From the NCBI GenBank assembly GCA_002269645.1, contig NIVC01002353.1, positions 117,575 to 181,574 on the forward strand: a stretch of 64,000 bases of DNA, in the 5' to 3' direction. Shown piece by piece: positions 1 to 64,000 of this stretch. A program made the translations under genes and the position numbers. The DNA is from Macrostomum lignano (Eukaryota). How positions within the stretch are numbered: the stretch's first letter is position 1; the number at the start of each line of letters is the position of its first letter. The notes beneath the pieces are model-generated. The model ran no database searches. It was given only the letters and a program-made list of their open reading frames with translations, and was not told the DNA's origin.

Positions 1-89
1 AGCCGAAATAACGCCAGGCGTTATGAACACGTTTTTATCGGGAAACTTTGCAATAAAAAGGATGAACTTGAATTGGATGGAACGCAAGC

Positions 90-3000
90 TCACAGTTGCA
101 ACTGTTGCTGGCCGAATTGGTGCCGAGACTGCGTCATGGATGACATCGCAGTGCTGCTGTTGTGCTCCACTGACTGCGTCATGGACGACACTGCAGTTCT
201 GTTAACTTGTTGTACAGACTTTGACTGTGCCACAGACGACACCGTAGTGCTGTTGGTTTGCTGTGCCGACTGCGACTGCAATTGAGCAATGCAACTACTG
301 TCAGGTACTGTCAGGTATAAGCTAGCCACAAAGATCCACCAATTTCACAGCATTTTGCACTCCCTGCCCTAAGCGCCACTGGTTATTAGGTTCGAGTGAA
401 AATGCAGTTGAAACTGGCATCCACCACTATACAGTAGCATGCAATACTAAACATAACTTTAGTGTGCAGACAGACCGCACCAGCGGGCAAGCGCTTTTTA
501 ACATTCCATATTTAGGCTATTTCTACAGTACAGCAGGGCATGCAACAGAGAGCAATAAAACCTGCTACACGAGTAGGCGGTTAGGGAGACAGAGCAGCCT
601 ATAATAGCAGAGGAGCCTCCCTGCTACCGAAAATAGAAACGCGTGCGCGTTGCCGCGTGCGAGCAAGCCAGCTACTTTTGGCCTGTCGCGTCTGGCTTCG
701 CTTCGAATACGAATTGCGAATATCAGAGGCGCAAGCGTTGCGACTGAACACTTTTGTATAAGGAATTCTCGGCTAGATTTTTTTTCGCAATTTACTCAAG
801 GGGCTGCAAAGAGCGATAGAGAACGAGAAGACTCTTTCGTTCTCACGCGCGAAGCCTCTTGTTTTTTACTGCTTCTGAATTGCTACTAGTACACAAGCGA
901 AGAAGATTGTGGTAAGGGGTAAACAACTTACAAAAGAGCTCTGCGATTGTAACATGGAGTTCTGGACGCGGTTACCGCTATCGAGCGCCATTCCATCAAG
1001 TCTGAAAAATAATTTAACTTGTTTATAAAGACTGCAAAATTGGTATATGATCGTACAGCAAGTCGATAAAATACGCATGCACTCACCTAGAATCTTCTTC
1101 TATAGGTTGCGGCGTTTCATATCCTTGAGTACCGGATGGGAAAACGCTGCTTACTTGCTGTTGAAAGGCAGAAGTGTGGGCACCGGAAGAAGAATTTGAA
1201 AAAGTAGAGTGCGGAGGAACTTGTCTACTCAAAATATGTCTGCTGGCTATCGTGCGACTCGTCGTGACTGTGCCATCATCACTCGTGAATTGAAATTCCT
1301 GGTTCGAACTCTCCTCTTGGCCCTGCCAGCCAGAATCTGTTCTAGCCGTAATAGAGGAAAGCTGAGCGGAATCTTTTATGCTAGAACCACTGTCGGGACT
1401 GCTAAGTCGATCTCCATCTCCATCAAACGTTGATCTCTCTAAAGAATCTGATGTACTATTGGTTGTATAATCCGTTTCGTAGCGTCGCTTCACAACAGAC
1501 GAATCAAAACGCGAGCCAGAAGAGTAGGTGCGCATAGAAGTAGTGTCTTTGCGGTCAATAAAGTGATCAGAAGCTTTTAGGATTCCATGCTCTCTATTAA
1601 GCTCGTCAACATCTGAGCTGATGCCAGGGGGTTCTGGCGAAGCATCCATGCAAACTTGAAGACCAACACTTTTAACGTCTCTCTTAAGAAGTTCGGTAAT
1701 TATGTTCACCATCTCAGCAGCGCTAATACCATACGATTGGCGCAGACTCTGGAAAAACATCAGTCTTTGGCTCGACACGGTTGAAATACTGGTTGAGTTT
1801 GATGAGAAATTGTTTCTTTGATATTCATTTGATTCAGCTGACCTTGAAACAAGTTCTCGATCCTTGGGAGGCTCAGCATTAGGAACTGATTTTACTGCGG
1901 TACGAGTTTGCTTTCTGCCATCCTCAAATGATACATTCACACCAACTGACCGCTGCGCCGGTTTGGCCTCTTCAATAAAAATATTAATCGCCACATCTCT
2001 GCAAGGTGGCTTCACCATTAGGCCAACCGTTCTGCGGTGAACAGGTGCTGAACTTGGCTGCGATTCACGAATCCGGATAGTCTCCTGAACGAATGTTCGG
2101 CTTTCTAGCTCACTGACGACAGATTTAAGACGCGCAATCTCGCTTAAGTATTGCTCTTTCTCAGAAATATCCATTAATTCACGAGTCACTCGCTCCTTGA
2201 CTTTTCTGACACCTTGCTGTGTTCCGTGCTAGTCTTGTAAATTTCTGTCGTGTTCACTGTTGTATCGCCCTCTTTTTTACTTTTTTCAGGGCATAATGCA
2301 CTACGATTATCCTCATCAATAGGCAAGTCATTCTGTACATCAGTGCAAGCATCAATATGCTCGGGTGTATCGATTGGCTGAGTGCTGAATACAGAGTCTA
2401 CTAACGGATTAAGGATCGCATCTGTCTGCTCACACTTGTCACCAAACATCCAGCGAAAATCTGGCTCAAGTTCTACAAGCCGGCTGACGGACTTATCAAC
2501 TGTCTCAATAACAGGTTCACGCTTCTCTTTCTTAGGCTGATTTACTTGTGGGTCGTCTAACGGAGCTGGAATATCGACTTCGCTTATGGGCACCTTTTCA
2601 GGTTTTTCCGACTTTTCAGTTGGCTCACAAACGACAGGCAGATGTTCCGGTGAAATAAATTCTTCTAAAACAGAATCACGATCGGAAAATACATGCTGCG
2701 AAAAATCTTTGTAACGAGGAGCTTGCACATTAGGTTGAGATTTCGGTGTTAAATCTTCATTTTGTTCCGGGCTAGAATCTGACGACCCATCGCTGTTGTC
2801 TGGATCATTAGGTTCATCTGTCTTACTGGGAGGCGCATGAACAGTGGTGTTTCCAGTAGGTGTTAAATCGTCCTCAATTTCTGGGTCCGAATCTTCAGAA
2901 TCAGTAGGATCTTCGTTAGCATTGGGTGCCTCTACATCCTTGTGAGTGTTAGGTGGAAAACCCTCCTCAATTTCTGGATCCGATTCTTCAGAATCAGTAG

Positions 3001-4584
3001 GATCTTCGTTAGCATTGGGTGCCTCTACATCCTTGTGAGCGTTTGTTGGAGAACCCTCCTCAATTCCTGGATCCGAATCTTCAGAATCAGTAGGATCTTC
3101 GTTAGCATTGGGTGCCTCTACATCCTTATGGGTGTTCGGTGGAAAACCCTCATCGATTTCCGGATCCGATTTTTTTGAACCAGTAGAACCTTTGCTTGCC
3201 TTTGGGGCATGCACATCTTTATCGGTGCTGGGCGTGAAACCTTCATCGATTTCTGGACTCGAAGAATCTGAATCAGATGGATCATTGCGACCACCATGGG
3301 GTGCTTGTACATCATGTTGAGGGTTAGGCTGCAGCTCTTCATCAACTACCGGATCTGATTCGTTGGACTCCGGCTTATGGTTACTCGCTGGCGGAGCATG
3401 AACAGGCGCCTGAGAACTAGGCGTCATATTTTCGTCTATCTCTGATCCATCCGATAAAACAGGGTCCGGTTGCCAAACCTTGCTTGGAGGAGACTTTGCT
3501 TCTTGGCTTGTTTTTCGCTTGCTCGGAGATTCGCTAGAGGCCACAACCGAGCCCAAAAGTCCAGATGGAAAATCAGCCGTCTCAGTTGACTGGCTACGAT
3601 GTTCGAATAAGTTTTCATCAGTTCCCACATTCGCATTAGCATGAGGGACAGCTGGCTTTGGGAATGTTACCGGCTCGGTAGCTGTCGATTGAGTTCTGTG
3701 GGCATCACGGGCAGGCTCAGGTGGCTGCACATTGGAAGCAGACGACTCAGAGCCATGGCTACTAGACTTATCCTGTTGCAGCGTGCGAAGCAAATTCTGC
3801 AGCTCTGGCAGCTGACGCTCGATAGCGTCGAGACGAGCATTCTGTTTTTTCTTCGGAGATGGCTTTGGAGGCAATGGTGGCGGCACTTGGCTATTTTGCG
3901 AATCGCGCTCACGACTCTGTGCCCGCTCTGATCCTTTAGCTCGCTGCTTTTTATCTTTTTTTCTCTCTGCCTCATTGGCTTTCTCTTTACGTGCTTGACG
4001 AGCCTTTTTCCTTTCACTTTTTCCTTTCGGTTCTTGGCAGCTTCCTGCGCATTCTTTGCACCCGCAAGACTTTTAGCAGCAGCATCCTTAGCACCACTGC
4101 GCTGAAGACTTTGCTGACCCTCCTCGTTTCTCCCCTGCGCATCTAATCTTAAGACCGAGGCCTCTTGGCTATCACTCCGCTTCTGACCCTGCTCACCTTC
4201 CTCATTTCTCTCAGCCGAGTCATCTACCTGTGCTTCTTTTCGCACAGTCCTGCGCTCTTTCTTAGTGCCATAGGTAGCAAAGAAATCTCCAGAATCTTCT
4301 TGTCCACCATTTGCCTCGGCTGATGCGCCACTGAGTGCTGCCTGTCTGTCAGAGGCAGCTTGAGACGACTGGTTTCTACTCAGCGATTGACTTGCAGCCT
4401 GCAACTGATTGCTCTCACGCGAGTAGCTTGCGGCCTGAGAAGACCGCTGATTGGAATTTTGTGAAGACTGTTGAAACGTTTGTTCCTGCCTAGAGGACGA
4501 CTGATAATTGAAATTTGATGCCTCTGCTGAATAGTTATAGTTTTGGCTAGAATAGGCTGCACTTCTGCTTGCTGTTGACTGCAT
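90..4584 (-). CDS. Large low-complexity, acidic-repeat, coiled-coil protein. Exon about 4584-1087 (assembled in three frames) plus exon about 297-90. Weak KANK-like motifs.
   Basis: ORFs 3667-4584, 2186-3886 and 1083-2189 overlap end to end. Each join is repaired by adding one A to an A-run (near 4020 and near 2200). Donor AG|GTGAGT at 1087/1086 (phase 2) matches acceptor CTGACAG|T at 298/297, in frame with ORF 90-329. Motifs RTVGLMV, RDVAIN, RSVGVNV and KSVGLQV plus a coiled coil recall KANK proteins (inference only; no KN motif or ankyrins seen). Confidence 0.6.
2885..3165 (-). repeat. Three coding 93-bp (31-aa) repeats, DPEIDEGFPPNTHKDVEAPNANEDPTDSEDS
   Basis: TCCGA anchor recurs at 2886, 2979 and 3072 (period 93). 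Degenerate EIDE...P...VxAP copies flank the array in ORF 2186-3886. Confidence 0.9.
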
Positions 4585-7196
4585 GACTCATTGAACATGC
4601 ATTGCACAAAGCAGCTAGGACAGTAGAATGCATAACGTGCAAAACAAATGTCTTTCTTAAAATAATTAAACATTAAGTCAATACAAAAACTTTCACAATT
4701 TAGCAATCTAAACAATCTAAATCTAAAATAGGATACCTCTTAATGGCATGTAATTTGAACATAATATTTAAATATCTTACTATATTAAATACAAAGTATC
4801 CTTTTTAAGACATTTCATTGGATGGGTCTTAGTTTACTTTATTCAGCCTAATCAAAGTTTTATTGAAATCAAATGGCTTTCATATTGACCTTCAAAATAT
4901 ACCTCTGCATTCTATTTTGGCAGTGCATGCAGCAGATAGCAGGAGCAAATGCTGCACCATGGAGTTCTTTGCAACCAATTTGGGTAGCCTTGTGATCAAT
5001 TTGGACAGGTATTTCACCAACTGTACATATAAGTCTACCCAAATTGATTGCAAGCCTGCTAGTAGGTGCTAAAACTTTCTCTATAACAGCAGTATAATAT
5101 TATAGTTAAAAAGGCTTTTAAATCTTTGGAAAAATAGTATATACAAATTTTGGTAAAAATTATACTATAGTTATAAGATGCTATAACCATTTTAGCAAAA
5201 AGGATAAATATGGTAGTAATATAAATAGATATATCTAAAAAAACAATTTTTATTATGGATACCAATGTTTAAATTGTTTGTTAAAGCTATTTTATATATA
5301 GGCTAAATTTCTATATACATAAGTTAGAAAAATGCACTCTAGGGAAATTGCACTTTTGCATATTTTTTACCATTAGTATCTTTCTAATTTCATGATAACA
5401 ATAAAGTATAGATAAAAACTTTAATGAAAAAGTAGACAACAAATAGATAAATCAATTATAATTGCTTAAAGTTCAATTTTAACTAAATTATTTAGAATTT
5501 AAAATGTAATAGTATGCCAGGTATTCCAATGGTTAGGCCCTAGTTTAAAATCTCCTATTCTTAGCTTCTTCTAGTATAGACATAAAGCTATAATTAGACT
5601 TATGATAGGGTCATTAGATACTGATTGGCATAGTAAATATATACCAAACTATGATATAAAGCCAAGTAAATATATCAGTGATACTAATCTACAATAATAT
5701 GGTAAATGCCTAATATCATTAATTTTTCTTATATCTAATGTCTACCTTTATGACTTTTTTGGATATATTGTTTGGTTAGTTTAGAAATAAAAATAGCTAG
5801 GGCTTAAAGAACTAGAAAGGTCTTCTAAAATAAAATCTCATCATATATGCCTGCTTGCTTTATTTTGAAAATAAAATGTAAAAGTAAAGCAAGGCCAAAA
5901 AGGCAAACAAAGAATTTTTTAGGCTTAAGTAGGCTAGGCCTAGTTAAAAAATATTCAATGATAAAAGTATAGACCTATAATTGGTAATATATTATAGCCA
6001 GCTAGACTCTTGTTTAACTAAAGATATCATGCTACATTTGACTTATGATTTACTTGCTCTAACTTATAAGCTCAACTGCTTAGCCATGATAATGATGATA
6101 GTAGCAATACTCAAACAAAAGGGGTTCTGTCAATCTGACTCAATCAGTGAAATAAAAGTAAGGATTGGACCCATTGGATAAGATCTTAATCTGAATCTCA
6201 ATCATCAAGATCTTAGCACTTTTTCAATTTTGATCTTGGTTTTGAGATTTCAAAAAAGTAAAGATTTGTGATTATATGACTATTGAGTATTGATTGGTGA
6301 CTAACTACAATATTATTAGGCCTATCACATTTTTTATTTGATATACATCAAGTTACTAAAATCAAGTTAGCAAGCTCAATATTATTTAATAATTGTTTTC
6401 CTTCTATTATCATCATTGTACACATTTAACAAATAAGAATATTAGCATTGATAGATAGAATAGTGTAAAATCAAATAGGCCTACTAGATGCTTCGAGACA
6501 TTACTTTGCCAAAAACGTCACATATCCCTCAAAGATCTATACTTTCGAGATAATCGAGATTTGATCGCGATTCGAGACTAAGCCTAATTAGCATCTAGGC
6601 CTATTTACACTATTTTATCTATCAATGCTAATATTGTTCTTTGCTAAATGCGACGATTACAGAATTTTCATTTTTTACTACCAGTCAGTGAGTCAGTACA
6701 GTAGGCCCTATACTTTTACAGATCAAGTAGGCCTAAGTTTATTTAATTTTACTCTTAGAAGTACTAAGTTTTACTATACCCCATACATAAAATATATGCT
6801 TTATCCCCGACCCCAGGATATCTGCCTCCAGAAAAAACTCCTGTGCACACCGTTGGGTACTGGGCCTCAAGGATTACTGTCTGTCACTATACTCTATAGC
6901 TCTCTATACGGGCCGTATTTCTTGAAAAAAGAAATTTTAAATAAGGGGTTTTCTGAAAAGACCGTAGACCTCAAGTGTAACAAAAATTGTATTTATAACA
7001 AAGGCTTAACGACAGTATTATTCTTACAACTTCGGAGTTAGTATCTGCTTTTGCTTTCACTTAAAATACATGTGTAACACACGTGACTTTTGTAATCAAA
7101 ATCTTACTGAATGAGAACTCCATAGGTTATGTAAAAAGGGAATCAGTGCATCAGATCAGATATATCGTATGGAATTTGGCCGAAAATCAGTTAAAC

Positions 7197-7202
7197 TTTA
7201 TT
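7197..7202 (-). terminator. Candidate polyadenylation signal (AATAAA) of the Tyr/Ser-rich gene
   Basis: TTTATT on the + strand, about 145 bp downstream of the stop at 7347. Confidence 0.4.
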
Positions 7203-7346
7203 TTAACTTTATATTTTCCAAGAGTCAGTAACATTTTTTTCCAACACCTCATAGAAATTGTCTTTATCAGAACTTTTCGACTTTAGATTTGAAAATCTAT
7301 TTTCGAATATAAGGATTTTTTTGTCTCAAAGTTGCGAGAGGGCAGC

Positions 7347-9023
7347 TTACGAACAGGACGGAAGAGTACATACATAGCTGGTCCGTGGTCCACTGGAAGT
7401 GTAGCTAGAATAAGTGGGATAGCTGCTGGAATAGTACGAACTGCTTCCGCACGATGGCAGACTCCATACATAGCTGGTCCGTGGTCCACTGGAAGTGTAG
7501 CTAGAATAAGTGGGATAGCTGCTGGAATAGTACGAACTGCTTCCGCACGATGGCAGACTCCATACGTAGCTGGTCCGTGGTCCACTGGAAGTGTAGCTAG
7601 AATAAGTGGGATAGCTGCTGGAATAGTATGAACTGCTTCCGCACGATGGCAGACTCCATACGTAGCTGGTCCGCGGTCCACTGGAAGTGTAGCTAGAATA
7701 AGTGGGATAGCTGCTGGAATAGTATGAACTGCTTCCGCACGATGGCAGACTCCATACGTAGCTGGTCCGTGGTCCACTGGAAGTGTAGCTAGAATAAGTG
7801 GGATAGCTGCTGGAATAGTATGAACTGCTTCCGCACGATGGCAGACTCCATACGTAGCTGGTCCGCGGTCCACTGGAAGTGTAGCTAGAATAAGTGGGAT
7901 AGCTGCTGGAATAGTATGAACTGCTTCCGCACGATGGCAGACTCCATACGTAGCTGGTCCGTGGTCCACTGGAAGTGTAGCTAGAATAAGTGGGATAGCT
8001 GCTGGAATAGTACGAACTGCTTCCGCACGATGGCAGACTCCATACGTAGCTGGTCCGTGGTCCACTGGAAGTGTAGCTAGAATAAGTGGGATAGCTGCTG
8101 GAATAGTATGAACTGCTTCCGCACGATGGCAGACTCCATACGTAGCTGGTCCGCGGTCCACTTGAATAGCTAGGGTAGTAGCTAGAATAGCGAGAGTAGT
8201 AGCTAGAGTAACTAGGGTAGTAGCTAGAATAGCGAGAGTAGTAGCTAGAATAGCGAGAATAGCTGGGGTAGTAGCTAGAATAGCGAGAATAGCTTGGGTA
8301 GTAGCTGGAATAGCGAGAATAGCTGGGGTAGTAGCTGGAATAGCGAGAATAGCTGGGGTAGTAGCTGGAATAGCGAGAATAGCTGGGATAGTAGCTGGAA
8401 TAGCGAGAATAGCTTGGGTAGTAGCTAGAATAGCGAGAATAGCTGGGATAGTAGCTGGAATAGCGAGAATAGCTTGGGTAGTAGCTGGAATAGCGAGAAT
8501 AGCTTGGGTAGTAGCTAGAATAGCGAGAATAGCTGGGATAGTAGCTGGAATAGCGAGAATAGCTGGGGTAGTAGCTGGAATAGCGAGAATAGCTTGGGTA
8601 GTAGCTAGAATAGCGAGAATAGCTGGGATAGTAGCTGGAATAGCGAGAATAGCTGGGGTAGTAGCTGGAATAGCGAGAATAGCTTGGGTAGTAGCTGGAA
8701 TAGCGAGAATAGCTGGGGTAGTAGCTGGAATAGCGAGAATAGCTGGGGTAGTAGCTGGAATAGCGAGAATAGCTGGGGTAGTAGCTGGAATAGCGAGAAT
8801 AGCTGGGGTAGTAGCTGGAATAGCGAGAATAGCTGGGGTAGTAGCTGGAATAGCGAGAATAGCTGGGGTAGTATCCGCTTGAACCGTAGCGACCCGATCC
8901 ATAGCTTCCGATTCCGCCTGATCCGTAGCCGGACCCGATACTCCTGGCTTGTGTGAGACCCTGGCAGCTGCCAGTGACAGCGGCAAGCAGCAACAGCACT
9001 CCGAGACAAAGCTTGATGTCCAT
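7347..9023 (-). CDS. Secreted Tyr/Ser-rich tandem-repeat structural protein, 558 aa, intronless
   Basis: Signal-peptide-like N-terminus MDIKLCLGVLLLLAAVTGSCQG, a short Gly/Ser/Tyr linker, about 21 x YYPSYSRYSS, then 8 full plus 1 partial 32-aa repeats. Repeat nucleotide variants are synonymous. TATA box upstream, AATAAA downstream. Confidence 0.85.
   Translation of the reverse strand: MDIKLCLGVLLLLAAVTGSCQGLTQARSIGSGYGSGGIGSYGSGRYGSSGYYPSYSRYSSYYPSYSRYSSYYPSYSRYSSYYPSYSRYSSYYPSYSRYSSYYPSYSRYSSYYPSYSRYSSYYPSYSRYSSYYPSYSRYSSYYPSYSRYSSYYPSYSRYSSYYPSYSRYSSYYPSYSRYSSYYPSYSRYSSYYPSYSRYSSYYPSYSRYSSYYPSYSRYSSYYPSYSRYSSYYPSYSRYSSYYPSYSRYSSYYPSYSRYSSYYSRYSSYYPSYSSYYSRYSSYYPSYSSGPRTSYVWSLPSCGSSSYYSSSYPTYSSYTSSGPRTSYVWSLPSCGSSSYYSSSYPTYSSYTSSGPRTSYVWSLPSCGSSSYYSSSYPTYSSYTSSGPRTSYVWSLPSCGSSSYYSSSYPTYSSYTSSGPRTSYVWSLPSCGSSSYYSSSYPTYSSYTSSGPRTSYVWSLPSCGSSSYYSSSYPTYSSYTSSGPRTSYVWSLPSCGSSSYYSSSYPTYSSYTSSGPRTSYVWSLPSCGSSSYYSSSYPTYSSYTSSGPRTSYVCTLPSCS
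7365..8160 (-). repeat. Coding 96-bp repeat (GPRTSYVWSLPSCGSSSYYSSSYPTYSSYTSS), 8 full plus 1 partial
   Basis: GGTCCG(C/T)GGTCC anchor recurs every 96 bp from about 7380 to about 8148. Confidence 0.95.
8244..8873 (-). repeat. Coding 30-bp repeat (YYPSYSRYSS), about 21 copies
   Basis: GTAGTAGCTGGAATAGCGAGAATAGCTGGG unit, two per 60-base line. Confidence 0.95.
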
Positions 9024-9090
9024 GATTGCGACGTCAAGCAGGTAAATTTAGTGATAAAGAAATTGTAAATTGGGTTAAGGTGGACGCTGG

Positions 9091-9134
9091 TTTTATATGA
9101 ATTTAAGGGGCCTAGCACCTGTCAGGTGCACCTG
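9091..9134 (-). promoter_or_regulatory. TATA box plus triple E-box cluster upstream of the Tyr/Ser-rich gene
   Basis: TATAAAA on the - strand at 9097-9091, about 70 bp before the ATG. CACCTG (9116), CAGGTG (9123) and CACCTG (9129) lie within 20 bp. Confidence 0.55.
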
Positions 9135-9989
9135 AGTGCCACGAAGCTTTCCTGTCGTCCGCTGCATGGAAGAAGAACTTAAAGACAAAGTTAGTGGCAT
9201 AGCGGCAATCAGAAATCAGTTTTGAAGGAAATTTTCTTTTTAACCAAAGCTTTCGCCTTGACAAACAGAGGTCCCAGCCGCTTAATTGACTCTCTCGAAA
9301 GTAAATGCTGACGTGTTCATAACATTTGTGCGACGTGGCACAAGTCTGTTGGAACAGCCGCAGTATTCTTACTAAAAGAAAAGTTCCAGCTGTATTTGTA
9401 CAATTGACTGCGCAGACCAAAGCGCGGGAAAGGGGCTGCATAAATTACGTCGTAATTGCAGTTTCTACCTGAATTTTCCACGACTGTGATTCGAAGTAGC
9501 CTTCTGCGACTCTGAAAAATGAGTTCCGGGTAGGCCACAGCTTAGGCCACAGAAATCCGGTAGATGGTTGAAGTAGGAGAGAAGGAGATGTGGGGGCATC
9601 CGTAAATTCGTGTAGTAAAAGCAGTTTAGCCGAGCGCAGAGGGCGCACTTCATTTCATCGAGCCGATTTGCATTTCACTGGGGAATGTTGCGCAAATGGC
9701 CGACTGTCTGAACTCTGAGGTTGCGCCGGTGGTAGGGCGTGCGAGGGCACGGGGGAAATGAGGGGTTTGGCGGAAGACGAAGCCGGGGCTGCGGCCGGAC
9801 TTACTTGGGCTGGGGGCACGCAAGTACAGCGGGGGTGGGTTAGATTCCTGCCCCCTCCCGATCCCATCATAACTTCGGAAGCACGCGAAGTGACGCTGAA
9901 TTCACGGCCCGAAATGGTGCCTTCGAAAGCCGGTTAAGCTGCCACAGAAACGTTCTGCCCATTTGCCCCTTGATTTTGGCGTTCTCGTT

Positions 9990-12847
9990 CAGCATCGCAT
10001 TCCGGACTACGATGAAGTCCACTACCCGCACCGTCGTGAGCAGGAGCTCAGCAACGTTCTCCAGCACCAGGTATGAAGGGACAATGACCAGAAGTACCCA
10101 TCGACACTATAGAGTTCTCCGATCCTTCCGTTGGGTCAAATTCAAAGTTATCGTCTACCATCCCTCCTGTTTGACAAAGACTTTAAAAGCGATAGTTAAA
10201 TGGCGTCTTCAGATTTATTGGTTTAACTTAACTTAAGCGTCCTGCCCTGACTCCAACCAAACCTGCTTCACCGCCCGAGCAGCAGCAGCTACCGCACTGA
10301 GACGGCCTCGCTGGAGACCCGGAACGTCCGTACGGTTGAGTCCAGCTACAGCTGCCTGTCCAACGAGCAGTTCAGCGGCTTCACGAGGCCAGCCATCATG
10401 GCTACCCATGGCAAGGACGAGTCTTCGGCCAGTCTGCAAGCCGGAGAGGCGGCGGGCGAGACCGAGACTGCCTGGCACAGCTACGTCCGAAGCCTGGAAC
10501 GGCGGCACAGAGAACGGAGCAGCAACAGCGGAGGCAGCCGGGACTGGCCAGCTCTGGCGGGCATTCGAGAGGCTCTGGTGAGGGCGGGGGGCTTGGAATC
10601 CACGCTTACTAGTACAACTGTATAAAGCTCCTGAGCCTGCCAAGCTATCAACTCTGTGATTTCGTCATTTGCGTTTGAAGTAAAGATAAATTAATGATGA
10701 TTCAAAACAGGTTTTAAGAGCTAATTAACAAGATATAATTAACTAAAGTAATAAACAATTATCTGATTGTATGAAGCTGACAACATTGAAAAAAAGAATA
10801 CAACCTTTCAAGGAACTTCAGTGCCCAGAGCCTGTAAATATTTTGCTCAAATAGAACGAGACAAAATATGAAAACTGCAAGCGAGGACACAGAGTGCGAG
10901 CAACCGACAGCAAAAACTTCAAAGGTAAAGCATAAAAGTGGATAAATGTAACGCTAAATGATTGCCTATAGCAACAATCTAATAACAGAAATTTCAGACA
11001 AAATGTCTGGGACTAAAATATAAATAAATATAGTTTAATCAAACAACCTTTTAGGCTCGGGTAAGCGGCAGAAAACTTATTAAATTCTAATTCAACCATC
11101 GGTCATTAGAAATCTTATAAAACTGAAGGGGTTGATTTAATGAACTGCTGTGCCAGCGCTGGGGTCGTCCCTTAAACCATAAAAATTCTCCAAAACGAAG
11201 CCCTGTATGCGGAAGGAATATTTATGGGGGCGAGCTTCAAGGCTGTGCCAAAACGCCTGGGATACAAAATTGTCCTCGGCTTACAGGGCCAACCACAGAG
11301 GCCCAGGTTTTGCGCGTGCCTGACAATGAGAGAAGGTCAGTTGTTCATGTGAGTGGCTGACAACGAGAGAGGGTCAGTTGTTCATGTGAGTGGCTGACAA
11401 TGAGAGAGGGTCAGTTGTTCATGTGAGTGGCTGACAATGAGAAGGTCAGTTGTTCATGTGAGTGGCTGACAATGAGAGAGGGTCAGTTGTTCATGTGAGT
11501 GGCTGACAATGAGAAGGTCAGTTGTTCATGTGAGTGGCTGACAATGAGAGAGGGTCAGTTGTTCATGTGAGTGGCTGACAATGAGGTCAGTTGTTCATGT
11601 GAGTGGCTGACAATGAGAAGGTCAGTTGTCCATGTGAGTGCCTGACAATGAGAAGGTCAGTTGTCCATGTGAGTGCCTGACAATGAGAGGGTCAGTTGTC
11701 CATGTGAGTGGCTGACAGTGAGAAGGTCAGTTGTCCATGTGAGTGCCTGACAACGAGAGAGGGTCAGTTGTCCATGTGAGTGGCTGACAATGAGAAGGTC
11801 AGTTGTCCATGTGAGTGCCTGACAATGAGAGGGTCAGTTGTCCATGTGAGTGGCTGACAGTGAGAAGGTCAGTTGTCCATGTGAGTGGCTGACAATGAGA
11901 AGGTCAGTTGTCCATGTGAGTGGCTGACAATGAGAAGGTCAGTTGTCCATGTGAGTGGCTGACAATGAGAAGGTCAGTTGTCCATGTGAGTGCCTGACAA
12001 TGAGAGGGTCAGTTGTCCATGTGAGTGGCTGACAGTGAGAAGGTCAGTTGTCCATGTGAGTGCATGACAATGCGAAGGTCAGTTGTCCATGTGAGTGCCT
12101 GACAATGCGAAGGTCAGTTGTTCATGTTAGTGCCTGACAATGAGAAGGTCAGTTGTCCATGTTAGTGCCTGACAATGAGAAGGTCAGTTGTCCATGTGAG
12201 TGCCTGACAATGAGAAGGTCAGTTGTCCATGTGAGTGCGTCTTTGAGGTCAGCAAAATGGCCTTTGATTTGAAGCAGCTCACAAGCCCCCAGCGACTAAG
12301 TGCGAGCCCTGATAACCATCTAAACTTACACGTACAGCTTTCGTGCTGGTCCTTGCACGGTTTACCCCAGTGTTGAATCTGGGAAAGTGAAGCAGAAGGA
12401 AGCCACACGCTGCAGAATTCAAACACTGATACGGGAAGCTTTCAGTTTATTAACACTAAACTGGCAATATCTCACCTTCTGGACTTCCGAGTTGCAAAGG
12501 ATTTTGTTTACCTGCATAATTAAAACAATATTGCACGCCAGCAAAGCATAAAATACGGTTGCGTTCTTACTGTTTTCTTTTGAGATTAAATGGGATTATT
12601 CTTCTCTCCTCTCTCATCGCCTCTCCCCTCTCCTCTCTCTCCTCCCAACTCTCCTCTCTTCTCTCTCTAGCCGCAGCCACGCGCTAGATTCAATATCTGG
12701 TCCTTAAGTTAAAAAAGCTTGCCGACCCATGGTCCAGAAGAGATACGCTAAGGTAATAGGAGACAGGAACAGCTGAAATTCATCTGGAACTTTGCCTGCC
12801 CGCGGGTCTCCAGCAGCATTTTCTAAACAATACAGCCTCAACCTCAG
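9990..12847 (+). CDS. Putative exons of an unknown multi-exon gene (about 9990-10070, about 10280-10577, possibly 12671-12752 and 12774-12847)
   Basis: Coding-like frames (HRIPDYDEVHYPHRREQELSNVLQHQ; SSYRTETASLETRNVRTVESSYSCLSNEQFSGF...IREAL) end at donors CAG|GTATGA (10070) and CTG|GTGAGG (10577). A long pyrimidine tract with AG ends at 12670 and is followed by an AAG|GTAATA donor. I could not close the frames consistently. Confidence 0.3.
11318..12238. repeat. Minisatellite, 35-39 bp unit GACAATGAGAAGGTCAGTTGTCCATGTGAGTGGCT, about 25 copies
   Basis: Direct tandem array. Length variation comes from an internal GA run. Confidence 0.95.
12600..12670 (+). repeat. CT-rich polypyrimidine tract ending in AG (probable splice acceptor)
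   Basis: (CTCT)-like run terminating in CTCTCTAG at 12670. Confidence 0.6.
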
Positions 12848-13210
12848 GTAAATCAACCTCGGGCAAAACGCATGCCTGCTTGTTTGCAACTCGGAGGACC
12901 AGAAGGAGAGACATCGGCAATTTGGTGCTAAAAAACGGAAAACTTGCAGCTTTGTTTTGCAACGAAATCGGCCTTGAAGTGTAAATGTATAGCGTCCTTC
13001 TACTGGTTGCCTACGAGCAGATTTGCGGACAGACGACACCAGAAGACGCCCAGATATACAGTATCCGGAGGCACCGATGGCACCTCCATGACGCGGCGTT
13101 GCTAACGATAATCTAAACGAGGTCAAAAATGAATAATTCGAATTCCGAGTTGGAGCCACAACACTGCCACTTGTCTTTGTGGTTCTAAAACCGCATAGCA
13201 ACAAAGACCT

Positions 13211-13975
13211 TCAGAGGCCCAGCAGGCGCGGAACGTCGGCCAGGGAGCTCACAATGTGCGTGGCGCCGGCCTCTCGCAGCAGCTCGGCGTTGCCGACCCC
13301 GCTGAGGACGCCGACGCAGGCGGCAAGTCCGGCGTTGCGGCCAAGTCGCATGTCGGTGCCGGTGTCTCCCACCATGACGGCGCGGGCGGGCGCGGTGCCG
13401 AGCCGGGAGCAGACGGAAAGCGCCGCGCTGGCGTGCGGCTTCGGCTGGACGTCCGGGTCGTCACCGCAGGCCGCCGCACCCACGAGGGACTGCAGGCCGC
13501 CGCGGTCGAGCGCCGCTTCCGTCTCGGCCCGGTCGTCCGAAGTGCAAAGGCCGATGAGGAGTCCCGCAGCGGTCAGTCGCTCGAACGTCTCTCTGGTACC
13601 ATCAATGAAGCGAAGGCGACCGCGGTCAAGCTCGCAGCCGAAGGTGACGCGGCGCACGGTGGCCTCGGCGAGCTCGGCGCTGACACCGCTCTCAACGGCC
13701 AGCTGCACGAGCGCATCAGCGATGTCCTTCTTGGTGCCCTCTGCCAGCAGACCGGGGCCCGTGCGCCGGGTCTCGGGGTCCACACCGAGGCGCCGCAGGA
13801 TGGGCAGTTGAAGGTCCTGACGGTCTAGAAGCCGGGTGATCTCGCTGGCCACCTCCTCGGCCCAGGGCGACCACATGGCATGGAAACAGACCACCGTGCC
13901 GTCCTTGTCAAACAGCACGCAGTTAATGTCGCTGAGAGGCTGCTCCAGCTCCAGCTGCGGGGACTCCACGGGCAT
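13211..13975 (-). CDS. HAD-superfamily phosphatase (subfamily IA, phosphoglycolate-phosphatase-like), 254 aa, intronless
   Basis: Motif I FDKDGT, motif II LCTSD, motif III PKP and motif IV VGDTGTD. ATG at 13975 is preceded by acceptor-like CCTCAG|AAAA. Confidence 0.85.
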   Translation of the reverse strand: MPVESPQLELEQPLSDINCVLFDKDGTVVCFHAMWSPWAEEVASEITRLLDRQDLQLPILRRLGVDPETRRTGPGLLAEGTKKDIADALVQLAVESGVSAELAEATVRRVTFGCELDRGRLRFIDGTRETFERLTAAGLLIGLCTSDDRAETEAALDRGGLQSLVGAAACGDDPDVQPKPHASAALSVCSRLGTAPARAVMVGDTGTDMRLGRNAGLAACVGVLSGVGNAELLREAGATHIVSSLADVPRLLGL

Positions 13976-14591
13976 TTTTCTGAGGCTTATCAGGCGCACA
14001 CTTTGAGAGGCCGAGACGGGAAGCTCAGCGCAGGCTGGGCGCTTCGTTTAAAGTTGCGGAGCTCCGCTGTCCAGCTAGGATTCTTGGTCACGTGATCCGA
14101 ATGGAAGCCGAGAAATCTGCAGCAAGTTGCTCAGGAGAACTTTTCCTTCCTCTCTGCACTCTGTCCCCTGAGTACACTGGTGCACTCTGAATCGGTCGGG
14201 CAGGCAGAGATGGAGAAAGCGCTGAGCTGCTCCTGTGCGGGAGGATCTGGATTGAACTGGCTGGGGAGGCTGTGATGAAGGATGAAGGCTGGGCTTTCAA
14301 GTGCTCTGCTTGCCTGCCTAAGAAGTGACAAGATGCACTTAGGAGAGAAAAAATTCTTTGAGTTCGTCAGCTTTCGCAAGTATTTCTCCTCCGCGCACAA
14401 TGTCTACTGCGGAAGAAGTGCTGCAAATGTATTTGAAAATCTCTGGAATCAACCTACTGATTTTCATGTATTTAAATTTGTTTAAATTCACTAAATTTTA
14501 CTATGGAAAACTATTTTTCATCTCGTTGATGCTCGAATTGTGACAGTAACCAATGAAAATAATTTAATGATATGTGAAGCAGTTGTAGAGT

Positions 14592-16819
14592 CTACGAGCC
14601 GTCCGAAGTGCCGGCCTGGCCATTCTTAGGCGAAGAAGGCCGGCGCCACCTGAGGCCGCCGCCTCCGTCGCCGTCGGACCGGAAGCCGGCCGCAATGGCC
14701 TCGATGGGGCGGCCCTTGGTCTCGGGCAGGCAGCAGAACAGGAACAGCAGGAAGGCGGCCGTCAGGACGGAGAACGGCAGGAACAGCAGGCTACCCAGGT
14801 GCTTCACGAGCACCGGGAACACCAGACCGACCGCGAAGTTGGCCAGCCAGTTCACCAGCACTCCGATGGCGTTGGCCGCCGACCGCGCCTCCTGCTGGAA
14901 CATCTCCGAGAGCATCAGCCAGGGGATGGAGCCCGGGCCCAGAGCGAAGAACACCACAATGAGCAGGGCAAAGCAGATGCTGGCGTAGGTGAGAGCGCCG
15001 GCCGGCGTGGCGGCTGCGCTGCGGCTGTGCAGGCTGAAGCAGATGGTGAAGCCCACGGAGCTGACGAGCACGCCGAGCAGGCCGGTCAGGTGCAGGCAGC
15101 GCCGGCCCGCCCGGTCCATCAGCGGCACCGTCACGCCGGTCATCGCCACCATCACGCAGCCGACAGCCACCGTGGCAAACTTTGACGCCTGCGGACTGGC
15201 GCCGGCCGCCACGAACAGGTCGCTGGAGTAATAGAAGATCACGTTGATGCCGGACAGCTGCTGGGACAGGTGCAGCACTAGGCCGATGAGCAGCGGCCGG
15301 CGGAGCTCCGGCTGGGAGCAGAGCTTCGCCGCCGTTGCTGACGATGAGGCCGACGACCCAGCGGACCGCTCGGCGTCGATCTCGGCCAGCTCCGCGTCCA
15401 CGAAATCGTGACCCCGTAGAGTGGCCAGCGCGGACCGGGCTGCTGCCTCAGAGCGCCGGGTGAGCAGGAGGTGGCGCGGGCTCTCCGGGCAGCAGGGCAG
15501 CAACGCCAGCTGCAGGAGGCAGGGCGCGGCTGACAGGGCGAACAGCAGCGGCCAGAGGCCCGGCCGCCCCAGCAGCGAGTCGGTGCTGGCTACCTGGGAC
15601 AGCAGAAGTCCGGACACCACGCCGAGCTGGTTGAGCACGCCGAAGCCGCCGCGGAGTCGCCTGGGCGCGGTCTCGCTGATGTAGAGCGGCACAACGCTGG
15701 TGTACACGGCGCTGCAGAACCCGGTGGCGAGGCGACCCAGCACCAGCAGCTCTGGACTGGAGGCGACGCTCGACACGCTGCAGGCGATGGCGGCCGCGAT
15801 GCCGAAGCCGCTGTTGCCGAGCAGTGCGCGGGAGCGGCCGAGCCTGCAGGAGAATGGGGAAGCCAGGTGGTGCGCTGTAGCAGTGCAGCATGGACTTTTG
15901 TAACTAAAGGCAGGCAGTCACTGCCATCCAAAAAGCGAAAAGTGCTTCCTTAGGCCCAGTAGGACTTTGCACAGCGGGTTCAAATTCTACTACTTGTCAG
16001 TAAAATACACTGCCCACTTGTCTCTATGCAGATGTGCCAGTAGTGCGCTATAGTAGTACGAAAGACCAGGATTGTTTGTGTTATTTTGTGCGCTGCATGA
16101 GCTCAGGAATGTTCCGCCGAGCCCGAGGAGATAAGTGTTCTCATAATTAATACAATGTGCAGCCGGCTACTGCAGCGAGTGCGAACCAGATTGCGCCAGT
16201 GCAGGTCAGTTAGCACGTTGTTGGAAGCACGTGTTCCAAGTGAGTCACTGCTCTGACAAGCCTTATGAACATTTCCGACAATTTTGTGTACGTAAACAGT
16301 CAACAAGTTCTTGTTCCCCTGCCTGTCGATACCAAATACATGTAGGCTTTCGGTACTCAGGAAAGACTCAAAGCGATCATGCAGATCAACAAAATAATTA
16401 CACATTAGAGACACCCACCGGAGACTCACTCAACCTCAAATCAGAACACAGAACTCAACCTGCCCACACCTGTCAGCGAGGCAGCCGCCAGTCAGGGCGC
16501 CGCCCATGCCTCCAATGGCGAAGATGGAGACCACGAGAGACCACAGCAGCTCCAGCTGGTAGTCGCTCAGCTGCCGGTCGAACCGGTCCGCCACAGACTG
16601 GTTGAGAAAGCTGACGATGCCGTCCTTGGGGTTGTTGATGACGCCGGTGTTCCAGCCGAAGTGGACGGCGCCCCAGAAGGCGGCCAGCACGGAGAGCGCC
16701 AGGCGCCAAGTGACTCGGTCGCGACTGTCCTGAACTGCGCTGACAGCCGCTTCGGGGGCGGCTTTGGGGGCCGCCTGAGAGGGGGAGAGCAGCTTCTGCT
16801 CGGAACGCTCGCTCTCCAT
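14592..16819 (-). CDS. SLC2A: Facilitated sugar transporter (SLC2A/GLUT class I-like), 2 coding exons (16819-16470, 15843-14592), about 533 aa
   Basis: Motifs FGWNTGVIN, SIFAIGGM, PLYISETAP..LRG, PESPR, QQLSGIN..FYYS, DRAGRR, GPGSIPW, N W.ANF.VG and LPETKG. Phase-2 intron AG|GTGTGG...CCTGCAG|G restores ADR-LGR. Confidence 0.93.
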
Positions 16820-19187
16820 CGGAAACTATGCCGGCTCTCTGACTAGTGCACTACCTGCTGTAGTGAGTCTGGTTGCTCTCTGTGTTATCTTCTCTCTCCT
16901 CTTGCCCAGCTCTGTCTCAGTTTGTCACCCAGCCCACTTTTATTGGCACGACTGACGCGTCTCGCCAGTGCGCCGGCGGCCACCCCTCCGCCAAGACAAG
17001 AGCCACTCCGGAGTAGGCAGCGAGAAGATGACCCACATTTAGCTCTGCAGGCCCTCTGGAGCCTCCTACCCAGCCGTTTCCCTCCTCGCCTTCCCTCCGC
17101 TGCTCTCAGACAGCAGCTCTCTTCCGGTTGAACGGCCGGAATGGTTTGCTTGCATCGAGCAGGCAGATGGATCAGCGTCAAACTACAGTTTCCTGTACCG
17201 CCTTGAGCTTAGGGATTAATGCCTGCCTTCCTGTCTGAACCGGTTCAAAGTCACTTCTCTGCAAGCCTCTGTGAGCAATACCATGTGAAAGACCTACGTG
17301 AAAAATACGGTTGCCGAGAAAGTAGAGTAAATTTGCTTTTCAATCCCATAGAAATGCAAACAGACTGCAAGCAGAAGAGAAAGAGAAGCATCTTATCAAG
17401 TCCTTCAATTTCGGTTTACAGACAACTCGGCAAGCTGCTGGGTCGGCCAGCTGCAGAGCCCCAGGGGGTCGAGCCAGAATCTTCTTTGTGAACGAATTAT
17501 GCCCCCCCCCCTCACTAACCCGGCACGACCTCCTCCAGGAGCCGCTTATTGGCCCGAATTTCGACACTCTTAAAAATTGTTTCAATTAAAACAAAACGCA
17601 AACTCTCTTCGCACGATCCAGAGAGGAAAATGTTTCATTTGAGTATTTACGGTAACCAGAAAGGCTGCTTGAGTTCAACTCTTCTGTAACAGTAATATAC
17701 AGCATAATTAAATAATAATAATGAAAACAGCAAGGCTTATTTATGTATCCGTTTAATGCGTGTGCTGCTTTAATGCGTGTCAAAACAAACGATCGAAAGC
17801 CTATCCATAGAATTCTAGATAACGCCGCCTGTTATATCTGTTAGTTATCTAGAATTCTATGGCCTATCATAGGCTGACAAGCGACAAAGGTTAAAGCCAT
17901 TCTCCGATTGATCCTCTATGCTGGGATTTTCATCCTCTGTCACTTCATTCGGGTCCATGAGAATTGCCCGCAGACGAATTGCCCGCCGAGGTTTTCCCCG
18001 CAATGCTTTTTTCTGCAGCGCATTTAGCAATGTTTAGTAAGTTTTAATAAAGAGATTAACGTTTCGATGGTAACTGCATATCAAATACTTATTTTTCTTG
18101 TTTTCATTTCTGTATGCATACAGGGCTACATCTGTGAGCTATCAATTCATGCATATGCCATGTCGATTTGTCTCCTAAATCTCTTTATTAAGACTTGCTA
18201 CGAGCTAAGTATGGGGGGGGGCAATTAAGGCAAAAGCTGCCGCATTGCTGGCAAATCTCGTGCTCCCATTTAAACGTCTTTAACGTTTCAGTAAATTAAA
18301 GCAGGCTTTAAGCGAATGGAATAAGATCGAGTATAACTCATAACTAACGCCAATTTAATGCTACTACTGATGTATTGCACTCATATTCCAGCTGATACAT
18401 AGTTAGTTCGGAGACCCTCAAACGTTATGAATCAATAAGTCATGCTGGTGCTCAGTCTTACCCTTGGTTCCCACCAGCCAGCGGAAGCGATAATAGATGT
18501 TAAACTATCGCGTTATTAATAATACGAGCCAATTCCCCCACACACAAACCCTACAAAAGTTTTCAGCATCAGATGACGCGCCGTTCCCAGACTCGCAATT
18601 CCGGTTGATTCCCACGGAACCCCTCGCTGGTGCGTCAGCTGAAGTAACATGGTATTAAATATATAGCTGAATCCCCGCCCCACATAAAACACATAAAGAC
18701 ACTTTAAAGTGGAAGCAGACTTTTAGGGCGGCCTGCATTCGCCCTTTACAATGCCGTCATCAAGCTTTTGTAAGAGTGCAGCTATCCACAACTGCCACTC
18801 TCCACCATGCTCTGATAACACTGCACTTTTCCGAATTCCCTAATCTATTCTTAATAGTCTCTAGTACAACTCACTCAGGTTCATCTGCCCTTCATGTCTG
18901 TGTTAACTCTGTCGAGCCTAATCTTCAGTACAACTCACTGAGCCACCTACCTGTCTTCCGCTCGGCTGCCTTCTGATTGATTTATCACCTCGTCCCTCTT
19001 GGGTTATCGCCTCTTCTCTAGTTAAGATGAAAACATCGAGAATAAACATGAAATACGAGAGCATGCCAGATGCAAAAGAAGTCAAATGCATTCTGCGGCC
19101 TCGTATTAAAAGCCTTGCTCTCTTTTTCACCTAAAAGTGTCTTTTTCACCTTGCATTTCACCTCAACGACTCTTCTCATGCCCGCAG

Positions 19188-19475
19188 CTGGAGGCCAGCG
19201 CGCTGGACTGCAAGCTGGCCAGGCAGCTGCATCAGCTGGCCAGCGGACTGGCGCAGCTTCGTCGGACAGCCGCCAGTCTCTCCAGCCAGCAGCGGCAGCT
19301 GCTGCTCAGCGACTTCGACGCGGATGAAGACGGCAGCAGCCTCGAAGGGGACGATGCTGGAAACAGCAGCAGCATCGACGATGATCGAGAGGCCAGCGAG
19401 CCGGAGTCGAGCAAGGAGAGCTCGCCGAAGATGGCAGCCAATGCCAGCAGCTCAAGCAGCTCTGGTGGCAGCTAA
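19188..19475 (+). CDS. Probable exon of an unknown protein (short coiled coil plus acidic/Ser tail), faintly FAM167-like
   Basis: Acceptor CCCGCAG|CTG at 19187 and GC-rich codons. LDCKLARQLHQL resembles the FAM167 D.QLARQL core (weak recall). Confidence 0.4.
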   Translation: MEASALDCKLARQLHQLASGLAQLRRTAASLSSQQRQLLLSDFDADEDGSSLEGDDAGNSSSIDDDREASEPESSKESSPKMAANASSSSSSGGS

Positions 19476-22400
19476 GATGAAACTCCTAAAAGGAACGAAA
19501 ACCATATGCAGCAAGCCTCCAGTACAATATTCCGACGTCCACCAGGGTTTCCGACGTACCCCGCGACTCGTAGAGGTCTGTGGCAAATGGTGCACTTTTA
19601 ACATCAAGCAGGTAATGCTGACATACAAAAAACTTTTTTACTTTTACTGATGTCACAAACCATTTGTTTTCACCCCGTCTTGAGTACTTATTACCAACGC
19701 TGCTGAGCGTCGTCCTAATTTAATAGTACACATTTACCATCGATGCCGGATTCCTGTACGGACCGGTTGCTTTTGTGCACCTGGATGGCTCTTATTTGCA
19801 TATCGTAAACCTGTATAATGTGCTAGTTAGTTTAATTTTAGCGTAAAAACAACCCATTTTTCTTGACTATGTGGTTGAATGGCTTCAGCTAGTAAAATTC
19901 CAATTTGCGCTATCGTGTTTGTCAGCCGCTCCAGCCTATTGCGCCTGAACTGCCTTTCATTTGCATGATTACATGCACATTTGTGGAAATTTTGCGGGTC
20001 TCAAACTTGAGCAGTCGATAGACTCGATACGAGCTTAGTTGTGCCTGTTCTTCTGTCGGTGTTTTTACAGCATACGTGCAATTAATCACTTCTTTATACA
20101 TGCCAGGAACAAAATGCGGCAAGAGGTTATCAGATCAGCATAAATTAGCATGCGTGAAATTGGCTGTGTCAAACAGGAAAGATACTGAAGTCTGCATTTA
20201 CACCTTTGATTCCACAACAATTACCGCATGCTAGTATAGACGTCGACTTGTAGGTTGTAGGCAAGTCTACAACTCTAGATAGATACAGCAAATAACAAAT
20301 GCATGGGTTTGGCCTTCTAAAACCTTTGATCTGAGGCTTTCCGGGGCTGAGCGCTCTGGCCTCCAAACTCCTGTCAGATGGATTGCTAGCTACATGTAAG
20401 AGAAGACAGCGAGAGACAAGCAGGGAGAATTCGAAACAGATTGAAACCAGCTAATCCAGAGATTAAGCTAATCCGTTGCCACCAACCCATGCGAACTGGC
20501 TCCCCAAACCTCACCAAAAAAAGCCTTTATGTACTTGCACGCTTTGGCTTGAAATGTTTCGACTCGTCCAGCAGATACGAGCGTAGCGCTGATGCAGAAC
20601 TATCGGAGCCTTTAAGCGACTAACTCGATCTAATCCTACCGCTTCGCTAAAGTACATGCCTTCAATCTACTGCAACCTTCGCCTCAATATAGCCCGCCGC
20701 CCACCTCAGCTTTCCTCCTAAATTAACAATTTCTTCAAACTGAGTCGGGGAAAATACTCTGCAAAAGTGAAAACTATCCAGCTACCTGAAAGAAAGATTG
20801 TCGGACAAAATGTGCACCCGATTGAAAGTCTCTCGCTAACCAATCAGGGTGTCAAGCTGCCGCGGTGACAGGGAAGTCCACAATGACCGAGACAACCAGG
20901 CAGCTAGGGTGCCTCTCTTATGTGACGACTGACGTGCATGTACATGTAGATTCTGGGAGTCTAGAGCCTGGAGCTATGGGGGCGTTTTGACCCAAGCGCT
21001 TCGTCCGGTGTGTCCGGTGGGTACCGGAGCCGTTTAGCAGGAGCGTAACCCGAAGCGGAGACCAATTATATGCTATATTTATGGTTAAATAGAGGTTGCC
21101 GCTGTTGACTTTTAGTGCTTTTTTATTTAGTTGGAATGGTGAAAATATAATGCTGTTGCGGTCTTGAATAGTCTCCCATGCCAGCGGCCGATTTGTTATA
21201 CCAAGCGTCGAATTTTCTCATTGGACGAGTCGCTTTTTATACTCGATCGACGTCGAATTATCAGTTGATTTGAGGAACCCGGAAGACGTTAGCTTGATTC
21301 TGATTGGCTGAGAGCTCCAGACCCTAAATCCCTCTTTACCGGGCGACCTCTCAGATACCAGGGAACTTAGGTGCCAAAATGCCAAAATCAGAGCCAAAAG
21401 TGACAGCTAGATGATTTTAAATCATAAAAACTGTCAAAAAGTCCGCGATTGGTGCACATGATCACGCTTACCCCGTCCCGCCTGGTTGAGGGATAGATGC
21501 GCGTCACTTTAGTCAGCCAGCCAAAAGTGATAATTTAAAGTCTTACCTCTAATTGAGCAGTACCTCACCACACGCTGTCTCGCTATGTGTATAAGATAAA
21601 TGAATCGCACCACTTCTCTTCGTTCCTTTTCTGAGAATGATAATTCCCGTGCAGCCTTCATTTGCTCTTTCATTAGCCTCGATCCATCATCATGCCTCTG
21701 TCATGATCCCCATCATATATACCCCCATCTTATCTCAAAAGATATCTCAAAAGATAGCCAAAGTACGGAGGATCACTTTTCCATTCTCTTGGCGCCAAAA
21801 GTGTCATATAGGTGACCATCAACCAAAATTGGACAGAACGTAGATCTTTATATGTAAAAAACTTGGCAAAAAAATCTCAAAAAAAATACATTTAAAGTAG
21901 CTTTTCAAAGCTCTCCAAAACAGCTCTCCAAATCTTTTAAAAATGACAGACTCAAACAATTCCTACTCTTGTTTAAATTTGTTTAAATTTCTTAATGCTC
22001 CAGGCGCGTTTCTTCAACTCATTTCTTCATTTTTTGGAAAACCTATTATTAGTTCATGGAATCTTTATTGCAGTGTGTTGTTTTGTTTTGTAAGCTTCAA
22101 AATTTAATCAAATACTTATATCGAGCGCTTTAGGACGTAGTTTCTTACTTAATATTATTTGAACATCATGAAATAGCATAATTATAGCTTGTAAAGTGTT
22201 AGCTCTATCTCTCTTTTATTTTATGGTCTTGCAGCTTAGCTAGAGATTTTTTTAAGTTTCCACTAAATCTTAACTTATTTAAGTACTAATACTAATAGGT
22301 TCAGTTTCAATCCTTCTGAACATTATACTATTTCTCTTTAGTACTAAGTGTCACAGTGTGCTTTATTACATATGATATGATTGATCTCTTTCTATCACCA

Positions 22401-23329
22401 TCAGCTATCAGGAAAATATTCAGTCAGTCTAACAATACAAATACAAAACATTTTAATAATTTTTATTGTGACAAATGTTTCAAATAATTTTATAACAATT
22501 TTGGCAAGTTCACATTTTTATAGTTAAAAATACAGAGAGCTTGCATGCATGGCAGCCATCTATCCAGTGTCAAAATTTTATGCACAGCAACCACAACCAC
22601 ATTGCTTCTGCATCTTAACTTACTTATTATACATATAACATGTCATATGTTCAAAATATTGGAAATTAATATTTGAATTAACAAAAAAGCTATGAATTAA
22701 GATTATATTGTAGGCCTACATAGGATGAAACAAGTAATAAATTATTAAATGAGTTTAGAGAATAGGGCCTAGCAATATGCAGATGCAGATTTGAGGGAAA
22801 GAGTCCAATTTGCAATTTGCTTTATTATCCATCTGCCAGTTGCCATGCACACAATTAAATACTAGGTAGAGAGCTGCCATGTATGCAATTTAAACATTAT
22901 GTGGATAGCTGCCATACACACAATTCAAATACTGGGTAGATGGCTGTTGTGTATGCAAGCTCTCCAAAAATATTGTAACTTTTGTAGTGGACACATGTAC
23001 TTTTGACAGAGCCAGCCACTGCTGCTCAAACTGTCTATGGCCCAAATAAACTCGAGCCATAAAAGGCCCAGCCACAGCACTTTATTAAAACTAAAGACAA
23101 GCGGTCTTCATCTCGCCGCACGCGAGCCGCTTCACTTACTTAGTTATATAAGTAGTTATATAGTTAATAAGTTATATATAGATTATAGTGCTATTTCAGA
23201 AGAGTGCAAAAAATTTGCTATTTTTTGGAGTTTTTAGATATAACTAGCAATCTTTGCCCCCCCCCCCAATAGGAGACATCTGGATAGAATCTTTGTTCTT
23301 TACAAGTAACAAATAGACAACAAAAGACA

Positions 23330-24230
23330 ATAGACATTTCCTCTAAAAAGAAAACATCCCAAGACAGCAAACATCCCTAGACAGCATGCAAACATCCCCC
23401 AAATAAGTATCCCATAGTAAGCATTCCCTAGACTGCAAGTATCTCCCAGATAGCAAGCCTCCCCCCCCCCAAATACAATAGCAAGCACCCCCAAATACAA
23501 TAGCAAGAAGCATCTTCTAGATAACAAGAATCATTTAGCTAGATAGCAACCCCTCCCCCTAAGATAGCAAATACCCCCCCCCCCTGAGAGCAAGCCTCTT
23601 GCTTTCCCAATCAAGCATCCCCAGATAGCATGCAAGCATCCCCCAGATAGCAAGAATCCTCCCAGATAGCAAGAATCCTCCTAGATAGCAAGCATCCCTG
23701 TATACAAAGAATCCTTATAGATAGCTATAGCAACCCCCTCTCAGATAGAAAGTACCCTCTACCCTGGGAGCAAGCATCCTCTAATATTAAGTTATCCCAG
23801 ATAGCAAGCATCCTTCCAATAGCAAGCATCCCCTAATAGCAATAATCTATCCTTAAATAGCAAGCATCCACTAAGACAACAAGTAGCTAATGCAATAATA
23901 TCCTTAGCTTTATAGTGGCTCCCTTATGTTTGGCATGAAGCTTCTTTTTACATTTGAAATAGTGTCTCTTTTATGTTCGACATAGTGGCTCTTTAATTTT
24001 TGACATGGTGCCTCTTCTATGTTTGACATGGTGGCTTTTTTGTGTTTGACATGATAGCTCTTTAATGTTTGACATGGAGTCATATATATGCTTGACATGG
24101 TGGCTCTTTTATGTTTGATATGGTAGCTCTTTTATGTCTGACATGGTGGCTCTTTAATGTTTGACATGGTGGCTCTATAATATTTGACATGGTGCCATTT
24201 TTATATTTAACATTGCGCTTATTTTATGTC
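23330..24230. repeat. Two adjacent degenerate tandem arrays (CCCAGATAGCAAGCATCC-like, then TTTGACATGGTGGCTCTTT-like)
   Basis: Recurrent TAGCAA motif about 23330-23900 and TTGACATGG motif about 23910-24200. Confidence 0.7.
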
Positions 24231-24280
24231 TAGCATTTTGTGTTTTTAATGCATTTTAATAAAAGAAGTTTTTTTACACT

Positions 24281-24340
24281 ACTAAGATTCAAACCCAGGT
24301 TGCTACATTAGGAGTCTAGTCTGTTCGCATTGAGGCTATC
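24281..24340 (-). mobile_element. Degenerate tRNA-like/SINE-head remnant
   Basis: The - strand reads A-box-like TAGCCTCAATG and B-box-like GGGTTTGAATC at tRNA spacing. No intact cloverleaf. Confidence 0.3.
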
Positions 24341-25870
24341 TCTTTTCAATTGGAGAACATGAATTGTGGCCCTTATAATTCAATACTTTCAGCAAGTCAG
24401 TTAGAGTAAAAAGTTATGACATAATCAATTTCTCAGTCAGCCAATATCAGTCTCAATTTAAGTTAGCAATATGGTTACGCAATTTCAATCAAGTCTTGTG
24501 CGCATTTCTTCAACACTGTTTTCAACTTGTTGTGATGTAATCCCTATCACAATCAGAATTCAGTCAGTCAGTTTTTTCTCTAGCATTCTTACAATGCATT
24601 TCAGGTCGAAAGAGCTGCTTGAACTTTGCAAAAAGCATGTTTTTTGAATATTTAATCCCTTTAAAATTGAGCAATTTCTTAGCCAAGATGCATGTACCAT
24701 CCCAGGAAAATTTCTGATTAAATGGTGCAAGTTTGAAGAAAATTGGTTGAGCTGTTTTTTCTCTAATCAATCAGGGATCACATAGCTACATACATACACA
24801 CAGATAACTCATTTTTAGGATATAGGACGCTAATTTTTCATATGATAAATCTTTGAAAAATAAGCTTTTATTCGACACCAAAAAATGCTAATTAGGTTCA
24901 TTATTAATTAATGAAGGACTTTTTTGTAATTTATGCAATTGTTTGGTGCCCAAAAATTAAGTAACTTAATTCAAATTCATGTAAAATAATTTTTTGCTTA
25001 ATAAAATACTCCCATATGCCAAAAACAAAGTTAATCCTAGGAATTAAACATTTTTCATAATATTTTATTTGATCAATGTTTTCTAAGAAACCAATGCTAC
25101 TTAAATTTATGGTTATACCTATTTTTTCAACCTTCTTTGCATTGCCTAGAAATTGAGACAAAGAACTATTTTCACTAGATTTAATTTTTGTATTAAAAAC
25201 ATTCTAGGCAATAAACCTGTGCTTGTATGTAAAATTTTAGGCTTATATTTCCAATATAGACAAAACAAAGATTTTTTGCACTATACTGAAATTAGACCTA
25301 GATTTCTAGGGGCTTATACAACTATATACAATAAAACATCTAGAACAAGTAAGTGCCCCAAATTAGTATAGATTGAGAAAATAAGTATACAATGTTGTCT
25401 ATGACATTTTTATAATTTGAACTTATATTTATAACTCTCAATAGTAAGTAGGTTGTATTTTGGACTTTAGATAATATATATGTACACTAACATTTCTTGG
25501 ATTTTTTAAAGCTTATAATAAAGCATTTAAACAAACCTTTGTATGTATTGATTTTCTGCTATAAATAATATTGTCAAAAAAGAAAAAAATCAATAAAATT
25601 ATTTGCTAAATAGGGTCTAACATGCAATCAAAAATGGTCATTTATTCTCACAATGTAAAAAGAGTCATTTATTGTTGTAACTCTAGCAAGGTAATTGCCA
25701 GTAAAGTAAAAGATTATCCATAAATTGTAGACTGATTAAAAGTTGATATGACAAAGGCTACCAATTGATTCCATCTAAATATCTATTGAAATTATGCATT
25801 GTTTGACTAGCATATGACAAGAATTTTTAGTAACAAAAAATAAAATTCATCTCATTTTTGCAGCAACCAC

Positions 25871-28800
25871 ATGAGCAATAAAAAGTTTCAAGAATTCATA
25901 AAACAGCTGGATGGCCTCTGGGAGGTAAGCTAGAACTACTCATTGTCTAAGTGCTGCATATTATATTAATTCTGGGATCAGCAGCCAACTGTAACTCCCC
26001 ATCTGCTTGCAGATTAACAAAGTGAAGTTCAAAGAGGAGTTTGTCAGCACTGAGGCAAAGAGTGGCCTGCATCAATTTGAGTAAGTCGCTGCCTTGAGTA
26101 GGTCAGTGAGACACTGAAGTTAATCAATGTAGTTATTAAGTGTTTTGCTATTATTTTTGTATCACTAATAAGATGATGAGGCATTTGCATTATCTGACGA
26201 TGAGTATAGTTACTCTTGCCATTTACCCACGGCATTGGTAGCATACGAGCGTATTTTATAAGCAATTATCTGCACTATTGTGCACTGCTCAAAATTGGTG
26301 GTTTGGATCACTACTGCTATCTGTCTTTTTAACACCATTCTTGCCTTTTAATAAGATTCAGAAAGATAATTCCCATGCAGCCTTCGGTTGATCTTCTCAT
26401 TAGCCTCCATCATCATGCCTCTATCATATAATCCCCATCATATCTATGCCCATGTATCCCATCATATCTATGCCCATGTATCCCATCATATCTATGCCCA
26501 TGTATCCCCATCATATATCCCTATCATGATTTATCCTCATCATAAGCCTCCATCACATATATCCAATCACATATCCCCACATCATCATGTATCTCCCCCT
26601 CTCATCGCAGGCACCTGAAGGACCCCGACTGGCGCGTGAGTTTCCGCGAGACTCCGTCGGGCTGGTCGGTGCAGTGGTTCCCGCCGGCCGGCGACTCCGA
26701 CGAGGCCCGGGGCGCGCCGCCGCCGGGCTCGGAGCTGTGCCGCCTGTTCGAGCTCACCCAGCTCGACCTGGAGGAGGCCGGCCCCGAGGTGGTCCGCAGC
26801 CGGGCCAAATTCGCAGCCGTCTTTTCCAGCGCCGACCGCGAGGTGTCCGCGCCGGCCAAGTTCATCTGCGAGAAGAAGACCGGCCGGCAGCTGCCTAAGA
26901 AGCTGCGGTTCCAGTTCGGCTCGCTGCAGATCACTAAGGTGAGCAACCTGTGCACCACGTCTCCGCCTCACTGGGTTGCTGGGACCCAGCCTCATGGGTC
27001 ACATAGTGGGATTTCCCCAGCCTCTATAAGTCACGGGGTGGTATTTCCCCATCCTCTATAAGTCACGGGGTGGTATTTCCCCATCCTCTATGAGTCACGG
27101 AGTGGTATTTCCCCAACGGAGTGGTATTTTCCCAGCCTCTATGAGTCACGGAGTGGAATTTCCCCAGCCTCTATGAGTCACGGAGTGGTATTTCCCCAGC
27201 CTGTATGAGTCACGGAGTGGAATTTCCCCAGCCTCTATGAGTCACGGAGTGGGATTTTCCCAGCCTCTAGGGAAATACAGAGTGGGATTTCCCCAGCATG
27301 GCTATGAGTCACGGAGTGGGATTTTCCAGCCTCTATGAGTCCGGAGTGGTATTTCCCAGCCTCTATGAATCACGTAGTGGGATTTCCCAGCCTCTATGAG
27401 TCACGGCGTGGGATTTCCCCAGCCTCTATGAGTCACGGAGTGGGATTTTCCCAGCCTCTATGAGTCACGTAGTGAGATTTCCCCAGCCTCTATGAGTCAC
27501 GGAGTGGGATTTTCCCAGCCTCTATGAGTCACGGAGTGGGATTTCCCCAGCCTCTATGAGTCACGGCGTGGAATTTCCCCAGCCTCTAGGGAAATACGGA
27601 GTGGGATTTCCCCAGCATGGCTATGAGTCACGGAGCCTTCCATACCCAAGCGACCGTAAATAATCAGAGTTTTTCACCGCTGCTCGGGAGTAGCCAGTTG
27701 CGAACTTGTACTTTAAACCTTACAAATTTCGATTCTCTCGCCCATCCCGCCTGCCCTTAGCTGAGCCGCTGCCTTCCCGCCTACAGCGACTGTGCGGTGT
27801 CGCTTCTGCCGCTGCTTGAGGAGCGGTTCCGCTGCGACCTCACCCTGCGCGGCTCAAACGGCAGCGAGTTTAGTTGCCATGGCGACGTGATCCGCCTCGT
27901 TGCCGGGGACGCCGCCCTGGCTTGGCTGCAGCAGCCGCCCGGCCGCGACCCGCAGCTGCTGCGCGTCTTCCTGCATTTCTGCTACGCCGCCGCTCTGCCG
28001 CAGGGCCTCGGCGCCGAAGAGTCTCGCGAGCTGATGGAGCTGGCCCAGCCTCTTGCCTGCCCTGCCTTCCGAGCGGCTCTAAAGCGGCACCTGCGGCGGG
28101 CCGGAAGCAGCGCCCGCGTGGCCAGGGAGCTGCAGGCTACTGAGACTGCGCTGGCCCGCCACATCGATGTGAGAGGGCTGCCGTTGATACCCCTGCTTGT
28201 CTGTTTTGGTCACTGGATCCCCCCTTGAGCCAGTTAGTCACTGGATCCGCCCCCTGAGCCAGTTAGTCACTGAATCCGCCCCCTGAGCCAGTTAGTCACT
28301 GAATCCGCCCCCTGAGCCAGTTAGTCACTGAATCCGCCCCTAAGCCAGTTAGTCACTGGATCCGCCCCCTGAGCCAGTCAGTCACTGAATCCGCCCCCTG
28401 AGCCAGTTAGTCACTAGATCCGCCCCCTGAGCCAGTCAGTCACTGAATCCGCCCCCTAAGCCAGTTAGTCACTGAATCCGCCCCCTGAGCGAGTTAGTCA
28501 CTGAATCCGCCCCCTGAGCCAGTCAGTCACTGAATCCGCCCCCTGAGCCAGTTAGTCACTGAATCCGCCCCCTGAGCCAGTCAGTCACTGAATCCGCCCC
28601 TGAGCCAGTTAGTTAGTCACTAGATCCGCCCCCTGAGCCAGTTAGTCACTGAATCCGCCCCCTGAGCCAGTTAGTCACTGAATCCGCCCCCTGAGCCAGT
28701 TAGTCACTGAATCCGCCCCCCTGAGCCAGTTAGTCACTGAATCCGCCCCCTGAGCTAGTTAGTCACTGAATCCGCCCCCTGAGCCAGTCAGTCACTGGAT

Positions 28801-31800
28801 CCGCCCCCTGAGCCAGTTAGTCACTGAATCCGCCCCCTGAGCCAGTTAGTCACCGGATCCGCCCCCCATCCGGCCCAGGACCTGCGGGATCCGTTCTCGC
28901 TGGCAGCGGAGCCGGGCCGCCTGGCCGGCCAGCTGGAGACCTTCCTGCGCGACTGCCTGGCCGCGGCGGCCCGCCTGCTGCTGTGCGCGGCCCTGTACGA
29001 GTCCATGCCTGGCGCTGAGCGGTCGCGGGTGCAGCAGCTGTTCCGGGACCGGGCCGGCCGCCTGGCCGAGTCGCAGGCGCAGCTGCTCCACCGGCTGCAC
29101 TCGGCGATGCGGGCGGTACCGGCCGAGCGGCGGGCCGAGCTGAGCCAGCTGTGCCTGGACCGGCTGGAGCCGCTGGCCTCCGGGCTGCTGGAGTGCGCGC
29201 TGCAGCTTGCGGACCTGCTGAGCTCCGGCTGCCGGCAGGGCCTCCTGAGCGGCGGCGGGGTGCTGCTGTTCAAGGACTGGCGGGCGCTGTTGTCCGCGCC
29301 TAAAAAGTGAGCACCTTTTGCAGTCAGGAGTTGGCTTGAATACCGTTAGCTGCAGTACCTTAATGAGGCTCAAGGGAGTTTTGAAATTATTGTAAAGAAT
29401 CTGCTCTCAATAGAATTTCGGAAGCGTCTCGCTACTACTATTAGTAGTTTCCTGCCTGGCATTTTAACCCCCTCTCAAACCCGCCGGCTGCAGGTGCTCC
29501 ACCCTCCGCACCCAGCTGGAGGCCATGCGCTCCGAGTACCGCCAGGCCGGGCCCGAGCGCCTGTCCGAGCTGTTCGACCACCTGCTGGCCGAGCTGGCCG
29601 GCCTGGACAACCGGCAGCGGCCGTCAGGTGGCGGCGCCAGCGGCGGTTTTCGCGTCTCCGCCCGCTGGGAGAAGCGCGCCAAGAAGGCGGCCAGGCGGGC
29701 CGGCCTGGCGGTGCGGCTGCTCCGCTCCGTGCGCGGCGAGCCGGCGGCTGCGGAGTTTTGGCGCCGTCTGGCCGCCTGCCTGCCGCGCGGCTGCCACGAG
29801 GCGCTCGGCCTGCTGCGCGAGCTCGCCCTGCTGCCGCCCGACTTCGCCGCTCCCGACGCCGCCGACTCTGCCGCGGTGGCCGCTTCTGATATGGACGCCG
29901 CGGCGGCCTCCGTCTCCGCCGTGTCTCTGGAGGAGGCCGAGGACGCGTCTGGCGCCTCCGCTTCCGCCACTGCGACTGCCGCTGCCGCTGTTATGCCCAG
30001 CGAGCTGCAGGTTCGTTTTGATGACCCTGCCTTGTTGCTAGGGCCTCTGGATATGAGATTTTTGCTAGGGTCTCTGGATGTGAGAGTGTTGCTAGGGTCT
30101 CTGGATGTGAGATTGTTGCTAGGGTCTCTGAAAATGGGATTGTTGCCAAGGCCTCTGGATATTGGATTGTTGCTAGGGTCTCTGGATGTGAGATTGTTGC
30201 TAGGGTCTCTGAAAATGGGATTGTTGCCAAGGCCTCTGGATATTGGATTGTTGCTAGGGTCTCTGGATGTGAGATTGTTGCTAGGGTCTCTGAAAATGGG
30301 ATTGTTGCCAAGGCCTCTGGATATTGGATTGTTGCTAGGGCCTCTGGATGTGAGATTGTTGCTAGGGGCTCTAAATGTGAAATTGTTGCTAGGGACTCTG
30401 GATGTGAGATTGTTGCTAGGGTCTCTGAAAATGGGATTGTTGCCAAGGCCTCTGGATATTGGATTGTTGCTAGGGTCTCTAGATGTGAGATTGTTGCTAG
30501 GGTCTCTGAAAATGGGATTGTTGCCAAGGCCTCTGGATATTGGATTTTTGCTAGGGCCTCTGGATGTGAGATTGTTGCTAGGGGCTCTAAATGTGAGATT
30601 GTTGCTAGGGTCTCTGAAAATGGGATTGTTGCCAAGGCCTCTGGATATTTGATTGTTGCTAGGGCCTCTGGATGTGAGATTGTTGCTAGGGGCTCTAAAT
30701 GTGAGATTGTTGCTAGGGGCTCTGGATGTGAGATTGTTGCTAGGTTCTCTGAAAATGGGATTGTTGCCAAGGCCTCTGGATATTGGATTGTTGCTAGGGC
30801 CTCTGGATGTGAGATTGTTGCTATGGGCTCTAAATGTGAGATTGTTGCTAGGGTCTCTATATATGGGATTGTTGCTAAGGCCTCTGGAAATGGGGTTGCA
30901 GCTAAGGAACTCTTTAAGTGCCAGGGCATTGTCATTAGGGACATTCGAAAGAGGATCACTATATGGTACTAGAGTGAGGGTTATGAAAGCTGTAGAGGAC
31001 AATGTTGATTTTGAAGCACTAAAAAGAATTGTTTCTAGACAAATTGAATATTACGCTCGTATATCCCGTTCCTCACTCCTCAGCTGTGCCTGACCCGACT
31101 GTGGCGCGGCGAGCTGTCCCAGCCAGCTCCCGACCTGCTGGTGACGACCTGCGACGAGCGCAGCTTCCGCGTGCACTCGCTGGTGCTGGCGGGCCGCTGC
31201 CCCTGGATTCGGCGGGTGCTGCAGTCCGGCATGTGCGAAGCGCTGGAGCGGCACCTGCGGCTGCCGGACTGCGAGGGGCCGCTGGTTGAGCGGCTGCTGG
31301 AGTTTCTGTACACTGGCGTGCTGCCGGTGGGGAGGACGCCTCCACGGACTGGCTGGTGCGGCTGGGGATGCCAGGGCTGGACTGGGGAGTTTTCAGCCTC
31401 TGGCAGGCTGCAATAGTGTGACCACTAATAGGATAGTCATACTTGAGCACATTTGGTTGCTAAGGAAGTTTCTAATAGGTTCAAGGGAACCATCCTTGGT
31501 TGCTAGGGACGACAACCCCTGGTTTCATACAGAGGCGCCGTCCGTGAGTGCTAGAGGTGCCACACTGGTTGCTAGGGACGCACACTGGTTGCTAGGATCG
31601 CACTGGTTGCTAGGGGCGCACACTGGTTGCTAGGGGCGCACACTGGCACACTGGGTCACCACTCTGAGTTCCAGTGCTCTTCAATTAATTGGGGCACACT
31701 GAATTGGTTGCTAGGGCCGCCCCTTGGTTGCTAGGGTCGCCACTCTGTTTAAGATTGCTTGATGCAATGATGGTTGATTTTTGCTGTCCCTCAACCGCAG

Positions 31801-32113
31801 GTGGACATGCTGCTGCTGGCCGACCGGTTCGAGCTGGAGCGCCTGTCGAAGATCTGCGCCAGCGCCCTGGTGGCCCGGGTCGGCTTCGAGACCGCCGTGC
31901 CGCTGCTGGCGCTGGGCGAGCGGACCGGCCAGGCAGCGCTGATGGATGCCGCCTTCGACTTCCTTCAGCGGAACATCAACGCCGTGTCCGTTGACGATGT
32001 GAGTCTGGGTGCGAGCTGATGGCCGAGTGACAGGCTGATGACCGAGTGACAGGCTGATGGTCGAGTGACAAGTTGATATATAGGAGTGACAGGCTGATGG
32101 TCGAGTGACGGAT

Positions 32114-32148
<35 letters not shown>

Positions 32149-32578
32149 AGTGTCGGGCTGATACAAGAGTGACAGGCTGATACGAGTATAAGAATGAAAA
32201 GCTGATATAGAGGAGTAACAGGCTGATATAGGAGTGACAGGCTGATATAAAGGAGTGACAGGCTGATATATAGGAGTGACAGGCTGACATCAGGGTGACA
32301 GATACCAGCGTGCCAATGTGTCCCGCACCCCGCAGCTCGGCCAGCTCAGCCAGGCCCTCCGAGACCGCCTGACGCAGACCGAGTCGGCCGGCAGCCAAGA
32401 CGGCAGCAGCGCGGACTCAGAGCAGCTCTGGTCGACCCTGCCACGCGACAACTTCGAAGAGAAGTTGGGCGAATTCCGCGCCATCGTTGGTCCGGAGCCG
32501 TCGGACAGCGTGCTGCTGGACTTGCTGGTCACGGCCGACGGAGACCTGAACCGGGCCCTGAACTACTACCTGTCTTGA
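25871..32578 (+). CDS. Tandem-BTB (BTB ... BTB-BACK) protein with C-terminal UBA/CUE-like domain. 9 exons (25871-25924, 26013-26080, 26611-26938, 27761-28168, 28879-29306, 29494-30010, 31084-31326, 31801-31998, 32336-32578), about 828 aa
   Basis: All eight introns are GT-AG with matching phases. BTB signatures CDLTLRGSNGSEFSCH...LRVFLHFCY and DLLVTTCDERSFRVHSLVLAGRCPW...LLEFLYTG...LLLADRFELERLSKIC. C-terminus FRAIVG...LLDLLVTADGDLNRALNYYL is UBA-like. Confidence 0.85.
26990..27640. repeat. Intronic minisatellite, 32-33 bp unit GAGTCACGGAGTGGGATTTCCCCAGCCTCTAT, about 20 copies
   Basis: Direct tandem array in BTB gene intron 3. Confidence 0.92.
28222..28866. repeat. Intronic minisatellite, 29-bp unit GAGCCAGTTAGTCACTGAATCCGCCCCCT, about 22 copies
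   Basis: Tandem array whose last copy runs into the acceptor at 28878. Confidence 0.95.
30030..30900. repeat. Intronic 27-bp minisatellite with 3-4-unit higher-order structure (TGTTGCTAGGG... core)
   Basis: Alternating units ...CTCTGGATGTGAGAT, ...CTCTGAAAATGGGAT and TGTTGCCAAGGCCTCTGGATATTGGAT. Confidence 0.92.
32020..32300. repeat. Intronic degenerate GAGTGACAGGCTGATA repeats with an embedded (TA)n microsatellite near 32116-32145
   Basis: Directly visible. Confidence 0.85.
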
Positions 32579-33625
32579 ACCACTTCCTGTCCTGAACTAC
32601 TTACTACCTGACCTGAACTATTACCTGTCCTGAACTACTTACTACCTGACCTGAACTATTACCTGTCCTGAACTATTACCTGTCCTGAACTATTACCTGT
32701 CCTGAACTATTACCTGTCCTGAACTATTACCTGTCCTGAACTATTACCTGTCCTGAACTATTACCTGTCCTGAACTACTACCTGTCCTGAACTACTACCT
32801 GTCCTGATCTATTACCTGTCCTGATCTATTACCTGTCCTGATCTATTACCTGTCCTGAACTACTACCTGTCCTGAACTATTACCTGTCCTGATCTATTAC
32901 CTGTCCTGAACTATTACCTGTCCTGATCTATTACCTGTCCTGATCTATTACCTGTCCTGATCTATTACCTGTCCTGATCTATTACCTGTCCTGAACTATT
33001 ACCTGTCCTGAACTACTACCTGTCTTGAACTATTACCTGTCCTGAACTACTACCTGTCCTGATCTATTACCTGTCCTAATCTATTACCTGTCCTGATCTA
33101 TTACCTGTCCTGATCTATTACCTGTCCTGAACTATTACCTGTCCTGATCTATTACCTGTCCTGAACTATTACCTGTCCTGATCTATTACCTGTCCTGATC
33201 TATTACCTGTCCTGATCTATTACCTGTCCTGATCTATTACCTGTCCTGATCTATTACCTGTCCTGAACCACTCTCTGTCCTGATCTATTACCTGTCCTGA
33301 ACTACTACCTGTCTTGAACCACTTCCTGTCCTGAACTACTTACTACCTGACCTGAACTATTACCTGTCCTGAACCACTCTCTGTCCTGATCTATTACCTG
33401 TCCTGAACCACTTCCTGTCCTGATCTATTACCTGTCCTGAACCACTTCCTGTCCTGATCTATTACCTGTCCTGAACCACTTCCTGTCCTGATCTATTACC
33501 TGTCCTGAACCACTTCCTGTCCTGATCTATTACCTGTCCTGAACCACTTTCTGTCCTGATCTATTACCTGTCCTGAACCAGTTCCTGTCCTGATCCGGGT
33601 CCTGGACTACTTCTACCTGTCCTGA
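32579..33625. repeat. 17-bp minisatellite CTGAACTATTACCTGTC immediately after the BTB stop codon, about 60 copies
   Basis: The unit matches the last codons CTGAACTACTACCTGTC-TTGA. Confidence 0.95.
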
Positions 33626-34927
33626 GACCGCCTCCTCCTGTTTCTCATCGCCTTTTCATAGAATTGATTGCTGTTTGGAATATTTCCCACGTGGCTTCGC
33701 CAAGCTATCTTTTGTGCGCGCCTGTTGTACTTTCATAATTATGTGTACTTTTATAGACATATTCTGAGGCATAATGAGCGCAGCTGTCTGCGCGACAATG
33801 AAGCTCTTTCCAATAGAAGCTGCGCGATCCATTGCTGGTTTTATTGGTGATTAAAGCAAGCCCCACGCCTACCGGTGCGCAACTTGGTGACGGGTGAGAA
33901 AATTTGGCCTGTCATTTGCTATTTATGCTACTTGTAAGTAACAGATGCTGCAAATTGTTTTGTTGCTGCGGGCGGTTTGGCTTCTTAAGCACTGGCCAGT
34001 TCTCGGGCTTCTGCCGTGCAAATCAGTTCTATTTTTGTGATATGGGAAATCTTGTTTTCTGATCTGTCTGGCAAAGAATTGCTTATATTCTGGAGTCCAC
34101 ATCGAGTAATGCGTTCTGATTCTGATGTACTTTCTGATTAATCCCTGGCTAGTATTTTCGCAGTTGCTTGAGCCTTTTTCTGTAGAATCTCGTCAGTCGG
34201 ATCTCTAGGTGATGCTTGATATGATGCCTAATATCTACCTGAGTTTGCCAGTACCAATGCGGACGCAAATCTCTATACACTTATTTTTGCTGCTATCCAG
34301 TGCGTCTGTAAGCATGCTTTGTAACTGCTGCAATATTATAATATAATGCTTATTGTGTCAGATACTGTATAGCTCTGCTCTCAACAACACAAACCTTACT
34401 ACCGATTTTGTTTTATTCTTATTTTATTTTACCCGTGTTAAGTGGCTGCCAGTCTCAGTTTCTCGATTGATAGAAGTCATTCTCCCAGCAATGTTAAGGG
34501 CTGTTTTCATTGACGTATTTTGAAGTAATACGAATTATACATTTGAACTTCTCGAGTAAAGAAGTTCTTATGGCAAACTGCTGCAAATAGAAGTGGCCTT
34601 AAAACCCTAACAGAATTAGGCTAAAAATAGAATGGTAGAAGATCGTTAAGGTACTTTGCTCGGGCCCAATATATTATACGAGGCAGTACGGGGCAAATAT
34701 TTCCTAGTCAAGCTCTCAGCGAAAATAATTTTGAGCAAAAAAAATTTCTGAAGGTCATTCATGAAGTAGAAAGAAATAATGGATAAAAAAATCTGGATTG
34801 ATCCTGGTTCTAGTATAGATAAGTACTAGCAATCTACGCCCCCGTTGGGGAGCCTAAGAAATGCAATACACGTTTTTTAAAAAGCTACATGTAGCCTTGA
34901 AATCTTAAAAAATCTCCTGTCAAACTT

Positions 34928-35227
34928 CTAACCCTAACCCTAACCCTAACCATAACCCTAAATTTAATATTTGTCTATGAGTTTTTGCATGATGCTTCTA
35001 TGATTTATTGCATAACGCTTCCATTATTTTTTGCATGACGCTTCCATGATTTTTCGCATGACGCTTCCATTATTTTTGCATGACGCTTCTATGATAAACA
35101 TTTTCAATAAGCTACATGAGCTAAGTTATAAGCTACCCTAACCCTAGCCCTAACCCGAATCTTAACGCTATAACCCTGAACCTAACGCTAAACCTAAACC
35201 CTAACACCAACCCTAACACTAACCCTA
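34928..35227. repeat. Degenerate interstitial (CCCTAA)n-like tracts flanking short GCATGACGCTTC repeats
   Basis: CTAACCCTAACCCTAACCCTAACCATAACCCTA at 34928-34960 and degenerate copies at 35135-35227. Confidence 0.7.
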
Positions 35228-36757
35228 CAGCCTGACATCTGCATAAGTTTGTGAAGCGCTAGTAGTATTTTTTAGCTTAGTATCTTAGCGTTGGGGAGCC
35301 AAAAATGCAGTGCAAGTTTTGTAATAAACTAGTAGTTTTAAAAGTAAAAAGTAAAACAAAAGTATTTTTATTTACGAAAGTCCTTATTGTGTAAGATAAT
35401 TATAACATTTTGTTTATACACACTTGAATGACTGTATTTTTTAACTTATACAGTTTCTTCGAAACGCATAATTGAGCAGCAATTAAAATAATTAGTCAAC
35501 TACCCGACGAGGGATAATTGGCTAGCTAGTTACTCATGAGTCATATCCAACTAAAACTGGCCTTTTTAACTGGAAAAGCTAGATAGGCAACTCACTTCAT
35601 CCAGTTGATACTACCTATTCTTTCTTCATTTAACTCGTATTGAAGGACTTATTTATCTAGCTCCAGTTTCTAAACTGAATAGAAACCTGGCAGATAAATT
35701 ACTTCTTGTTATACATAAAAATGATTTTAGGATGAAATTTTATTGATGCATTACTATACTATTTTACCCTCATACTCTACAATTGCTCAGATTTGTTGAG
35801 TAGGTATAACATTTTTTTATAACAACTTGCTTAACTTTTGCACTCCATGTCTTTTTATTGCACTTTCATTTATTTTGTTAGCTTAATATTTTTTGCTTTG
35901 CAATCTTATAATGTACCTTTATTGTTAAATTTTGCTATAATGCTTAAACCTTCATATAATATAAGACCAAATTTCATTATATAGCCATAGGCAATAGTTA
36001 GATAGAGTTTAATATTTTAATATTGTTATTTTTTCTAGAATTTATGTTAGCATTAGTATAGGATAGGCCCTAGGATTTTTCATAGTTACCAAATATGTAG
36101 CATATGTATCATTATAATACTATTGATTTCAAAATATATATAGTTACATTTATATTTTATCCAGTAATTTACTTTATGATCTCTTATGTAGAAAATATAC
36201 TTAGCAACATAGAAAAGTTGCCATCATAGAAGATTTTATCTGTGGTTGCAACTTAGCAACACCATATTATGAATATGGTAGACTTGAGTTAAGAGATAAA
36301 GTGGAGTGGTGTGCAAGGGTTAGATGGATTAAAGCTACCCCAATCAGTTTTCTTGTATCTTTTTTAGAATAGTCTAAGAGAAATTGTTTATTGGTACATA
36401 GTGTAGCAAATTTTCGATGTTGCTAAGTATACTTTTATATCAAAAAGGAAATGCTTGTAGAAAAGTTTTGGATTATTTAAAGCCTGCTTGTTATTATCTT
36501 ATTGCATAAAAATATCATATTTAATTATTTAGGCCTAGAAAGTGTATATAATAAAAATTATTATAATCATTTAATATTTGATAGTATAGTGGTCAATAGG
36601 ATGTAGCTTTTTATTTTAGAATATTTTATAATAATAATAGTTTTTAACCTAGCCATCAATCACATTTTAATCTGTCATGGATTTGACATTTTCTAGCTTT
36701 TATTTTATTTTGAATTACTATTATGAAATAAATCTTAACATCTTCAATATCCCTCAG

Positions 36758-42749
<5,992 letters not shown>

Positions 42750-43794
42750 ATGGGTCATGGCCCTCCCACACTGTTGTGACTGGGTCATGGCCCTCCCACA
42801 CTGTTGTGACTGGGTCATGGCCTCCCACACTGTTTTGAATGGGTCATGGCCTCCCACACTGTTGTGACTGGGTCATGGCCCTCCCACACTGTTTTGACTG
42901 GGTCATGGCCTCCCACACTGTTGTGACTGGGTCATGGCCCTCCCACACTGTTGTGACTGGGTCATGGCCCTCCCACACTGTTTTGACTGTGTCATGGAGA
43001 TATTTTGGCGAGTTCGTGGCCTTAGTTGGCCCCTTGGTTCGGGCCATGACCCAGTTTTTGCTATATTAAATATTATTAAATGTGCTGTTTTCAAAATATT
43101 TTAATTCTCCATAATTTCACTCAGCCCCTGCCCTGCTATGCAGCCAGGAATTGCATCGATTTTCGCACGTTTTTTTCGAATCAAAATTTTCAGTACATCT
43201 GCACTTTTATTCCACAGCCAGTCTTCCATGTTTATTGCCTGTCCTGCATAATAAAACTGCTGCTGCTTTTACAGCAAATATTTACAGCTATTTACAGCTG
43301 TCCTGCATGCCTGTCTATTTATACCATTGTTGCTATGCTCAACTCTTTGTCTCGGTGGCTGCTTTCTGCTTGCCAATAAATAACACGCTGAGTAGTTCTT
43401 TGAGTCGGGTCCGGGACAGCTCTGTCAGGTCGGAGCAATCGATCGACCGTGTACTTTATAGATGTAGTGCGCCCAGGCTCCGGCCGTGCTAGTCACCTGT
43501 ACTTTTATTTTTCTACACAGGGCATGATGCATTTTTTATATTCAATTGTTTATTAATGATTATGGAAAGTTCTCACTGTACTTTGTTGGTGTCTGTGCAT
43601 GCCGGGCTGCGCGCCGTGTTTGGCCGCAAAATTTCTGCTATTCTCATAATATACAGTGGATATTGAGCATGCTTTGATGCTGCACTGGGACTTCATCTGA
43701 TTTCAAGTTGTTTGAGTCATTTCTCATGGGGTTTGAGACCACGGGCTCTTAGCGATTGTTCATTTACTTTCTGGGGGAATAGTATAGTGAGCTT

Positions 43795-44115
43795 CTGTTG
43801 CAGTTTCTATGCGGTTTTTATGCAATTGCTGTGTAGTTTCTATGCAATTGCTGTGTAGTTTCTATGCAGTTGCTGTGTAGTTTCTATGCAGTTGTTGTGT
43901 AGTTTCTATGCAGTTGTTGTGTAGTTTCTATGCAGTTGCTATGAAGTTTCTATGCAATTGCTGTGTAGTTTCTATGCATTTGCTTTGTTCTCGTATTTTA
44001 TATGCAGTTCGTTGCCAAGCCGCTTTTGAGATTACTATGCAAATGCTAAACCGTTTTTATGAGGTTACTATGCAGTTGCTAAGCAGTTTCTACGAGGTTA
44101 CTATGCAGTTGCTTA
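43795..44115. repeat. Degenerate 22-bp repeat GCAGTTGCTGTGTAGTTTCTAT upstream of RABGGTB
   Basis: Several near-perfect copies at 43830-43975, decaying toward 44110. Confidence 0.8.
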
Positions 44116-44156
44116 CACAAGCGTTGCCATCCGAACGCGCCCGCAAATTTCCGCAG

Positions 44157-46164
44157 CATCGCCCAGCCACCGACATTTCCCTGCCGGCGGACGCGCCGAA
44201 GCAGCTGCTGCCGGAGAAGCACGCCGACTTCCTGTTGCAGTACTGCAGCAGCCAGGACAACTACGAGTACGTCATGACCGAGTACCTGCGCATGTCCGGC
44301 CTCTACTGGACCGCCAGCGCCCTGGACCTCCTTGGCCGCCTGCCCGACCTGCGACAGCGGATGGACGCCGCCGCCTTCTTGCGGGACTGCGCCAGGCCCG
44401 ATGGCGGCTACGGGCCGGCGCCCGGACACGACAGCCACCTGCTGTACACCCTGAGCGCCGTGCAGGTGAGCAGGTGAGGGTGCGGCGGAATGGGTGCGGC
44501 TGGGGTGTCAGGTTAGGACTGGGGTGTCAGGTTAGGACTGGGGTGTCAGGTTGGGACTGGGGTGTCAGGTTGGGACTGGGGTGTCAGGTTGTGACTGGAG
44601 TGTCAGGTTAGGACTGGGGTGTCAGGTTGGGACTGGGGTGTCAGGTTGTGACTGGAGTGTCAGGTTAGGACTGGGAAGTCAGGCTAGGACTGGGGTGTCA
44701 GCCTGGGACTGGGTGTCAGGTTGGGACTGGGGTGTCAGGTTGGGACTGGGGTTTTCGTTGTGTCAGGATGGGACTGGGGTGTCAGGTTGGGACTGGGGTT
44801 TCGGGGTGTCAGGATGGGACAGGGGTGTCAGGTTGGGACTGGGGTACGAGTATAAGGTTGGGACTGGGGTGTCAGCCTGGGACTGGGGTGTCAGGCTAGG
44901 ACTGGGGTGTCAGCCTGGGACTGGGGTGTCAGCCTGGGACTGGGGTGTCAGCCTGGGACTGGGTGTCAGCCTGGGACTGGGGTGTCAGGTTGGGACTGGG
45001 GTGTCAGGCTGGGACTGGGGTGTCAGGACGAAATTTGGGATGTCAGGATTGGGATCTTGTCTCACACAATTGTCAGCTCCAGCCCTCCGCCTACCCCAGG
45101 TGGCTCTGCTGTTCGACCTGCGGGACTCCCTGGACGCCGGGGCCATCGCGGGCTTCGTCCGCGGCCTGCAGCGGCCTGACGGCAGCTTCCAGGGCGACCG
45201 GTGGGGCGAGGTGGACACCCGCTTCAGCTTCTGCGCGCTGGCCGCGCTGTTCCTGCTGGGGCTGGGCGACCGCCTCGACGACCTTGTCGACGCTCGCGCC
45301 GCAGGCGACTTCGTGCTGACCTGCGCCAACTGGGACGGCGGCTTCGGCACCCGGCCGGGCAGCGAGTCGCATTCCGGACAGGTGCGGATCTTGCCTGGCT
45401 ACTCACAGTAGGCAGTGCAGTGTCCCAGCTACTCACAGTAGGCAGTGCAGTGTCCCAGCTACTCACAGTAGGCAGTGCAGTGTCCCAGCTACTCACATTA
45501 GGCAGTGCAGTGTCCCAGCTACTCACAGTAGGCAGTGCAGTGTCCCAGCTACTCACAGTAGGCAGTGCAGTGTCCCAGCTACTCACAGTAGGCAGTGCAG
45601 TGTCCCATCCCAGCTACTCACAGTAGGCAGTGCAGTGTCCCATCTCAGCTACTCACAGTAGGCAGTGCAGTGTTCCAGCTACTCACAGTAGGCAGTGCAG
45701 TGTCCCAGCTACTCACCGCAGGCGCCCGCCCGCAGGTGTACTGCTGCATCGGCGCGCTGTCCATCCTGGGCCGCCTGCACGAGCTGGACGTGGACCGCAC
45801 GGCGCTGTGGCTGGCGGAGCGGCAGCTGGCAAGCGGAGGGCTGAACGGCCGGCCGGAGAAGCTCCCGGATGTGTGCTACTCCTGGTGGGTGCTGGCCTCC
45901 CTGGCCATGCTCGGCCGGCTGTCCTGGATCTCCGGCGAGCGGCTGCTGCGCTTCGTGTGCGCGGCGCAGGACCCGGAGGCTGGCGGCATCGCCGACCGGC
46001 CCGGCGACCTCTGCGACCCCTTCCACACCCTGTTCGGCCTGGCCGGCGCCTCTCTCCTGCGGCTGGGCGGTGACTCGCTGAAGGCCATCAACCCGACTTT
46101 CTGCCTGCCAGTTGACTGTCTGGACAGGCACGGACTGCGGCTGCCGCTCTGGACTGGCGACTGA
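44157..46164 (+). CDS. RABGGTB: Rab geranylgeranyltransferase (GGTase II) beta subunit. Exons 44157-44465, 45100-45381, 45736-46164; initiator Met not encoded at the exon start
   Basis: Motifs [75 protein letters not shown] and [15 protein letters not shown]. Phase-0 introns match. Confidence 0.96.
44500..45020. repeat. Intronic 19-bp G-rich minisatellite GGGGTGTCAGGTTGGGACT
   Basis: Tandem array in RABGGTB intron 1. Confidence 0.93.
45399..45716. repeat. Intronic 30-bp minisatellite CTACTCACAGTAGGCAGTGCAGTGTCCCAG, about 10 copies
   Basis: Fills RABGGTB intron 2. Confidence 0.95.
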
Positions 46165-46315
46165 CCGTGTGGGACTGGCGTATAGGGACTGGCGTGTGGG
46201 ACTGGCGTGTGGGACTGGCGTGTGGGACTGGCGTGTGGGGACTGGCGTGTGGGGACTGGCGTGTGGGACTGGCGTGTGGGGACTGGAGTGTGGGACTGGC
46301 GTGTGGGACTGGCGT
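46165..46315. repeat. 13-14 bp repeat GTGTGGGACTGGC right after the RABGGTB stop
   Basis: The core GGACTGGCG equals the last coding bases (TGG ACT GGC GAC TGA). Confidence 0.9.
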
Positions 46316-46843
46316 TGTGGCATTATGGATGAGTGTGGGACGATGCATACGAGGGTGTGGGATGATGGCCTTAAAGTCTGGGAATCGGGGATGATGATTG
46401 TGCGGCTATAAGCACTATACATAGGGTCAGTGTGGTCGCACCGGAAGTGACCTTCATAACAAATAATTATTTTGCATTCCGCTGCTTAAATACGCTGTCC
46501 TCCGCTTGTCCCTGCATGCTGTGCCCGATTTGCTAAACAATTTCTACTGCTAGTAATGATAAATATATGAACAAATACCAAGCATAACTACTGTGTAAGT
46601 AAGTAGTCTGTGCAATCATATAACTCTTGGTTGTCTCGCATTATCGATTTTGTTTTCAAGTGCTGCAACTTGCAAGTGTTTCGTACATCCGTAATCTGGA
46701 GAAGTCTGTCAGATGCTGTTTTTTCAGGAACTTCCTAAGCTTCCCAAATCAAATGCGAGTGAAGTTGCCATATTTACAATTTTGCCAGTTCAAATCTTCC
46801 AATCCTACTCGCACTTCTTAAGGCCTACTTGATTACACGGCTG

Positions 46844-47612
46844 GTGCTCCGCTCGCTTCAGGTATTCAGTGCTGAGCCTTCAGTGACAGGTGCTCCGCTC
46901 GCTTCAGGTATTCAGTGCTGAGCCTTCAGTGACAGGTGCTCCGCTCGCTTCAGGTATTCAGTGCTGAGCCTTCAGTGACAGGTGCTCCGCTCGCTTCAGG
47001 TATTCAGTGCTGAGCCTTCAGTGACAGGTGCTCCACTCGCCTCAGGTATTCAGTGCTGAGCCTTCAGTGACAGGTGCTCCGCTCGCCTCAGGTATTCAGT
47101 GCTGAGCCTTCAGTGACAAGTGCTCCACTCGCCTCAGGTATTCAGTGCTGAGCCTTCAGTGACAGGTGCTCCGCTCGCCTCAGGTATTCAGTGCTGAGCC
47201 TTCAGTGACAAGTGCTCCACTCGCCTCAGGTATTCAGTGCTGAGCCTTCAGTGACAGGTGCTCCGCTCGCCTCAGGTATTCAGTGCTGAGCCTTCAGTGA
47301 CAAGTGCTCCACTCGCCTCAGGTATTCAGTGCTGAGCCTTCAGTGACAGGTGCTCCGCTCGCCTCAGGTATTCAGTGCTGAGCCTTCAGTGACAAGTGCT
47401 CCACTCGCCTCAGGTATTCAGTGCTGAGCCTTCAGTGACAGGTGCTCCGCTCGCCTCAGGTATTCAGTGCTGAGCCTTCAGTGACAGGTGCTCCGCTCGC
47501 CTCAGGTATTCAGTGCTGAGCCTTCAGTGACAGGTGCTCCGCTCGCCTCAGGTATTCAGTGCTGAGCCTTCAGTGACAAGTGCTCCACTCGCCTCAGGTA
47601 TTCAGTGCTGAG
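46844..47612. repeat. Highly homogeneous 46-bp tandem array GTGCTCCGCTCGCCTCAGGTATTCAGTGCTGAGCCTTCAGTGACAG, about 16.5 copies
   Basis: Period 46 (46844, 46890, ...). No spacers. Confidence 0.96.
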
Positions 47613-48177
47613 TGTCGCCTGTGTGCGCGCATAGCATTGCCCTGGCAACCCGAGACCTGGCAGTGACAGCAGTTAACAGCAACACACAGATAGGCAAATT
47701 CAAATGTGCCCGCTTTTAAATAAAAGTAGCGCCACGCTCCTGCCCCAAAGCTGCTTCTTTACAGTGACCTGCCTATCTGCCTTCCTACTTGTCTGCCAAC
47801 CTTACCTGCCCGCCAGCTTACCTGTCTGCTCAGACTAACCGAGTCAAAGGTAATCCCAACATTCTTTATTCTATTGCAACTTTAGCTTTTGACCAAACGG
47901 GCTGAGATGATAACTTGCCGGTCGAGTCGGTCAGAAACATCGAAACATCCCATCCAGGTCCCCTTGGACTTCTTTGGAATAAACGGGGATAAAATGGGGA
48001 TTTCACGAGAACTCACCGCTTAAGCTCCACGGCCAAGGTAGCAAACTTTCACTGAGTATTGAAGATGTGCTAAAAGTACATTATGCAACGCCAGCCAATT
48101 GGATAGACGACGCATATACAAACATAGCATTTGCTCCAATTGTTCCAATGCGATGGGCCATGACTGAGGAATTCTTA

Positions 48178-48300
48178 TAGCAGGCCAGCTTCCCATAGCA
48201 GTGCCAGCTTCCCATAGCAGTGCCAGCTTCCCATAGCAGTGCCAGCTTCCCATAGCAGTGCCAGCTTCTTATAGCAGTTCCAGCTTCTAGCAGTGCCAGC
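48178..48300. repeat. 20-bp repeat TAGCAGTGCCAGCTTCCCAT, about 5 copies (single copy at about 60055 in the paralogous block)
   Basis: Directly visible in both blocks. Confidence 0.85.
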
Positions 48301-48814
48301 TAATTCCCATAGCAACAACGGCATCCATTAGCAGTGCCGCCACTCACTCTGCTCCGGTTTCTACTCAATGCTTAATGCGCGCGCACCTCTGACTCTCGGG
48401 GAAAAAACCCGGGTTAGATTTATTTTTTGACCGCACTGATTCGGTGGTTGTGCGCAAGATTTCACCTGGGGCTCGAGCGATTCTCACACATGATTGCCAA
48501 ACCCCACGGCACCGTGGTGCAGCTTGACAATGAAAAAGTCAGGGCCGCTGTGCACCCTTTGTGACTTTGAGTTTGTGTGCGAGCTCAGGGGTCAGCGGAA
48601 TGTTCATGACTGCTGGCTTTCTTGCCGGCCTCTGATCGACTGCAGCCTTGATTAGTGTCAGTTCTAAAGCCACTTTGATGCATTTCCAAATCTCACAGCT
48701 TTTTCCTCCATGTCATAGTAAATTCAAATTCAAAAGCCCCTTCTCAAACATCACAAACCCAAACACGGACGCATTTCAGGTGTGTTCAACTCGACTGACG
48801 CTCAATTCTTTCCG

Positions 48815-51800
48815 ATGGCCGCTGCTGAGCAAATGCGAGCTGCGCTGGAGGCCGCCGACTGCGAGCAGCTGCTGAAGCTGTGTCGGCAGCTGGACTCCAA
48901 CCTGACAGTTTCGGCCGGCTACTTTGAAGGTCCGCCTCACGTGAGAGAAATTTCGGCGGCTCACCACGTCGCTAGCAAGCCGTACGGACTTGACTGTCTG
49001 GAGGTGCTGATCGACCGGTTCGGAGCTGCATGTTTGACATGCAGAGACGAGTTCAACTACACACCTGTGCACTTGGCCGCCATTAAGCAGAGCCAGGACA
49101 GTCTGAAGCTCATTCACATGACTCTTGGCAGCGACTGTTTTTATGAAAAAGGAAGATTTGGTCGCTCAGTGATTCACTGCGCTGCCATGAATAAGCATAG
49201 CAACAAGGCACTGAAGTGGCTGATCGGTGAGTTCGGGTCAGACAATCTAATGGCGAAGGATGACAATGGTTCGACAGTCGTTCATCTATCAGCTGAGTTT
49301 CAGAGCTCAGATTCGATGGAATTCATTAAATCAATGCTCGGTTCCGACTGCTTCCGTCAGAACGGGTGGCTTGGTCACACCGCAGTTCACTGTGCTGCTT
49401 GTACGAGCGTAACAAGGTCTCAAACTCGTCGCTCAAGTGGCTGATCGATGAGCTCGGCTCAGTCTCTCTCATGAAGGAGGATGACGATGGATCGACAGTC
49501 GTTCATCTGGCCGCCGGGGCTCAGAGCTCAGATTCGATGCAGTTGATTAAATCGGAGCTCGGTTTCGACTGCTTCCGTCAACGTGGGTGGCTTGGTCGGA
49601 CACCAATTCACTGTGCTGCTTGTAACAAGGTCTCAAATTCGTCGCTCAAGTGGCTAGTCGATAAGATCGGTTCAGACTCTCTCATGGAGAAGGATGACGA
49701 TGGATTCCCAATCGTTGGTCTGGCCGCCGCGTTTCAGAGCTCAGATTCGATGCAGTTTATAAAATTAAAGATCGGTTCCGACTGCTTCCGTCAGCGCGGG
49801 TGGCTTGGTCGCACCGCAGTTCACTGTGCTGCTTTTAACAAGGTTTCAAACTCGTCGCTCAAATATCTAGTCGATGAGATCGGTTCAGACTCTCTCATGG
49901 AGAAGGATGACAATGGATCGACAGTCGTTCATCTGGCCGCTGTGTTTCAGAGCTCAGATTCGATGCAGTTTATAAAATTAAAGATCGGTTCCGACTGCTT
50001 CCGTCAGCACGGACGGCTTGGACGCACTGCAGTTCATTGTGCTGCTTATAACGAGGTCTCAGACTCGTCGCTCAAGTGGCTGATCGGTGAGCTCGGCTCA
50101 GACTCTCTCGTGGAGAAAGATTACATCGGATTGATGGCTTGTCACCTTGTCGCAGCTCATCAGGGTGAAAACTCCATGGACTTGATGAAGAGCCTGCTCG
50201 GAGTTAAAACATTCCCTTTGCGTCATCGTTTTCGCCAAACTGCAGCCCATTTTGCTGCACTAAATACAGGCAGCAATGCGACACTGGCCTGGTGTGTCAG
50301 AGAACTGGGCTCCCAGTGCCTGACTCGTGTAGACAGAGACGGCAACACTCCAGTTCACTATGCCGCTCAGCATCAAGATGAGAAATCGATGCAGCTGGCG
50401 GTGAGCTCACTCGGACCGGACTGTCTCAAGCTGCCAGGTGACAAGCAGCGAACTGCAGTTCACTTCGCGGCCATCAACACCAACAGCGTCTCTGCGCTAA
50501 GGTGGATTGTCGGTCAGCTGGGAGCCGACTGTCTGAAGCTGAGGGACGCCGAGGGCATCACGACTGCGCACCTGGCAGCTCAGCACCAAAGCGAGGACTC
50601 GCTGCGGCTCATCAGGGACTCGCTGCGGCTCATCAGGGACTCGCTGGGCGTCGCCGCCTTCGACTTGCAGGACCGGCAGGGACAGTCGGTGGTGGACTAT
50701 GCAAAGAAGAACAACCGGTCGGAGCGGATGCTGGGCTGCATCGCCGAGCTGCGGGAGGAGGAGAGGCTAAATAGGTGAGCTGCCTGCTGCTTAAAGACGC
50801 CATAGCGTTGAGGCCATTTAGTATATTTGGATATTACGTACTGTATAATACACAGCAGAGCAAACCTTAGTCAAGCTTATTTTAACTTGTATAGCGAGTC
50901 CCGTTATCGATTGCTTTTTCGTTAGCGGGATTATCGTTCCCGTTTACCTGCCGTAGCCCGAACAACAACGACAACAACAACAAAGAAAATAATGTCAACA
51001 AAGCAATAATAACAGTAACAACAAAAACAACAGAAAAGCACTGACAGACGCAATGCATATACCAAAGTTTTTAGGTTCTTTAGGACACTTTAGGTTCTTG
51101 ATTTATTTATTAAGCTATGGTAAAAATAAGGACGGTCAAATTCCTACTTCTATTCGATTCGATTTAACCTCGGGAAGAAGGAGAAACAGGATGAAGTCTG
51201 GCTTCGTTGGTTTTGCTCAAATCAATCGAGTCTTCTCAATTTTCAGGACGTGGGAAACAAGTTGACATTCACAGTGGTTTTCAGACTTTTGTTTAACTTT
51301 GACAATGAGCATCAATATTCATTTGTATGTCAGCTTTCTGGTTTGGTTTAGGATTTGACTTACTCAATATACCTGTGAATGATAATTCGTTTTCAAAGTA
51401 TGCAAAGTGTGATTTTATGTGAAATTATGATTGTACATACTTTGTCAACAACAATGATTTTGGAAGTTCCAATACATGTACATTGGGGACCGCGGGTCCA
51501 CACCTGATACAGCGGTAAGAAAGACCAGCAGTCCCAAAACTGCATTGCAATCAAAGCAGTCACGTTTTTCTGCTTCCAGAGCTCCGGCTTCCTTGGACCC
51601 GAGCTTCAGCAGCTGGACCTTCTAGCCTGACGATCGGAGAGGGCGGGTTCGGCAAGGTGTATAAGGCCTTCACCAATAGGCAGCAGACGGTTGCTGTCAA
51701 AATCGTCGAGCCCGTTCGCTGCAGCGATCCGTCGAAGCTAGAGATGGCGGTGGAGCAGGAGAGGCGGGGCTTCGAGATCCTCGTGCGCATCCGGCACCGG

Positions 51801-52473
51801 AACATCGTGCAGTTTCTCAAGACCGAGCGCTCAGCGGAGAACGGGTTCTGCATCTTCACGGAGCTCATCGCAGGGTGCAGCCTCCTCGATCTGATGAACC
51901 GGCTGAACAAGCCGTTCGATGAGCCAGCAGTGAGGCGTTTCTCGCATCAAGTGAGCTGTCACTCCTGCCTCTGCCACAGTGTGAATACTGAGCGAACAGC
52001 TGACTCTTCGACCCCGAACCCCTTTGCAGATCTGCAGGCGCTCAACTTCCTGCACTGTGAGCACATCGTCCACCGAGACATCAAGTGCTCCAATATCATG
52101 CTCACCCACGAGAGCGTCATCAAGCTGATCGACTTCGGACTCGCAAAGGAAATCGTCTCAGCAGCGCAGGGAGCCGCGACCTACACCCTCGGAACTGTTC
52201 ACTTCATGGCCGCAGAGCTGCTTCTTGATGACGAGAATGACCGGCTGGTGTACACTCCGAAGACAGATGTGTGGGCGTTCGGCTGCACCGTGTTCGAGAT
52301 GCTGGAGAGGAGGCCACCAAAAGGTCAGAGTGACTTCAAAGGGCATGCCGCAGCTGCCAGACGGGACCTCCGACACTCTGAGAGATTTCTACCGGCGCTG
52401 CGTGATGAAGGAGCCTGGAGAGCGGGCGGATACTGCGGAGCTGCTGCGACACAGCTTCCTGCAGAGCGGGTAA
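48815..52473 (+). pseudogene. Ankyrin-repeat/MAP3K-like kinase, copy 1. Ankyrin exon 48780-50774, kinase exons 51580-51950 and 52030-52473; several frame breaks (pseudogene or assembly error)
   Basis: About 17 ankyrin repeats (T..H.AA). Donor AG|GTGAGC (phase 2) matches acceptor TTCCAG|A, giving R-APASLDPSFSSW. Kinase motifs GEGGFGKVY, VAVK, HRNIVQF, HRDIKCSN, DFG, GT..FMA.E and DVWAFGCTVFEM. Frame breaks at about 49400 (8-nt insertion), 51625, 52030 and 52320. Confidence 0.75.
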
Positions 52474-53270
52474 GCGTGCGGACTCGAGCTTTGCACTGCA
52501 CAGTTTGAATCACAGAATATTTGCGGTAAATTCTGTAAACTTTCACTATTCTACTATTTTGTTTTTTACTGCTTTATTGTTTAACTGTTTTGCTGTTTTA
52601 GTGCTATTGACCGACTGAATGTCGGATTTTTATTCATTCTCACCTTGTTGCTCTTATTATTCAACTTTAAGCTGCTGCATTGTTCTGCTGTATGCTGCTA
52701 AAGTCGTTGTCTGCTGCACTTGACCATGTTTTTCTGTTCCACGAGCGTCTACTGTAATGCCTTTATATTGTTCTGCCGTTTCGCTGTTTGCAAGTAAAAT
52801 TCAGAATGCAGCAGTTTTCAAGTCAGTTATACGCTCGTAAAAAGTGATTTTAATTTTTGCTTTGCACTTTTATTTGAAAATAATAAGTTGTGTGACTTGC
52901 CCGGTATCTCTCGGGACGCAGATTTGATTCAGATTCGCTTTTGATGCCACTCAACGATTCCACAGCGACTCCAGCACGCCTCAGATACAACTCTACGACG
53001 CCCCAGAGTCGTCGCACATAATAAAAACGCCTCAAATTGACTCTTACGAGTATGCGACTCGTTTGACAACTTTTTGACGTCTTGTCACGGCTAGAGTTAC
53101 TTCTTTTCTATTTTATGTGCTAGCTGCAACGACTCTCTGAAACTATTCTGTTGCTGCGCAAGTGACTCTGGGACGCTTCTCGCTTCTTGGCACTGGTTGA
53201 GCCATCCGCTCATTTATAACTGTACATGTATAGGTCCCCTGCCCTACCTGTCGTTAAGCTCCTCAGTCAC

Positions 53271-53284
53271 GTTGCCATGGCAAC
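53271..53284. promoter_or_regulatory. Perfect RFX X-box palindrome GTTGCCATGGCAAC
   Basis: Exact 14-bp consensus palindrome about 740 bp upstream of the ATG at 54026. Confidence 0.65.
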
Positions 53285-54025
53285 AGACTGGCTTAAAGTT
53301 AAAGTTCCCAGTCGAGAACCGGGATTAAATTTGGGTTCAGGTCAAACGCTCAATTTCACATAGCTGGTACAAGGGTTGTTTGTCTTCGGTCAGTTTCCAC
53401 TTTGGTCAGTGTCAGTTCTAAATGACTTTTAATTCAAGAAAAAAGGTGGAGCTGACGCTGCTCATACAAATGTTTTTAAACAAACTGGATTATTCACAAA
53501 TCCGTAACCTTAATCTCTTCATGATCCCAAGCTCAGTTCAAATCAGCCTTCGCTTCTTGCGCACACAGGGGCAGAGCAGCTCAGCGGTAGCGCATCTGCC
53601 TCGTGCACAGAACTGACTCTAAGCTTGTACGATTCTGACATAGTTTGAAAGCGGTTCGGATAGCACCTGAGTGCTAGGATCGACCCCAAATGGCAGCTGG
53701 AAATTCTGACTATCAGAGGATTGGCAACGCATCTCAGTTTGCGAGAATTCTGGACAGAAAAGCCAAAATCTTTCTAATGCTGGAATAAACAAATCTGCTC
53801 GATCAAGAGAACCGGCTTTAACTAGCCAATGAAGATGGCCCAGCCATTCTCAGCCAACCATCGGTCTCAAGGGAAACAAAACACTATCAAATAAATAAAT
53901 CCCAGTCTTAACCTGAAAGCTTAACTCCCAGACCAGACTGAGTTTTCGAAAGTTCAAGAAGAACACCCGAAGCCGCTGAGGATTTCAGTGGTGAAGACAA
54001 ACGGAGATACTCGAAACATTTGGAA

Positions 54026-55707
54026 ATGCCAGCTGGAATTCTAGCGCTGCTGTTCGGCTGCATGGCTGCTGTGACAGGTGAGGCTTCTCATGCACGTTGC
54101 AGAAGCATTGCCGGTCAAATGCACTGAGTGCCTGCGAAACATCAAGAATTGAAAATTTTTAGAAGTTGTCAACCACATTTGTTAACTGTTGTGATGGCGC
54201 AGCCGCAGTTTGCAATACACAGAATCTCCTCAAACCAACAGGCGCCCACCAATCCAGCCTCTTCACCGCTGTCACCGGACCCGTCCTGATCGGCAACGCC
54301 TCCAGCAGCGAACTCGTCAACCTGACCGGCGTCCAGACCCGGCTGAAGTGTCTGGCAGCGTGCCAGCGGAAGGGCTGCCTGCTGGCTTCGCTCATCCCCA
54401 GCTCGCGCGTCTGCCAGCTGCTGCTGCTCAACGACGCGTCTCAGGCGCCGGGACCGGCCGGGACTCACGTGCAGAGACTCGTGGGCTCCGAGCCCGGCGC
54501 CAGGCTGTGGGCGGCCGAGAACTTCACGGAGCTGATGCTGATGAGGAAGAGGATGCTGAATGTCACCATTGAGCTCAGAAGTGAGGAAAAGCCCATGTTT
54601 GCAAAGTTCTGTGCTTCGAGCATTTGTTGCACCTCGACATCTGATCTGCAGCGCCCTCTCTCACTGCAGACAGCGGCACGGGCAGGGCCGGCTCCATCCA
54701 GTCCGTGACGATCCCCTCGACCGGCTGCTACCGGATCGAAGTGTCGGGCGCCAGAGGCGGCACCAACTCCTTCTCAGGCAAGGCTGGCGGCAGCGGCGCC
54801 TTCGTGTCCGGCGCCTTCAACCTGACGGCCGGCACCCAGCTGAGCGTCGTGGTCGGACAGGCCGGCGGTCTTCCCAGCTCCCTGCACAGCGGAGGCGGTG
54901 GAGGCGGCGGCAGCTTCGTGTTCAGGACGGCAGATGAGCTGCTGCTGGCTGCAGCCGGAGGCGGCGGTGCCGGGACCTACGGCTCAGCTGGTGAGTCAAA
55001 ATTGCTTCAGGAAAACTGGAGATAGCAGATTTTCTAAATGCTCTCTGATATTTAGGCGTTTATGTTATTCTTGTGTCTGGTTTTCAGTTGATGTCAGTTT
55101 TCGAGAGATTTGACATCAGCTTCAAAACACAAAAGCAAACCGAATGGCACCGATCAAAATTAATCTGTTTTTCTATTAGCCGGTTAAACTGGATTTATTT
55201 AAAATTAAGTCACGAGCGACGAATTCGCAGGCCTGCCCGGAGAGGCCGGCGTCAACGGCTCCGTCGCGAATCCGAGCGGAAACAGCCACGGCGGCAGCAA
55301 CGGACAGCCACAACTCCAGCGCCATGACCAGCAACCAGAACCTCGCTGGCTGCGGCGCCGGCTGGCTGGGGAAGCCGGTGTGCACCAGGCGGGGACCGGA
55401 CGACGGTGACGGAGGCGGCAGTCGGGCCGAAGGCTGGCTGGGCGGCGACGCCGGCGGCTCCAACACCGGCGACGGCGGGTTCGGCGGCGGCGGAGGCGGC
55501 GGCACGGTGAACCCCAACTATGGCGTTGCCGGAGCCGGCGGCGGCTTCAGCGGAGGCGCCACCAGCTTCTCGGGGAGCCCTCCAGGAGGTGGCGGCGGCT
55601 CCTTCTGCTCCGGCAGCGGCTGCAGCGGCACCACTGGCGGCAACGCCGGCCAGCACGGCCTGGTGGTCATCCGGCTGGTCGATCCGCTGAGCAACTCTTG
55701 CGAGTGA
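54026..55707 (+). CDS. Secreted protein: signal peptide, PAN/apple-like Cys module and ALK/LTK-type glycine-rich (GR) domain. Exons 54026-54077, 54242-54580, 54670-54990, 55231-55707 (one frame break near 55305)
   Basis: MPAGILALLFGCMAAVTG signal; C..AC...C...S....S..CQL PAN-like spacing; VTIPSTGCYRIEV.GA.GG...GG.GA...G.F.L..G..L.VVVGQ.G, GGGGGSFV, LL.AAGGGGA, GGFGGGGGG, GAGGGFSGG, GGGGSF and G.V.I. All three phase-1 introns match. Confidence 0.85.
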
Positions 55708-58694
55708 CGATTTCATGGAAACTGGACATTGTCCAACGGAACTGAGACTGTGTTGTTTTGGAGTGGAATGCTGTGGCAGTTTTTTGGGAAATTTTCAAGT
55801 GTTTACTTTTTTATTGGCGACCGTTTCCGCTACAAGCCGAACACTATCAAGTCCAGGTGAAACTTTCACGGTGGAGTGACTTTGGGACCTGCTTTTATGC
55901 CTAATACGCTTGACTCTGCAGTGGGCGAGACCAGCAAAGTAGCAATACTCTTTGCCTTAAATTAATCTCGTGTTGTATTCTTGCACTTTTGTTGCAGTGC
56001 AAGGGCATCCCATTCTTTAGTCGTTGTGGTGACTCAGTTAGTCCGCCTTGCTTCATGCGTTATGCGCTAGACTGTGATTTTTTGTTTGGTTTAAGCCTTA
56101 GCCTCCCCCCGCAGTTCTCCTTGTTGTCACTATTCTCGTGCCTTGCGTGTACTTTTTGTTGTTTACTGCATTCTGATTGGCTGGGCCGGCAGCGGGCTGG
56201 TGTTTAATTTTTTGCAGGGGGTGGTGGGCTGGAGGGCTTGCGGACCCCCTTCCTCGGGCCGTGGCGCGGGGTGTCGTTTTCGTTGTCTTGGGATTCGGAG
56301 CTAGACTAGAGGGGTACATTGGCACGGCACTGGCTTCATTGTATGCCAGCCTGCACCACCGCAGACATCACGGGTCTGTGCATCAACACTTGTATGTAGC
56401 CTGTGGGCTTTGGGATCCAGGGATACACTACTCTCTTGATATCTCAAATACTTTAGCTTGCTAGTACGAGCGAGTTCGGATGAGGGGGGGTTTAAAGTTG
56501 CATTTGTTACTTCGTCAATAATCCTATTAAATCTATATTATCCCAAAAATCGCCATAAAGGGGTCGACTTAGTTCGAAAATGTTTGAACATAATACTTTT
56601 ACCTGCTGCTTGCTTAATCCTGAGTCAATCACTTTCAGTGCAAAAAAGTTCGCTGCCTCCATAATCCCAATGACTCATCTCTAAAACTTCTCAACTTACA
56701 AAATGCAACCCACCGCTACAATTCTCGCCTCAGCCGGACAAGGGTGAAGGTCAAATTCTTTAGTCAACTGGCCTCGGGTACACAAGACTCTACTGAGCTG
56801 ATGAGAGAGAAAAGACATGTTTATGTGCTCACACCTACTTTCTCGTGCTCAAGATCCAAGTCTCCCGATGCTGCCTGCCTGCCTGAGTACACCGCGTTTA
56901 CTCCTCCCGTCCCATCCTCGACTCGTCTTGCCATGGAAAGAGTGATTAAAACTAGATAAAAGGACACCCGCTACTTCCAATATGTTCAGAGTTCCCGAGC
57001 TCGCCAGTTTGATCCACTGCACTAAAATTAATAACTTCAATGGCTGATGCTGAGCTGTCTTATTTTCAGCAGGAGTCTGGTGAATTAGACTACATCAAAA
57101 AATGGATTTAACAGTCCAGAATTTGTTTCGTAGAAAGTGACCGGAATGCCAACCGAGCCAAAAGATGATGAGAGACGAACAAGCGGTAAAAAAATCGGCC
57201 AACAGCTTCGCGATTGGACCGATCGAGCTGACCAGCATCGAAGAGTTGAAAGCCGTCGGTTATCGGATCTAAGGCTTCATCAAGGAATCTGAACGCTATC
57301 AAGGAGATTATTCACGACAGCCAGAGCCAAGGTTTGTCACTGTGTATAAGCGCGAGAGGAATTCTCCAGTGCATGAAGATGGTGCTAAAAATACCAATAT
57401 CGAATCTTTTTAAAGCAGATTGGCTTTACACCGGCTTGGGTTAATTTCCTAGTCCGGGTCTCCAGTTCTCCAGCGCAGCCGAATTTCCCTTTTTACATCT
57501 AGGAGCAATGAATAGGCATCTGACAAAGGCTGCTGATTGCTGCTGATGGAGAATGAGGAGCTGGCTCAGGCCGATTTCCGATCCTTGGCTTCTATTGAAC
57601 ATTTAGGGTGTTTTTTGATTGCTTGAACTCGGGAGCAAATTTTATAGCGAACCAGATGCTGCAGTATCCGTTTTTATACGTTGAAGTAGGGGTCGCAAAG
57701 TTTTGAGGTTGGGGCAAGCTATACCAAGCTATTCAACCCAATATTAGAAACCTCTACATGCATTGTTAAAGAACAAAAAGTATGGCTCATTTTTAACCCC
57801 GGCAACAAGAAGTTTCTGCTGGCGGAGCCGCTATTGAAACCGCGATTGGCATCACGTGACCAGGCCTGGATCCCGGCTTCCATAGCGAGAACACCAGCCA
57901 GGGAGCAGTGAGTGATCCGCCTTGCAGCTCAGACCGAGGAGCTCAGAATTCAGGGACTCCCAGGCACAGGTGCTCGGGATTTCAGATTCCCGGAAATGCC
58001 CAGAAAGTGACTGACTTTGACTCTGATCCAACTCTGCCGAACCCGATCACCGGACCTGATCTTCGAGCAGCATAACTGATACATGAGTCCGGTCCATCAG
58101 CAGCAGTTAGATTGACTCAATCTAGATTGACCCATCTGTGCAGCAGCCAGTGCTCAAGTTCGCCTCTCTGCAAGCATCTTCATCGCCAGCCTCCGGCTCT
58201 GAGCCCCACCCTCCCAGAGAATTGAGCAGCTCTAATAGCTCTATAGTGCCGAAATTCTGTGCTCAAACGTGCTCGCCTCATCATCAAGGCTCTCCGTCCC
58301 TCTGCAATCGTCCCTCTCAAAATGCAAAACGCGCGGCATTTTGGGCCAAGTTTTGCACCTGCTCGATACCCCTGAGTACTCTATTGTTTGCTGCCGTGGC
58401 CCTGCGGCTCCACCAATGCAGAGCTCGAAGGCCCGCAGCCGCCTCTCCGCCTTCGGCCCCATCTCAGCCTCCAGCCTCCGACTCACCCATTGTGCTGCAG
58501 CTTCGCTCTGTCCCCATGCCTGCCCCGAGCTCAGAAGCCTCTCAGCTGAGTACGCGCTTGCGGGGCAACGGCAGTGTGCAGAAGCTCTAAGAATCGATGA
58601 GGCGGTTTAAGGAGCAGCCAGCAACCGCTCGGCCTGAGACCGGCCACACTGCTCAGCTGGAGGCGCTGCCAATTTTGCTACTCGAATTCGGCTG

Positions 58695-59060
58695 TGTTGC
58701 CTGTGCTGAAGGTGAGTCTGTGTGGTTTCTGTGTGCTGCCTGTGCTGAAGGTGATTCTGTGTGGTTTCTGTGTGCTGCCTGTGCTGAAGGTGAGTCTGTG
58801 TGGTTTCTGTGTGCTGCCTGTGCTGAAGGTGATTCTGTGTGGTTTCTGTGTGCTGCCTGTGCTGAAGGTGAGTCTGTGTGGTTTCTGTGTGCTGCCTGTG
58901 CTGAAGGTGATTCTGTGTGGTTTCTGTGTGCTGCCTGTGCTGAAGGTGAGTCTGTTTGGTTTCTGTGTGCTGCCTGTGCTGAAGGTGAGTCTGTGTGGTT
59001 TCTATGTGCTGCCTGTGCTGAAGATGAGTCTCTGTGGTTTCTGTGTGCTGCCTGTGCCTG
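58695..59060. repeat. 39-bp tandem array GTGCTGCCTGTGCTGAAGGTGAGTCTGTGTGGTTTCTGT, about 9 copies, with alternating GAG/GAT variants
   Basis: Directly visible. Stop-free in several frames. Confidence 0.95.
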
Positions 59061-60149
59061 TGCATTGCGAGACAACTGCCGTTGGCAGATGACTATTTGC
59101 GGAAAATGCAAGTCTATGAATTTCGAAAAAAAATTTTTAAGACTAATTGTAGACGAAAGCTGTGAAAATTAGAGAAAATCGACTAAATCTCAGTAAATCT
59201 TGGTAAATTTCAGAACCGTAATAGTAGGTTTTTGTCAAGGCGGAACAAGTAATAGTCGAATTTGTCCTGTTGCTGTCATATAAAGGGGCCTATCTTGAGT
59301 ACTAGCTAAATATGATCTATAGCTTAAATTGCTGTCATTTCAGCTGAGCTCTGGGTACTGCCTGACTGATATTGCTGGCCACCAATGCAGGTGCGCGCAC
59401 TGTTCTCCCCTCTCCTTCCAGCTGTCTGATTCCTCATGTAGGTCACGTGACCCAATTATTTATCCAATGTGCCCCCTGCTCATGTCTTCAATATATAAGA
59501 TCTGCGCAATATGAGCCAGGAACCAGTTTGAATTTCCTTGATTGATCTGCTGTTGTCTTCTGCAGGCACGGGTGCCCGATTCTCGTCCGAGAATTCGGCT
59601 CAGTTCGTTCCCGTGAGTTCATGCTGCTTGAGCACAGCATTTGGTTCCGCTGTCCCAGGGACCCGGGGATCAACCAGAAACAGCAGAGACAGCTGTGGGC
59701 GATTTTCTTTGGGTGCCAGAAACTGGGTGTGGCCTGGATAACTTCCCGGTCGAGTCGATCAGAAACTTCGGGACATCCCATCCAGGTCTCTTTGGTGCTC
59801 CTGAGGATAAAGGGAGAAATTTTAATTTCACGAGAACTCACGAGAGCTCCGGAATGCCTGTACCGGTTAATCTGGCTGCTGTCGCACTGGAGGCGGACAA
59901 GCCGACAAGTCACCGATTTCATTCGGTTCGGTCAGCGTCCCGCATCTTGAGCTCCATCTCGGTTGCTTAAGCTCTCAGCTGCTTTATTGTTTCTAATTTG
60001 TTGGTTTACCTCCAGCTTCAGCTTTAAACTCCATTAAATCTACAATATTTAGCTCCATAGCAGTGCCAGCTTCTCATATCAGCAACACCTTCCCGAAGCA
60101 GTGCCTCCGCTCCCTCAGCTCCGGTCTCTGCTGCCCCGCCACATCTATG

Positions 60150-60212
60150 CAGTAGTCAGAACAGTTAACACGCGCCTGACTCGTGGCGAAGAACCCGGGT
60201 TCGATCCCGTGT
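60150..60212 (+). mobile_element. Degenerate tRNA-derived (SINE-like) segment upstream of ankyrin-kinase copy 2
   Basis: Perfect B-box GGTTCGATCCC near 60198, preceded by TAGTCAGAACAGTTAACACGCGCCTGAC. A more decayed homologue lies at about 48360-48420. Confidence 0.35.
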
Positions 60213-60416
60213 TTAGCCGCACTAATTCGGTAGTCTTGAGATTTGTGAGTTTGTGCCTGCGTGCGAGCCACCCTGATACATTCCGAAATTTTGCAGATTA
60301 CATTGTCAATCTCATGGCAATCAAGGGACATTCGATGCAAAGCCCCTCAATTCTCAAACACAAACACGGACGAATTGCAGGTCGTGTTCAACTCGACTGA
60401 CGCTCAATTCTTTCCG

Positions 60417-63400
60417 ATGGCCGCTGCGGATCAACTGCGAGCTGCGCTGGAGGCCAACGACTGCGAGCGGCTGCTGAAGCTGTGCCGGCAGCTGGACTCC
60501 AACCTGACAGTGTCGTCTGGCAAATTTAAAGACCCGCCTCACACGAGAGAAATGTCGGTGACTCACCACGTCGCTAGCAAGCCGTACGGACTCGACTGTC
60601 TGGAGGTGCTGATCGACCGGTTCGGAGCTGCATGTTTGACATGCAGAGACGAGTTCAACTACACACCTGTGCACTGGGCCGCTATGGAGCAGAGCCAGGA
60701 GACCCTGCAGCTCATCCACGTAAACCTGAGCAGCGACTGTTTTTATGAAAAAGGAAGATTTGGTCGCTCAGTGTTTCACTGTGCTGCCGTGAATGAGCAT
60801 AGCAACAAAGCTCTTGAGTGGCTGATCGGTGAGCTCGGCTCAGACTCTCTCATGGAGAAGGATGACAATGGCTCGACAGTCGTTCATCTGGCCGCCCAGT
60901 GTCAGAGCTCAGATTCGATGGACTTCATTAAATCGAAGCTCGGTTCCGACTGCTTCCGTCAGCGCGGGTGGCTTGGTCGCACCGCAGTTCACTGTGCTGC
61001 TTGTAACAAGGTCTCAAACTCGTCGCTCAAGTGGCTGATCGATGAGCTCGGCTCAGACTCTCTCATGAAGGAGGATGACAATGGTTCGACAGTCGTTCAT
61101 CTGGCCGCCGGGGCTCAGAGCTCAGATTCGATGCAGTTCATTAAATCGGAGCTCGGTTCCGACTGCTTCCGTCAGCGTGGGTGGCTTGGTCGGACACCAA
61201 TTCACTGTGCTGCTTGTAACGAGGTCTCAAACTCATCGCTCAAGTGGCTGATTGGCGAGCTCGGCTCGAACTCTCTTGTGGAGAAGGACGACAATGGATC
61301 GACAGTCGTTCATCTGGCCGCCCAGTGTCAGAGCTCAGATTCGTTGGAATTCATTAAATCGAAGCTCGGTTCCGACTGCTTCCGTCAGAGCGGATGGCTT
61401 GGTCGCACCGCAGTTCACTGTGCTGCTTTCAACAAGGTCTCAAACTCGTCCCTCAAATGGCTGATAGATGAGCTCGGCTCAGACTCTCTCTTGGAGAAGG
61501 GTGACAATGGATCGACAGTCGTTCATATGGCCGCCGAGTTTCAAGGCTCAGATTCGATGCAGTTCATTAAATCGAAGCTCGGTTCCGACTGCTTCCGTCA
61601 GTGCGGGTGGCTTGGTCGCACCGCAGTTCACTATGCTGCTTGCAACAAGGTCTCAAACTCGTCGCTCAAGTGGCTTATCGATGAGCTCGGCTCAGACTCT
61701 CTCATGGAGAAGGATGACGATGGAGTTACAGTCGTTCGTCTTGCCGCACAGTGTCAGGGATCAGATTCGATGGAGTTCATTAAATCGAAGCTCGGTAACG
61801 ACTGTTTCCGTCAGCGGGGATTTCTTGCAGGCACCGCAGTTCACTATGCTGCTTGTAACAAGGTCTCAAACTCATCCTTAAAGTTCCTGATCGATGAGCT
61901 GGGCTCCGATTCTCTCATAAAGAAGGTTGAAGATGGATCGACAGTCGTTCATATGGCCGCCGAGTTTCAAGGCTCAGATTCGATGCAGTTTATTAAATCG
62001 AAACTCGGTGCCGACTGCTTCCGTCAGCGCGGATTCAAGGGACGCACCGCAGTTCACTGTGCTGCTTGTAACATCAACAGCGTCTCTGCGCTAAGGTGGA
62101 TTGTCGGTCAGCTGGGACCCGACTGTCTGAAGCTGAGGGACGACGAGGGTATCACGGCTGCGCACCTGGCAGCTCAGCACCAGGACGAGGACTCGCTACG
62201 GCTCATCAGGGACTCGCTGGGCGTCGCCGCTTTCGACTTGCAGGACCGGCAGGGACAGTCGGTGGCGGACTACGCAAAGAAGAACAGCCGGTCGGAGCGG
62301 ATGCTGGGCTGCATCGCCGAGCTGCGGGAGGAGGAGAGGCTGCGAGCCTCGATGGAGGACAACCGTCTGCATAGTAGTTCTGCTGAGGGACAACAGGATG
62401 GGTGAGCCGCCTGCTTAAAGGGACAATTAGCGTTGCGGCCAGAGTAAAAGCTGGTATAAGAGCACCCTCTTAGATAATGTGCTTAGATAATGTGCTTAGA
62501 TAATGTGCTTGTATATGGTGCATACGACAGATTCAATTGCAAGGAGTCTCAAGCATTGATTAGCGGGTTTGTCGATTAAAGAAGTCGTGAATTCTTTTGA
62601 ATATCGAGCCGCGTCTGTGTTGTCAGACGATTCGGTTTTCCACAGTTACTGCAAGTTTTGCGTCTTGCAGCCTCACAGTTGCTGTGGCCGGACTGGCCGC
62701 ATCTGTAGCAGGTGAGGAAATGGCTTGCTGACTGTGGTGGGCGGTCCAAGTGACTTCTGCTTTGCTGCTGTTGCCGATTTTTTTGCTGCTGCGTGGCGCT
62801 TTGCGTGCTAATCGCGGCGACGGTCGAATCCTTCGACAGCTCGATTGCCGTTGGTTGCGCTTCTGAAGCTTCGTGGGCGTCGCTGAGCAAAATGTCGGAT
62901 TCTCGCAGTAGTCGGCGACGAAGTGCGTCAGAGAGGCAGGTGGCGACCAACTGATCACGAATGATGGAATCGCGAAGTTCTCCGAAGTCGCAGGTGTCAG
63001 CGGGTGCTTTCATCCGAGCGTGCCAGCTGTCTATGGTCTCTCCCAGCTGTTGTGTGCACTGCCGAAACTGATACCGTGCAAAGACCAGGTTTTTGGTCGT
63101 TGAAGTACTTGGTCAGTTGAGTCAGAAGCCTCTTCAGCAATTCTCTTGTGTCTGCGTGATTGGCTTGCACTTCTCTGGTGATCACCACTTACGACGTATC
63201 CGCTTATGCACTTATTCTGTTTCTTCTGAGATTCCAGATGCTCGATTGAATTTTGAAAGTCGCTGGATGGACTGAATGACTCGGGTGGTGGTTGAAGAAT
63301 AATGTTTGCCATTGTACTTATTTATTCCCCATTTCGGCAGCAATCCCCCATTGCTTCAGTCTTCCAACATTTTCCAGTGTGAAGCCGTCTCTGGACCCCG

Positions 63401-63768
63401 CCTTCTCCAGCTGGGAGTTCCTCCTCGATGTTGACGGCAACACGCAGCTGCTCGGAGCAGGCGGTTTCGGCCAGGTGTACAAGGCGTTCACCGATAAGCA
63501 ACAGACTGTGGCTGTCAAGATCGTCAAGCTGGAAGGTGCCAGCAGTGCCAGCCTGATAGACGAGGCCATCGAGAAGGAGAACGCGGAGATCTCAGTCCTG
63601 AAGGCCGTCCGGCACCCGAACATCGTGCAGTTCCTCAAGTCTGAGCGCATCAAGAAGGGCGAGCTGTGTATCTTTACCGAGCTGATCTCCGGCCACAGCC
63701 TCTCTGAGCTGATGCAGCTGCAGCGACGGCCCTTCGATGAGGCAGCAGTGAGGAACTTCTCCAAGCAG
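60417..63768 (+). CDS. Ankyrin-repeat/MAP3K-like kinase, copy 2 (intact as far as seen). Ankyrin exon 60381-62401, kinase exon 63378-63768; gene continues past the window
   Basis: Uninterrupted ankyrin ORF with about 17 repeats. Donor GG|GTGAGC at 62401 (phase 2) matches TTTCCAG|T at 63377, giving G-VKPSLDPAFSSW...GAGGFGQVY..VAVK..E..HPNIVQF. The next donor CAG|GTGAGA is at the same codon as in copy 1. Confidence 0.85.
62576..63250 (-). mobile_element. Decayed Ty3/gypsy-type gag fragment inside the ankyrin-kinase intron
   Basis: Q.GETIDSW.ARMK..A..CDFG...DSIIRDQLV......LRRRLLRE, followed by zinc-knuckle-like CYRCGQSGH and CSNCGK. Stops and frameshifts upstream; no pol seen. Confidence 0.75.
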
Positions 63769-63931
63769 GTGAGATCCCACACCACCCATCCAGCAGTGAG
63801 GACTTCTCCAAGCAGGTGAGATCCCACACCACCCCATACAGCAGTGAGGGACTTCTCCAAACAACTCAGATCCCACACCACCCCATGCAGCAGTGAGGGA
63901 CTTCTCCAAGCAGCTCAGATCCCACACCACC
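63743..63931 (+). repeat. Four copies of an about 48-bp unit spanning the kinase exon end and its splice donor
   Basis: CAGCAGTGAGG..CTTCTCCAAGCAG|GTGAGATCCCACACCACCC at 63743, 63791, 63839 and 63888. Confidence 0.92.
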
Positions 63932-64000
63932 CCTGCTCACTCGCTCCCCAACTCACAGTTCTGCACAGCGCTCCACTTCCTGCACAGCCGCAGTCCCGTC

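Follow-up and report, generated by a model that had tools for sequence, protein, structure and literature searches.

Gene Structure and Repeat Architecture

The minus strand of the window (the whole stretch of 64,000 nucleotides analyzed here) carries an open reading frame (ORF 9023..7347) that occupies positions 7347-9023 exactly and encodes a protein of 558 amino acids. Its ATG is the first start codon 3' of the in-frame upstream stop. The encoded repeat protein comprises a signal-peptide-like N-terminus, a non-repetitive linker and two consecutive repeat blocks, here designated block A and block B, and the features of the locus are as follows:

9091..9097, minus strand: TATAAAA box, 74 nt 5' of the ATG (sequence reading and motif search; consensus match only)
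9023..7347, minus strand: ORF of 558 aa, ATG at 9023-9021, TAA at 7349-7347
8958..9023, minus strand: start codon in the Kozak context AATCATGG and signal-peptide-like residues 1-22, MDIKLCLGVLLLLAAVTGSCQG
8874..8957, minus strand: non-repetitive Gly/Ser/Tyr linker, residues 23-50, LTQARSIGSGYGSGGIGSYGSGRYGSSG
8244..8873, minus strand: block A, 21 perfect YYPSYSRYSS units, residues 51-260 (40% Tyr, 40% Ser, 10% Arg, 10% Pro)
8163..8243, minus strand: three degenerate 7-aa variants of the decapeptide (YYSRYSS / YYPSYSS), in frame, residues 261-287
7395..8162, minus strand: block B, eight identical 32-aa units, SGPRTSYVWSLPSCGSSSYYSSSYPTYSSYTS, residues 288-543
7347..7394, minus strand: truncated and diverged ninth unit of block B, SGPRTSYVCTLPSCS, residues 544-558, with the TAA stop
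7197..7202, minus strand: AATAAA polyadenylation-signal consensus, 145 nt past the stop (consensus match only)

A first-pass annotation of this DNA had described about 21 perfect decapeptides, followed by eight 32-residue units with one Cys and one Trp each; the number of decapeptides is indeed exactly 21, and the eight units of block B, every one of which contains a single Cys and a single Trp, are followed by the truncated ninth. Tandem Repeats Finder independently reported both arrays (period 30, 23.6 copies; period 96, 8.3 copies, 98% matches). Both periods are divisible by three, and the deletions in the degenerate units between the two blocks are likewise multiples of three bases. Arg occurs exactly once per decapeptide and once per 32-residue unit. 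Through its 3' part, the 96-nt unit can be aligned with the 30-nt repeat of block A, and block B is, as read from its sequence, partly derived from block A. The two-block design noted in the first-pass annotation can be retained, with this derivation and a predicted β-solenoid (perhaps an artefact; see below) added to it.

The composition of the protein is strongly biased (Ser 37.8%, Tyr 26.5%, Pro 8.8%, Arg 6.1%). The mature chain of 536 residues contains 210 Ser (39%), 148 Tyr (28%), 34 Arg and Lys taken together and no Asp or Glu, resulting in a pI of 9.3. As had been claimed, the repeats are free of acidic residues, and the only Asp of the protein, like its single Lys, resides in the signal peptide; His and Asn are lacking altogether. 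Ser and Thr together make up 43% of the chain, with no Ser run longer than three residues.

Residues 1-22 start with a charged n-region, which is followed by a hydrophobic core of 12 residues and by small residues in positions -3 and -1; the N-terminus can be divided into the n-, h- and c-regions (MDIK / LCLGVLLLLAAV / TGSCQG) expected of a signal peptide. In a heuristic test applied to all 109 ATG-initiated ORFs of at least 60 aa in the whole window, this ORF was the only one to pass. The earlier proposal of an N-terminal signal peptide is upheld to the extent that the segment is signal-peptide-like, a call made by this heuristic and by reading of the features. A helix is present at residues 3-14 in the AlphaFold2 model of the protein.

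Silent Variation and the Reality of the Gene

Six nucleotide columns vary among the full repeats. Three are found in the 30-mer (TAC/TAT, CCC/CCA, TCC/TCT) and three in the 96-mer (CCG/CCA, TAC/TAT, TCA/TCG), and all six are third-position, synonymous changes. By chance, six silent columns out of six would be expected with a probability of ~9e-5 if all substitutions were equiprobable, and of ~8e-4 with transition-specific rates. In the truncated ninth unit, the sequence L-P-S-C is kept while all four of its codons differ from those of the other units at the third position; replacements (W>C, S>T, G>S) are confined to this last unit. The earlier statement that every variant is silent consequently holds for the full repeats and fails for the truncated one, while the underlying claim of a real protein under purifying selection is supported by the pattern of variation in the repeats. 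Codon usage in comparison with neighboring genes was uninformative, as the repeats dominate the codon counts.

A second sense frame is also open across the locus (a 611-aa ORF at 7283-9118, rich in Ala, Ile, Thr and Pro). In this alternative frame, 20 units yield five different peptide variants, from which it follows that the variation is silent in the 558-aa frame only. The 611-aa ORF was rejected as a gene since the repeat variation is non-synonymous there and a start with an ATG and a signal peptide is missing; a gene on the antisense strand was rejected as well, the antisense frames being interrupted by 8 to 139 stops each.

The window is rich in minisatellites, with 73 rows reported by Tandem Repeats Finder, and long ORFs also arise spuriously from other arrays; the one at 30032-30892, for instance, is open in three frames. 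Two adjoining minisatellites might thus be open in one frame by chance in such a genome, and the second open sense frame fits this view, but we consider an explanation without a gene very improbable. It would leave unexplained the restriction of the six silent sites to the 558-aa frame, the four further silent changes in L-P-S-C, the in-frame indels, and two repeat periods that are both multiples of three. The signal-peptide-like N-terminus, unique in the window, moreover lies directly 5' of the arrays and in frame with them, and the Kozak context, the TATA box and the AATAAA consensus are all correctly placed. On these grounds, namely silent variable sites, in-frame indels, a start codon in Kozak context, the TATAAAA and AATAAA consensus matches and the signal-peptide-like start, we read the locus as a gene and not as a minisatellite. 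Judged by these sequence features, ORF 9023..7347 is a real coding gene for a predicted secreted Tyr/Ser decapeptide-repeat protein and is distinct from the many minisatellites of the window. The locus is best explained as a single-exon (intronless), lineage-restricted gene encoding a secreted structural protein precursor.

As to the genomic surroundings, scanning the window for Rfam families and tRNAs gave no matches. An SPCA exon shows ~70% identity to its counterparts in molluscs, cestodes, rotifers and sponges alike, and a HAD hydrolase has one 74% match (Logan assembly, SRR31628403), followed by matches of ~40% to nematodes and a trematode. The sequences of the neighboring genes point to an animal genome. 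The spliced-leader sequence of Macrostomum lignano does not occur in the window, an uninformative result. A comparable style, rich in repeats and poor in introns, is described in the genome paper of M. lignano, but the top matches included no protein of this species.

Searches for Relatives

An exact-sequence look-up of the protein returned no record, and a word-indexed search of 5.8 billion proteins returned nothing at E<=1e-3. With hmmscan against Pfam-A at E<=1, no family was detected, the sole match being a sub-threshold one of 9 residues to ELAPOR1_C. A full HMMER scan of 1.84 billion cluster representatives gave 216 matches; all those inspected were unrelated periodic proteins that align through their 10-residue period (e.g., ALSEDPSLDR, AKHYPDVTEG, EAIPGSSRHS). 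By composition, P0229 was the only match with high Ser and Tyr content among the 150 matches listed; it resembles a GH16 enzyme of fungal type that carries acidic nonamers (YSSYYP[EQ][VA][ST]) and was rejected as a homologue. Degenerate DNA patterns searched against JGI metagenome contigs found neither the block B core nor two decapeptides, a PDB sequence search with the repeat protein gave no match, and a literature search for the repeat string found none. The first-pass annotation had named a close match to an already described family as grounds for abandoning its reading; none emerged from the Pfam, PDB, protein and metagenome searches, and the putative repeat protein is, by these comparisons, an orphan that fits no described family.

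Comparison with Known Tyr- and Ser-Rich Secreted Proteins

The first-pass annotation drew a parallel to the DOPA-containing coating protein Mefp-1/Mgfp-1 (Mytilus foot protein 1; AKPSYPPTYK). Both proteins are secreted (in our case by prediction), strongly basic, built from long Pro-Ser-Tyr decapeptide arrays and devoid of acidic residues, and in Mefp-1 Tyr is the reactive residue (PMC4275877). However, there is no homology between them: only P-S-Y, three of the ten positions, is common to both units, YYPSYSRYSS does not conform to the Lys-rich fp-1 consensus, the only Lys of the repeat protein lies outside the repeats, and the full HMMER scans revealed no fp-1-like homologue. The basic residue is Arg in place of the Lys of Mefp-1, the contents of Tyr and Ser are two and four times higher, respectively, and the single Pro per unit offers no context for Hyp/diHyp. 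Furthermore, Mefp-1 lacks a second block with Cys and Trp.

Mussel and tubeworm adhesives contain DOPA and phosphoserine proteins, and in sabellariid cement phosphorylated Ser and DOPA-modified Tyr carry the chemistry, the components being stored as condensed granules (PMC4275877). The cement proteins (Pc-3A/B with poly-phosphoserine; Pc-1/Pc-2 with basic Tyr-rich repeats) share with the repeat protein a repetitive, secreted chain of very few amino-acid types. Pc-3, however, with >80 mol% Ser, turns extremely acidic, and the cement has its basic and acidic partners on separate proteins, whereas in the repeat protein Ser, Tyr and Arg alternate along a single chain. The features by which Pc-3 proteins are recognized (>60-80 mol% Ser, long Ser runs punctuated by Tyr) were not found in this chain, with its far lower Ser content and short runs.

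Trematode TES eggshell (vitelline) precursors, like the repeat protein, combine a signal peptide with a high Tyr content. They accumulate in globules and form a tanned shell by crosslinking, and one Cys-substituted form from Calicophoron daubneyi possesses both Tyr and Cys, with a Cys/Pro/Tyr-rich tail (PMC11727788), which echoes the Tyr-plus-Cys design seen here. The TES proteins are nevertheless non-repetitive proteins of ~29 kDa with 7-15% Tyr that contain Lys and Asp, whereas the repeat protein is fully repetitive and its mature chain is free of Lys, His and acidic residues. As the TES domain (PF08034/IPR012615) was not detected by hmmscan against Pfam-A at E<=1, and as Pc-3-like Ser runs are missing, a kinship with the trematode eggshell (vitelline protein B) or sandcastle-worm cement families, as initially considered, is not borne out.

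The coccidian proteins GAM56 and GAM82 are also secreted precursors with distinct Tyr-rich regions; they are stored in wall-forming bodies and become joined by dityrosine/DOPA crosslinks (PMC2726925). The lineage to which they belong (Apicomplexa) is unrelated, their short Tyr-rich regions of 55-77 aa are embedded in otherwise ordinary sequence, and they have neither tandem repeats nor homology to the repeat protein. A likeness of physical chemistry only connects the latter to the prion-like low-complexity domains of the FUS family, which are also disordered and rich in Tyr, Ser and Gly with Arg partners. These domains have [G/S]Y[G/S] motifs and a Tyr-Arg 'sticker' grammar, and their composition is known as a driver of phase separation, but the FUS-family proteins are intracellular and RNA-binding, and they lack signal peptides.

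Predicted Structure

AlphaFold2, run on the single sequence with no alignment, predicts block A to be disordered (pLDDT 25-30). Block B alone was modeled as a β-solenoid with three strands per 32-residue rung (pLDDT 78, pTM 0.72), while the other four models scored 61-67. This solenoid may be an artefact of the program, for which the invention of confident solenoids from perfect repeats is documented (PMC11795689). Foldseek searches with both models gave nothing significant; the best neighbor was CsgA (E 0.0096, TM ~0.1), and all of the weak neighbors, including CsgA curli, FapC and ice-binding proteins, are solenoids.

Proposed Function

We propose that the gene product could be the precursor of a tyrosine-crosslinked extracellular material such as an egg covering, a cement or a similar hardened secretion, a proposal that we draw from composition and analogy and whose chances of being right or wrong we regard as about equal. 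The signal peptide would route the protein into the secretory pathway, where the disordered block A, with its four Tyr and one Arg per ten residues, would condense into dense secretory droplets via Tyr-Tyr and Tyr-Arg contacts (pi-pi, cation-pi). Once the protein has been released, Tyr would be converted to DOPA/quinone or dityrosine by a tyrosinase or peroxidase whose gene lies elsewhere, and the material would thereby be tanned; the evenly spaced Cys residues of block B might contribute disulfide or cysteinyl-DOPA links, block B might stack as a β-rich, amyloid-like core, and the abundant Ser might be phosphorylated or O-glycosylated.

In favor of such a role are the composition of the mature chain (basic, without acidic residues, dominated by Ser and Tyr) and the combination of a block predicted to be disordered with one predicted to be β-rich. 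A high Tyr content is likewise documented for secreted precursors of tanned materials, which supports this reading, and 148 Tyr in 536 residues agree with the high Tyr content of secreted tyrosine-crosslinked precursors, a functional class and not a homology family. The planarian capsule is tanned by tyrosinase (PMC5544531). Neither a tyrosinase nor a peroxidase nor another secreted repeat gene was found among the ORFs of at least 150 aa in the window or the eight ORFs scanned against Pfam, smaller exons having been scanned non-exhaustively; the partner oxidase need not be linked to the gene of the repeat protein. Known DOPA proteins are usually rich in Lys, Gly or His, of which Lys and His commonly serve as acceptors for quinones. 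The lack of His and of any Lys beyond the signal peptide thus counts against tanning, and there is no homologue from which a function could be transferred.

It is rather unlikely that the protein is secreted and remains untanned, serving as a hydrophilic coat with heavy O-glycosylation or phosphorylation, as a component of a mucus or lubricant, or as a calcium/mineral-binding matrix protein, in which Ser would be functional and Tyr incidental. The high share of Ser and Thr and the predicted disorder of block A agree with such a role, any glycosylation could only be O-linked as there is no Asn, and phosphoserine-rich secreted proteins are documented (e.g., Pc-3, fp-5; PMC4275877). But four Tyr per decapeptide, kept perfectly across 21 units, are hardly incidental; Pc-3-like Ser runs are missing, and mucins are typically rich in Thr and Pro.

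A more elaborate version of the material-precursor proposal appears distinctly unlikely to us. It envisions an 'all-in-one' biomaterial precursor of restricted taxonomic distribution and of recent origin via minisatellite expansion, in which a disordered Tyr/Arg/Ser decapeptide block for self-coacervation and oxidative curing would be fused to a derived 32-residue amyloid-like β-solenoid with a ladder of Cys and Trp. One chain would then unite roles that are split among several proteins in mussels and tubeworms.

Block B might also be a truly folded β-solenoid whose flat Ser/Thr/Tyr faces bind ice, mineral, chitin or cellulose, or a functional amyloid scaffold, with block A as a disordered tether. 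The scores of the best block B model and the solenoid nature of every weak Foldseek neighbor speak for this, but the lack of a significant structural match, the lower scores of the remaining four models and the known behavior of AlphaFold2 on perfect repeats, given here as a single sequence, render it improbable. We attach hardly any credence to a polyprotein cleaved after each single Arg into many Tyr-rich decapeptides (YSSYYPSYSR), akin to the processing of coccidian wall precursors before crosslinking, where GAM56/82 are cut into small Tyr-rich peptides (PMC2726925), because the regular spacing of Arg that suggests it is accompanied by neither dibasic or furin-type sites nor spacer peptides, and S-R-Y is not an established monobasic processing motif.

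Implications

If the role as a precursor of a tyrosine-crosslinked material is wrong, the gene would still add another orphan low-complexity secreted protein. If it is true, the protein would be a natural curing material of very simple design, in which a perfect decapeptide made from four amino acids (Tyr, Ser, Arg, Pro) is joined to a derived Cys/Trp block; owing to this simplicity, it would be easily synthesized and testable as a coacervating, tyrosinase-curable polymer. A family free of homologues would then enlarge the small set of precursors that have been sequenced for tanned egg coverings or cements beyond those of mussels, tubeworms and trematodes. The locus is also a case of a minisatellite-rich genome that has yielded a repeat protein maintained by selection.

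The Tyr/Ser Gene and Its Product

The Tyr/Ser gene of Macrostomum lignano consists of a single minus-strand open reading frame (ORF) of 558 codons, which starts with an ATG at 9023-9021 and ends with a TAA at 7349-7347. Its two abutting repeat arrays were found independently by Tandem Repeats Finder, and the descriptive statements on this ORF in the first-pass annotation all proved correct when set against the ORF coordinates, the translation and the Tandem Repeats Finder output.

Repeat arrays (Tandem Repeats Finder) and protein layout (translation)
8164-8873: array 1, period 30, 23.6 copies
7369-8166: array 2, period 96, 8.3 copies, 98% matches
aa 1-22: N-terminus, MDIKLCLGVLLLLAAVTGSCQG
aa 23-50: Gly/Ser/Tyr linker
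aa 51-260: block A, 21 perfect YYPSYSRYSS units
aa 261-287: three degenerate 7-aa variants, in frame
aa 288-543: block B, eight identical 32-aa units, SGPRTSYVWSLPSCGSSSYYSSSYPTYSSYTS
aa 544-558: ninth unit, truncated and diverged, SGPRTSYVCTLPSCS

The full protein is dominated by Ser (37.8%) and Tyr (26.5%), followed by Pro (8.8%), Arg (6.1%) and Gly (5.4%). The mature chain (536 aa, ~62 kDa, pI 9.3) carries 34 basic and no acidic residues, and is devoid of Asn, His and Lys.

A Gene or a Chance Reading Frame

Judged from its sequence, the Tyr/Ser ORF is very probably a real, translated gene for a secreted protein. We consider it improbable that it is a chance product, although the window yields 73 Tandem Repeats Finder rows, other arrays in it generate long, apparently meaningless ORFs (e.g., 30032-30892, open in three frames and on both strands), and a second sense frame at the Tyr/Ser locus is likewise open, giving an ORF of 611 aa. 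Six lines of evidence favor the 558-aa frame. First, all six variable columns among the full repeat copies lie at third codon positions and are synonymous in this frame (chance of 9e-5 under uniform substitution and 8e-4 under transition-specific rates), whereas in the two remaining sense frames these variants yield between three and five distinct peptides or introduce stops. Second, the diverged terminal unit keeps Leu-Pro-Ser-Cys despite four consecutive third-position changes. Third, the degenerate units correspond to the decapeptide minus 9 nt, and the periods of 30 and 96 are both multiples of three. Fourth, a non-repetitive stretch precedes the arrays in frame and opens with an ATG that is the first to follow a stop and has a Kozak context (A at -3, G at +4); the N-terminus has the canonical n/h/c layout of a signal peptide, and a simple heuristic for this layout is passed by the Tyr/Ser ORF alone among the 109 ATG ORFs of at least 60 aa in the window. 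Fifth, a TATAAAA lies 74 nt before the ORF and an AATAAA 145 nt after it. Sixth, the antisense frames contain between 8 and 139 stops. The sequence thus shows a polybasic repeat protein of secreted type that is rich in Tyr and Ser and subject to purifying selection; the first-pass annotation had described the variants between repeats as silent and had argued for such selection, and both claims are borne out by the purely synonymous variation among the full repeats.

Origin of the Two Blocks

Within the 96-nt unit, the last (3') ~43 nt code for YSSSYPTYSSYTS and can be aligned with the 30-nt repeat of the decapeptide at a score of 36, as compared with 13.3 +/- 3.9 for codon-shuffled controls. 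Block B is therefore a part of block A that has diverged and gained a 19-residue insert (GPRTSYVWSLPSCGSSSY) bearing Trp and Cys, and that was then amplified as a higher-order unit. In the middle of block A, silent variants recur in a three-unit rhythm, a mark left by unequal crossing-over. The two arrays are either young or homogenized.

Genomic Surroundings

The genes around the Tyr/Ser gene are ordinary and functionally unrelated to it:

1083-4584, minus: low-complexity acidic protein, Ser/Asp/Glu/Pro-rich ORFs of 368, 566 and 305 aa, no Pfam match
13.2-15.8 kb, minus: HAD hydrolase and sugar transporter
36.7-46.2 kb, plus: SPCA Ca-ATPase and RabGGT-beta
~48782-52508 and ~60261-63881, plus: two tandem ankyrin-repeat/kinase paralogues

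The ORFs at 1083-4584, which include 93-nt (31-aa) acidic repeats at 2857-3283, probably represent one large disordered acidic protein encoded immediately downstream of the Tyr/Ser gene. In each ankyrin-kinase gene, 4-6 copies of a 71-aa double ankyrin repeat (213-nt period) precede a protein-kinase domain, and the pair looks like a locally duplicated family. The SPCA exon shows a similar identity, ~70%, to proteins of molluscs, cestodes, rotifers and sponges. The HAD hydrolase (13214-13975, minus) shares 74% identity with a transcript-like Logan contig of 1031 nt from SRR31628403, the sole close relative found for any gene in the window, so that this data set probably stems from a related organism; beyond it, identity falls to ~40% (nematodes and a trematode). 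The repeat-rich, intron-poor style of these genes is similar to that described for M. lignano (PMC5730564), although the best matches of the neighboring genes included no M. lignano protein.

Minisatellites pack the window (periods of 11-49 nt, frequently with 20-60 copies; e.g., 11316-12237, 28209-28866, 32557-33593, 40421-40801, 41698-42420 and 46843-47612), and most are intronic or intergenic, lying between GC-rich exons (~60% GC; spacers 30-35%). The 27-nt minisatellite at 29464-31002 (9-aa period, ~32 copies), our local example of apparently spurious repeat ORFs, has three frames open, on both strands (ORFs of 512, 375 and 322 aa), and adjoins a stretch of 66% GC. A 39-nt repeat at 58597-59172 (9.4 copies) is also open on both strands, one frame giving a 13-aa Cys/Ala-rich unit (CAACAEGESVWFL). 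Interstitial telomere-like hexamers of the TTAGGG type, (CTAACC)n and (ACCCTA)n, occupy AT-rich intergenic DNA at 34928-35227. The (CTGT)n microsatellite at 38384-38590 (~51 copies) within the SPCA Ca-ATPase locus is probably intronic, since it extends an exon-derived ORF by a spurious LSVC/LSIY repeat translation.

Search for Relatives

Pfam contains no family for the Tyr/Ser protein, and the trematode TES domain is likewise absent from it. A look-up of the exact sequence found no entry, a word-indexed search of 5.8 billion proteins returned no match at E <= 1e-3, a PDB sequence search was empty, and degenerate DNA patterns for blocks A and B retrieved nothing from metagenome contigs. Scanned exhaustively with HMMER, 1.84 billion cluster representatives gave 216 nominal matches; those inspected are unrelated proteins of 10-residue periodicity that align by period only. 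The sole Ser/Tyr-rich match by composition among the 150 matches listed (P0229) contains acidic nonamers and looks like a GH16 enzyme from a fungus. The Tyr/Ser protein is therefore an orphan within these collections. A close match to a described family, which the first-pass annotation had named as grounds for refuting its proposal, did not turn up in the Pfam, protein-collection and PDB searches. Invertebrate genomes commonly encode secreted low-complexity proteins that are orphans.

Possible Function

By analogy, we give an even chance to the proposal that the Tyr/Ser protein is the secreted precursor of a Tyr-oxidized, cured material. The chain would enter the secretory pathway, and block A, in which every ten residues include four Tyr and one Arg, would pack into dense droplets; Tyr and Arg make up the sticker composition behind the condensation of prion-like domains. 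After release, a tyrosinase or peroxidase from an unlinked gene would cure the material by oxidizing Tyr, with DOPA/quinone or dityrosine as the product, while the Cys residues that recur at regular intervals in block B would add disulfides or cysteinyl-DOPA. Lys and His are the usual nucleophiles in quinone tanning, and their absence from the mature chain counts against its classical form; crosslinks would therefore need Cys, Tyr-Tyr coupling or partner proteins. No second Tyr-rich ORF is present in the window, and none of its large ORFs was recognized as a tyrosinase or peroxidase. Ser may perhaps be phosphorylated or O-glycosylated, and a glycosylated or phosphorylated secretion that is not tanned at all is a less likely alternative.

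Unlikely is a truly folded solenoid acting as a surface-binder or amyloid. In single-sequence AlphaFold2 predictions of the whole protein, aa 21-290 are disordered (pLDDT 25-30), and block B reaches pLDDT 58-75 with three beta-strands per unit. Block B alone is modeled as a beta-solenoid (pLDDT 78, pTM 0.72) with rungs RTSYVWS, YYSSS and TYSSYTS and turns LPSCGSS, YP and SGP. This fold is a hypothesis, because AlphaFold2 is documented to produce confident yet unrealistic solenoids for perfect repeats (PMC11795689). Foldseek found no significant neighbor of the models, only generic solenoids (CsgA curli, E 0.0096, TM ~0.1; SufD; tapirins; ice-binding proteins). A peptide polyprotein with monobasic cleavage is very improbable.

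The mechanism proposed for a cured material is modeled on trematode vitelline, planarian capsule, mussel and tubeworm, and coccidian systems. Vitelline proteins of C. daubneyi include forms with Cys in place of Tyr and a Cys/Pro/Tyr-rich tail (PMC11727788), tyrosinase is required for the tanning of planarian capsules (PMC5544531), and mussel and tubeworm adhesives (PMC4275877) as well as coccidian GAM56/82 (PMC2726925) offer precedents for the same logic. In its working, the Tyr/Ser protein is most like mussel fp-1, tubeworm Pc-type proteins and eggshell precursors, but it is a member of none of these groups: it lacks the TES domain that defines the trematode eggshell family (Pfam), has P-S-Y alone in common with the fp-1 consensus, and is missing Ser runs of the Pc-3 type. 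A predicted signal peptide and an extreme Tyr content are the only generic features of the class that it displays. The Tyr/Ser protein is new and homologue-less, while hardened secretions made from secreted precursors with Tyr-rich repeats are already known as a kind; its extreme composition and tidy design make it attractive for biomaterials work.

Follow-up and report, generated by a model that had tools for sequence, protein, structure and literature searches.

The question raised by this 64,000-nucleotide stretch of DNA (the window) from Macrostomum lignano, a flatworm that is free-living, is whether its ankyrin and kinase reading frames belong to separate genes or to ankyrin-kinase genes interrupted by introns. 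All strong matches in a protein search were from M. lignano, and the window most probably contains two tandem ankyrin-kinase genes on the same strand, members of a Macrostomum-specific family specifying one protein each, of which gene 1 is dead. A duplicate locus (L001; NIVC01002192.1 of GCA_002269645.1, assembly Mlig_3_7) is collinear with positions 48883-61930 of the window at 95-98% identity, and its gene 2 position is occupied by P0002 (BOX15_Mlig007832g1, Mlig007832.g1, PAA...). The ankyrin exons of gene 1 and gene 2 have 88% DNA identity; because the two genes are duplicates, their two ankyrin/kinase junctions are not independent evidence. None of P0002, P0001 (BOX15_Mlig023755g1), P0004 and P0028 (the last two being UniProt A0A1I8 models) is an identical copy of either window gene, and their intron positions and phases agree with those of the window genes.

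Gene 2 (plus strand, 60417 to beyond 64000) appears to be intact up to the end of the window, with a complete set of N-lobe catalytic elements. A 5' untranslated exon (58625-58714; start undefined, donor AAG/GTGAGT) matches the opening 30 codons of P0002, a 5'-partial model, at 100% identity and sits at the 5' edge of, and overlaps, a 39-bp minisatellite (58693-59057). The main exon (60381-62401) has its ATG at 60417, and from there 661 codons and two further bases specify about 17 ankyrin repeats; the exon terminates at a GTGAGC donor with those two codon bases left over (phase 2). In the ankyrin/kinase intron that follows (62402-63377; 976 nt), homology to L001 ends at about 62437-62483; the same intron contains a gag-like zinc-knuckle ORF on the minus strand (62576-63010). 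Kinase exon 2 (63378-63768) follows the acceptor ...ttttccAG, reads (G)VKPSLDPAFSSW, is 99.3% identical to P0028, carries the junction motif LDPAFSSW, the Gly-loop GAGGFGQV, VAVK and IFTELISGHSL, and closes with a phase-0 donor (GTGAGA); its sole in-frame ATG, at 63712, lies 3' of the ATP-binding elements. The second intron (63769-63958; 190 nt) is mostly a 49-bp tandem repeat made of copies of the exon end plus donor, and kinase exon 3 begins with FCTALHFLHSRSPV (63959-64000) and continues past the window. Only the N-lobe of this kinase lies within the window and the remainder is known solely through P0028; therefore, integrity of the C-lobe is predicted from this 99%-identical counterpart, which has HRD, DFG and APE motifs.

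The initial annotation described a GTGAGC donor in phase 2 at the end of each ankyrin ORF and proposed that both kinase exons follow a pyrimidine-rich AG to give homologous junction peptides; re-reading of the sequence confirmed the exon ends (50774, 62401) and the kinase exon starts (51580, 63378). The proposed fusion across the intron is supported by transcript-based models of the duplicate locus and of paralogues, which use homologous sites: P0002, an RNA-seq-based model, splices GATGA/GTGAGC to TTCCAG/AGCTCCGG. The GenBank annotation of GCA_002269645.1 draws on StringTie/TACO as well as de novo transcripts (PMC5730564), and the splicing evidence for the window genes is that of a 95%-identical duplicate and of paralogues. 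A phase-2 ankyrin/kinase intron occupies the equivalent position in four other paralogues; at the same place and phase, P0001 has a GC-AG intron of 156 nt, P0006 an intron of about 718 nt with a GTGAGT donor, and P0009 an intron of about 73 nt with a GTAAGA donor. P0161 is a single 877-aa ankyrin-plus-kinase ORF on a relative's intron-free contigs of 3.1-3.2 kb, from two SRA runs, and its kinase, at 50-58% identity, retains LDxxFxxW. These observations support a single gene in which the ankyrin array and the kinase are joined over a phase-2 intron. An ankyrin-only isoform may also be produced, because a TGA overlaps the donor and retention of the intron would stop translation at once; ankyrin-only family members are present in the annotation.

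Of the two tandem genes, only gene 2 is a candidate for function. Gene 1 (plus strand, 48815-52473) is an unprocessed pseudogene, disrupted by a single nonsense codon and by four indels that shift the frame. Its ankyrin-array exon (48815-50774), earlier described as a single ORF, actually consists of two ORFs whose frames differ; the frame is shifted at about 49403-49410 by an 8-bp insertion (ACGAGCGT), which is found neither in the other 213-bp units nor in the L001 copy of gene 1 (583 versus 591 bp). Compared with those of gene 2 and P0002, this exon lacks 54 bp ahead of its donor, and the ankyrin/kinase intron after it (50775-51579; 805 nt, GTGAGC...CCAG, phase 2) has sites homologous to those used by the transcript-based model P0002 in L001. 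Kinase exon 2, encoding the N-lobe (51580-51950; acceptor ctgcttccAG), reads (R)APASLDPSFSSW and is disrupted by an in-frame TAG at 51621-51623, three codons past SSW, where P0002 has Leu, and by a 20-bp deletion at about 51633. In kinase exon 3, which encodes the C-lobe (52030-52473), 1 bp is missing at about 52037 (ICRALN), a loss specific to the window, and a frameshifting deletion of 26 bp lies at about 52322-52326; the exon ends with a TAA stop codon (52471-52473). The L001 copy shares the TAG and the deletions of 20 and 26 bp; it has one additional private frameshift, and the GenBank annotation shows no gene for it. Decay of gene 1 proceeds independently in the two duplicated genome blocks.

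The predicted protein has an N-terminal array of about 17 ankyrin repeats, whose double-repeat units of 71 aa are homogenised, then a short linker, the conserved motif LDPxFxxW and a C-terminal STE-group Ser/Thr kinase. The repeat number agrees with the earlier estimate, being made up of 13 strict T.VH.AA cores spaced 35/36 aa apart, two degenerate cores and two caps (Pfam Ank_2, 1e-47), with a DNA period of 213 bp equal to two repeats. Among the six repeat units, variation shows only a weak concentration at the canonical ankyrin binding positions. The product has no hydrophobic stretch (the maximum 19-residue Kyte-Doolittle mean is 1.12) and no signal-peptide-like features at its N-terminus, which supports the cytosolic location predicted previously.

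The kinase motifs listed by the initial annotation are present in gene 1 (IFTELIAGCSL, HRDIKCSNIML, GTVHFMAAE and DVWAFGCTVFEM). Pfam Pkinase matches the partial kinase of gene 2 at 5.7e-20 and the repaired kinase of gene 1 at 4.6e-47, and beats PK_Tyr_Ser-Thr by 161 to 120 bits. In PDB sequence searches, STE20 kinases and ASK1/MEKK2 lead (profile scores of 172 bits for SLK, 164 for MST/PAK, 162 for ASK1, 159 for MEKK2 and 155 for NEK1), the best matches being STE, NEK or WNK kinases and none TKL. With an AF2 model of P0028 (pTM 0.78) as the Foldseek query, ASK1 fills the top 23 matches (E 2e-21, TM 0.78-0.86, 29-30% identity). The kinase belongs to the STE group, within which two assignments are nearly tied, sequence slightly favouring STE20 and modelled structure slightly favouring ASK1. 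Of the STE11/MEKK-type assignment made earlier, the STE group stands and STE11/MAP3K is one of the two near-tied assignments (SLK 172 versus ASK1 162 bits); the label MAP3K is unproven, because sequence ranks STE20 kinases level with ASK1/MAP3K5.

The family corresponds to orthogroup OG0000013 (Brand et al. 2020), which has 73 sequences in four Macrostomum species (39 from M. lignano, 18 from M. spirale, 10 from M. hystrix and 6 from M. pusillum; PMC7336406, Tables S1 and S5). A protein search gave at least 57 M. lignano clusters at 90% identity, consistent with the lineage expansion that had been proposed, and found nothing comparable outside Macrostomum, the best matches there being about 31-35% identical. 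Contrary to the suggestion that the architecture is hidden from annotation, the family is already in public databases, uncharacterised and labelled either "hypothetical" or "protein kinase domain-containing"; several GenBank and UniProt models of M. lignano show Ank plus Pkinase. No functional study of P0001, P0002, P0004, P0028 or OG0000013 was found in the literature. In its ankyrin caps, gene 2 shares 95-97% identity with P0002 and 42-57% with P0001, and its kinase is 90% identical to that of P0001 and 59% to that of P0002, so gene 2 combines an ankyrin module of the Mlig007832 lineage with a kinase module of the Mlig023755 lineage. In P0002, an ankyrin module of gene-2 type is joined to a kinase of gene-1 type, which has 96% identity to that of gene 1. 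The intron between the modules permits such swaps between paralogues, and the pairing seen in gene 2 recurs in P0004, an independent ML2-based model.

In M. lignano, caspase domains are also found fused to kinases of this family and to closely similar ankyrin arrays, as kinase plus Peptidase_C14 (P0288, P0289), Ank plus Peptidase_C14 (P0010) and kinase plus Ank plus caspase (P0239). An M. lignano caspase with a kinase pro-domain was described by Horkan et al. 2024 (PMC11463336). OG0000013 is neither gonad- nor tail-specific and is "up in regenerants" in two species (PMC7336406, Tables S1 and S5). The ankyrin solenoid would bind a protein partner or ligand, and binding or clustering may release or trans-activate the kinase through activation-loop phosphorylation, as in other STE kinases. 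The product may be a cytosolic recognition-coupled kinase, possibly acting in injury or cell-death signalling, which is the most likely field because of the caspase fusions and because the orthogroup is up-regulated when worms of two species regenerate; this function is proposed from the domains that occur together and from expression summarised per orthogroup, in which the signals are mixed. The sensor role with MAPK-type output suggested earlier is speculative.

A polycistronic unit, in which the ankyrin array and the kinase are separate genes yielding two proteins and the kinase acceptor is a spliced-leader trans-splice site, is very unlikely. The kinase exon has no ATG ahead of the Gly-loop and VAVK, so a stand-alone kinase cistron could not yield an active kinase, and the kinase-only UniProt models (P0026-P0028), which favour such a unit in beginning precisely at the exon-2 boundary, lack a start Met and resemble truncated predictions. 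Multi-gene trans-spliced transcriptional units are frequent in M. lignano (PMC5730564), ankyrin-only models are annotated, and an in-frame TGA directly follows the donor of gene 2, but in at least five paralogues a boundary-aware, transcript-based pipeline left Ank plus kinase together in a single gene, intron phase compatibility is kept among paralogues of 45-60% identity, and P0161 joins both modules in one ORF. That gene 1 still works, its lesions being explained by alternative splice sites (for example, acceptors at 51624 and 52038) or sequencing errors, is scarcely credible. A phase-2-compatible acceptor (ccttctAG/C at 51623/51624) would bypass the TAG and restore ...LTIGEGGFGKVYK, and a further AG at 52037 would rescue the frame past the 1-bp deletion, but no bypass is possible for the 8-bp insertion in the ankyrin array or for the 26-bp deletion in the C-lobe, which takes out conserved residues lying between subdomains IX and XI. 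Both gene 1 and its unannotated L001 copy have private lesions, as expected with neutral decay, and the lesions are not sequencing errors, because three recur in the independently assembled duplicate locus.

The module pairing of gene 2 would represent no real gene if it were an assembly chimera formed at an intron repeat or retroelement. Homology to L001 breaks adjacent to a retroelement fragment in the intron, and M. lignano assemblies are repeat-rich and highly redundant (PMC5730564); however, P0004, from a different assembly, links gene-2-specific ankyrin units to gene-2-specific kinase sequence, and the near-identity of P0028 to the kinase exon (99.3%) also makes a chimera very improbable. 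Service of the family in reproduction or sexual conflict, as in many fast-evolving expanded Macrostomum families, in place of a role in signalling of injury, death or immunity, is unlikely: protein divergence of OG0000013 is high (mean 1.05) and some of its members respond to the size of the social group (OvI up and down), but its positional class is Non-Specific/Other, testis, ovary, tail and germline FACS annotations are all absent, its AvR signal is "up in regenerants" in two species, and both modules occur fused to caspases.

For the spliced ankyrin-kinase product, the closest solved fold is that of ASK1/MAP3K5 (STE group, STE11 family), with a profile score at most 10 bits under the best PDB match, but sequence searches put the STE20 kinases SLK, MST3 and PAK1 level or higher. 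ASK1, like the MEKKs and the Macrostomum kinase, has a GC.V.EM-type subdomain IX. The regulatory domains of ASK1 are of thioredoxin-binding, TPR and PH type, and the protein lacks ankyrin repeats. TNNI3K and ILK are cytosolic, with an ankyrin array of 3-10 repeats N-terminal to the kinase, the same order as in the Macrostomum family, but they are TKL-group kinases or pseudokinases and differ in kinase group from the Macrostomum kinase, which favours Pkinase (161 versus 120 bits) and has non-TKL top PDB matches. RIPK4/ANKK1 (TKL/RIPK) and DAPK1 (CAMK), which are tied to signalling in death or inflammation, also carry both a kinase and ankyrin repeats, but they belong to other kinase groups and have the opposite order, kinase first. 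The NEK-ankyrin proteins of the protist Giardia are likewise a lineage-specific expansion of ankyrin-fused kinases, and NEK1 scores only about 17 bits under the best PDB match; many of the Giardia proteins are pseudokinases, and a specific relationship to them was not found, the best matches outside Macrostomum being about 31-35% identical. Horkan et al. 2024 (PMC11463336) stated that ANK caspases occur in parasitic flatworms only and did not describe the ankyrin-kinase family. The window genes have no caspase domain, unlike platyhelminth ANK-caspases and the M. lignano kinase-caspase. The kinase pro-domains fused to caspases (P0288, P0289, P0239) belong to the same kinase family, with 44-49% identity to the HRDIN subfamily, and P0010 has an ankyrin array that matches that of the ankyrin-kinase P0001 nearly unit for unit, followed by a caspase.

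Two homologous units, both on the + strand, occupy positions 48780-64000, and in each of them an ankyrin-repeat exon is followed by protein kinase exons. The ankyrin ORF of the second unit (gene 2, +) opens with MAAADQLRAALEA at its first ATG (60417), runs uninterrupted for 661 codons, crosses a 213-bp tandem array of 5.9 copies (60817-62073), and stops being an exon at 62401, where two bases of a codon are left and GTGAGC follows. The Ank/kinase intron (976 nt, 62402-63377, +) ends in a pyrimidine-rich AG, and the kinase exon that begins at 63378 (+) keeps the phase, reading G-VKPSLDPAFSSWEFLLDVDGNTQLLGAGGFGQVYKAF...VAVK...IFTELISGHSL...FSKQ as far as a phase-0 GTGAGA donor at 63769; a third exon (+) starts at 63959 and continues beyond the window edge. 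The first unit (gene 1, 48815-52473, +) has the same layout, with an exon end at 50774|GTGAGC and an acceptor ...ttccAG|51580 followed by APASLDPSFSSW. Pfam finds in the window proteins ankyrin repeats (Ank_2, 1e-47) and then a protein kinase domain (Pkinase, PF00069; against a cut-off of 31.7 bits, the gene 1 kinase, once repaired, scores 161 and the incomplete gene 2 kinase 72), in agreement with the domains first proposed, and the T.VH.AA cores, spaced 35/36 residues apart, add up to about 17 ankyrin repeats. The Ank+kinase protein lacks any hydrophobic segment, its N-terminus does not resemble a signal peptide, and its predicted character is cytosolic. Tandem repeats overlap two other donors of gene 2. 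A 39-bp minisatellite (58693-59057, 9.4 copies), present in many more copies in the duplicate M. lignano locus on NIVC01002192.1 (L001, 10244-11127), includes the donor of the 5' exon (AAG|GTGAGT) in its unit, so that the 5' UTR exon is trailed by a ladder of equivalent donor sites; a 49-bp repeat (63743-63933, 3.9 copies) copies the last codons of kinase exon 2 and its donor into the next intron, thereby creating potential alternative donors.

The initial annotation placed ankyrin repeats and kinase in one gene spliced over the intron. The sites on which it relied, phase-2 GTGAGC donors at the ends of the ankyrin ORFs and pyrimidine-rich AG acceptors before the kinase exons, were re-read in both units and are correct as written; the two junctions are not independent evidence, since one unit is a copy of the other (88% DNA identity over the ankyrin exon). 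Five lines of evidence bear the proposal out, for gene 2 as for the family, and also make it unlikely that an operon with trans-splicing yields ankyrin and kinase as separate products. The Ank+kinase model P0002 (BOX15_Mlig007832g1) sits in L001 where unit 2 sits in the window, and its 5' exon is 100% identical to window 58625-58714; after the ankyrin exon it is spliced from GATGA|GTGAGC to TTCCAG|AGCTCCGG, exact homologues of the window sites, to encode ...EGQQDE-APASLDPSFSSW.... The GenBank gene models of the Mlig_3_7 assembly are derived from StringTie/TACO RNA-seq assemblies and mapped de novo transcripts, cut according to trans-splice/poly(A) evidence (PMC5730564). The intron is kept in phase 2, three to five codons before the motif LDPxFxxW, in three transcript-based paralogues with 45-60% identity (P0001, BOX15_Mlig023755g1; P0006; P0009), with lengths of 156 nt (GC-AG), about 718 nt and about 73 nt, respectively. 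The first in-frame ATG of the gene 2 kinase exon (63712) lies past the Gly-loop and the catalytic Lys, and thus this exon cannot be an independent cistron. Finally, a single 877-aa ORF (P0161) on two intron-free contigs of 3.1-3.2 kb from a relative (Logan assemblies, SRR28338163 and SRR28338164) encodes ankyrin repeats and a kinase that is 50-58% identical to the family and keeps the LDxxFxxW motif. An ankyrin-only isoform produced by intron retention is possible alongside the spliced product, as a TGA overlaps the gene 2 donor. The intron of P0001 (12227-12383 of its locus, L002) has a non-canonical GC donor, AAG|GCAGGC, at the conserved position. P0002 (L001 12723-14954) omits blocks of 213, 426 and 213 bp from its ankyrin array at boundaries that are not GT-AG, which implies that repeat units were collapsed in transcript assembly and that the annotated protein of 776 aa is about 284 aa short.

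Both copies had been treated as genes, which is wrong for gene 1. Five lesions disable gene 1 when it is compared to the intact P0002. One is a nonsense codon, a TAG (51621-51623) in place of a Leu codon of P0002, and four are frameshifting indels: an insertion of 8 bp (ACGAGCGT, about 49403), by which the ankyrin array is split between two frames, and deletions of 20 bp (about 51633), 1 bp (about 52037) and 26 bp (about 52322). L001 is a 26.8-kb piece of Mlig_3_7 in which window 48883-61930 has a collinear counterpart of 95-98% identity, a value typical of duplicated blocks in the neopolyploid M. lignano genome (PMC5730564), and it contains its own copy of unit 1, in which no gene is annotated. 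Both copies share the TAG and the deletions of 20 and 26 bp, whose presence in two assemblies rules out sequencing error for gene 1. Neither the 8-bp insertion nor the 1-bp deletion occurs in the L001 copy, which has a frameshift of its own; such private lesions in each copy imply neutral decay. Gene 1 still has its introns and is thus a pseudogene of the unprocessed (duplicated) kind. A micro-intron of 18-30 nt was considered for the C-lobe frameshift of gene 1 and rejected, as the length is not 3n+1 and comparison with the paralogue shows the 26-bp deletion. Two minisatellites are located just upstream of gene 1 (47000-47612, 46 bp in 13.3 copies; 48177-48301, 19 bp in 6.8 copies). A glycine-rich gene (54166-55707, +) lies between the two Ank-kinase genes, with an ORF (54705-55022, +) that matches the ALK/LTK glycine-rich domain (PF12810, 6e-9) and more Gly-rich ORFs up to 55707; none is called at the equivalent position of L001. 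Exons of ordinary animal genes in the window encode a sugar transporter (14592-15773, -; Sugar_tr, 2e-90), a P-type ATPase (37541-38725, +; E1-E2_ATPase) and a prenyltransferase (44551-45408, +).

The two halves of gene 2 have different closest relatives. Its ankyrin caps have 95-97% identity to P0002 and just 42-57% to P0001, whereas its kinase N-lobe has 90% identity to P0001 and 59% to P0002; the kinase of P0002 instead resembles that of gene 1 (96% identity). The window and L001 cease to be homologous at the DNA level about 35-80 nt inside the Ank/kinase intron of gene 2 (62437-62483). An assembly error that fused two loci would leave the same pattern, but such a chimera is probably not the explanation: the same ankyrin/kinase combination is found in P0004, an independent UniProt model from another assembly, and the kinase exon is 99.3% identical to the M. 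lignano kinase model P0028. With these two matches the join is probably real, and gene 2 appears to have arisen by exchange of a whole module via the phase-2 intron. Directly after the homology break, a gag-like ORF with a CCHC zinc knuckle (62576-63010, -), a retroelement fragment, lies in the intron, and its position may be where recombination exchanged one kinase module for another.

The kinase can be assigned to the protein kinase superfamily (PF00069) and is predicted to be active: GAGGFGQV and VAVK are present inside the window, and HRDIKCSN, DFG and APE in P0028 (99% identical). Gene 1 and P0002 have MAAE in place of APE. A second subfamily has HRDIN where others have HRDIK in the catalytic loop; in an alignment of P0048-P0074, P0003 and P0005 it reads HRDINCSN, a Lys-to-Asn replacement that is unusual among Ser/Thr kinases. 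The PDB was searched with a single-sequence query and with an 18-member family profile, and the top matches were all STE kinases (SLK, LOK, PAK, MST, TAO, ASK1, MEKK2). The profile scored SLK at 172 bits, MST3/4, YSK1 and PAK1 at about 164, ASK1 at 162 and MEKK2 at 159; NEK1 (155) and WNK1 (153) came about 17-20 bits below the best STE match. In a Foldseek search with an AlphaFold model of P0028 (pLDDT 75, pTM 0.78, activation loop disordered), ranks 1-23 were all ASK1/MAP3K5 (TM 0.78-0.86), followed by MST3, STK10, MEKK2 and TAO3, with E-values near each other (2e-21 for ASK1, 7e-20 for MST3). Outside Macrostomum, the first neighbours with a name are one PAK-type kinase with a PBD domain (P0081), one plant MAPKKK and MAP3K19, with identities of about 33-35%; in the top 150 of an exhaustive representative search, the entries below Macrostomum are multi-kinase proteins, mostly unnamed, with inflated summed scores, and this list therefore helps little in classifying the kinase. 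By sequence and fold searches alike, the kinase falls in the STE group. That much of the MAP3K-like assignment stands, but the MAP3K label itself, though plausible, goes too far in view of the higher score of SLK than of ASK1 and the closeness of the ASK1 and MST3 E-values; the safe statement is that this is an STE-group kinase with ASK1/MAP3K affinity in a divergent, lineage-specific family.

The family is lineage-expanded, as had been proposed, and the expansion is restricted to the genus. All strong protein matches are from M. lignano; a kinase query recovers at least 57 M. lignano clusters at 90% identity with E<1e-28, then a gap to the 33%-identical kinases of other organisms; and a profile search run exhaustively on 1.84 billion representatives yields only M. 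lignano proteins and P0161 above the family score range. Tandem clustering recurs elsewhere, with a third ankyrin gene downstream in L001 and another Ank-kinase gene 9 kb after P0001; tblastn found no further members elsewhere in the window. The window modules, with 90-97% identity to P0002 and P0001, are assignable to orthogroup OG0000013, whose listed members include Mlig007832.g1, Mlig023755.g2 and Mlig028886.g1 (Brand et al. 2020, PMC7336406). This orthogroup has 73 sequences in four Macrostomum species (M. lignano 39, M. spirale 18, M. hystrix 10, M. pusillum 6), high protein divergence, a positional class of Non-Specific/Other without any label for gonad, tail, neoblast or germline, mixed responses to social group size, and, in two species, expression above the adult level in regenerants (PMC7336406). 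The family gene ids have no entries in the expression supplements of PMC5816591 and PMC12896417. The literature search found no paper describing an Ank-kinase family, but with members already in OG0000013 the initial annotation overstated its case by suggesting an unrecorded architecture.

The same modules are also joined to caspase domains. Two transcript-based models (P0288, Mlig024305g1; P0289, Mlig021840g1) are kinase+caspase fusions whose kinase has 44-49% identity to the HRDIN subfamily, and in P0010 a caspase domain with QACRG comes after an ankyrin array that is almost unit-for-unit as in P0001. The active-site motif of P0288 is QAEKQ, not QACRG, and this protein may be a pseudo-caspase. 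P0239, a predicted kinase+Ank+caspase protein, was considered as a merger of neighbouring genes; from the transcript-based P0288 and P0289, the joining of kinase to caspase, at the least, is real. Horkan et al. 2024 (PMC11463336) noted a single caspase of M. lignano whose pro-domain is a kinase and which is sister to the ANK-caspases of flatworms, and drew no connection to any Ank-kinase family. P0010 is an Ank-caspase of a free-living flatworm, whereas the literature limits ANK-caspases to parasitic flatworms (PMC11463336).

The ankyrin solenoid would be the recognition or scaffolding part of the protein, and its units, the number of which differs between duplicates, may be kept alike by unequal exchange. 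Among the six 71-aa units of gene 2, variability peaks at positions 13/14 and the turn, in a sample too small for a claim of a hypervariable surface. Binding of a partner, or clustering, could activate the kinase through phosphorylation of the activation loop, and the output may enter stress or death pathways, a possibility suggested by the resemblance in fold to ASK1, by the fusions with caspases and by expression associated with regeneration. A far-reaching version of this proposal, which must be considered improbable, is that Macrostomum possesses a private, modular cytosolic toolkit in which swappable, fast-diversifying ankyrin "receptor" arrays are joined to an ASK1-like kinase or a caspase effector via a conserved phase-2 intron that allows exon shuffling; it would be a lineage-specific analogue of sensor-effector death/defence systems, active in wounding and regeneration, with gene 2 as a module exchange caught in the act. 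For annotation, it is probable that many M. lignano models with only a kinase or only ankyrin repeats each represent half of one gene; repeat number is collapsed in transcript-based models, and one of the two window copies (gene 1) should be labelled a pseudogene. M. lignano is a tractable regeneration model in which RNAi and transgenesis are available, and thus the family offers a testable entry to lineage-invented injury, death or defence signalling, as well as to exon shuffling between tandem paralogues of a neopolyploid genome.

Ankyrin-repeat kinases as such are already known, and the family is an uncharacterised lineage-specific variant of this theme. A long N-terminal ankyrin solenoid with an STE/ASK1-like kinase, in dozens of copies in one flatworm genus, is undescribed in the literature searched, and the modular recombination of kinase, caspase and ankyrin parts adds to its interest. 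The window genes, unlike flatworm ANK-caspases, have no Peptidase_C14 domain after the ankyrin array; tblastn of the window with full-length P0010 matched the ankyrin part (residues 13-607) and nothing for the caspase (630-812). Like the TKL ankyrin-kinases ILK and TNNI3K, the family has ankyrin repeats N-terminal to the kinase, but its kinase is not TKL: Pkinase outscores PK_Tyr_Ser-Thr in Pfam, and no TKL kinase is among the best 60 PDB sequence matches or the best 50 fold matches. Compared to RIPK4/ANKK1-type proteins, in which the kinase is N-terminal and the ankyrin repeats are C-terminal, the order of the domains is reversed.

Follow-up and report, generated by a model that had tools for sequence, protein, structure and literature searches.

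Does the tandem ankyrin array at this Macrostomum lignano locus form a protein-recognition surface that is being diversified by recombination and selection, or is it an ordinary repeat that turns over by duplication? The window considered here, a 64,000-nucleotide stretch of contig NIVC01002353.1, holds two related genes, copy 1 and copy 2 (positions are those of the window, and features lie on the plus strand unless stated otherwise). An initial annotation, made from the letters alone, had described in copy 2 six near-identical 210-bp double-ankyrin modules with an almost invariant scaffold. For this array the observation is confirmed, with corrections. Translation of the open reading frame at 60261-62405 in 71-residue steps from position 60807 gives six tandem in-frame modules (60807-62084), and Tandem Repeats Finder reports the array at 60817-62073 with a period of 213, 5.9 copies and 86% matches. 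The units are double ankyrins and number six, as claimed, but each measures 213 bp or 71 residues (two ankyrin repeats, of 35 and 36 residues), not 210 bp or 70 residues. "Near-identical" overstated their likeness, which averages 84.5% in DNA (78-91%) and 78.5% in protein (70-87%), and the scaffold is not almost invariant, with 22 of its 59 positions per module differing among the six units. The variants that had been listed can all be read in the translation, both after the H.AA motif (QC, GA, QC, EF, QC, EF; CNK, CNE, FNK) and in the hairpins (EKDDN, KEDDN, EKGDN, KKVED; RGWL, SGWL, CGWL, RGFL, RGFK).

The modules differ in character along the array. It is preceded by a divergent first double-ankyrin doublet, m0 (60594..60806; DCLEVLIDRF...HCAAVNEHSN), which lies outside the homogeneous array and scores 54.8 against the module HMM, compared with 142-156 for modules 1-6. 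Module 1 (60807..61019, QC/CNK type) is orthologous to module 1 of copy 2 at a homologous locus, L001 (97% DNA identity), and module 2 (61020..61232, GA/CNE type) is 96% identical to module 2 of copy 1. Module 3 (61233..61445) is of the QC/FNK type. Module 4 (61446..61658; EF, HYAAC) has a mosaic pattern: its codons 28-39 are those of module 6, and it has Y63 in common with module 5 (61659..61871; QC, GFLAG, HYAAC). Module 6 (61872..62084; EF, GFKGR) is the most divergent, at 78-83% DNA identity to the others. A higher-order period of two modules (426 bp), hinted at by the QC/EF alternation, was considered and rejected: modules 3 and 5 (84%) and 4 and 6 (83%) are no closer than other pairs, and a 426-bp period is absent from the Tandem Repeats Finder output.

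What kind of gene carries this array? The coding part of the ankyrin (ANK) exon of copy 2 (60417..62401) begins at the first ATG downstream of a conserved acceptor-like CAG and ends at a donor in phase 2 (GG/GTGAGC). It encodes, in order, an N-terminal helical region, the divergent first doublet, the six modules and, at 62085..62401, a doublet that forms the C-terminal cap, followed by a helical linker (SALRWIVGQL... to ...AELREEERLRASMEDNRLHSSSAEGQQD at the donor). The following intron (62402..63377) contains a gag-like CCHC zinc-knuckle open reading frame on the minus strand (62576-63013). The first kinase exon, located by tblastn at 63378..63768, carries the Gly-loop GAGGFGQV and VAVK; its product is 89% identical to the kinase of the homologue P0001 and only 58% identical to the kinase type of copy 1 and P0002. 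The next intron (63769..63958) is a minisatellite; each 49-bp unit reproduces the last part of the kinase exon together with the donor site (Tandem Repeats Finder, 63743-63933). Beyond it the next kinase exon begins (63959..64000, FCTALHFLHSRSPV), and the gene continues past the window end, the N-lobe alone of the kinase falling within the window. The spliced junction between ANK and kinase exons is in frame (EGQQD-G-VKPSLDPAFSSWEF) with compatible donor and acceptor phases, and the homologues P0001, P0002 and P0010 run from the ANK region into a kinase. From phase and homologues, we infer that the ANK exon of copy 2 splices to the P1-type kinase exon. The full-length homologues P0001 and P0002 contain HRDIKCSN, DFG and APE/AAE, with a Pkinase match at E=1.7e-52, and the best solved-structure matches of their kinase domains are SLK, STK10 and MST, all STE20-like. 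Complete kinase domains of the STE group combine a Gly-loop, the VAIK Lys, HRD, DFG and APE with closest similarity to STE20/MAP3K/MAP4K kinases. Copy 2 is apparently an intact gene in which the ankyrin array precedes a probable STE-group protein kinase.

Copy 1 (48815-52469) has fared differently. Its ANK exon (48815..50774) comprises four homogeneous modules (49205-50064), two divergent doublets (50065-50490) and a C-cap; these six doublets bear out the statement that its repeat count equals that of copy 2, and the variants AF, VF and YNE and the two divergent terminal doublets, absent from copy 2, are likewise as described. An 8-bp insertion, GTACGAGC, at 49401-49408 shifts its frame and is absent from both copy 2 and the L001 counterpart. 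The kinase exons (51580..52469) carry a nonsense codon (TTG to TAG at 51623-51625) followed by a 20-bp deletion, both of which also occur in copy 1 of L001. Judged by these lesions, copy 1 is here a pseudogene, and its decay shows that the family can do without some of its members. The two copies also differ by a 1-nt indel.

Several lines of evidence indicate that the arrays have been reshuffled, as the initial annotation had supposed. First, the PHI test detects recombination in three module sets (p=0.008, 0.007 and 0.0055). Second, copies 1 and 2 share a conversion-like tract of roughly 300 bp (~60940-61240) that covers the GA-type module 2: within 61003-61250 they differ at 10 of 248 positions, compared with 129 of 1011 elsewhere (p=2.5e-6). 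The near-identity of this module between the copies, which had been singled out earlier, is real (96%, versus 83-91% for the adjoining units). Third, the last four codons of module 6 (INSV) derive from the second divergent doublet, still present in copy 1 and at L001, so that module 6 is a hybrid produced by in-register deletion or recombination. Fourth, L001, a colinear locus with flanks 93-97% identical that may be an allele, a homeologue, a paralogous locus or the same locus in another assembly, differs in its arrays: it has five modules plus two divergent doublets (5+2) where copy 2 in the window has 6+0, and ~3+2 where copy 1 has 4+2. Module order is therefore not fixed between the window and L001. 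Finally, the type of the attached kinase is swapped between the homologous loci. Module number, module order and even kinase type are shown, by these sequence comparisons, to vary between homologous loci. The array of P0001 gives no significant recombination signal in the PHI test (p=0.35-0.45) and resembles a product of recent duplication and point change, not a mosaic.

Could these differences arise from mis-assembled module order, or could the whole gene be dead? The genome is rich in minisatellites, public gene models at this locus are messy (P0004, P0165), and the adjoining copy 1 is broken, all of which speaks for such a reading, but we regard it as very unlikely. The ANK exon of copy 2 remains open for 1985 nt and its splice signals are conserved. 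Scaffold positions have a dN/dS of 0.37, which implies purifying selection on the array scaffold. Moreover, three separate public models, P0004, P0024 and P0165, hold the same module sequences and the same m1-m2, m3-m4 and m4-m5 junctions, and two sources, NCBI contig NIVC01002192.1 and the UniRef model A0A1I8H2C8, give the 5+2 arrangement; both arrangements, 5+2 and 6+0, occur among public M. lignano gene models. A more radical idea is that somatic conversion or assembly draws on the germline copies as donor cassettes, in the manner of lamprey VLRs. What recommends it is analogy, namely the clustering of related modules in tandem and the conversion signal, but it is hardly credible here, as the germline gene is already a full reading frame capped at both ends, no incomplete VLR-like germline gene flanked by partial cassettes is visible, and every exchange that we see is a fixed difference between assembled loci.

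If remodelling of the arrays in the germline is accepted, the question becomes where on the protein the differences fall. Pfam profiles recognize the ANK exon of copy 2 (Ank_2, E=3e-48; Ank, E=5e-33), and an AlphaFold2 model of the array built with the family alignment has a pLDDT of 94.3; a single-sequence model of the whole exon (pLDDT 54) was set aside in its favor. Foldseek matches the family-alignment model to AnkB, NOMPC, ankyrin-1 and Espin-AR, each with probability 1.00, and the repeat register was fixed by alignment to the solved ankyrin proteins Espin and NOMPC. Members of the Pfam clan Ank consist of tandem units of ~33 residues with a helix-turn-helix-hairpin signature, G-x-T-(P/x)-(L/x)-H-x-A-A, and fold as an L-shaped solenoid. 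By profile and predicted fold, the copy 2 array is an ankyrin repeat protein of this clan, and its six 71-residue double units stack as one continuous solenoid.

As an a priori surface set we used the 12 positions per module that are randomised in DARPins, namely, in each repeat, positions 2, 3, 5, 13 and 14 and the C-terminal residue, with exposure of the variable residues deduced from secondary structure and DARPin homology. Among the modules of copy 2, 11 of these 12 positions vary, versus 22 of the 59 others. When random sets of 12 positions were drawn, as much amino acid variation as in the surface set was reached by 81 of 20,000 sets for copy 2 alone and by 10 of 20,000 for the W family, which comprises both window copies and their L001 counterparts; for two independent sister arrays, P1 and P13, the counts were 44 and 11 of 20,000. 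Across 82 modules from 15 paralogues, entropy is 2.87 bits at surface positions versus 1.67 bits at the others (p=2e-4), and counts of non-synonymous versus synonymous changes at the surface and in the rest give an odds ratio of 4.6 (Fisher, p=8e-8). In the model, the surface set occupies the hairpin loops and the end of helix 1, and the hottest codons (31, 53, 55, 56, 63 and 66) fall in loops and helix 1. One of them, codon 63, which separates H from AA at position 10 in the second repeat, is an extra hot position beyond the DARPin set. Variable sites are accordingly clustered at the predicted binding surface, as proposed in the initial annotation, not scattered. The residues that differ between modules are shown to cluster in the beta-hairpin/finger loops and along helix 1, on its face and at its C-terminal end. 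Together these regions form the canonical ligand-binding groove of ankyrin domains.

Does this concentration reflect adaptation? The array could belong to an ordinary scaffold or adaptor protein, shaped by tandem duplication and concerted evolution, in which surface residues differ because they are least constrained and not because the differences confer a benefit. Some of our data sit well with such neutral turnover: in the W family, to which copy 2 belongs, surface dN/dS is 1.19, not significantly above 1 and indistinguishable from it (the scaffold value being the 0.37 given above), and with that value neutral drift at unconstrained surface residues could explain the variation in copy 2; 22 of the 59 scaffold positions vary in copy 2 as well; and copy 1 is decaying to a pseudogene. 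Elsewhere in the family, however, the surface changes faster than neutrality predicts. Estimated by parsimony counting, rather than by likelihood site models, on alignments that are small and recombining, surface dN/dS is 3.98 in the P1 array versus 0.50 in the rest of the module (p=2e-4), 4.87 versus 0.58 in P13 (p=7e-4), ~3.7 versus 0.70 elsewhere when three young sister arrays are pooled (P1, P13 and L001 copy 2; p=4.5e-5), and 2.0 versus 0.40 in 12 independent nearest-neighbor pairs (p=0.0012). The excess over 1 is significant in all four comparisons. In addition, the hot codons show multi-nucleotide changes with identical synonymous sites alongside, as in codon 63 of P1 (TGT, TGG, AAA, CGT, CAT, TTT), and the same hot positions recur across independent arrays (Spearman 0.33, p=0.006; 0.27, p=0.03). 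The expectation that dN/dS would not lie below 1 throughout is borne out, and these counts point to positive diversifying selection on binding-face positions for the family, with the W family on its own at its nonsignificant 1.19. We consider purely neutral turnover unlikely.

The gene belongs to an expanded, lineage-specific family. Close homologues of copy 2 are all M. lignano proteins. A search with the N-terminal cap returned 25 representative proteins at E<1e-30; of the matches covering the cap that were looked up, 8 of 8 are from M. lignano, and of two lacking cap coverage, one is from a mosquito. These searches show the family as M. lignano-specific, and it seems restricted to Macrostomum. 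Most members combine an N-terminal ankyrin solenoid with a C-terminal STE-group Ser/Thr kinase; several paralogues are ANK-only, and one has a caspase in place of the kinase. In Pfam, P0002 is ANK plus Pkinase and P0006 is ANK plus Peptidase_C14, the latter (UniRef A0A1I8F2E4) sharing the cap-module-cap layout of the array, after which comes a caspase domain that contains QACRG (Peptidase_C14, E=1.3e-24). Neither NACHT nor NB-ARC appeared in Pfam scans of the window open reading frames, P0002 and P0006, which gave only Ank, Pkinase and Peptidase_C14, nor in the precomputed Pfam lists of 16 M. lignano homologues. Our literature search found no earlier description of this ankyrin-kinase family and no usable statement on NLR loss in flatworms.

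Taken together, the interpretation of the array as shuffled, surface-variable modules is supported by sequence and predicted structure, and those of the checks proposed with it that we ran all turned out in its favor. We think it probable that the copy 2 array is a recombination-remodelled double-ankyrin solenoid providing a germline-encoded, rapidly diversifying protein-recognition surface coupled to a kinase. In-register unequal recombination and gene conversion, acting within the gene and between paralogues, have built and reshaped the array, and in the youngest sister arrays non-synonymous change at the surface outpaces synonymous change 4-5 times. Shuffling of modules, each with its own set of contact residues, could then create new composite binding grooves, and binding of a putative ligand would be linked to the kinase, a caspase taking its place in paralogues. 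Recognition as a role for the array is suggested by what is known of ankyrin structures, and such a logic would fit a family of intracellular sensors joined to effectors and taking part in biotic or non-self interactions. A more specific proposal, which we offer only tentatively, is that M. lignano has evolved a separate class of intracellular receptors encoded in the germline, in which a hypervariable, module-shuffling ankyrin sensor is wired with no NOD to an STE kinase in most members and to a caspase in at least one. Such receptors would act in pathogen sensing or allorecognition and would be for this flatworm what NLRs and HIC-repeat receptors are in other organisms, the latter in fungi. 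RNAi, transgenesis and inbred lines exist for M. lignano, so the idea of a new sensor-effector family is directly testable.

How does this family compare with known systems? Among animal ankyrin-kinases, ILK and TNNI3K (both with N-terminal ANK), RIPK4/ANKK1 and DAPK1 are TKL- or CAMK-group kinases, encoded by conserved, single-copy genes whose repeats are few and not homogenised. They share with copy 2 the joining of ANK and kinase on one polypeptide, in ILK and TNNI3K also in the same order, but the M. lignano kinase is STE-like and its repeats are homogenised yet variable. Lamprey VLRs are assembled somatically from cassettes of LRR modules around an incomplete germline gene. There, too, recombined solenoid modules vary a concave binding surface; in M. 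lignano, by contrast, the germline exon is complete and open from N-cap to C-cap, and change occurs on an evolutionary time scale.

The comparison with DARPin libraries, made in the initial annotation, holds in part. In the design of Binz and Plückthun, a fixed consensus framework of 33-residue repeats carries six varied positions per repeat. The M. lignano array likewise has a tandem, consensus-like scaffold between N- and C-caps, with variation enriched at positions 2, 3, 5, 13, 14 and 33. It is, however, natural, built of 35/36-residue repeats and fused to an enzyme, and its variation extends beyond the design set to those 22 of 59 other positions and codon 63. The analogy is loose, because the scaffold varies too. 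The arrays also provide natural data on the ankyrin positions where diversity is tolerated or selected for, one of which lies outside the design set.

In one report (Horkan et al. 2024, PMC11463336), ANK-caspases are described as confined to parasitic flatworms. As in those proteins, and most directly in P0006, an N-terminal ankyrin array here forms a pro-domain of an effector enzyme. Copy 2 differs in continuing into a probable STE-group kinase, Peptidase_C14 being found only in the paralogue P0006, and hypervariability of ANK modules is not described in that report.

The closest known kind is the highly internally conserved (HIC) ANK, TPR and WD repeats of fungal NLRs. Dyrka et al. (2014, PMC4986451) counted repeats as HIC when those of a single protein were 85% or more identical across 100 residues or more, and among metazoan repeats they found no more than 0.8% to be so conserved. 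Repeat numbers that differ between alleles, and positive diversifying selection on the concave binding face, also characterise these domains. Copy 2, at 78.5% protein identity, lies below this threshold, and L001 copy 2 (90%) and the P0001 array (92%) lie above it. The fungal NLR-like (STAND) proteins (PMC4986451), including Podospora HNWD (Chevanne et al. 2010, PMC2873952), resemble the M. lignano genes in having similar repeats within a gene, concerted evolution, shuffling within and between paralogues and a repeat number that varies, in M. lignano between homologous loci, as well as modular effector domains, kinases among them. The M. lignano gene differs in coming from an animal, in the place of ANK (N-terminal) and effector (C-terminal) and in its 71-residue double-repeat unit, and the central NOD (NACHT/NB-ARC) that defines NLR/STAND receptors is not present in the family by Pfam. 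Arrays kept similar by concerted evolution yet bearing selected binding residues mark non-self recognition genes, as in fungal NLRs, Podospora het genes and lamprey VLRs. M. lignano provides an animal case of this regime, in which the ankyrin solenoid is joined to a kinase and, in one paralogue, to a caspase.

The two tandem ANK–kinase paralogues of the window, copy 1 at ~48.8–52.5 kb and copy 2 from ~60.4 kb to past 64 kb, lie in DNA of eukaryotic character, with many minisatellites and genes that contain introns. Their ANK exons are 88.6% identical in DNA (60352–61715 in copy 2 versus 48751–50121 in copy 1), and the kinase exon that follows aligns at only 73% identity. The ORF that spans the copy 2 array has close protein homologues from Macrostomum lignano alone, which assigns the window to this free-living flatworm, and the homologues P0001, P0002, P0010 and P0013 have an ANK-then-kinase order. 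Copy 2 has its first ATG at 60417, an ANK exon that runs to 62401 (donor GG/GTGAGC) and a kinase exon at 63378–63768, the start of which is preceded by ...TTTTCCAG; the predicted splice junction is in frame (EGQQD-G-VKPSLDPAFSSWEF). The following exon starts at 63959, and the gene then leaves the window. The kinase is predicted to be of the STE group, its closest relatives of solved structure being SLK, STK10 and MST.

The repeat array of copy 2 is real. Tandem Repeats Finder gives a 213-bp period in 5.9 copies at 60817–62073, and the 714-aa ORF (60261–62405), divided every 71 aa from 60807 onwards, gives six modules, so that the unit of 210 bp/70 aa in the initial annotation needs correction to 213 bp/71 aa; every variant listed there is present in the six modules. 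Each module is a pair of ankyrin repeats, 35 and 36 aa long (Pfam Ank_2, E=3e-48), with the G-x-T-x-x-H-x-A-A register set by HMMER alignments to Espin and NOMPC. An AlphaFold2 model of m0–m5 (the divergent first doublet and five modules), built on a 16-sequence family alignment, has a pLDDT of 94.3 and a pTM of 0.88, and its top Foldseek matches are AnkB, NOMPC, ankyrin-1 and Espin-AR. The modules had been described as near-identical on an almost invariant scaffold. They share 78–91% identity in DNA and 70–87% in protein, and with 33 of the 71 positions variable among them, the scaffold, though conserved, is not invariant.

Variation is nevertheless focused, as had been proposed, on the predicted binding surface. 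The surface set was fixed before counting as the positions randomized in DARPins (2, 3, 5, 13, 14 and the last residue of both repeats; module codons 18, 20, 21, 23, 31, 32, 53, 55, 56, 58, 66 and 67). Of these 12 positions, 11 vary in copy 2, versus 22 of the 59 others, and only 81 of 20,000 random 12-position sets have amino acid variation as high. For power and independence, related DNA was fetched from three loci: L001 (NIVC01002192.1), a colinear homologue of the window; L002, the P0001 gene, with seven full modules (92% protein identity); and L003, the P0013 gene, with three. Enrichment of the surface set recurs in every array by permutation (10/20,000 for the W family, which joins copies 1 and 2 with their L001 counterparts, 44/20,000 for the P0001 array P1, and 11/20,000 for the P0013 array P13). 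Over the 82 modules of 15 paralogues, the surface set has an entropy of 2.87 bits, versus 1.67 elsewhere (p=2e-4), and the top four variable positions all fall within the set. The empirically hottest codons are 31, 53, 55, 56, 63 and 66; in the model, these and the surface set map to the hairpin loop that precedes helix 1 of each repeat, to helix 1 itself or to its C-terminal end. Codon 63, between H and AA of the second repeat, is hot yet outside the DARPin set, and the periodicity of the helix should place it on one face with positions 13 and 14.

By parsimony counts on UPGMA trees, omega at the surface is 3.98 in P1 (scaffold, 0.50; p=2e-4 for surface >1) and 4.87 in P13 (scaffold, 0.58; p=7e-4), and it is 1.19 in the W family (scaffold, 0.37), which is not significantly above 1. 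Non-synonymous versus synonymous counts differ between the surface and the rest (Fisher OR 4.6, p=8e-8), counts made without a tree and pooled over the young arrays P1, P13 and L001 copy 2 give 3.7 versus 0.70 (p=4.5e-5), and 12 disjoint nearest-neighbour module pairs, which are tree-independent, give 2.0 versus 0.40 (p=0.0012; Fisher OR 8.8). At the hot codons, two or three nucleotides differ and adjacent synonymous sites are identical; codon 63 of P1 reads TGT, TGG, AAA, CGT, TGG, CAT and TTT across modules. At the family level there is therefore good support for diversifying selection on the predicted binding face. For the copy 2 array itself, the surface–scaffold contrast is strong, but an omega above 1 is not proven.

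The proposal that shuffling or conversion generates these surfaces also gains support. At a 30-nt window, the PHI test gives significant values for copy 2 alone (p=0.008), the two window copies together (0.007) and the W family as a whole (0.0055), and 69 of 120 informative site pairs within copy 2 are incompatible. The GA module had been noted as alike in both copies, and over ~60940–61240 they are indeed 95–98% identical versus ~87% elsewhere (10/248 versus 129/1011 differences, p=2.5e-6), which fits a conversion tract. Copy 1 was said to match copy 2 in repeat count; it has four homogeneous modules, beside which the two divergent doublets are kept, as reported. Copy 2 lost these doublets in an in-register event, because module 6 is a hybrid whose last four codons are those of the second divergent doublet. 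In L001, whose flanks are 93–97% identical to the window, the arrays differ: five homogeneous and two divergent doublets make up the counterpart of copy 2, and about three and two that of copy 1. Of the copy 2 modules, module 1 alone can be paired with a clear L001 orthologue (97%); modules 2–6 have none, their matches there reaching 92% at most.

The effector differs as well. The copy 2 kinase is of the P0001 type (89% protein identity, versus 58% to the copy 1 type), and that of its L001 homologue is an intact copy-1-type kinase (window 63325–63936 aligns with L002 12327–12946, and L001 15816–16903 with window 51483–52523). The same kind of ANK exon, the W type, is thus joined to different kinase exons, which implies recombination between family members within the ANK–kinase intron. 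The window-type arrangement recurs in the independent public gene models P0004, P0024 and P0165 and the L001 type in P0178, which argues against mis-assembly. Within this intron of copy 2 lies a gag-like ORF that encodes a CCHC zinc knuckle (CYRCGQSGH...CSNCGKPN; 62576–63013, minus strand) and may be connected to the kinase swap; the public model P0175 carries a similar gag-like tail. A 49-bp minisatellite (63743–63933, 3.9 copies) begins within the kinase exon, its unit being the last ~25 nt of the exon plus the splice donor, with GT changed to CT in later units; the P0001 gene has roughly 22 copies (L002 12750–13842).

Judged from its lesions, copy 1 is a pseudogene in the window. An 8-bp insertion (49401–49408) shifts the frame of its ANK exon and is absent from L001; the first kinase exon carries a TTG-to-TAG change (51623–51625) and a 20-bp deletion (~51633). 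The kinase part died first, since both kinase lesions also occur in L001 copy 1. A 21-bp tandem duplication (50595–50646; 2.5 copies, 100% identical) adds DSLRLIR to the C-cap, the unit being single in copy 2 and L001. In module 2 of L001 copy 1 (L001 536–712), the hairpin and the beginning of helix 1 are missing through an in-frame deletion of 36 bp (SSLKWLIDELGSDSLM/AAQFQ...).

Between the two copies lies an unrelated glycine-rich ORF (54705–55025, and 54166–55707; ALK/LTK glycine-rich domain PF12810, E=6e-9), and upstream of copy 2 a 39-bp minisatellite (58693–59057, 9.4 copies; roughly 30 or more in L001, ~10069–11390). Further away are genes for a prenyltransferase beta subunit (43908–46164; PF00432, E=3e-41 on the last exon), whose introns are packed with 11-, 19-, 30- and 13-bp minisatellites, a P-type cation ATPase (36677–41585, intron array (CTGT)51), an MFS sugar transporter (14592–15776, minus strand) and a HAD hydrolase (13211–13999, minus strand). 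Interstitial telomere-like hexamers (34928–35227; CTAACC, then ACCCTA) surround 23-bp and 46-bp repeats. A long ORF (7347–9023, minus strand) with a signal-peptide-like start (MDIKLCLGVLLLLAAVTGSCQG) is built nearly throughout from Tyr/Ser-rich coding repeats (30-bp unit x 23.6; 96-bp unit x 8.3) and has no Pfam match.

The interpretation of the arrays as sources of variable recognition surfaces is thus supported. They would presumably bind a ligand, and the family may act in immunity, allorecognition or some other process; literature searches found no paper on the M. lignano ANK–kinase family or its hypervariability. The M. lignano gene model P0006 (UniRef A0A1I8F2E4) has an ANK cap–module–cap array followed by a caspase (QACRG; Peptidase_C14, E=1.3e-24), suggesting that the same kind of array can carry this effector. 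ANK-caspases are already known in flatworms and were reported in 2024 as specific to parasitic ones (PMC11463336); if the P0006 model is no fusion artefact, free-living M. lignano may have one too. The evolutionary regime matches that of fungal NLR-like proteins, whose ANK, TPR and WD repeats show high internal conservation and repeat-number polymorphism (Dyrka et al. 2014, PMC4986451), are shuffled within and between paralogues and, for ANK, are under positive selection at inner helices and hairpin loops of the concave face (PMC4986451). In contrast to those proteins, the family described here occurs in an animal, lacks a NOD domain, places the ANK array N-terminally, uses a double repeat as its unit and has an STE kinase as its effector.
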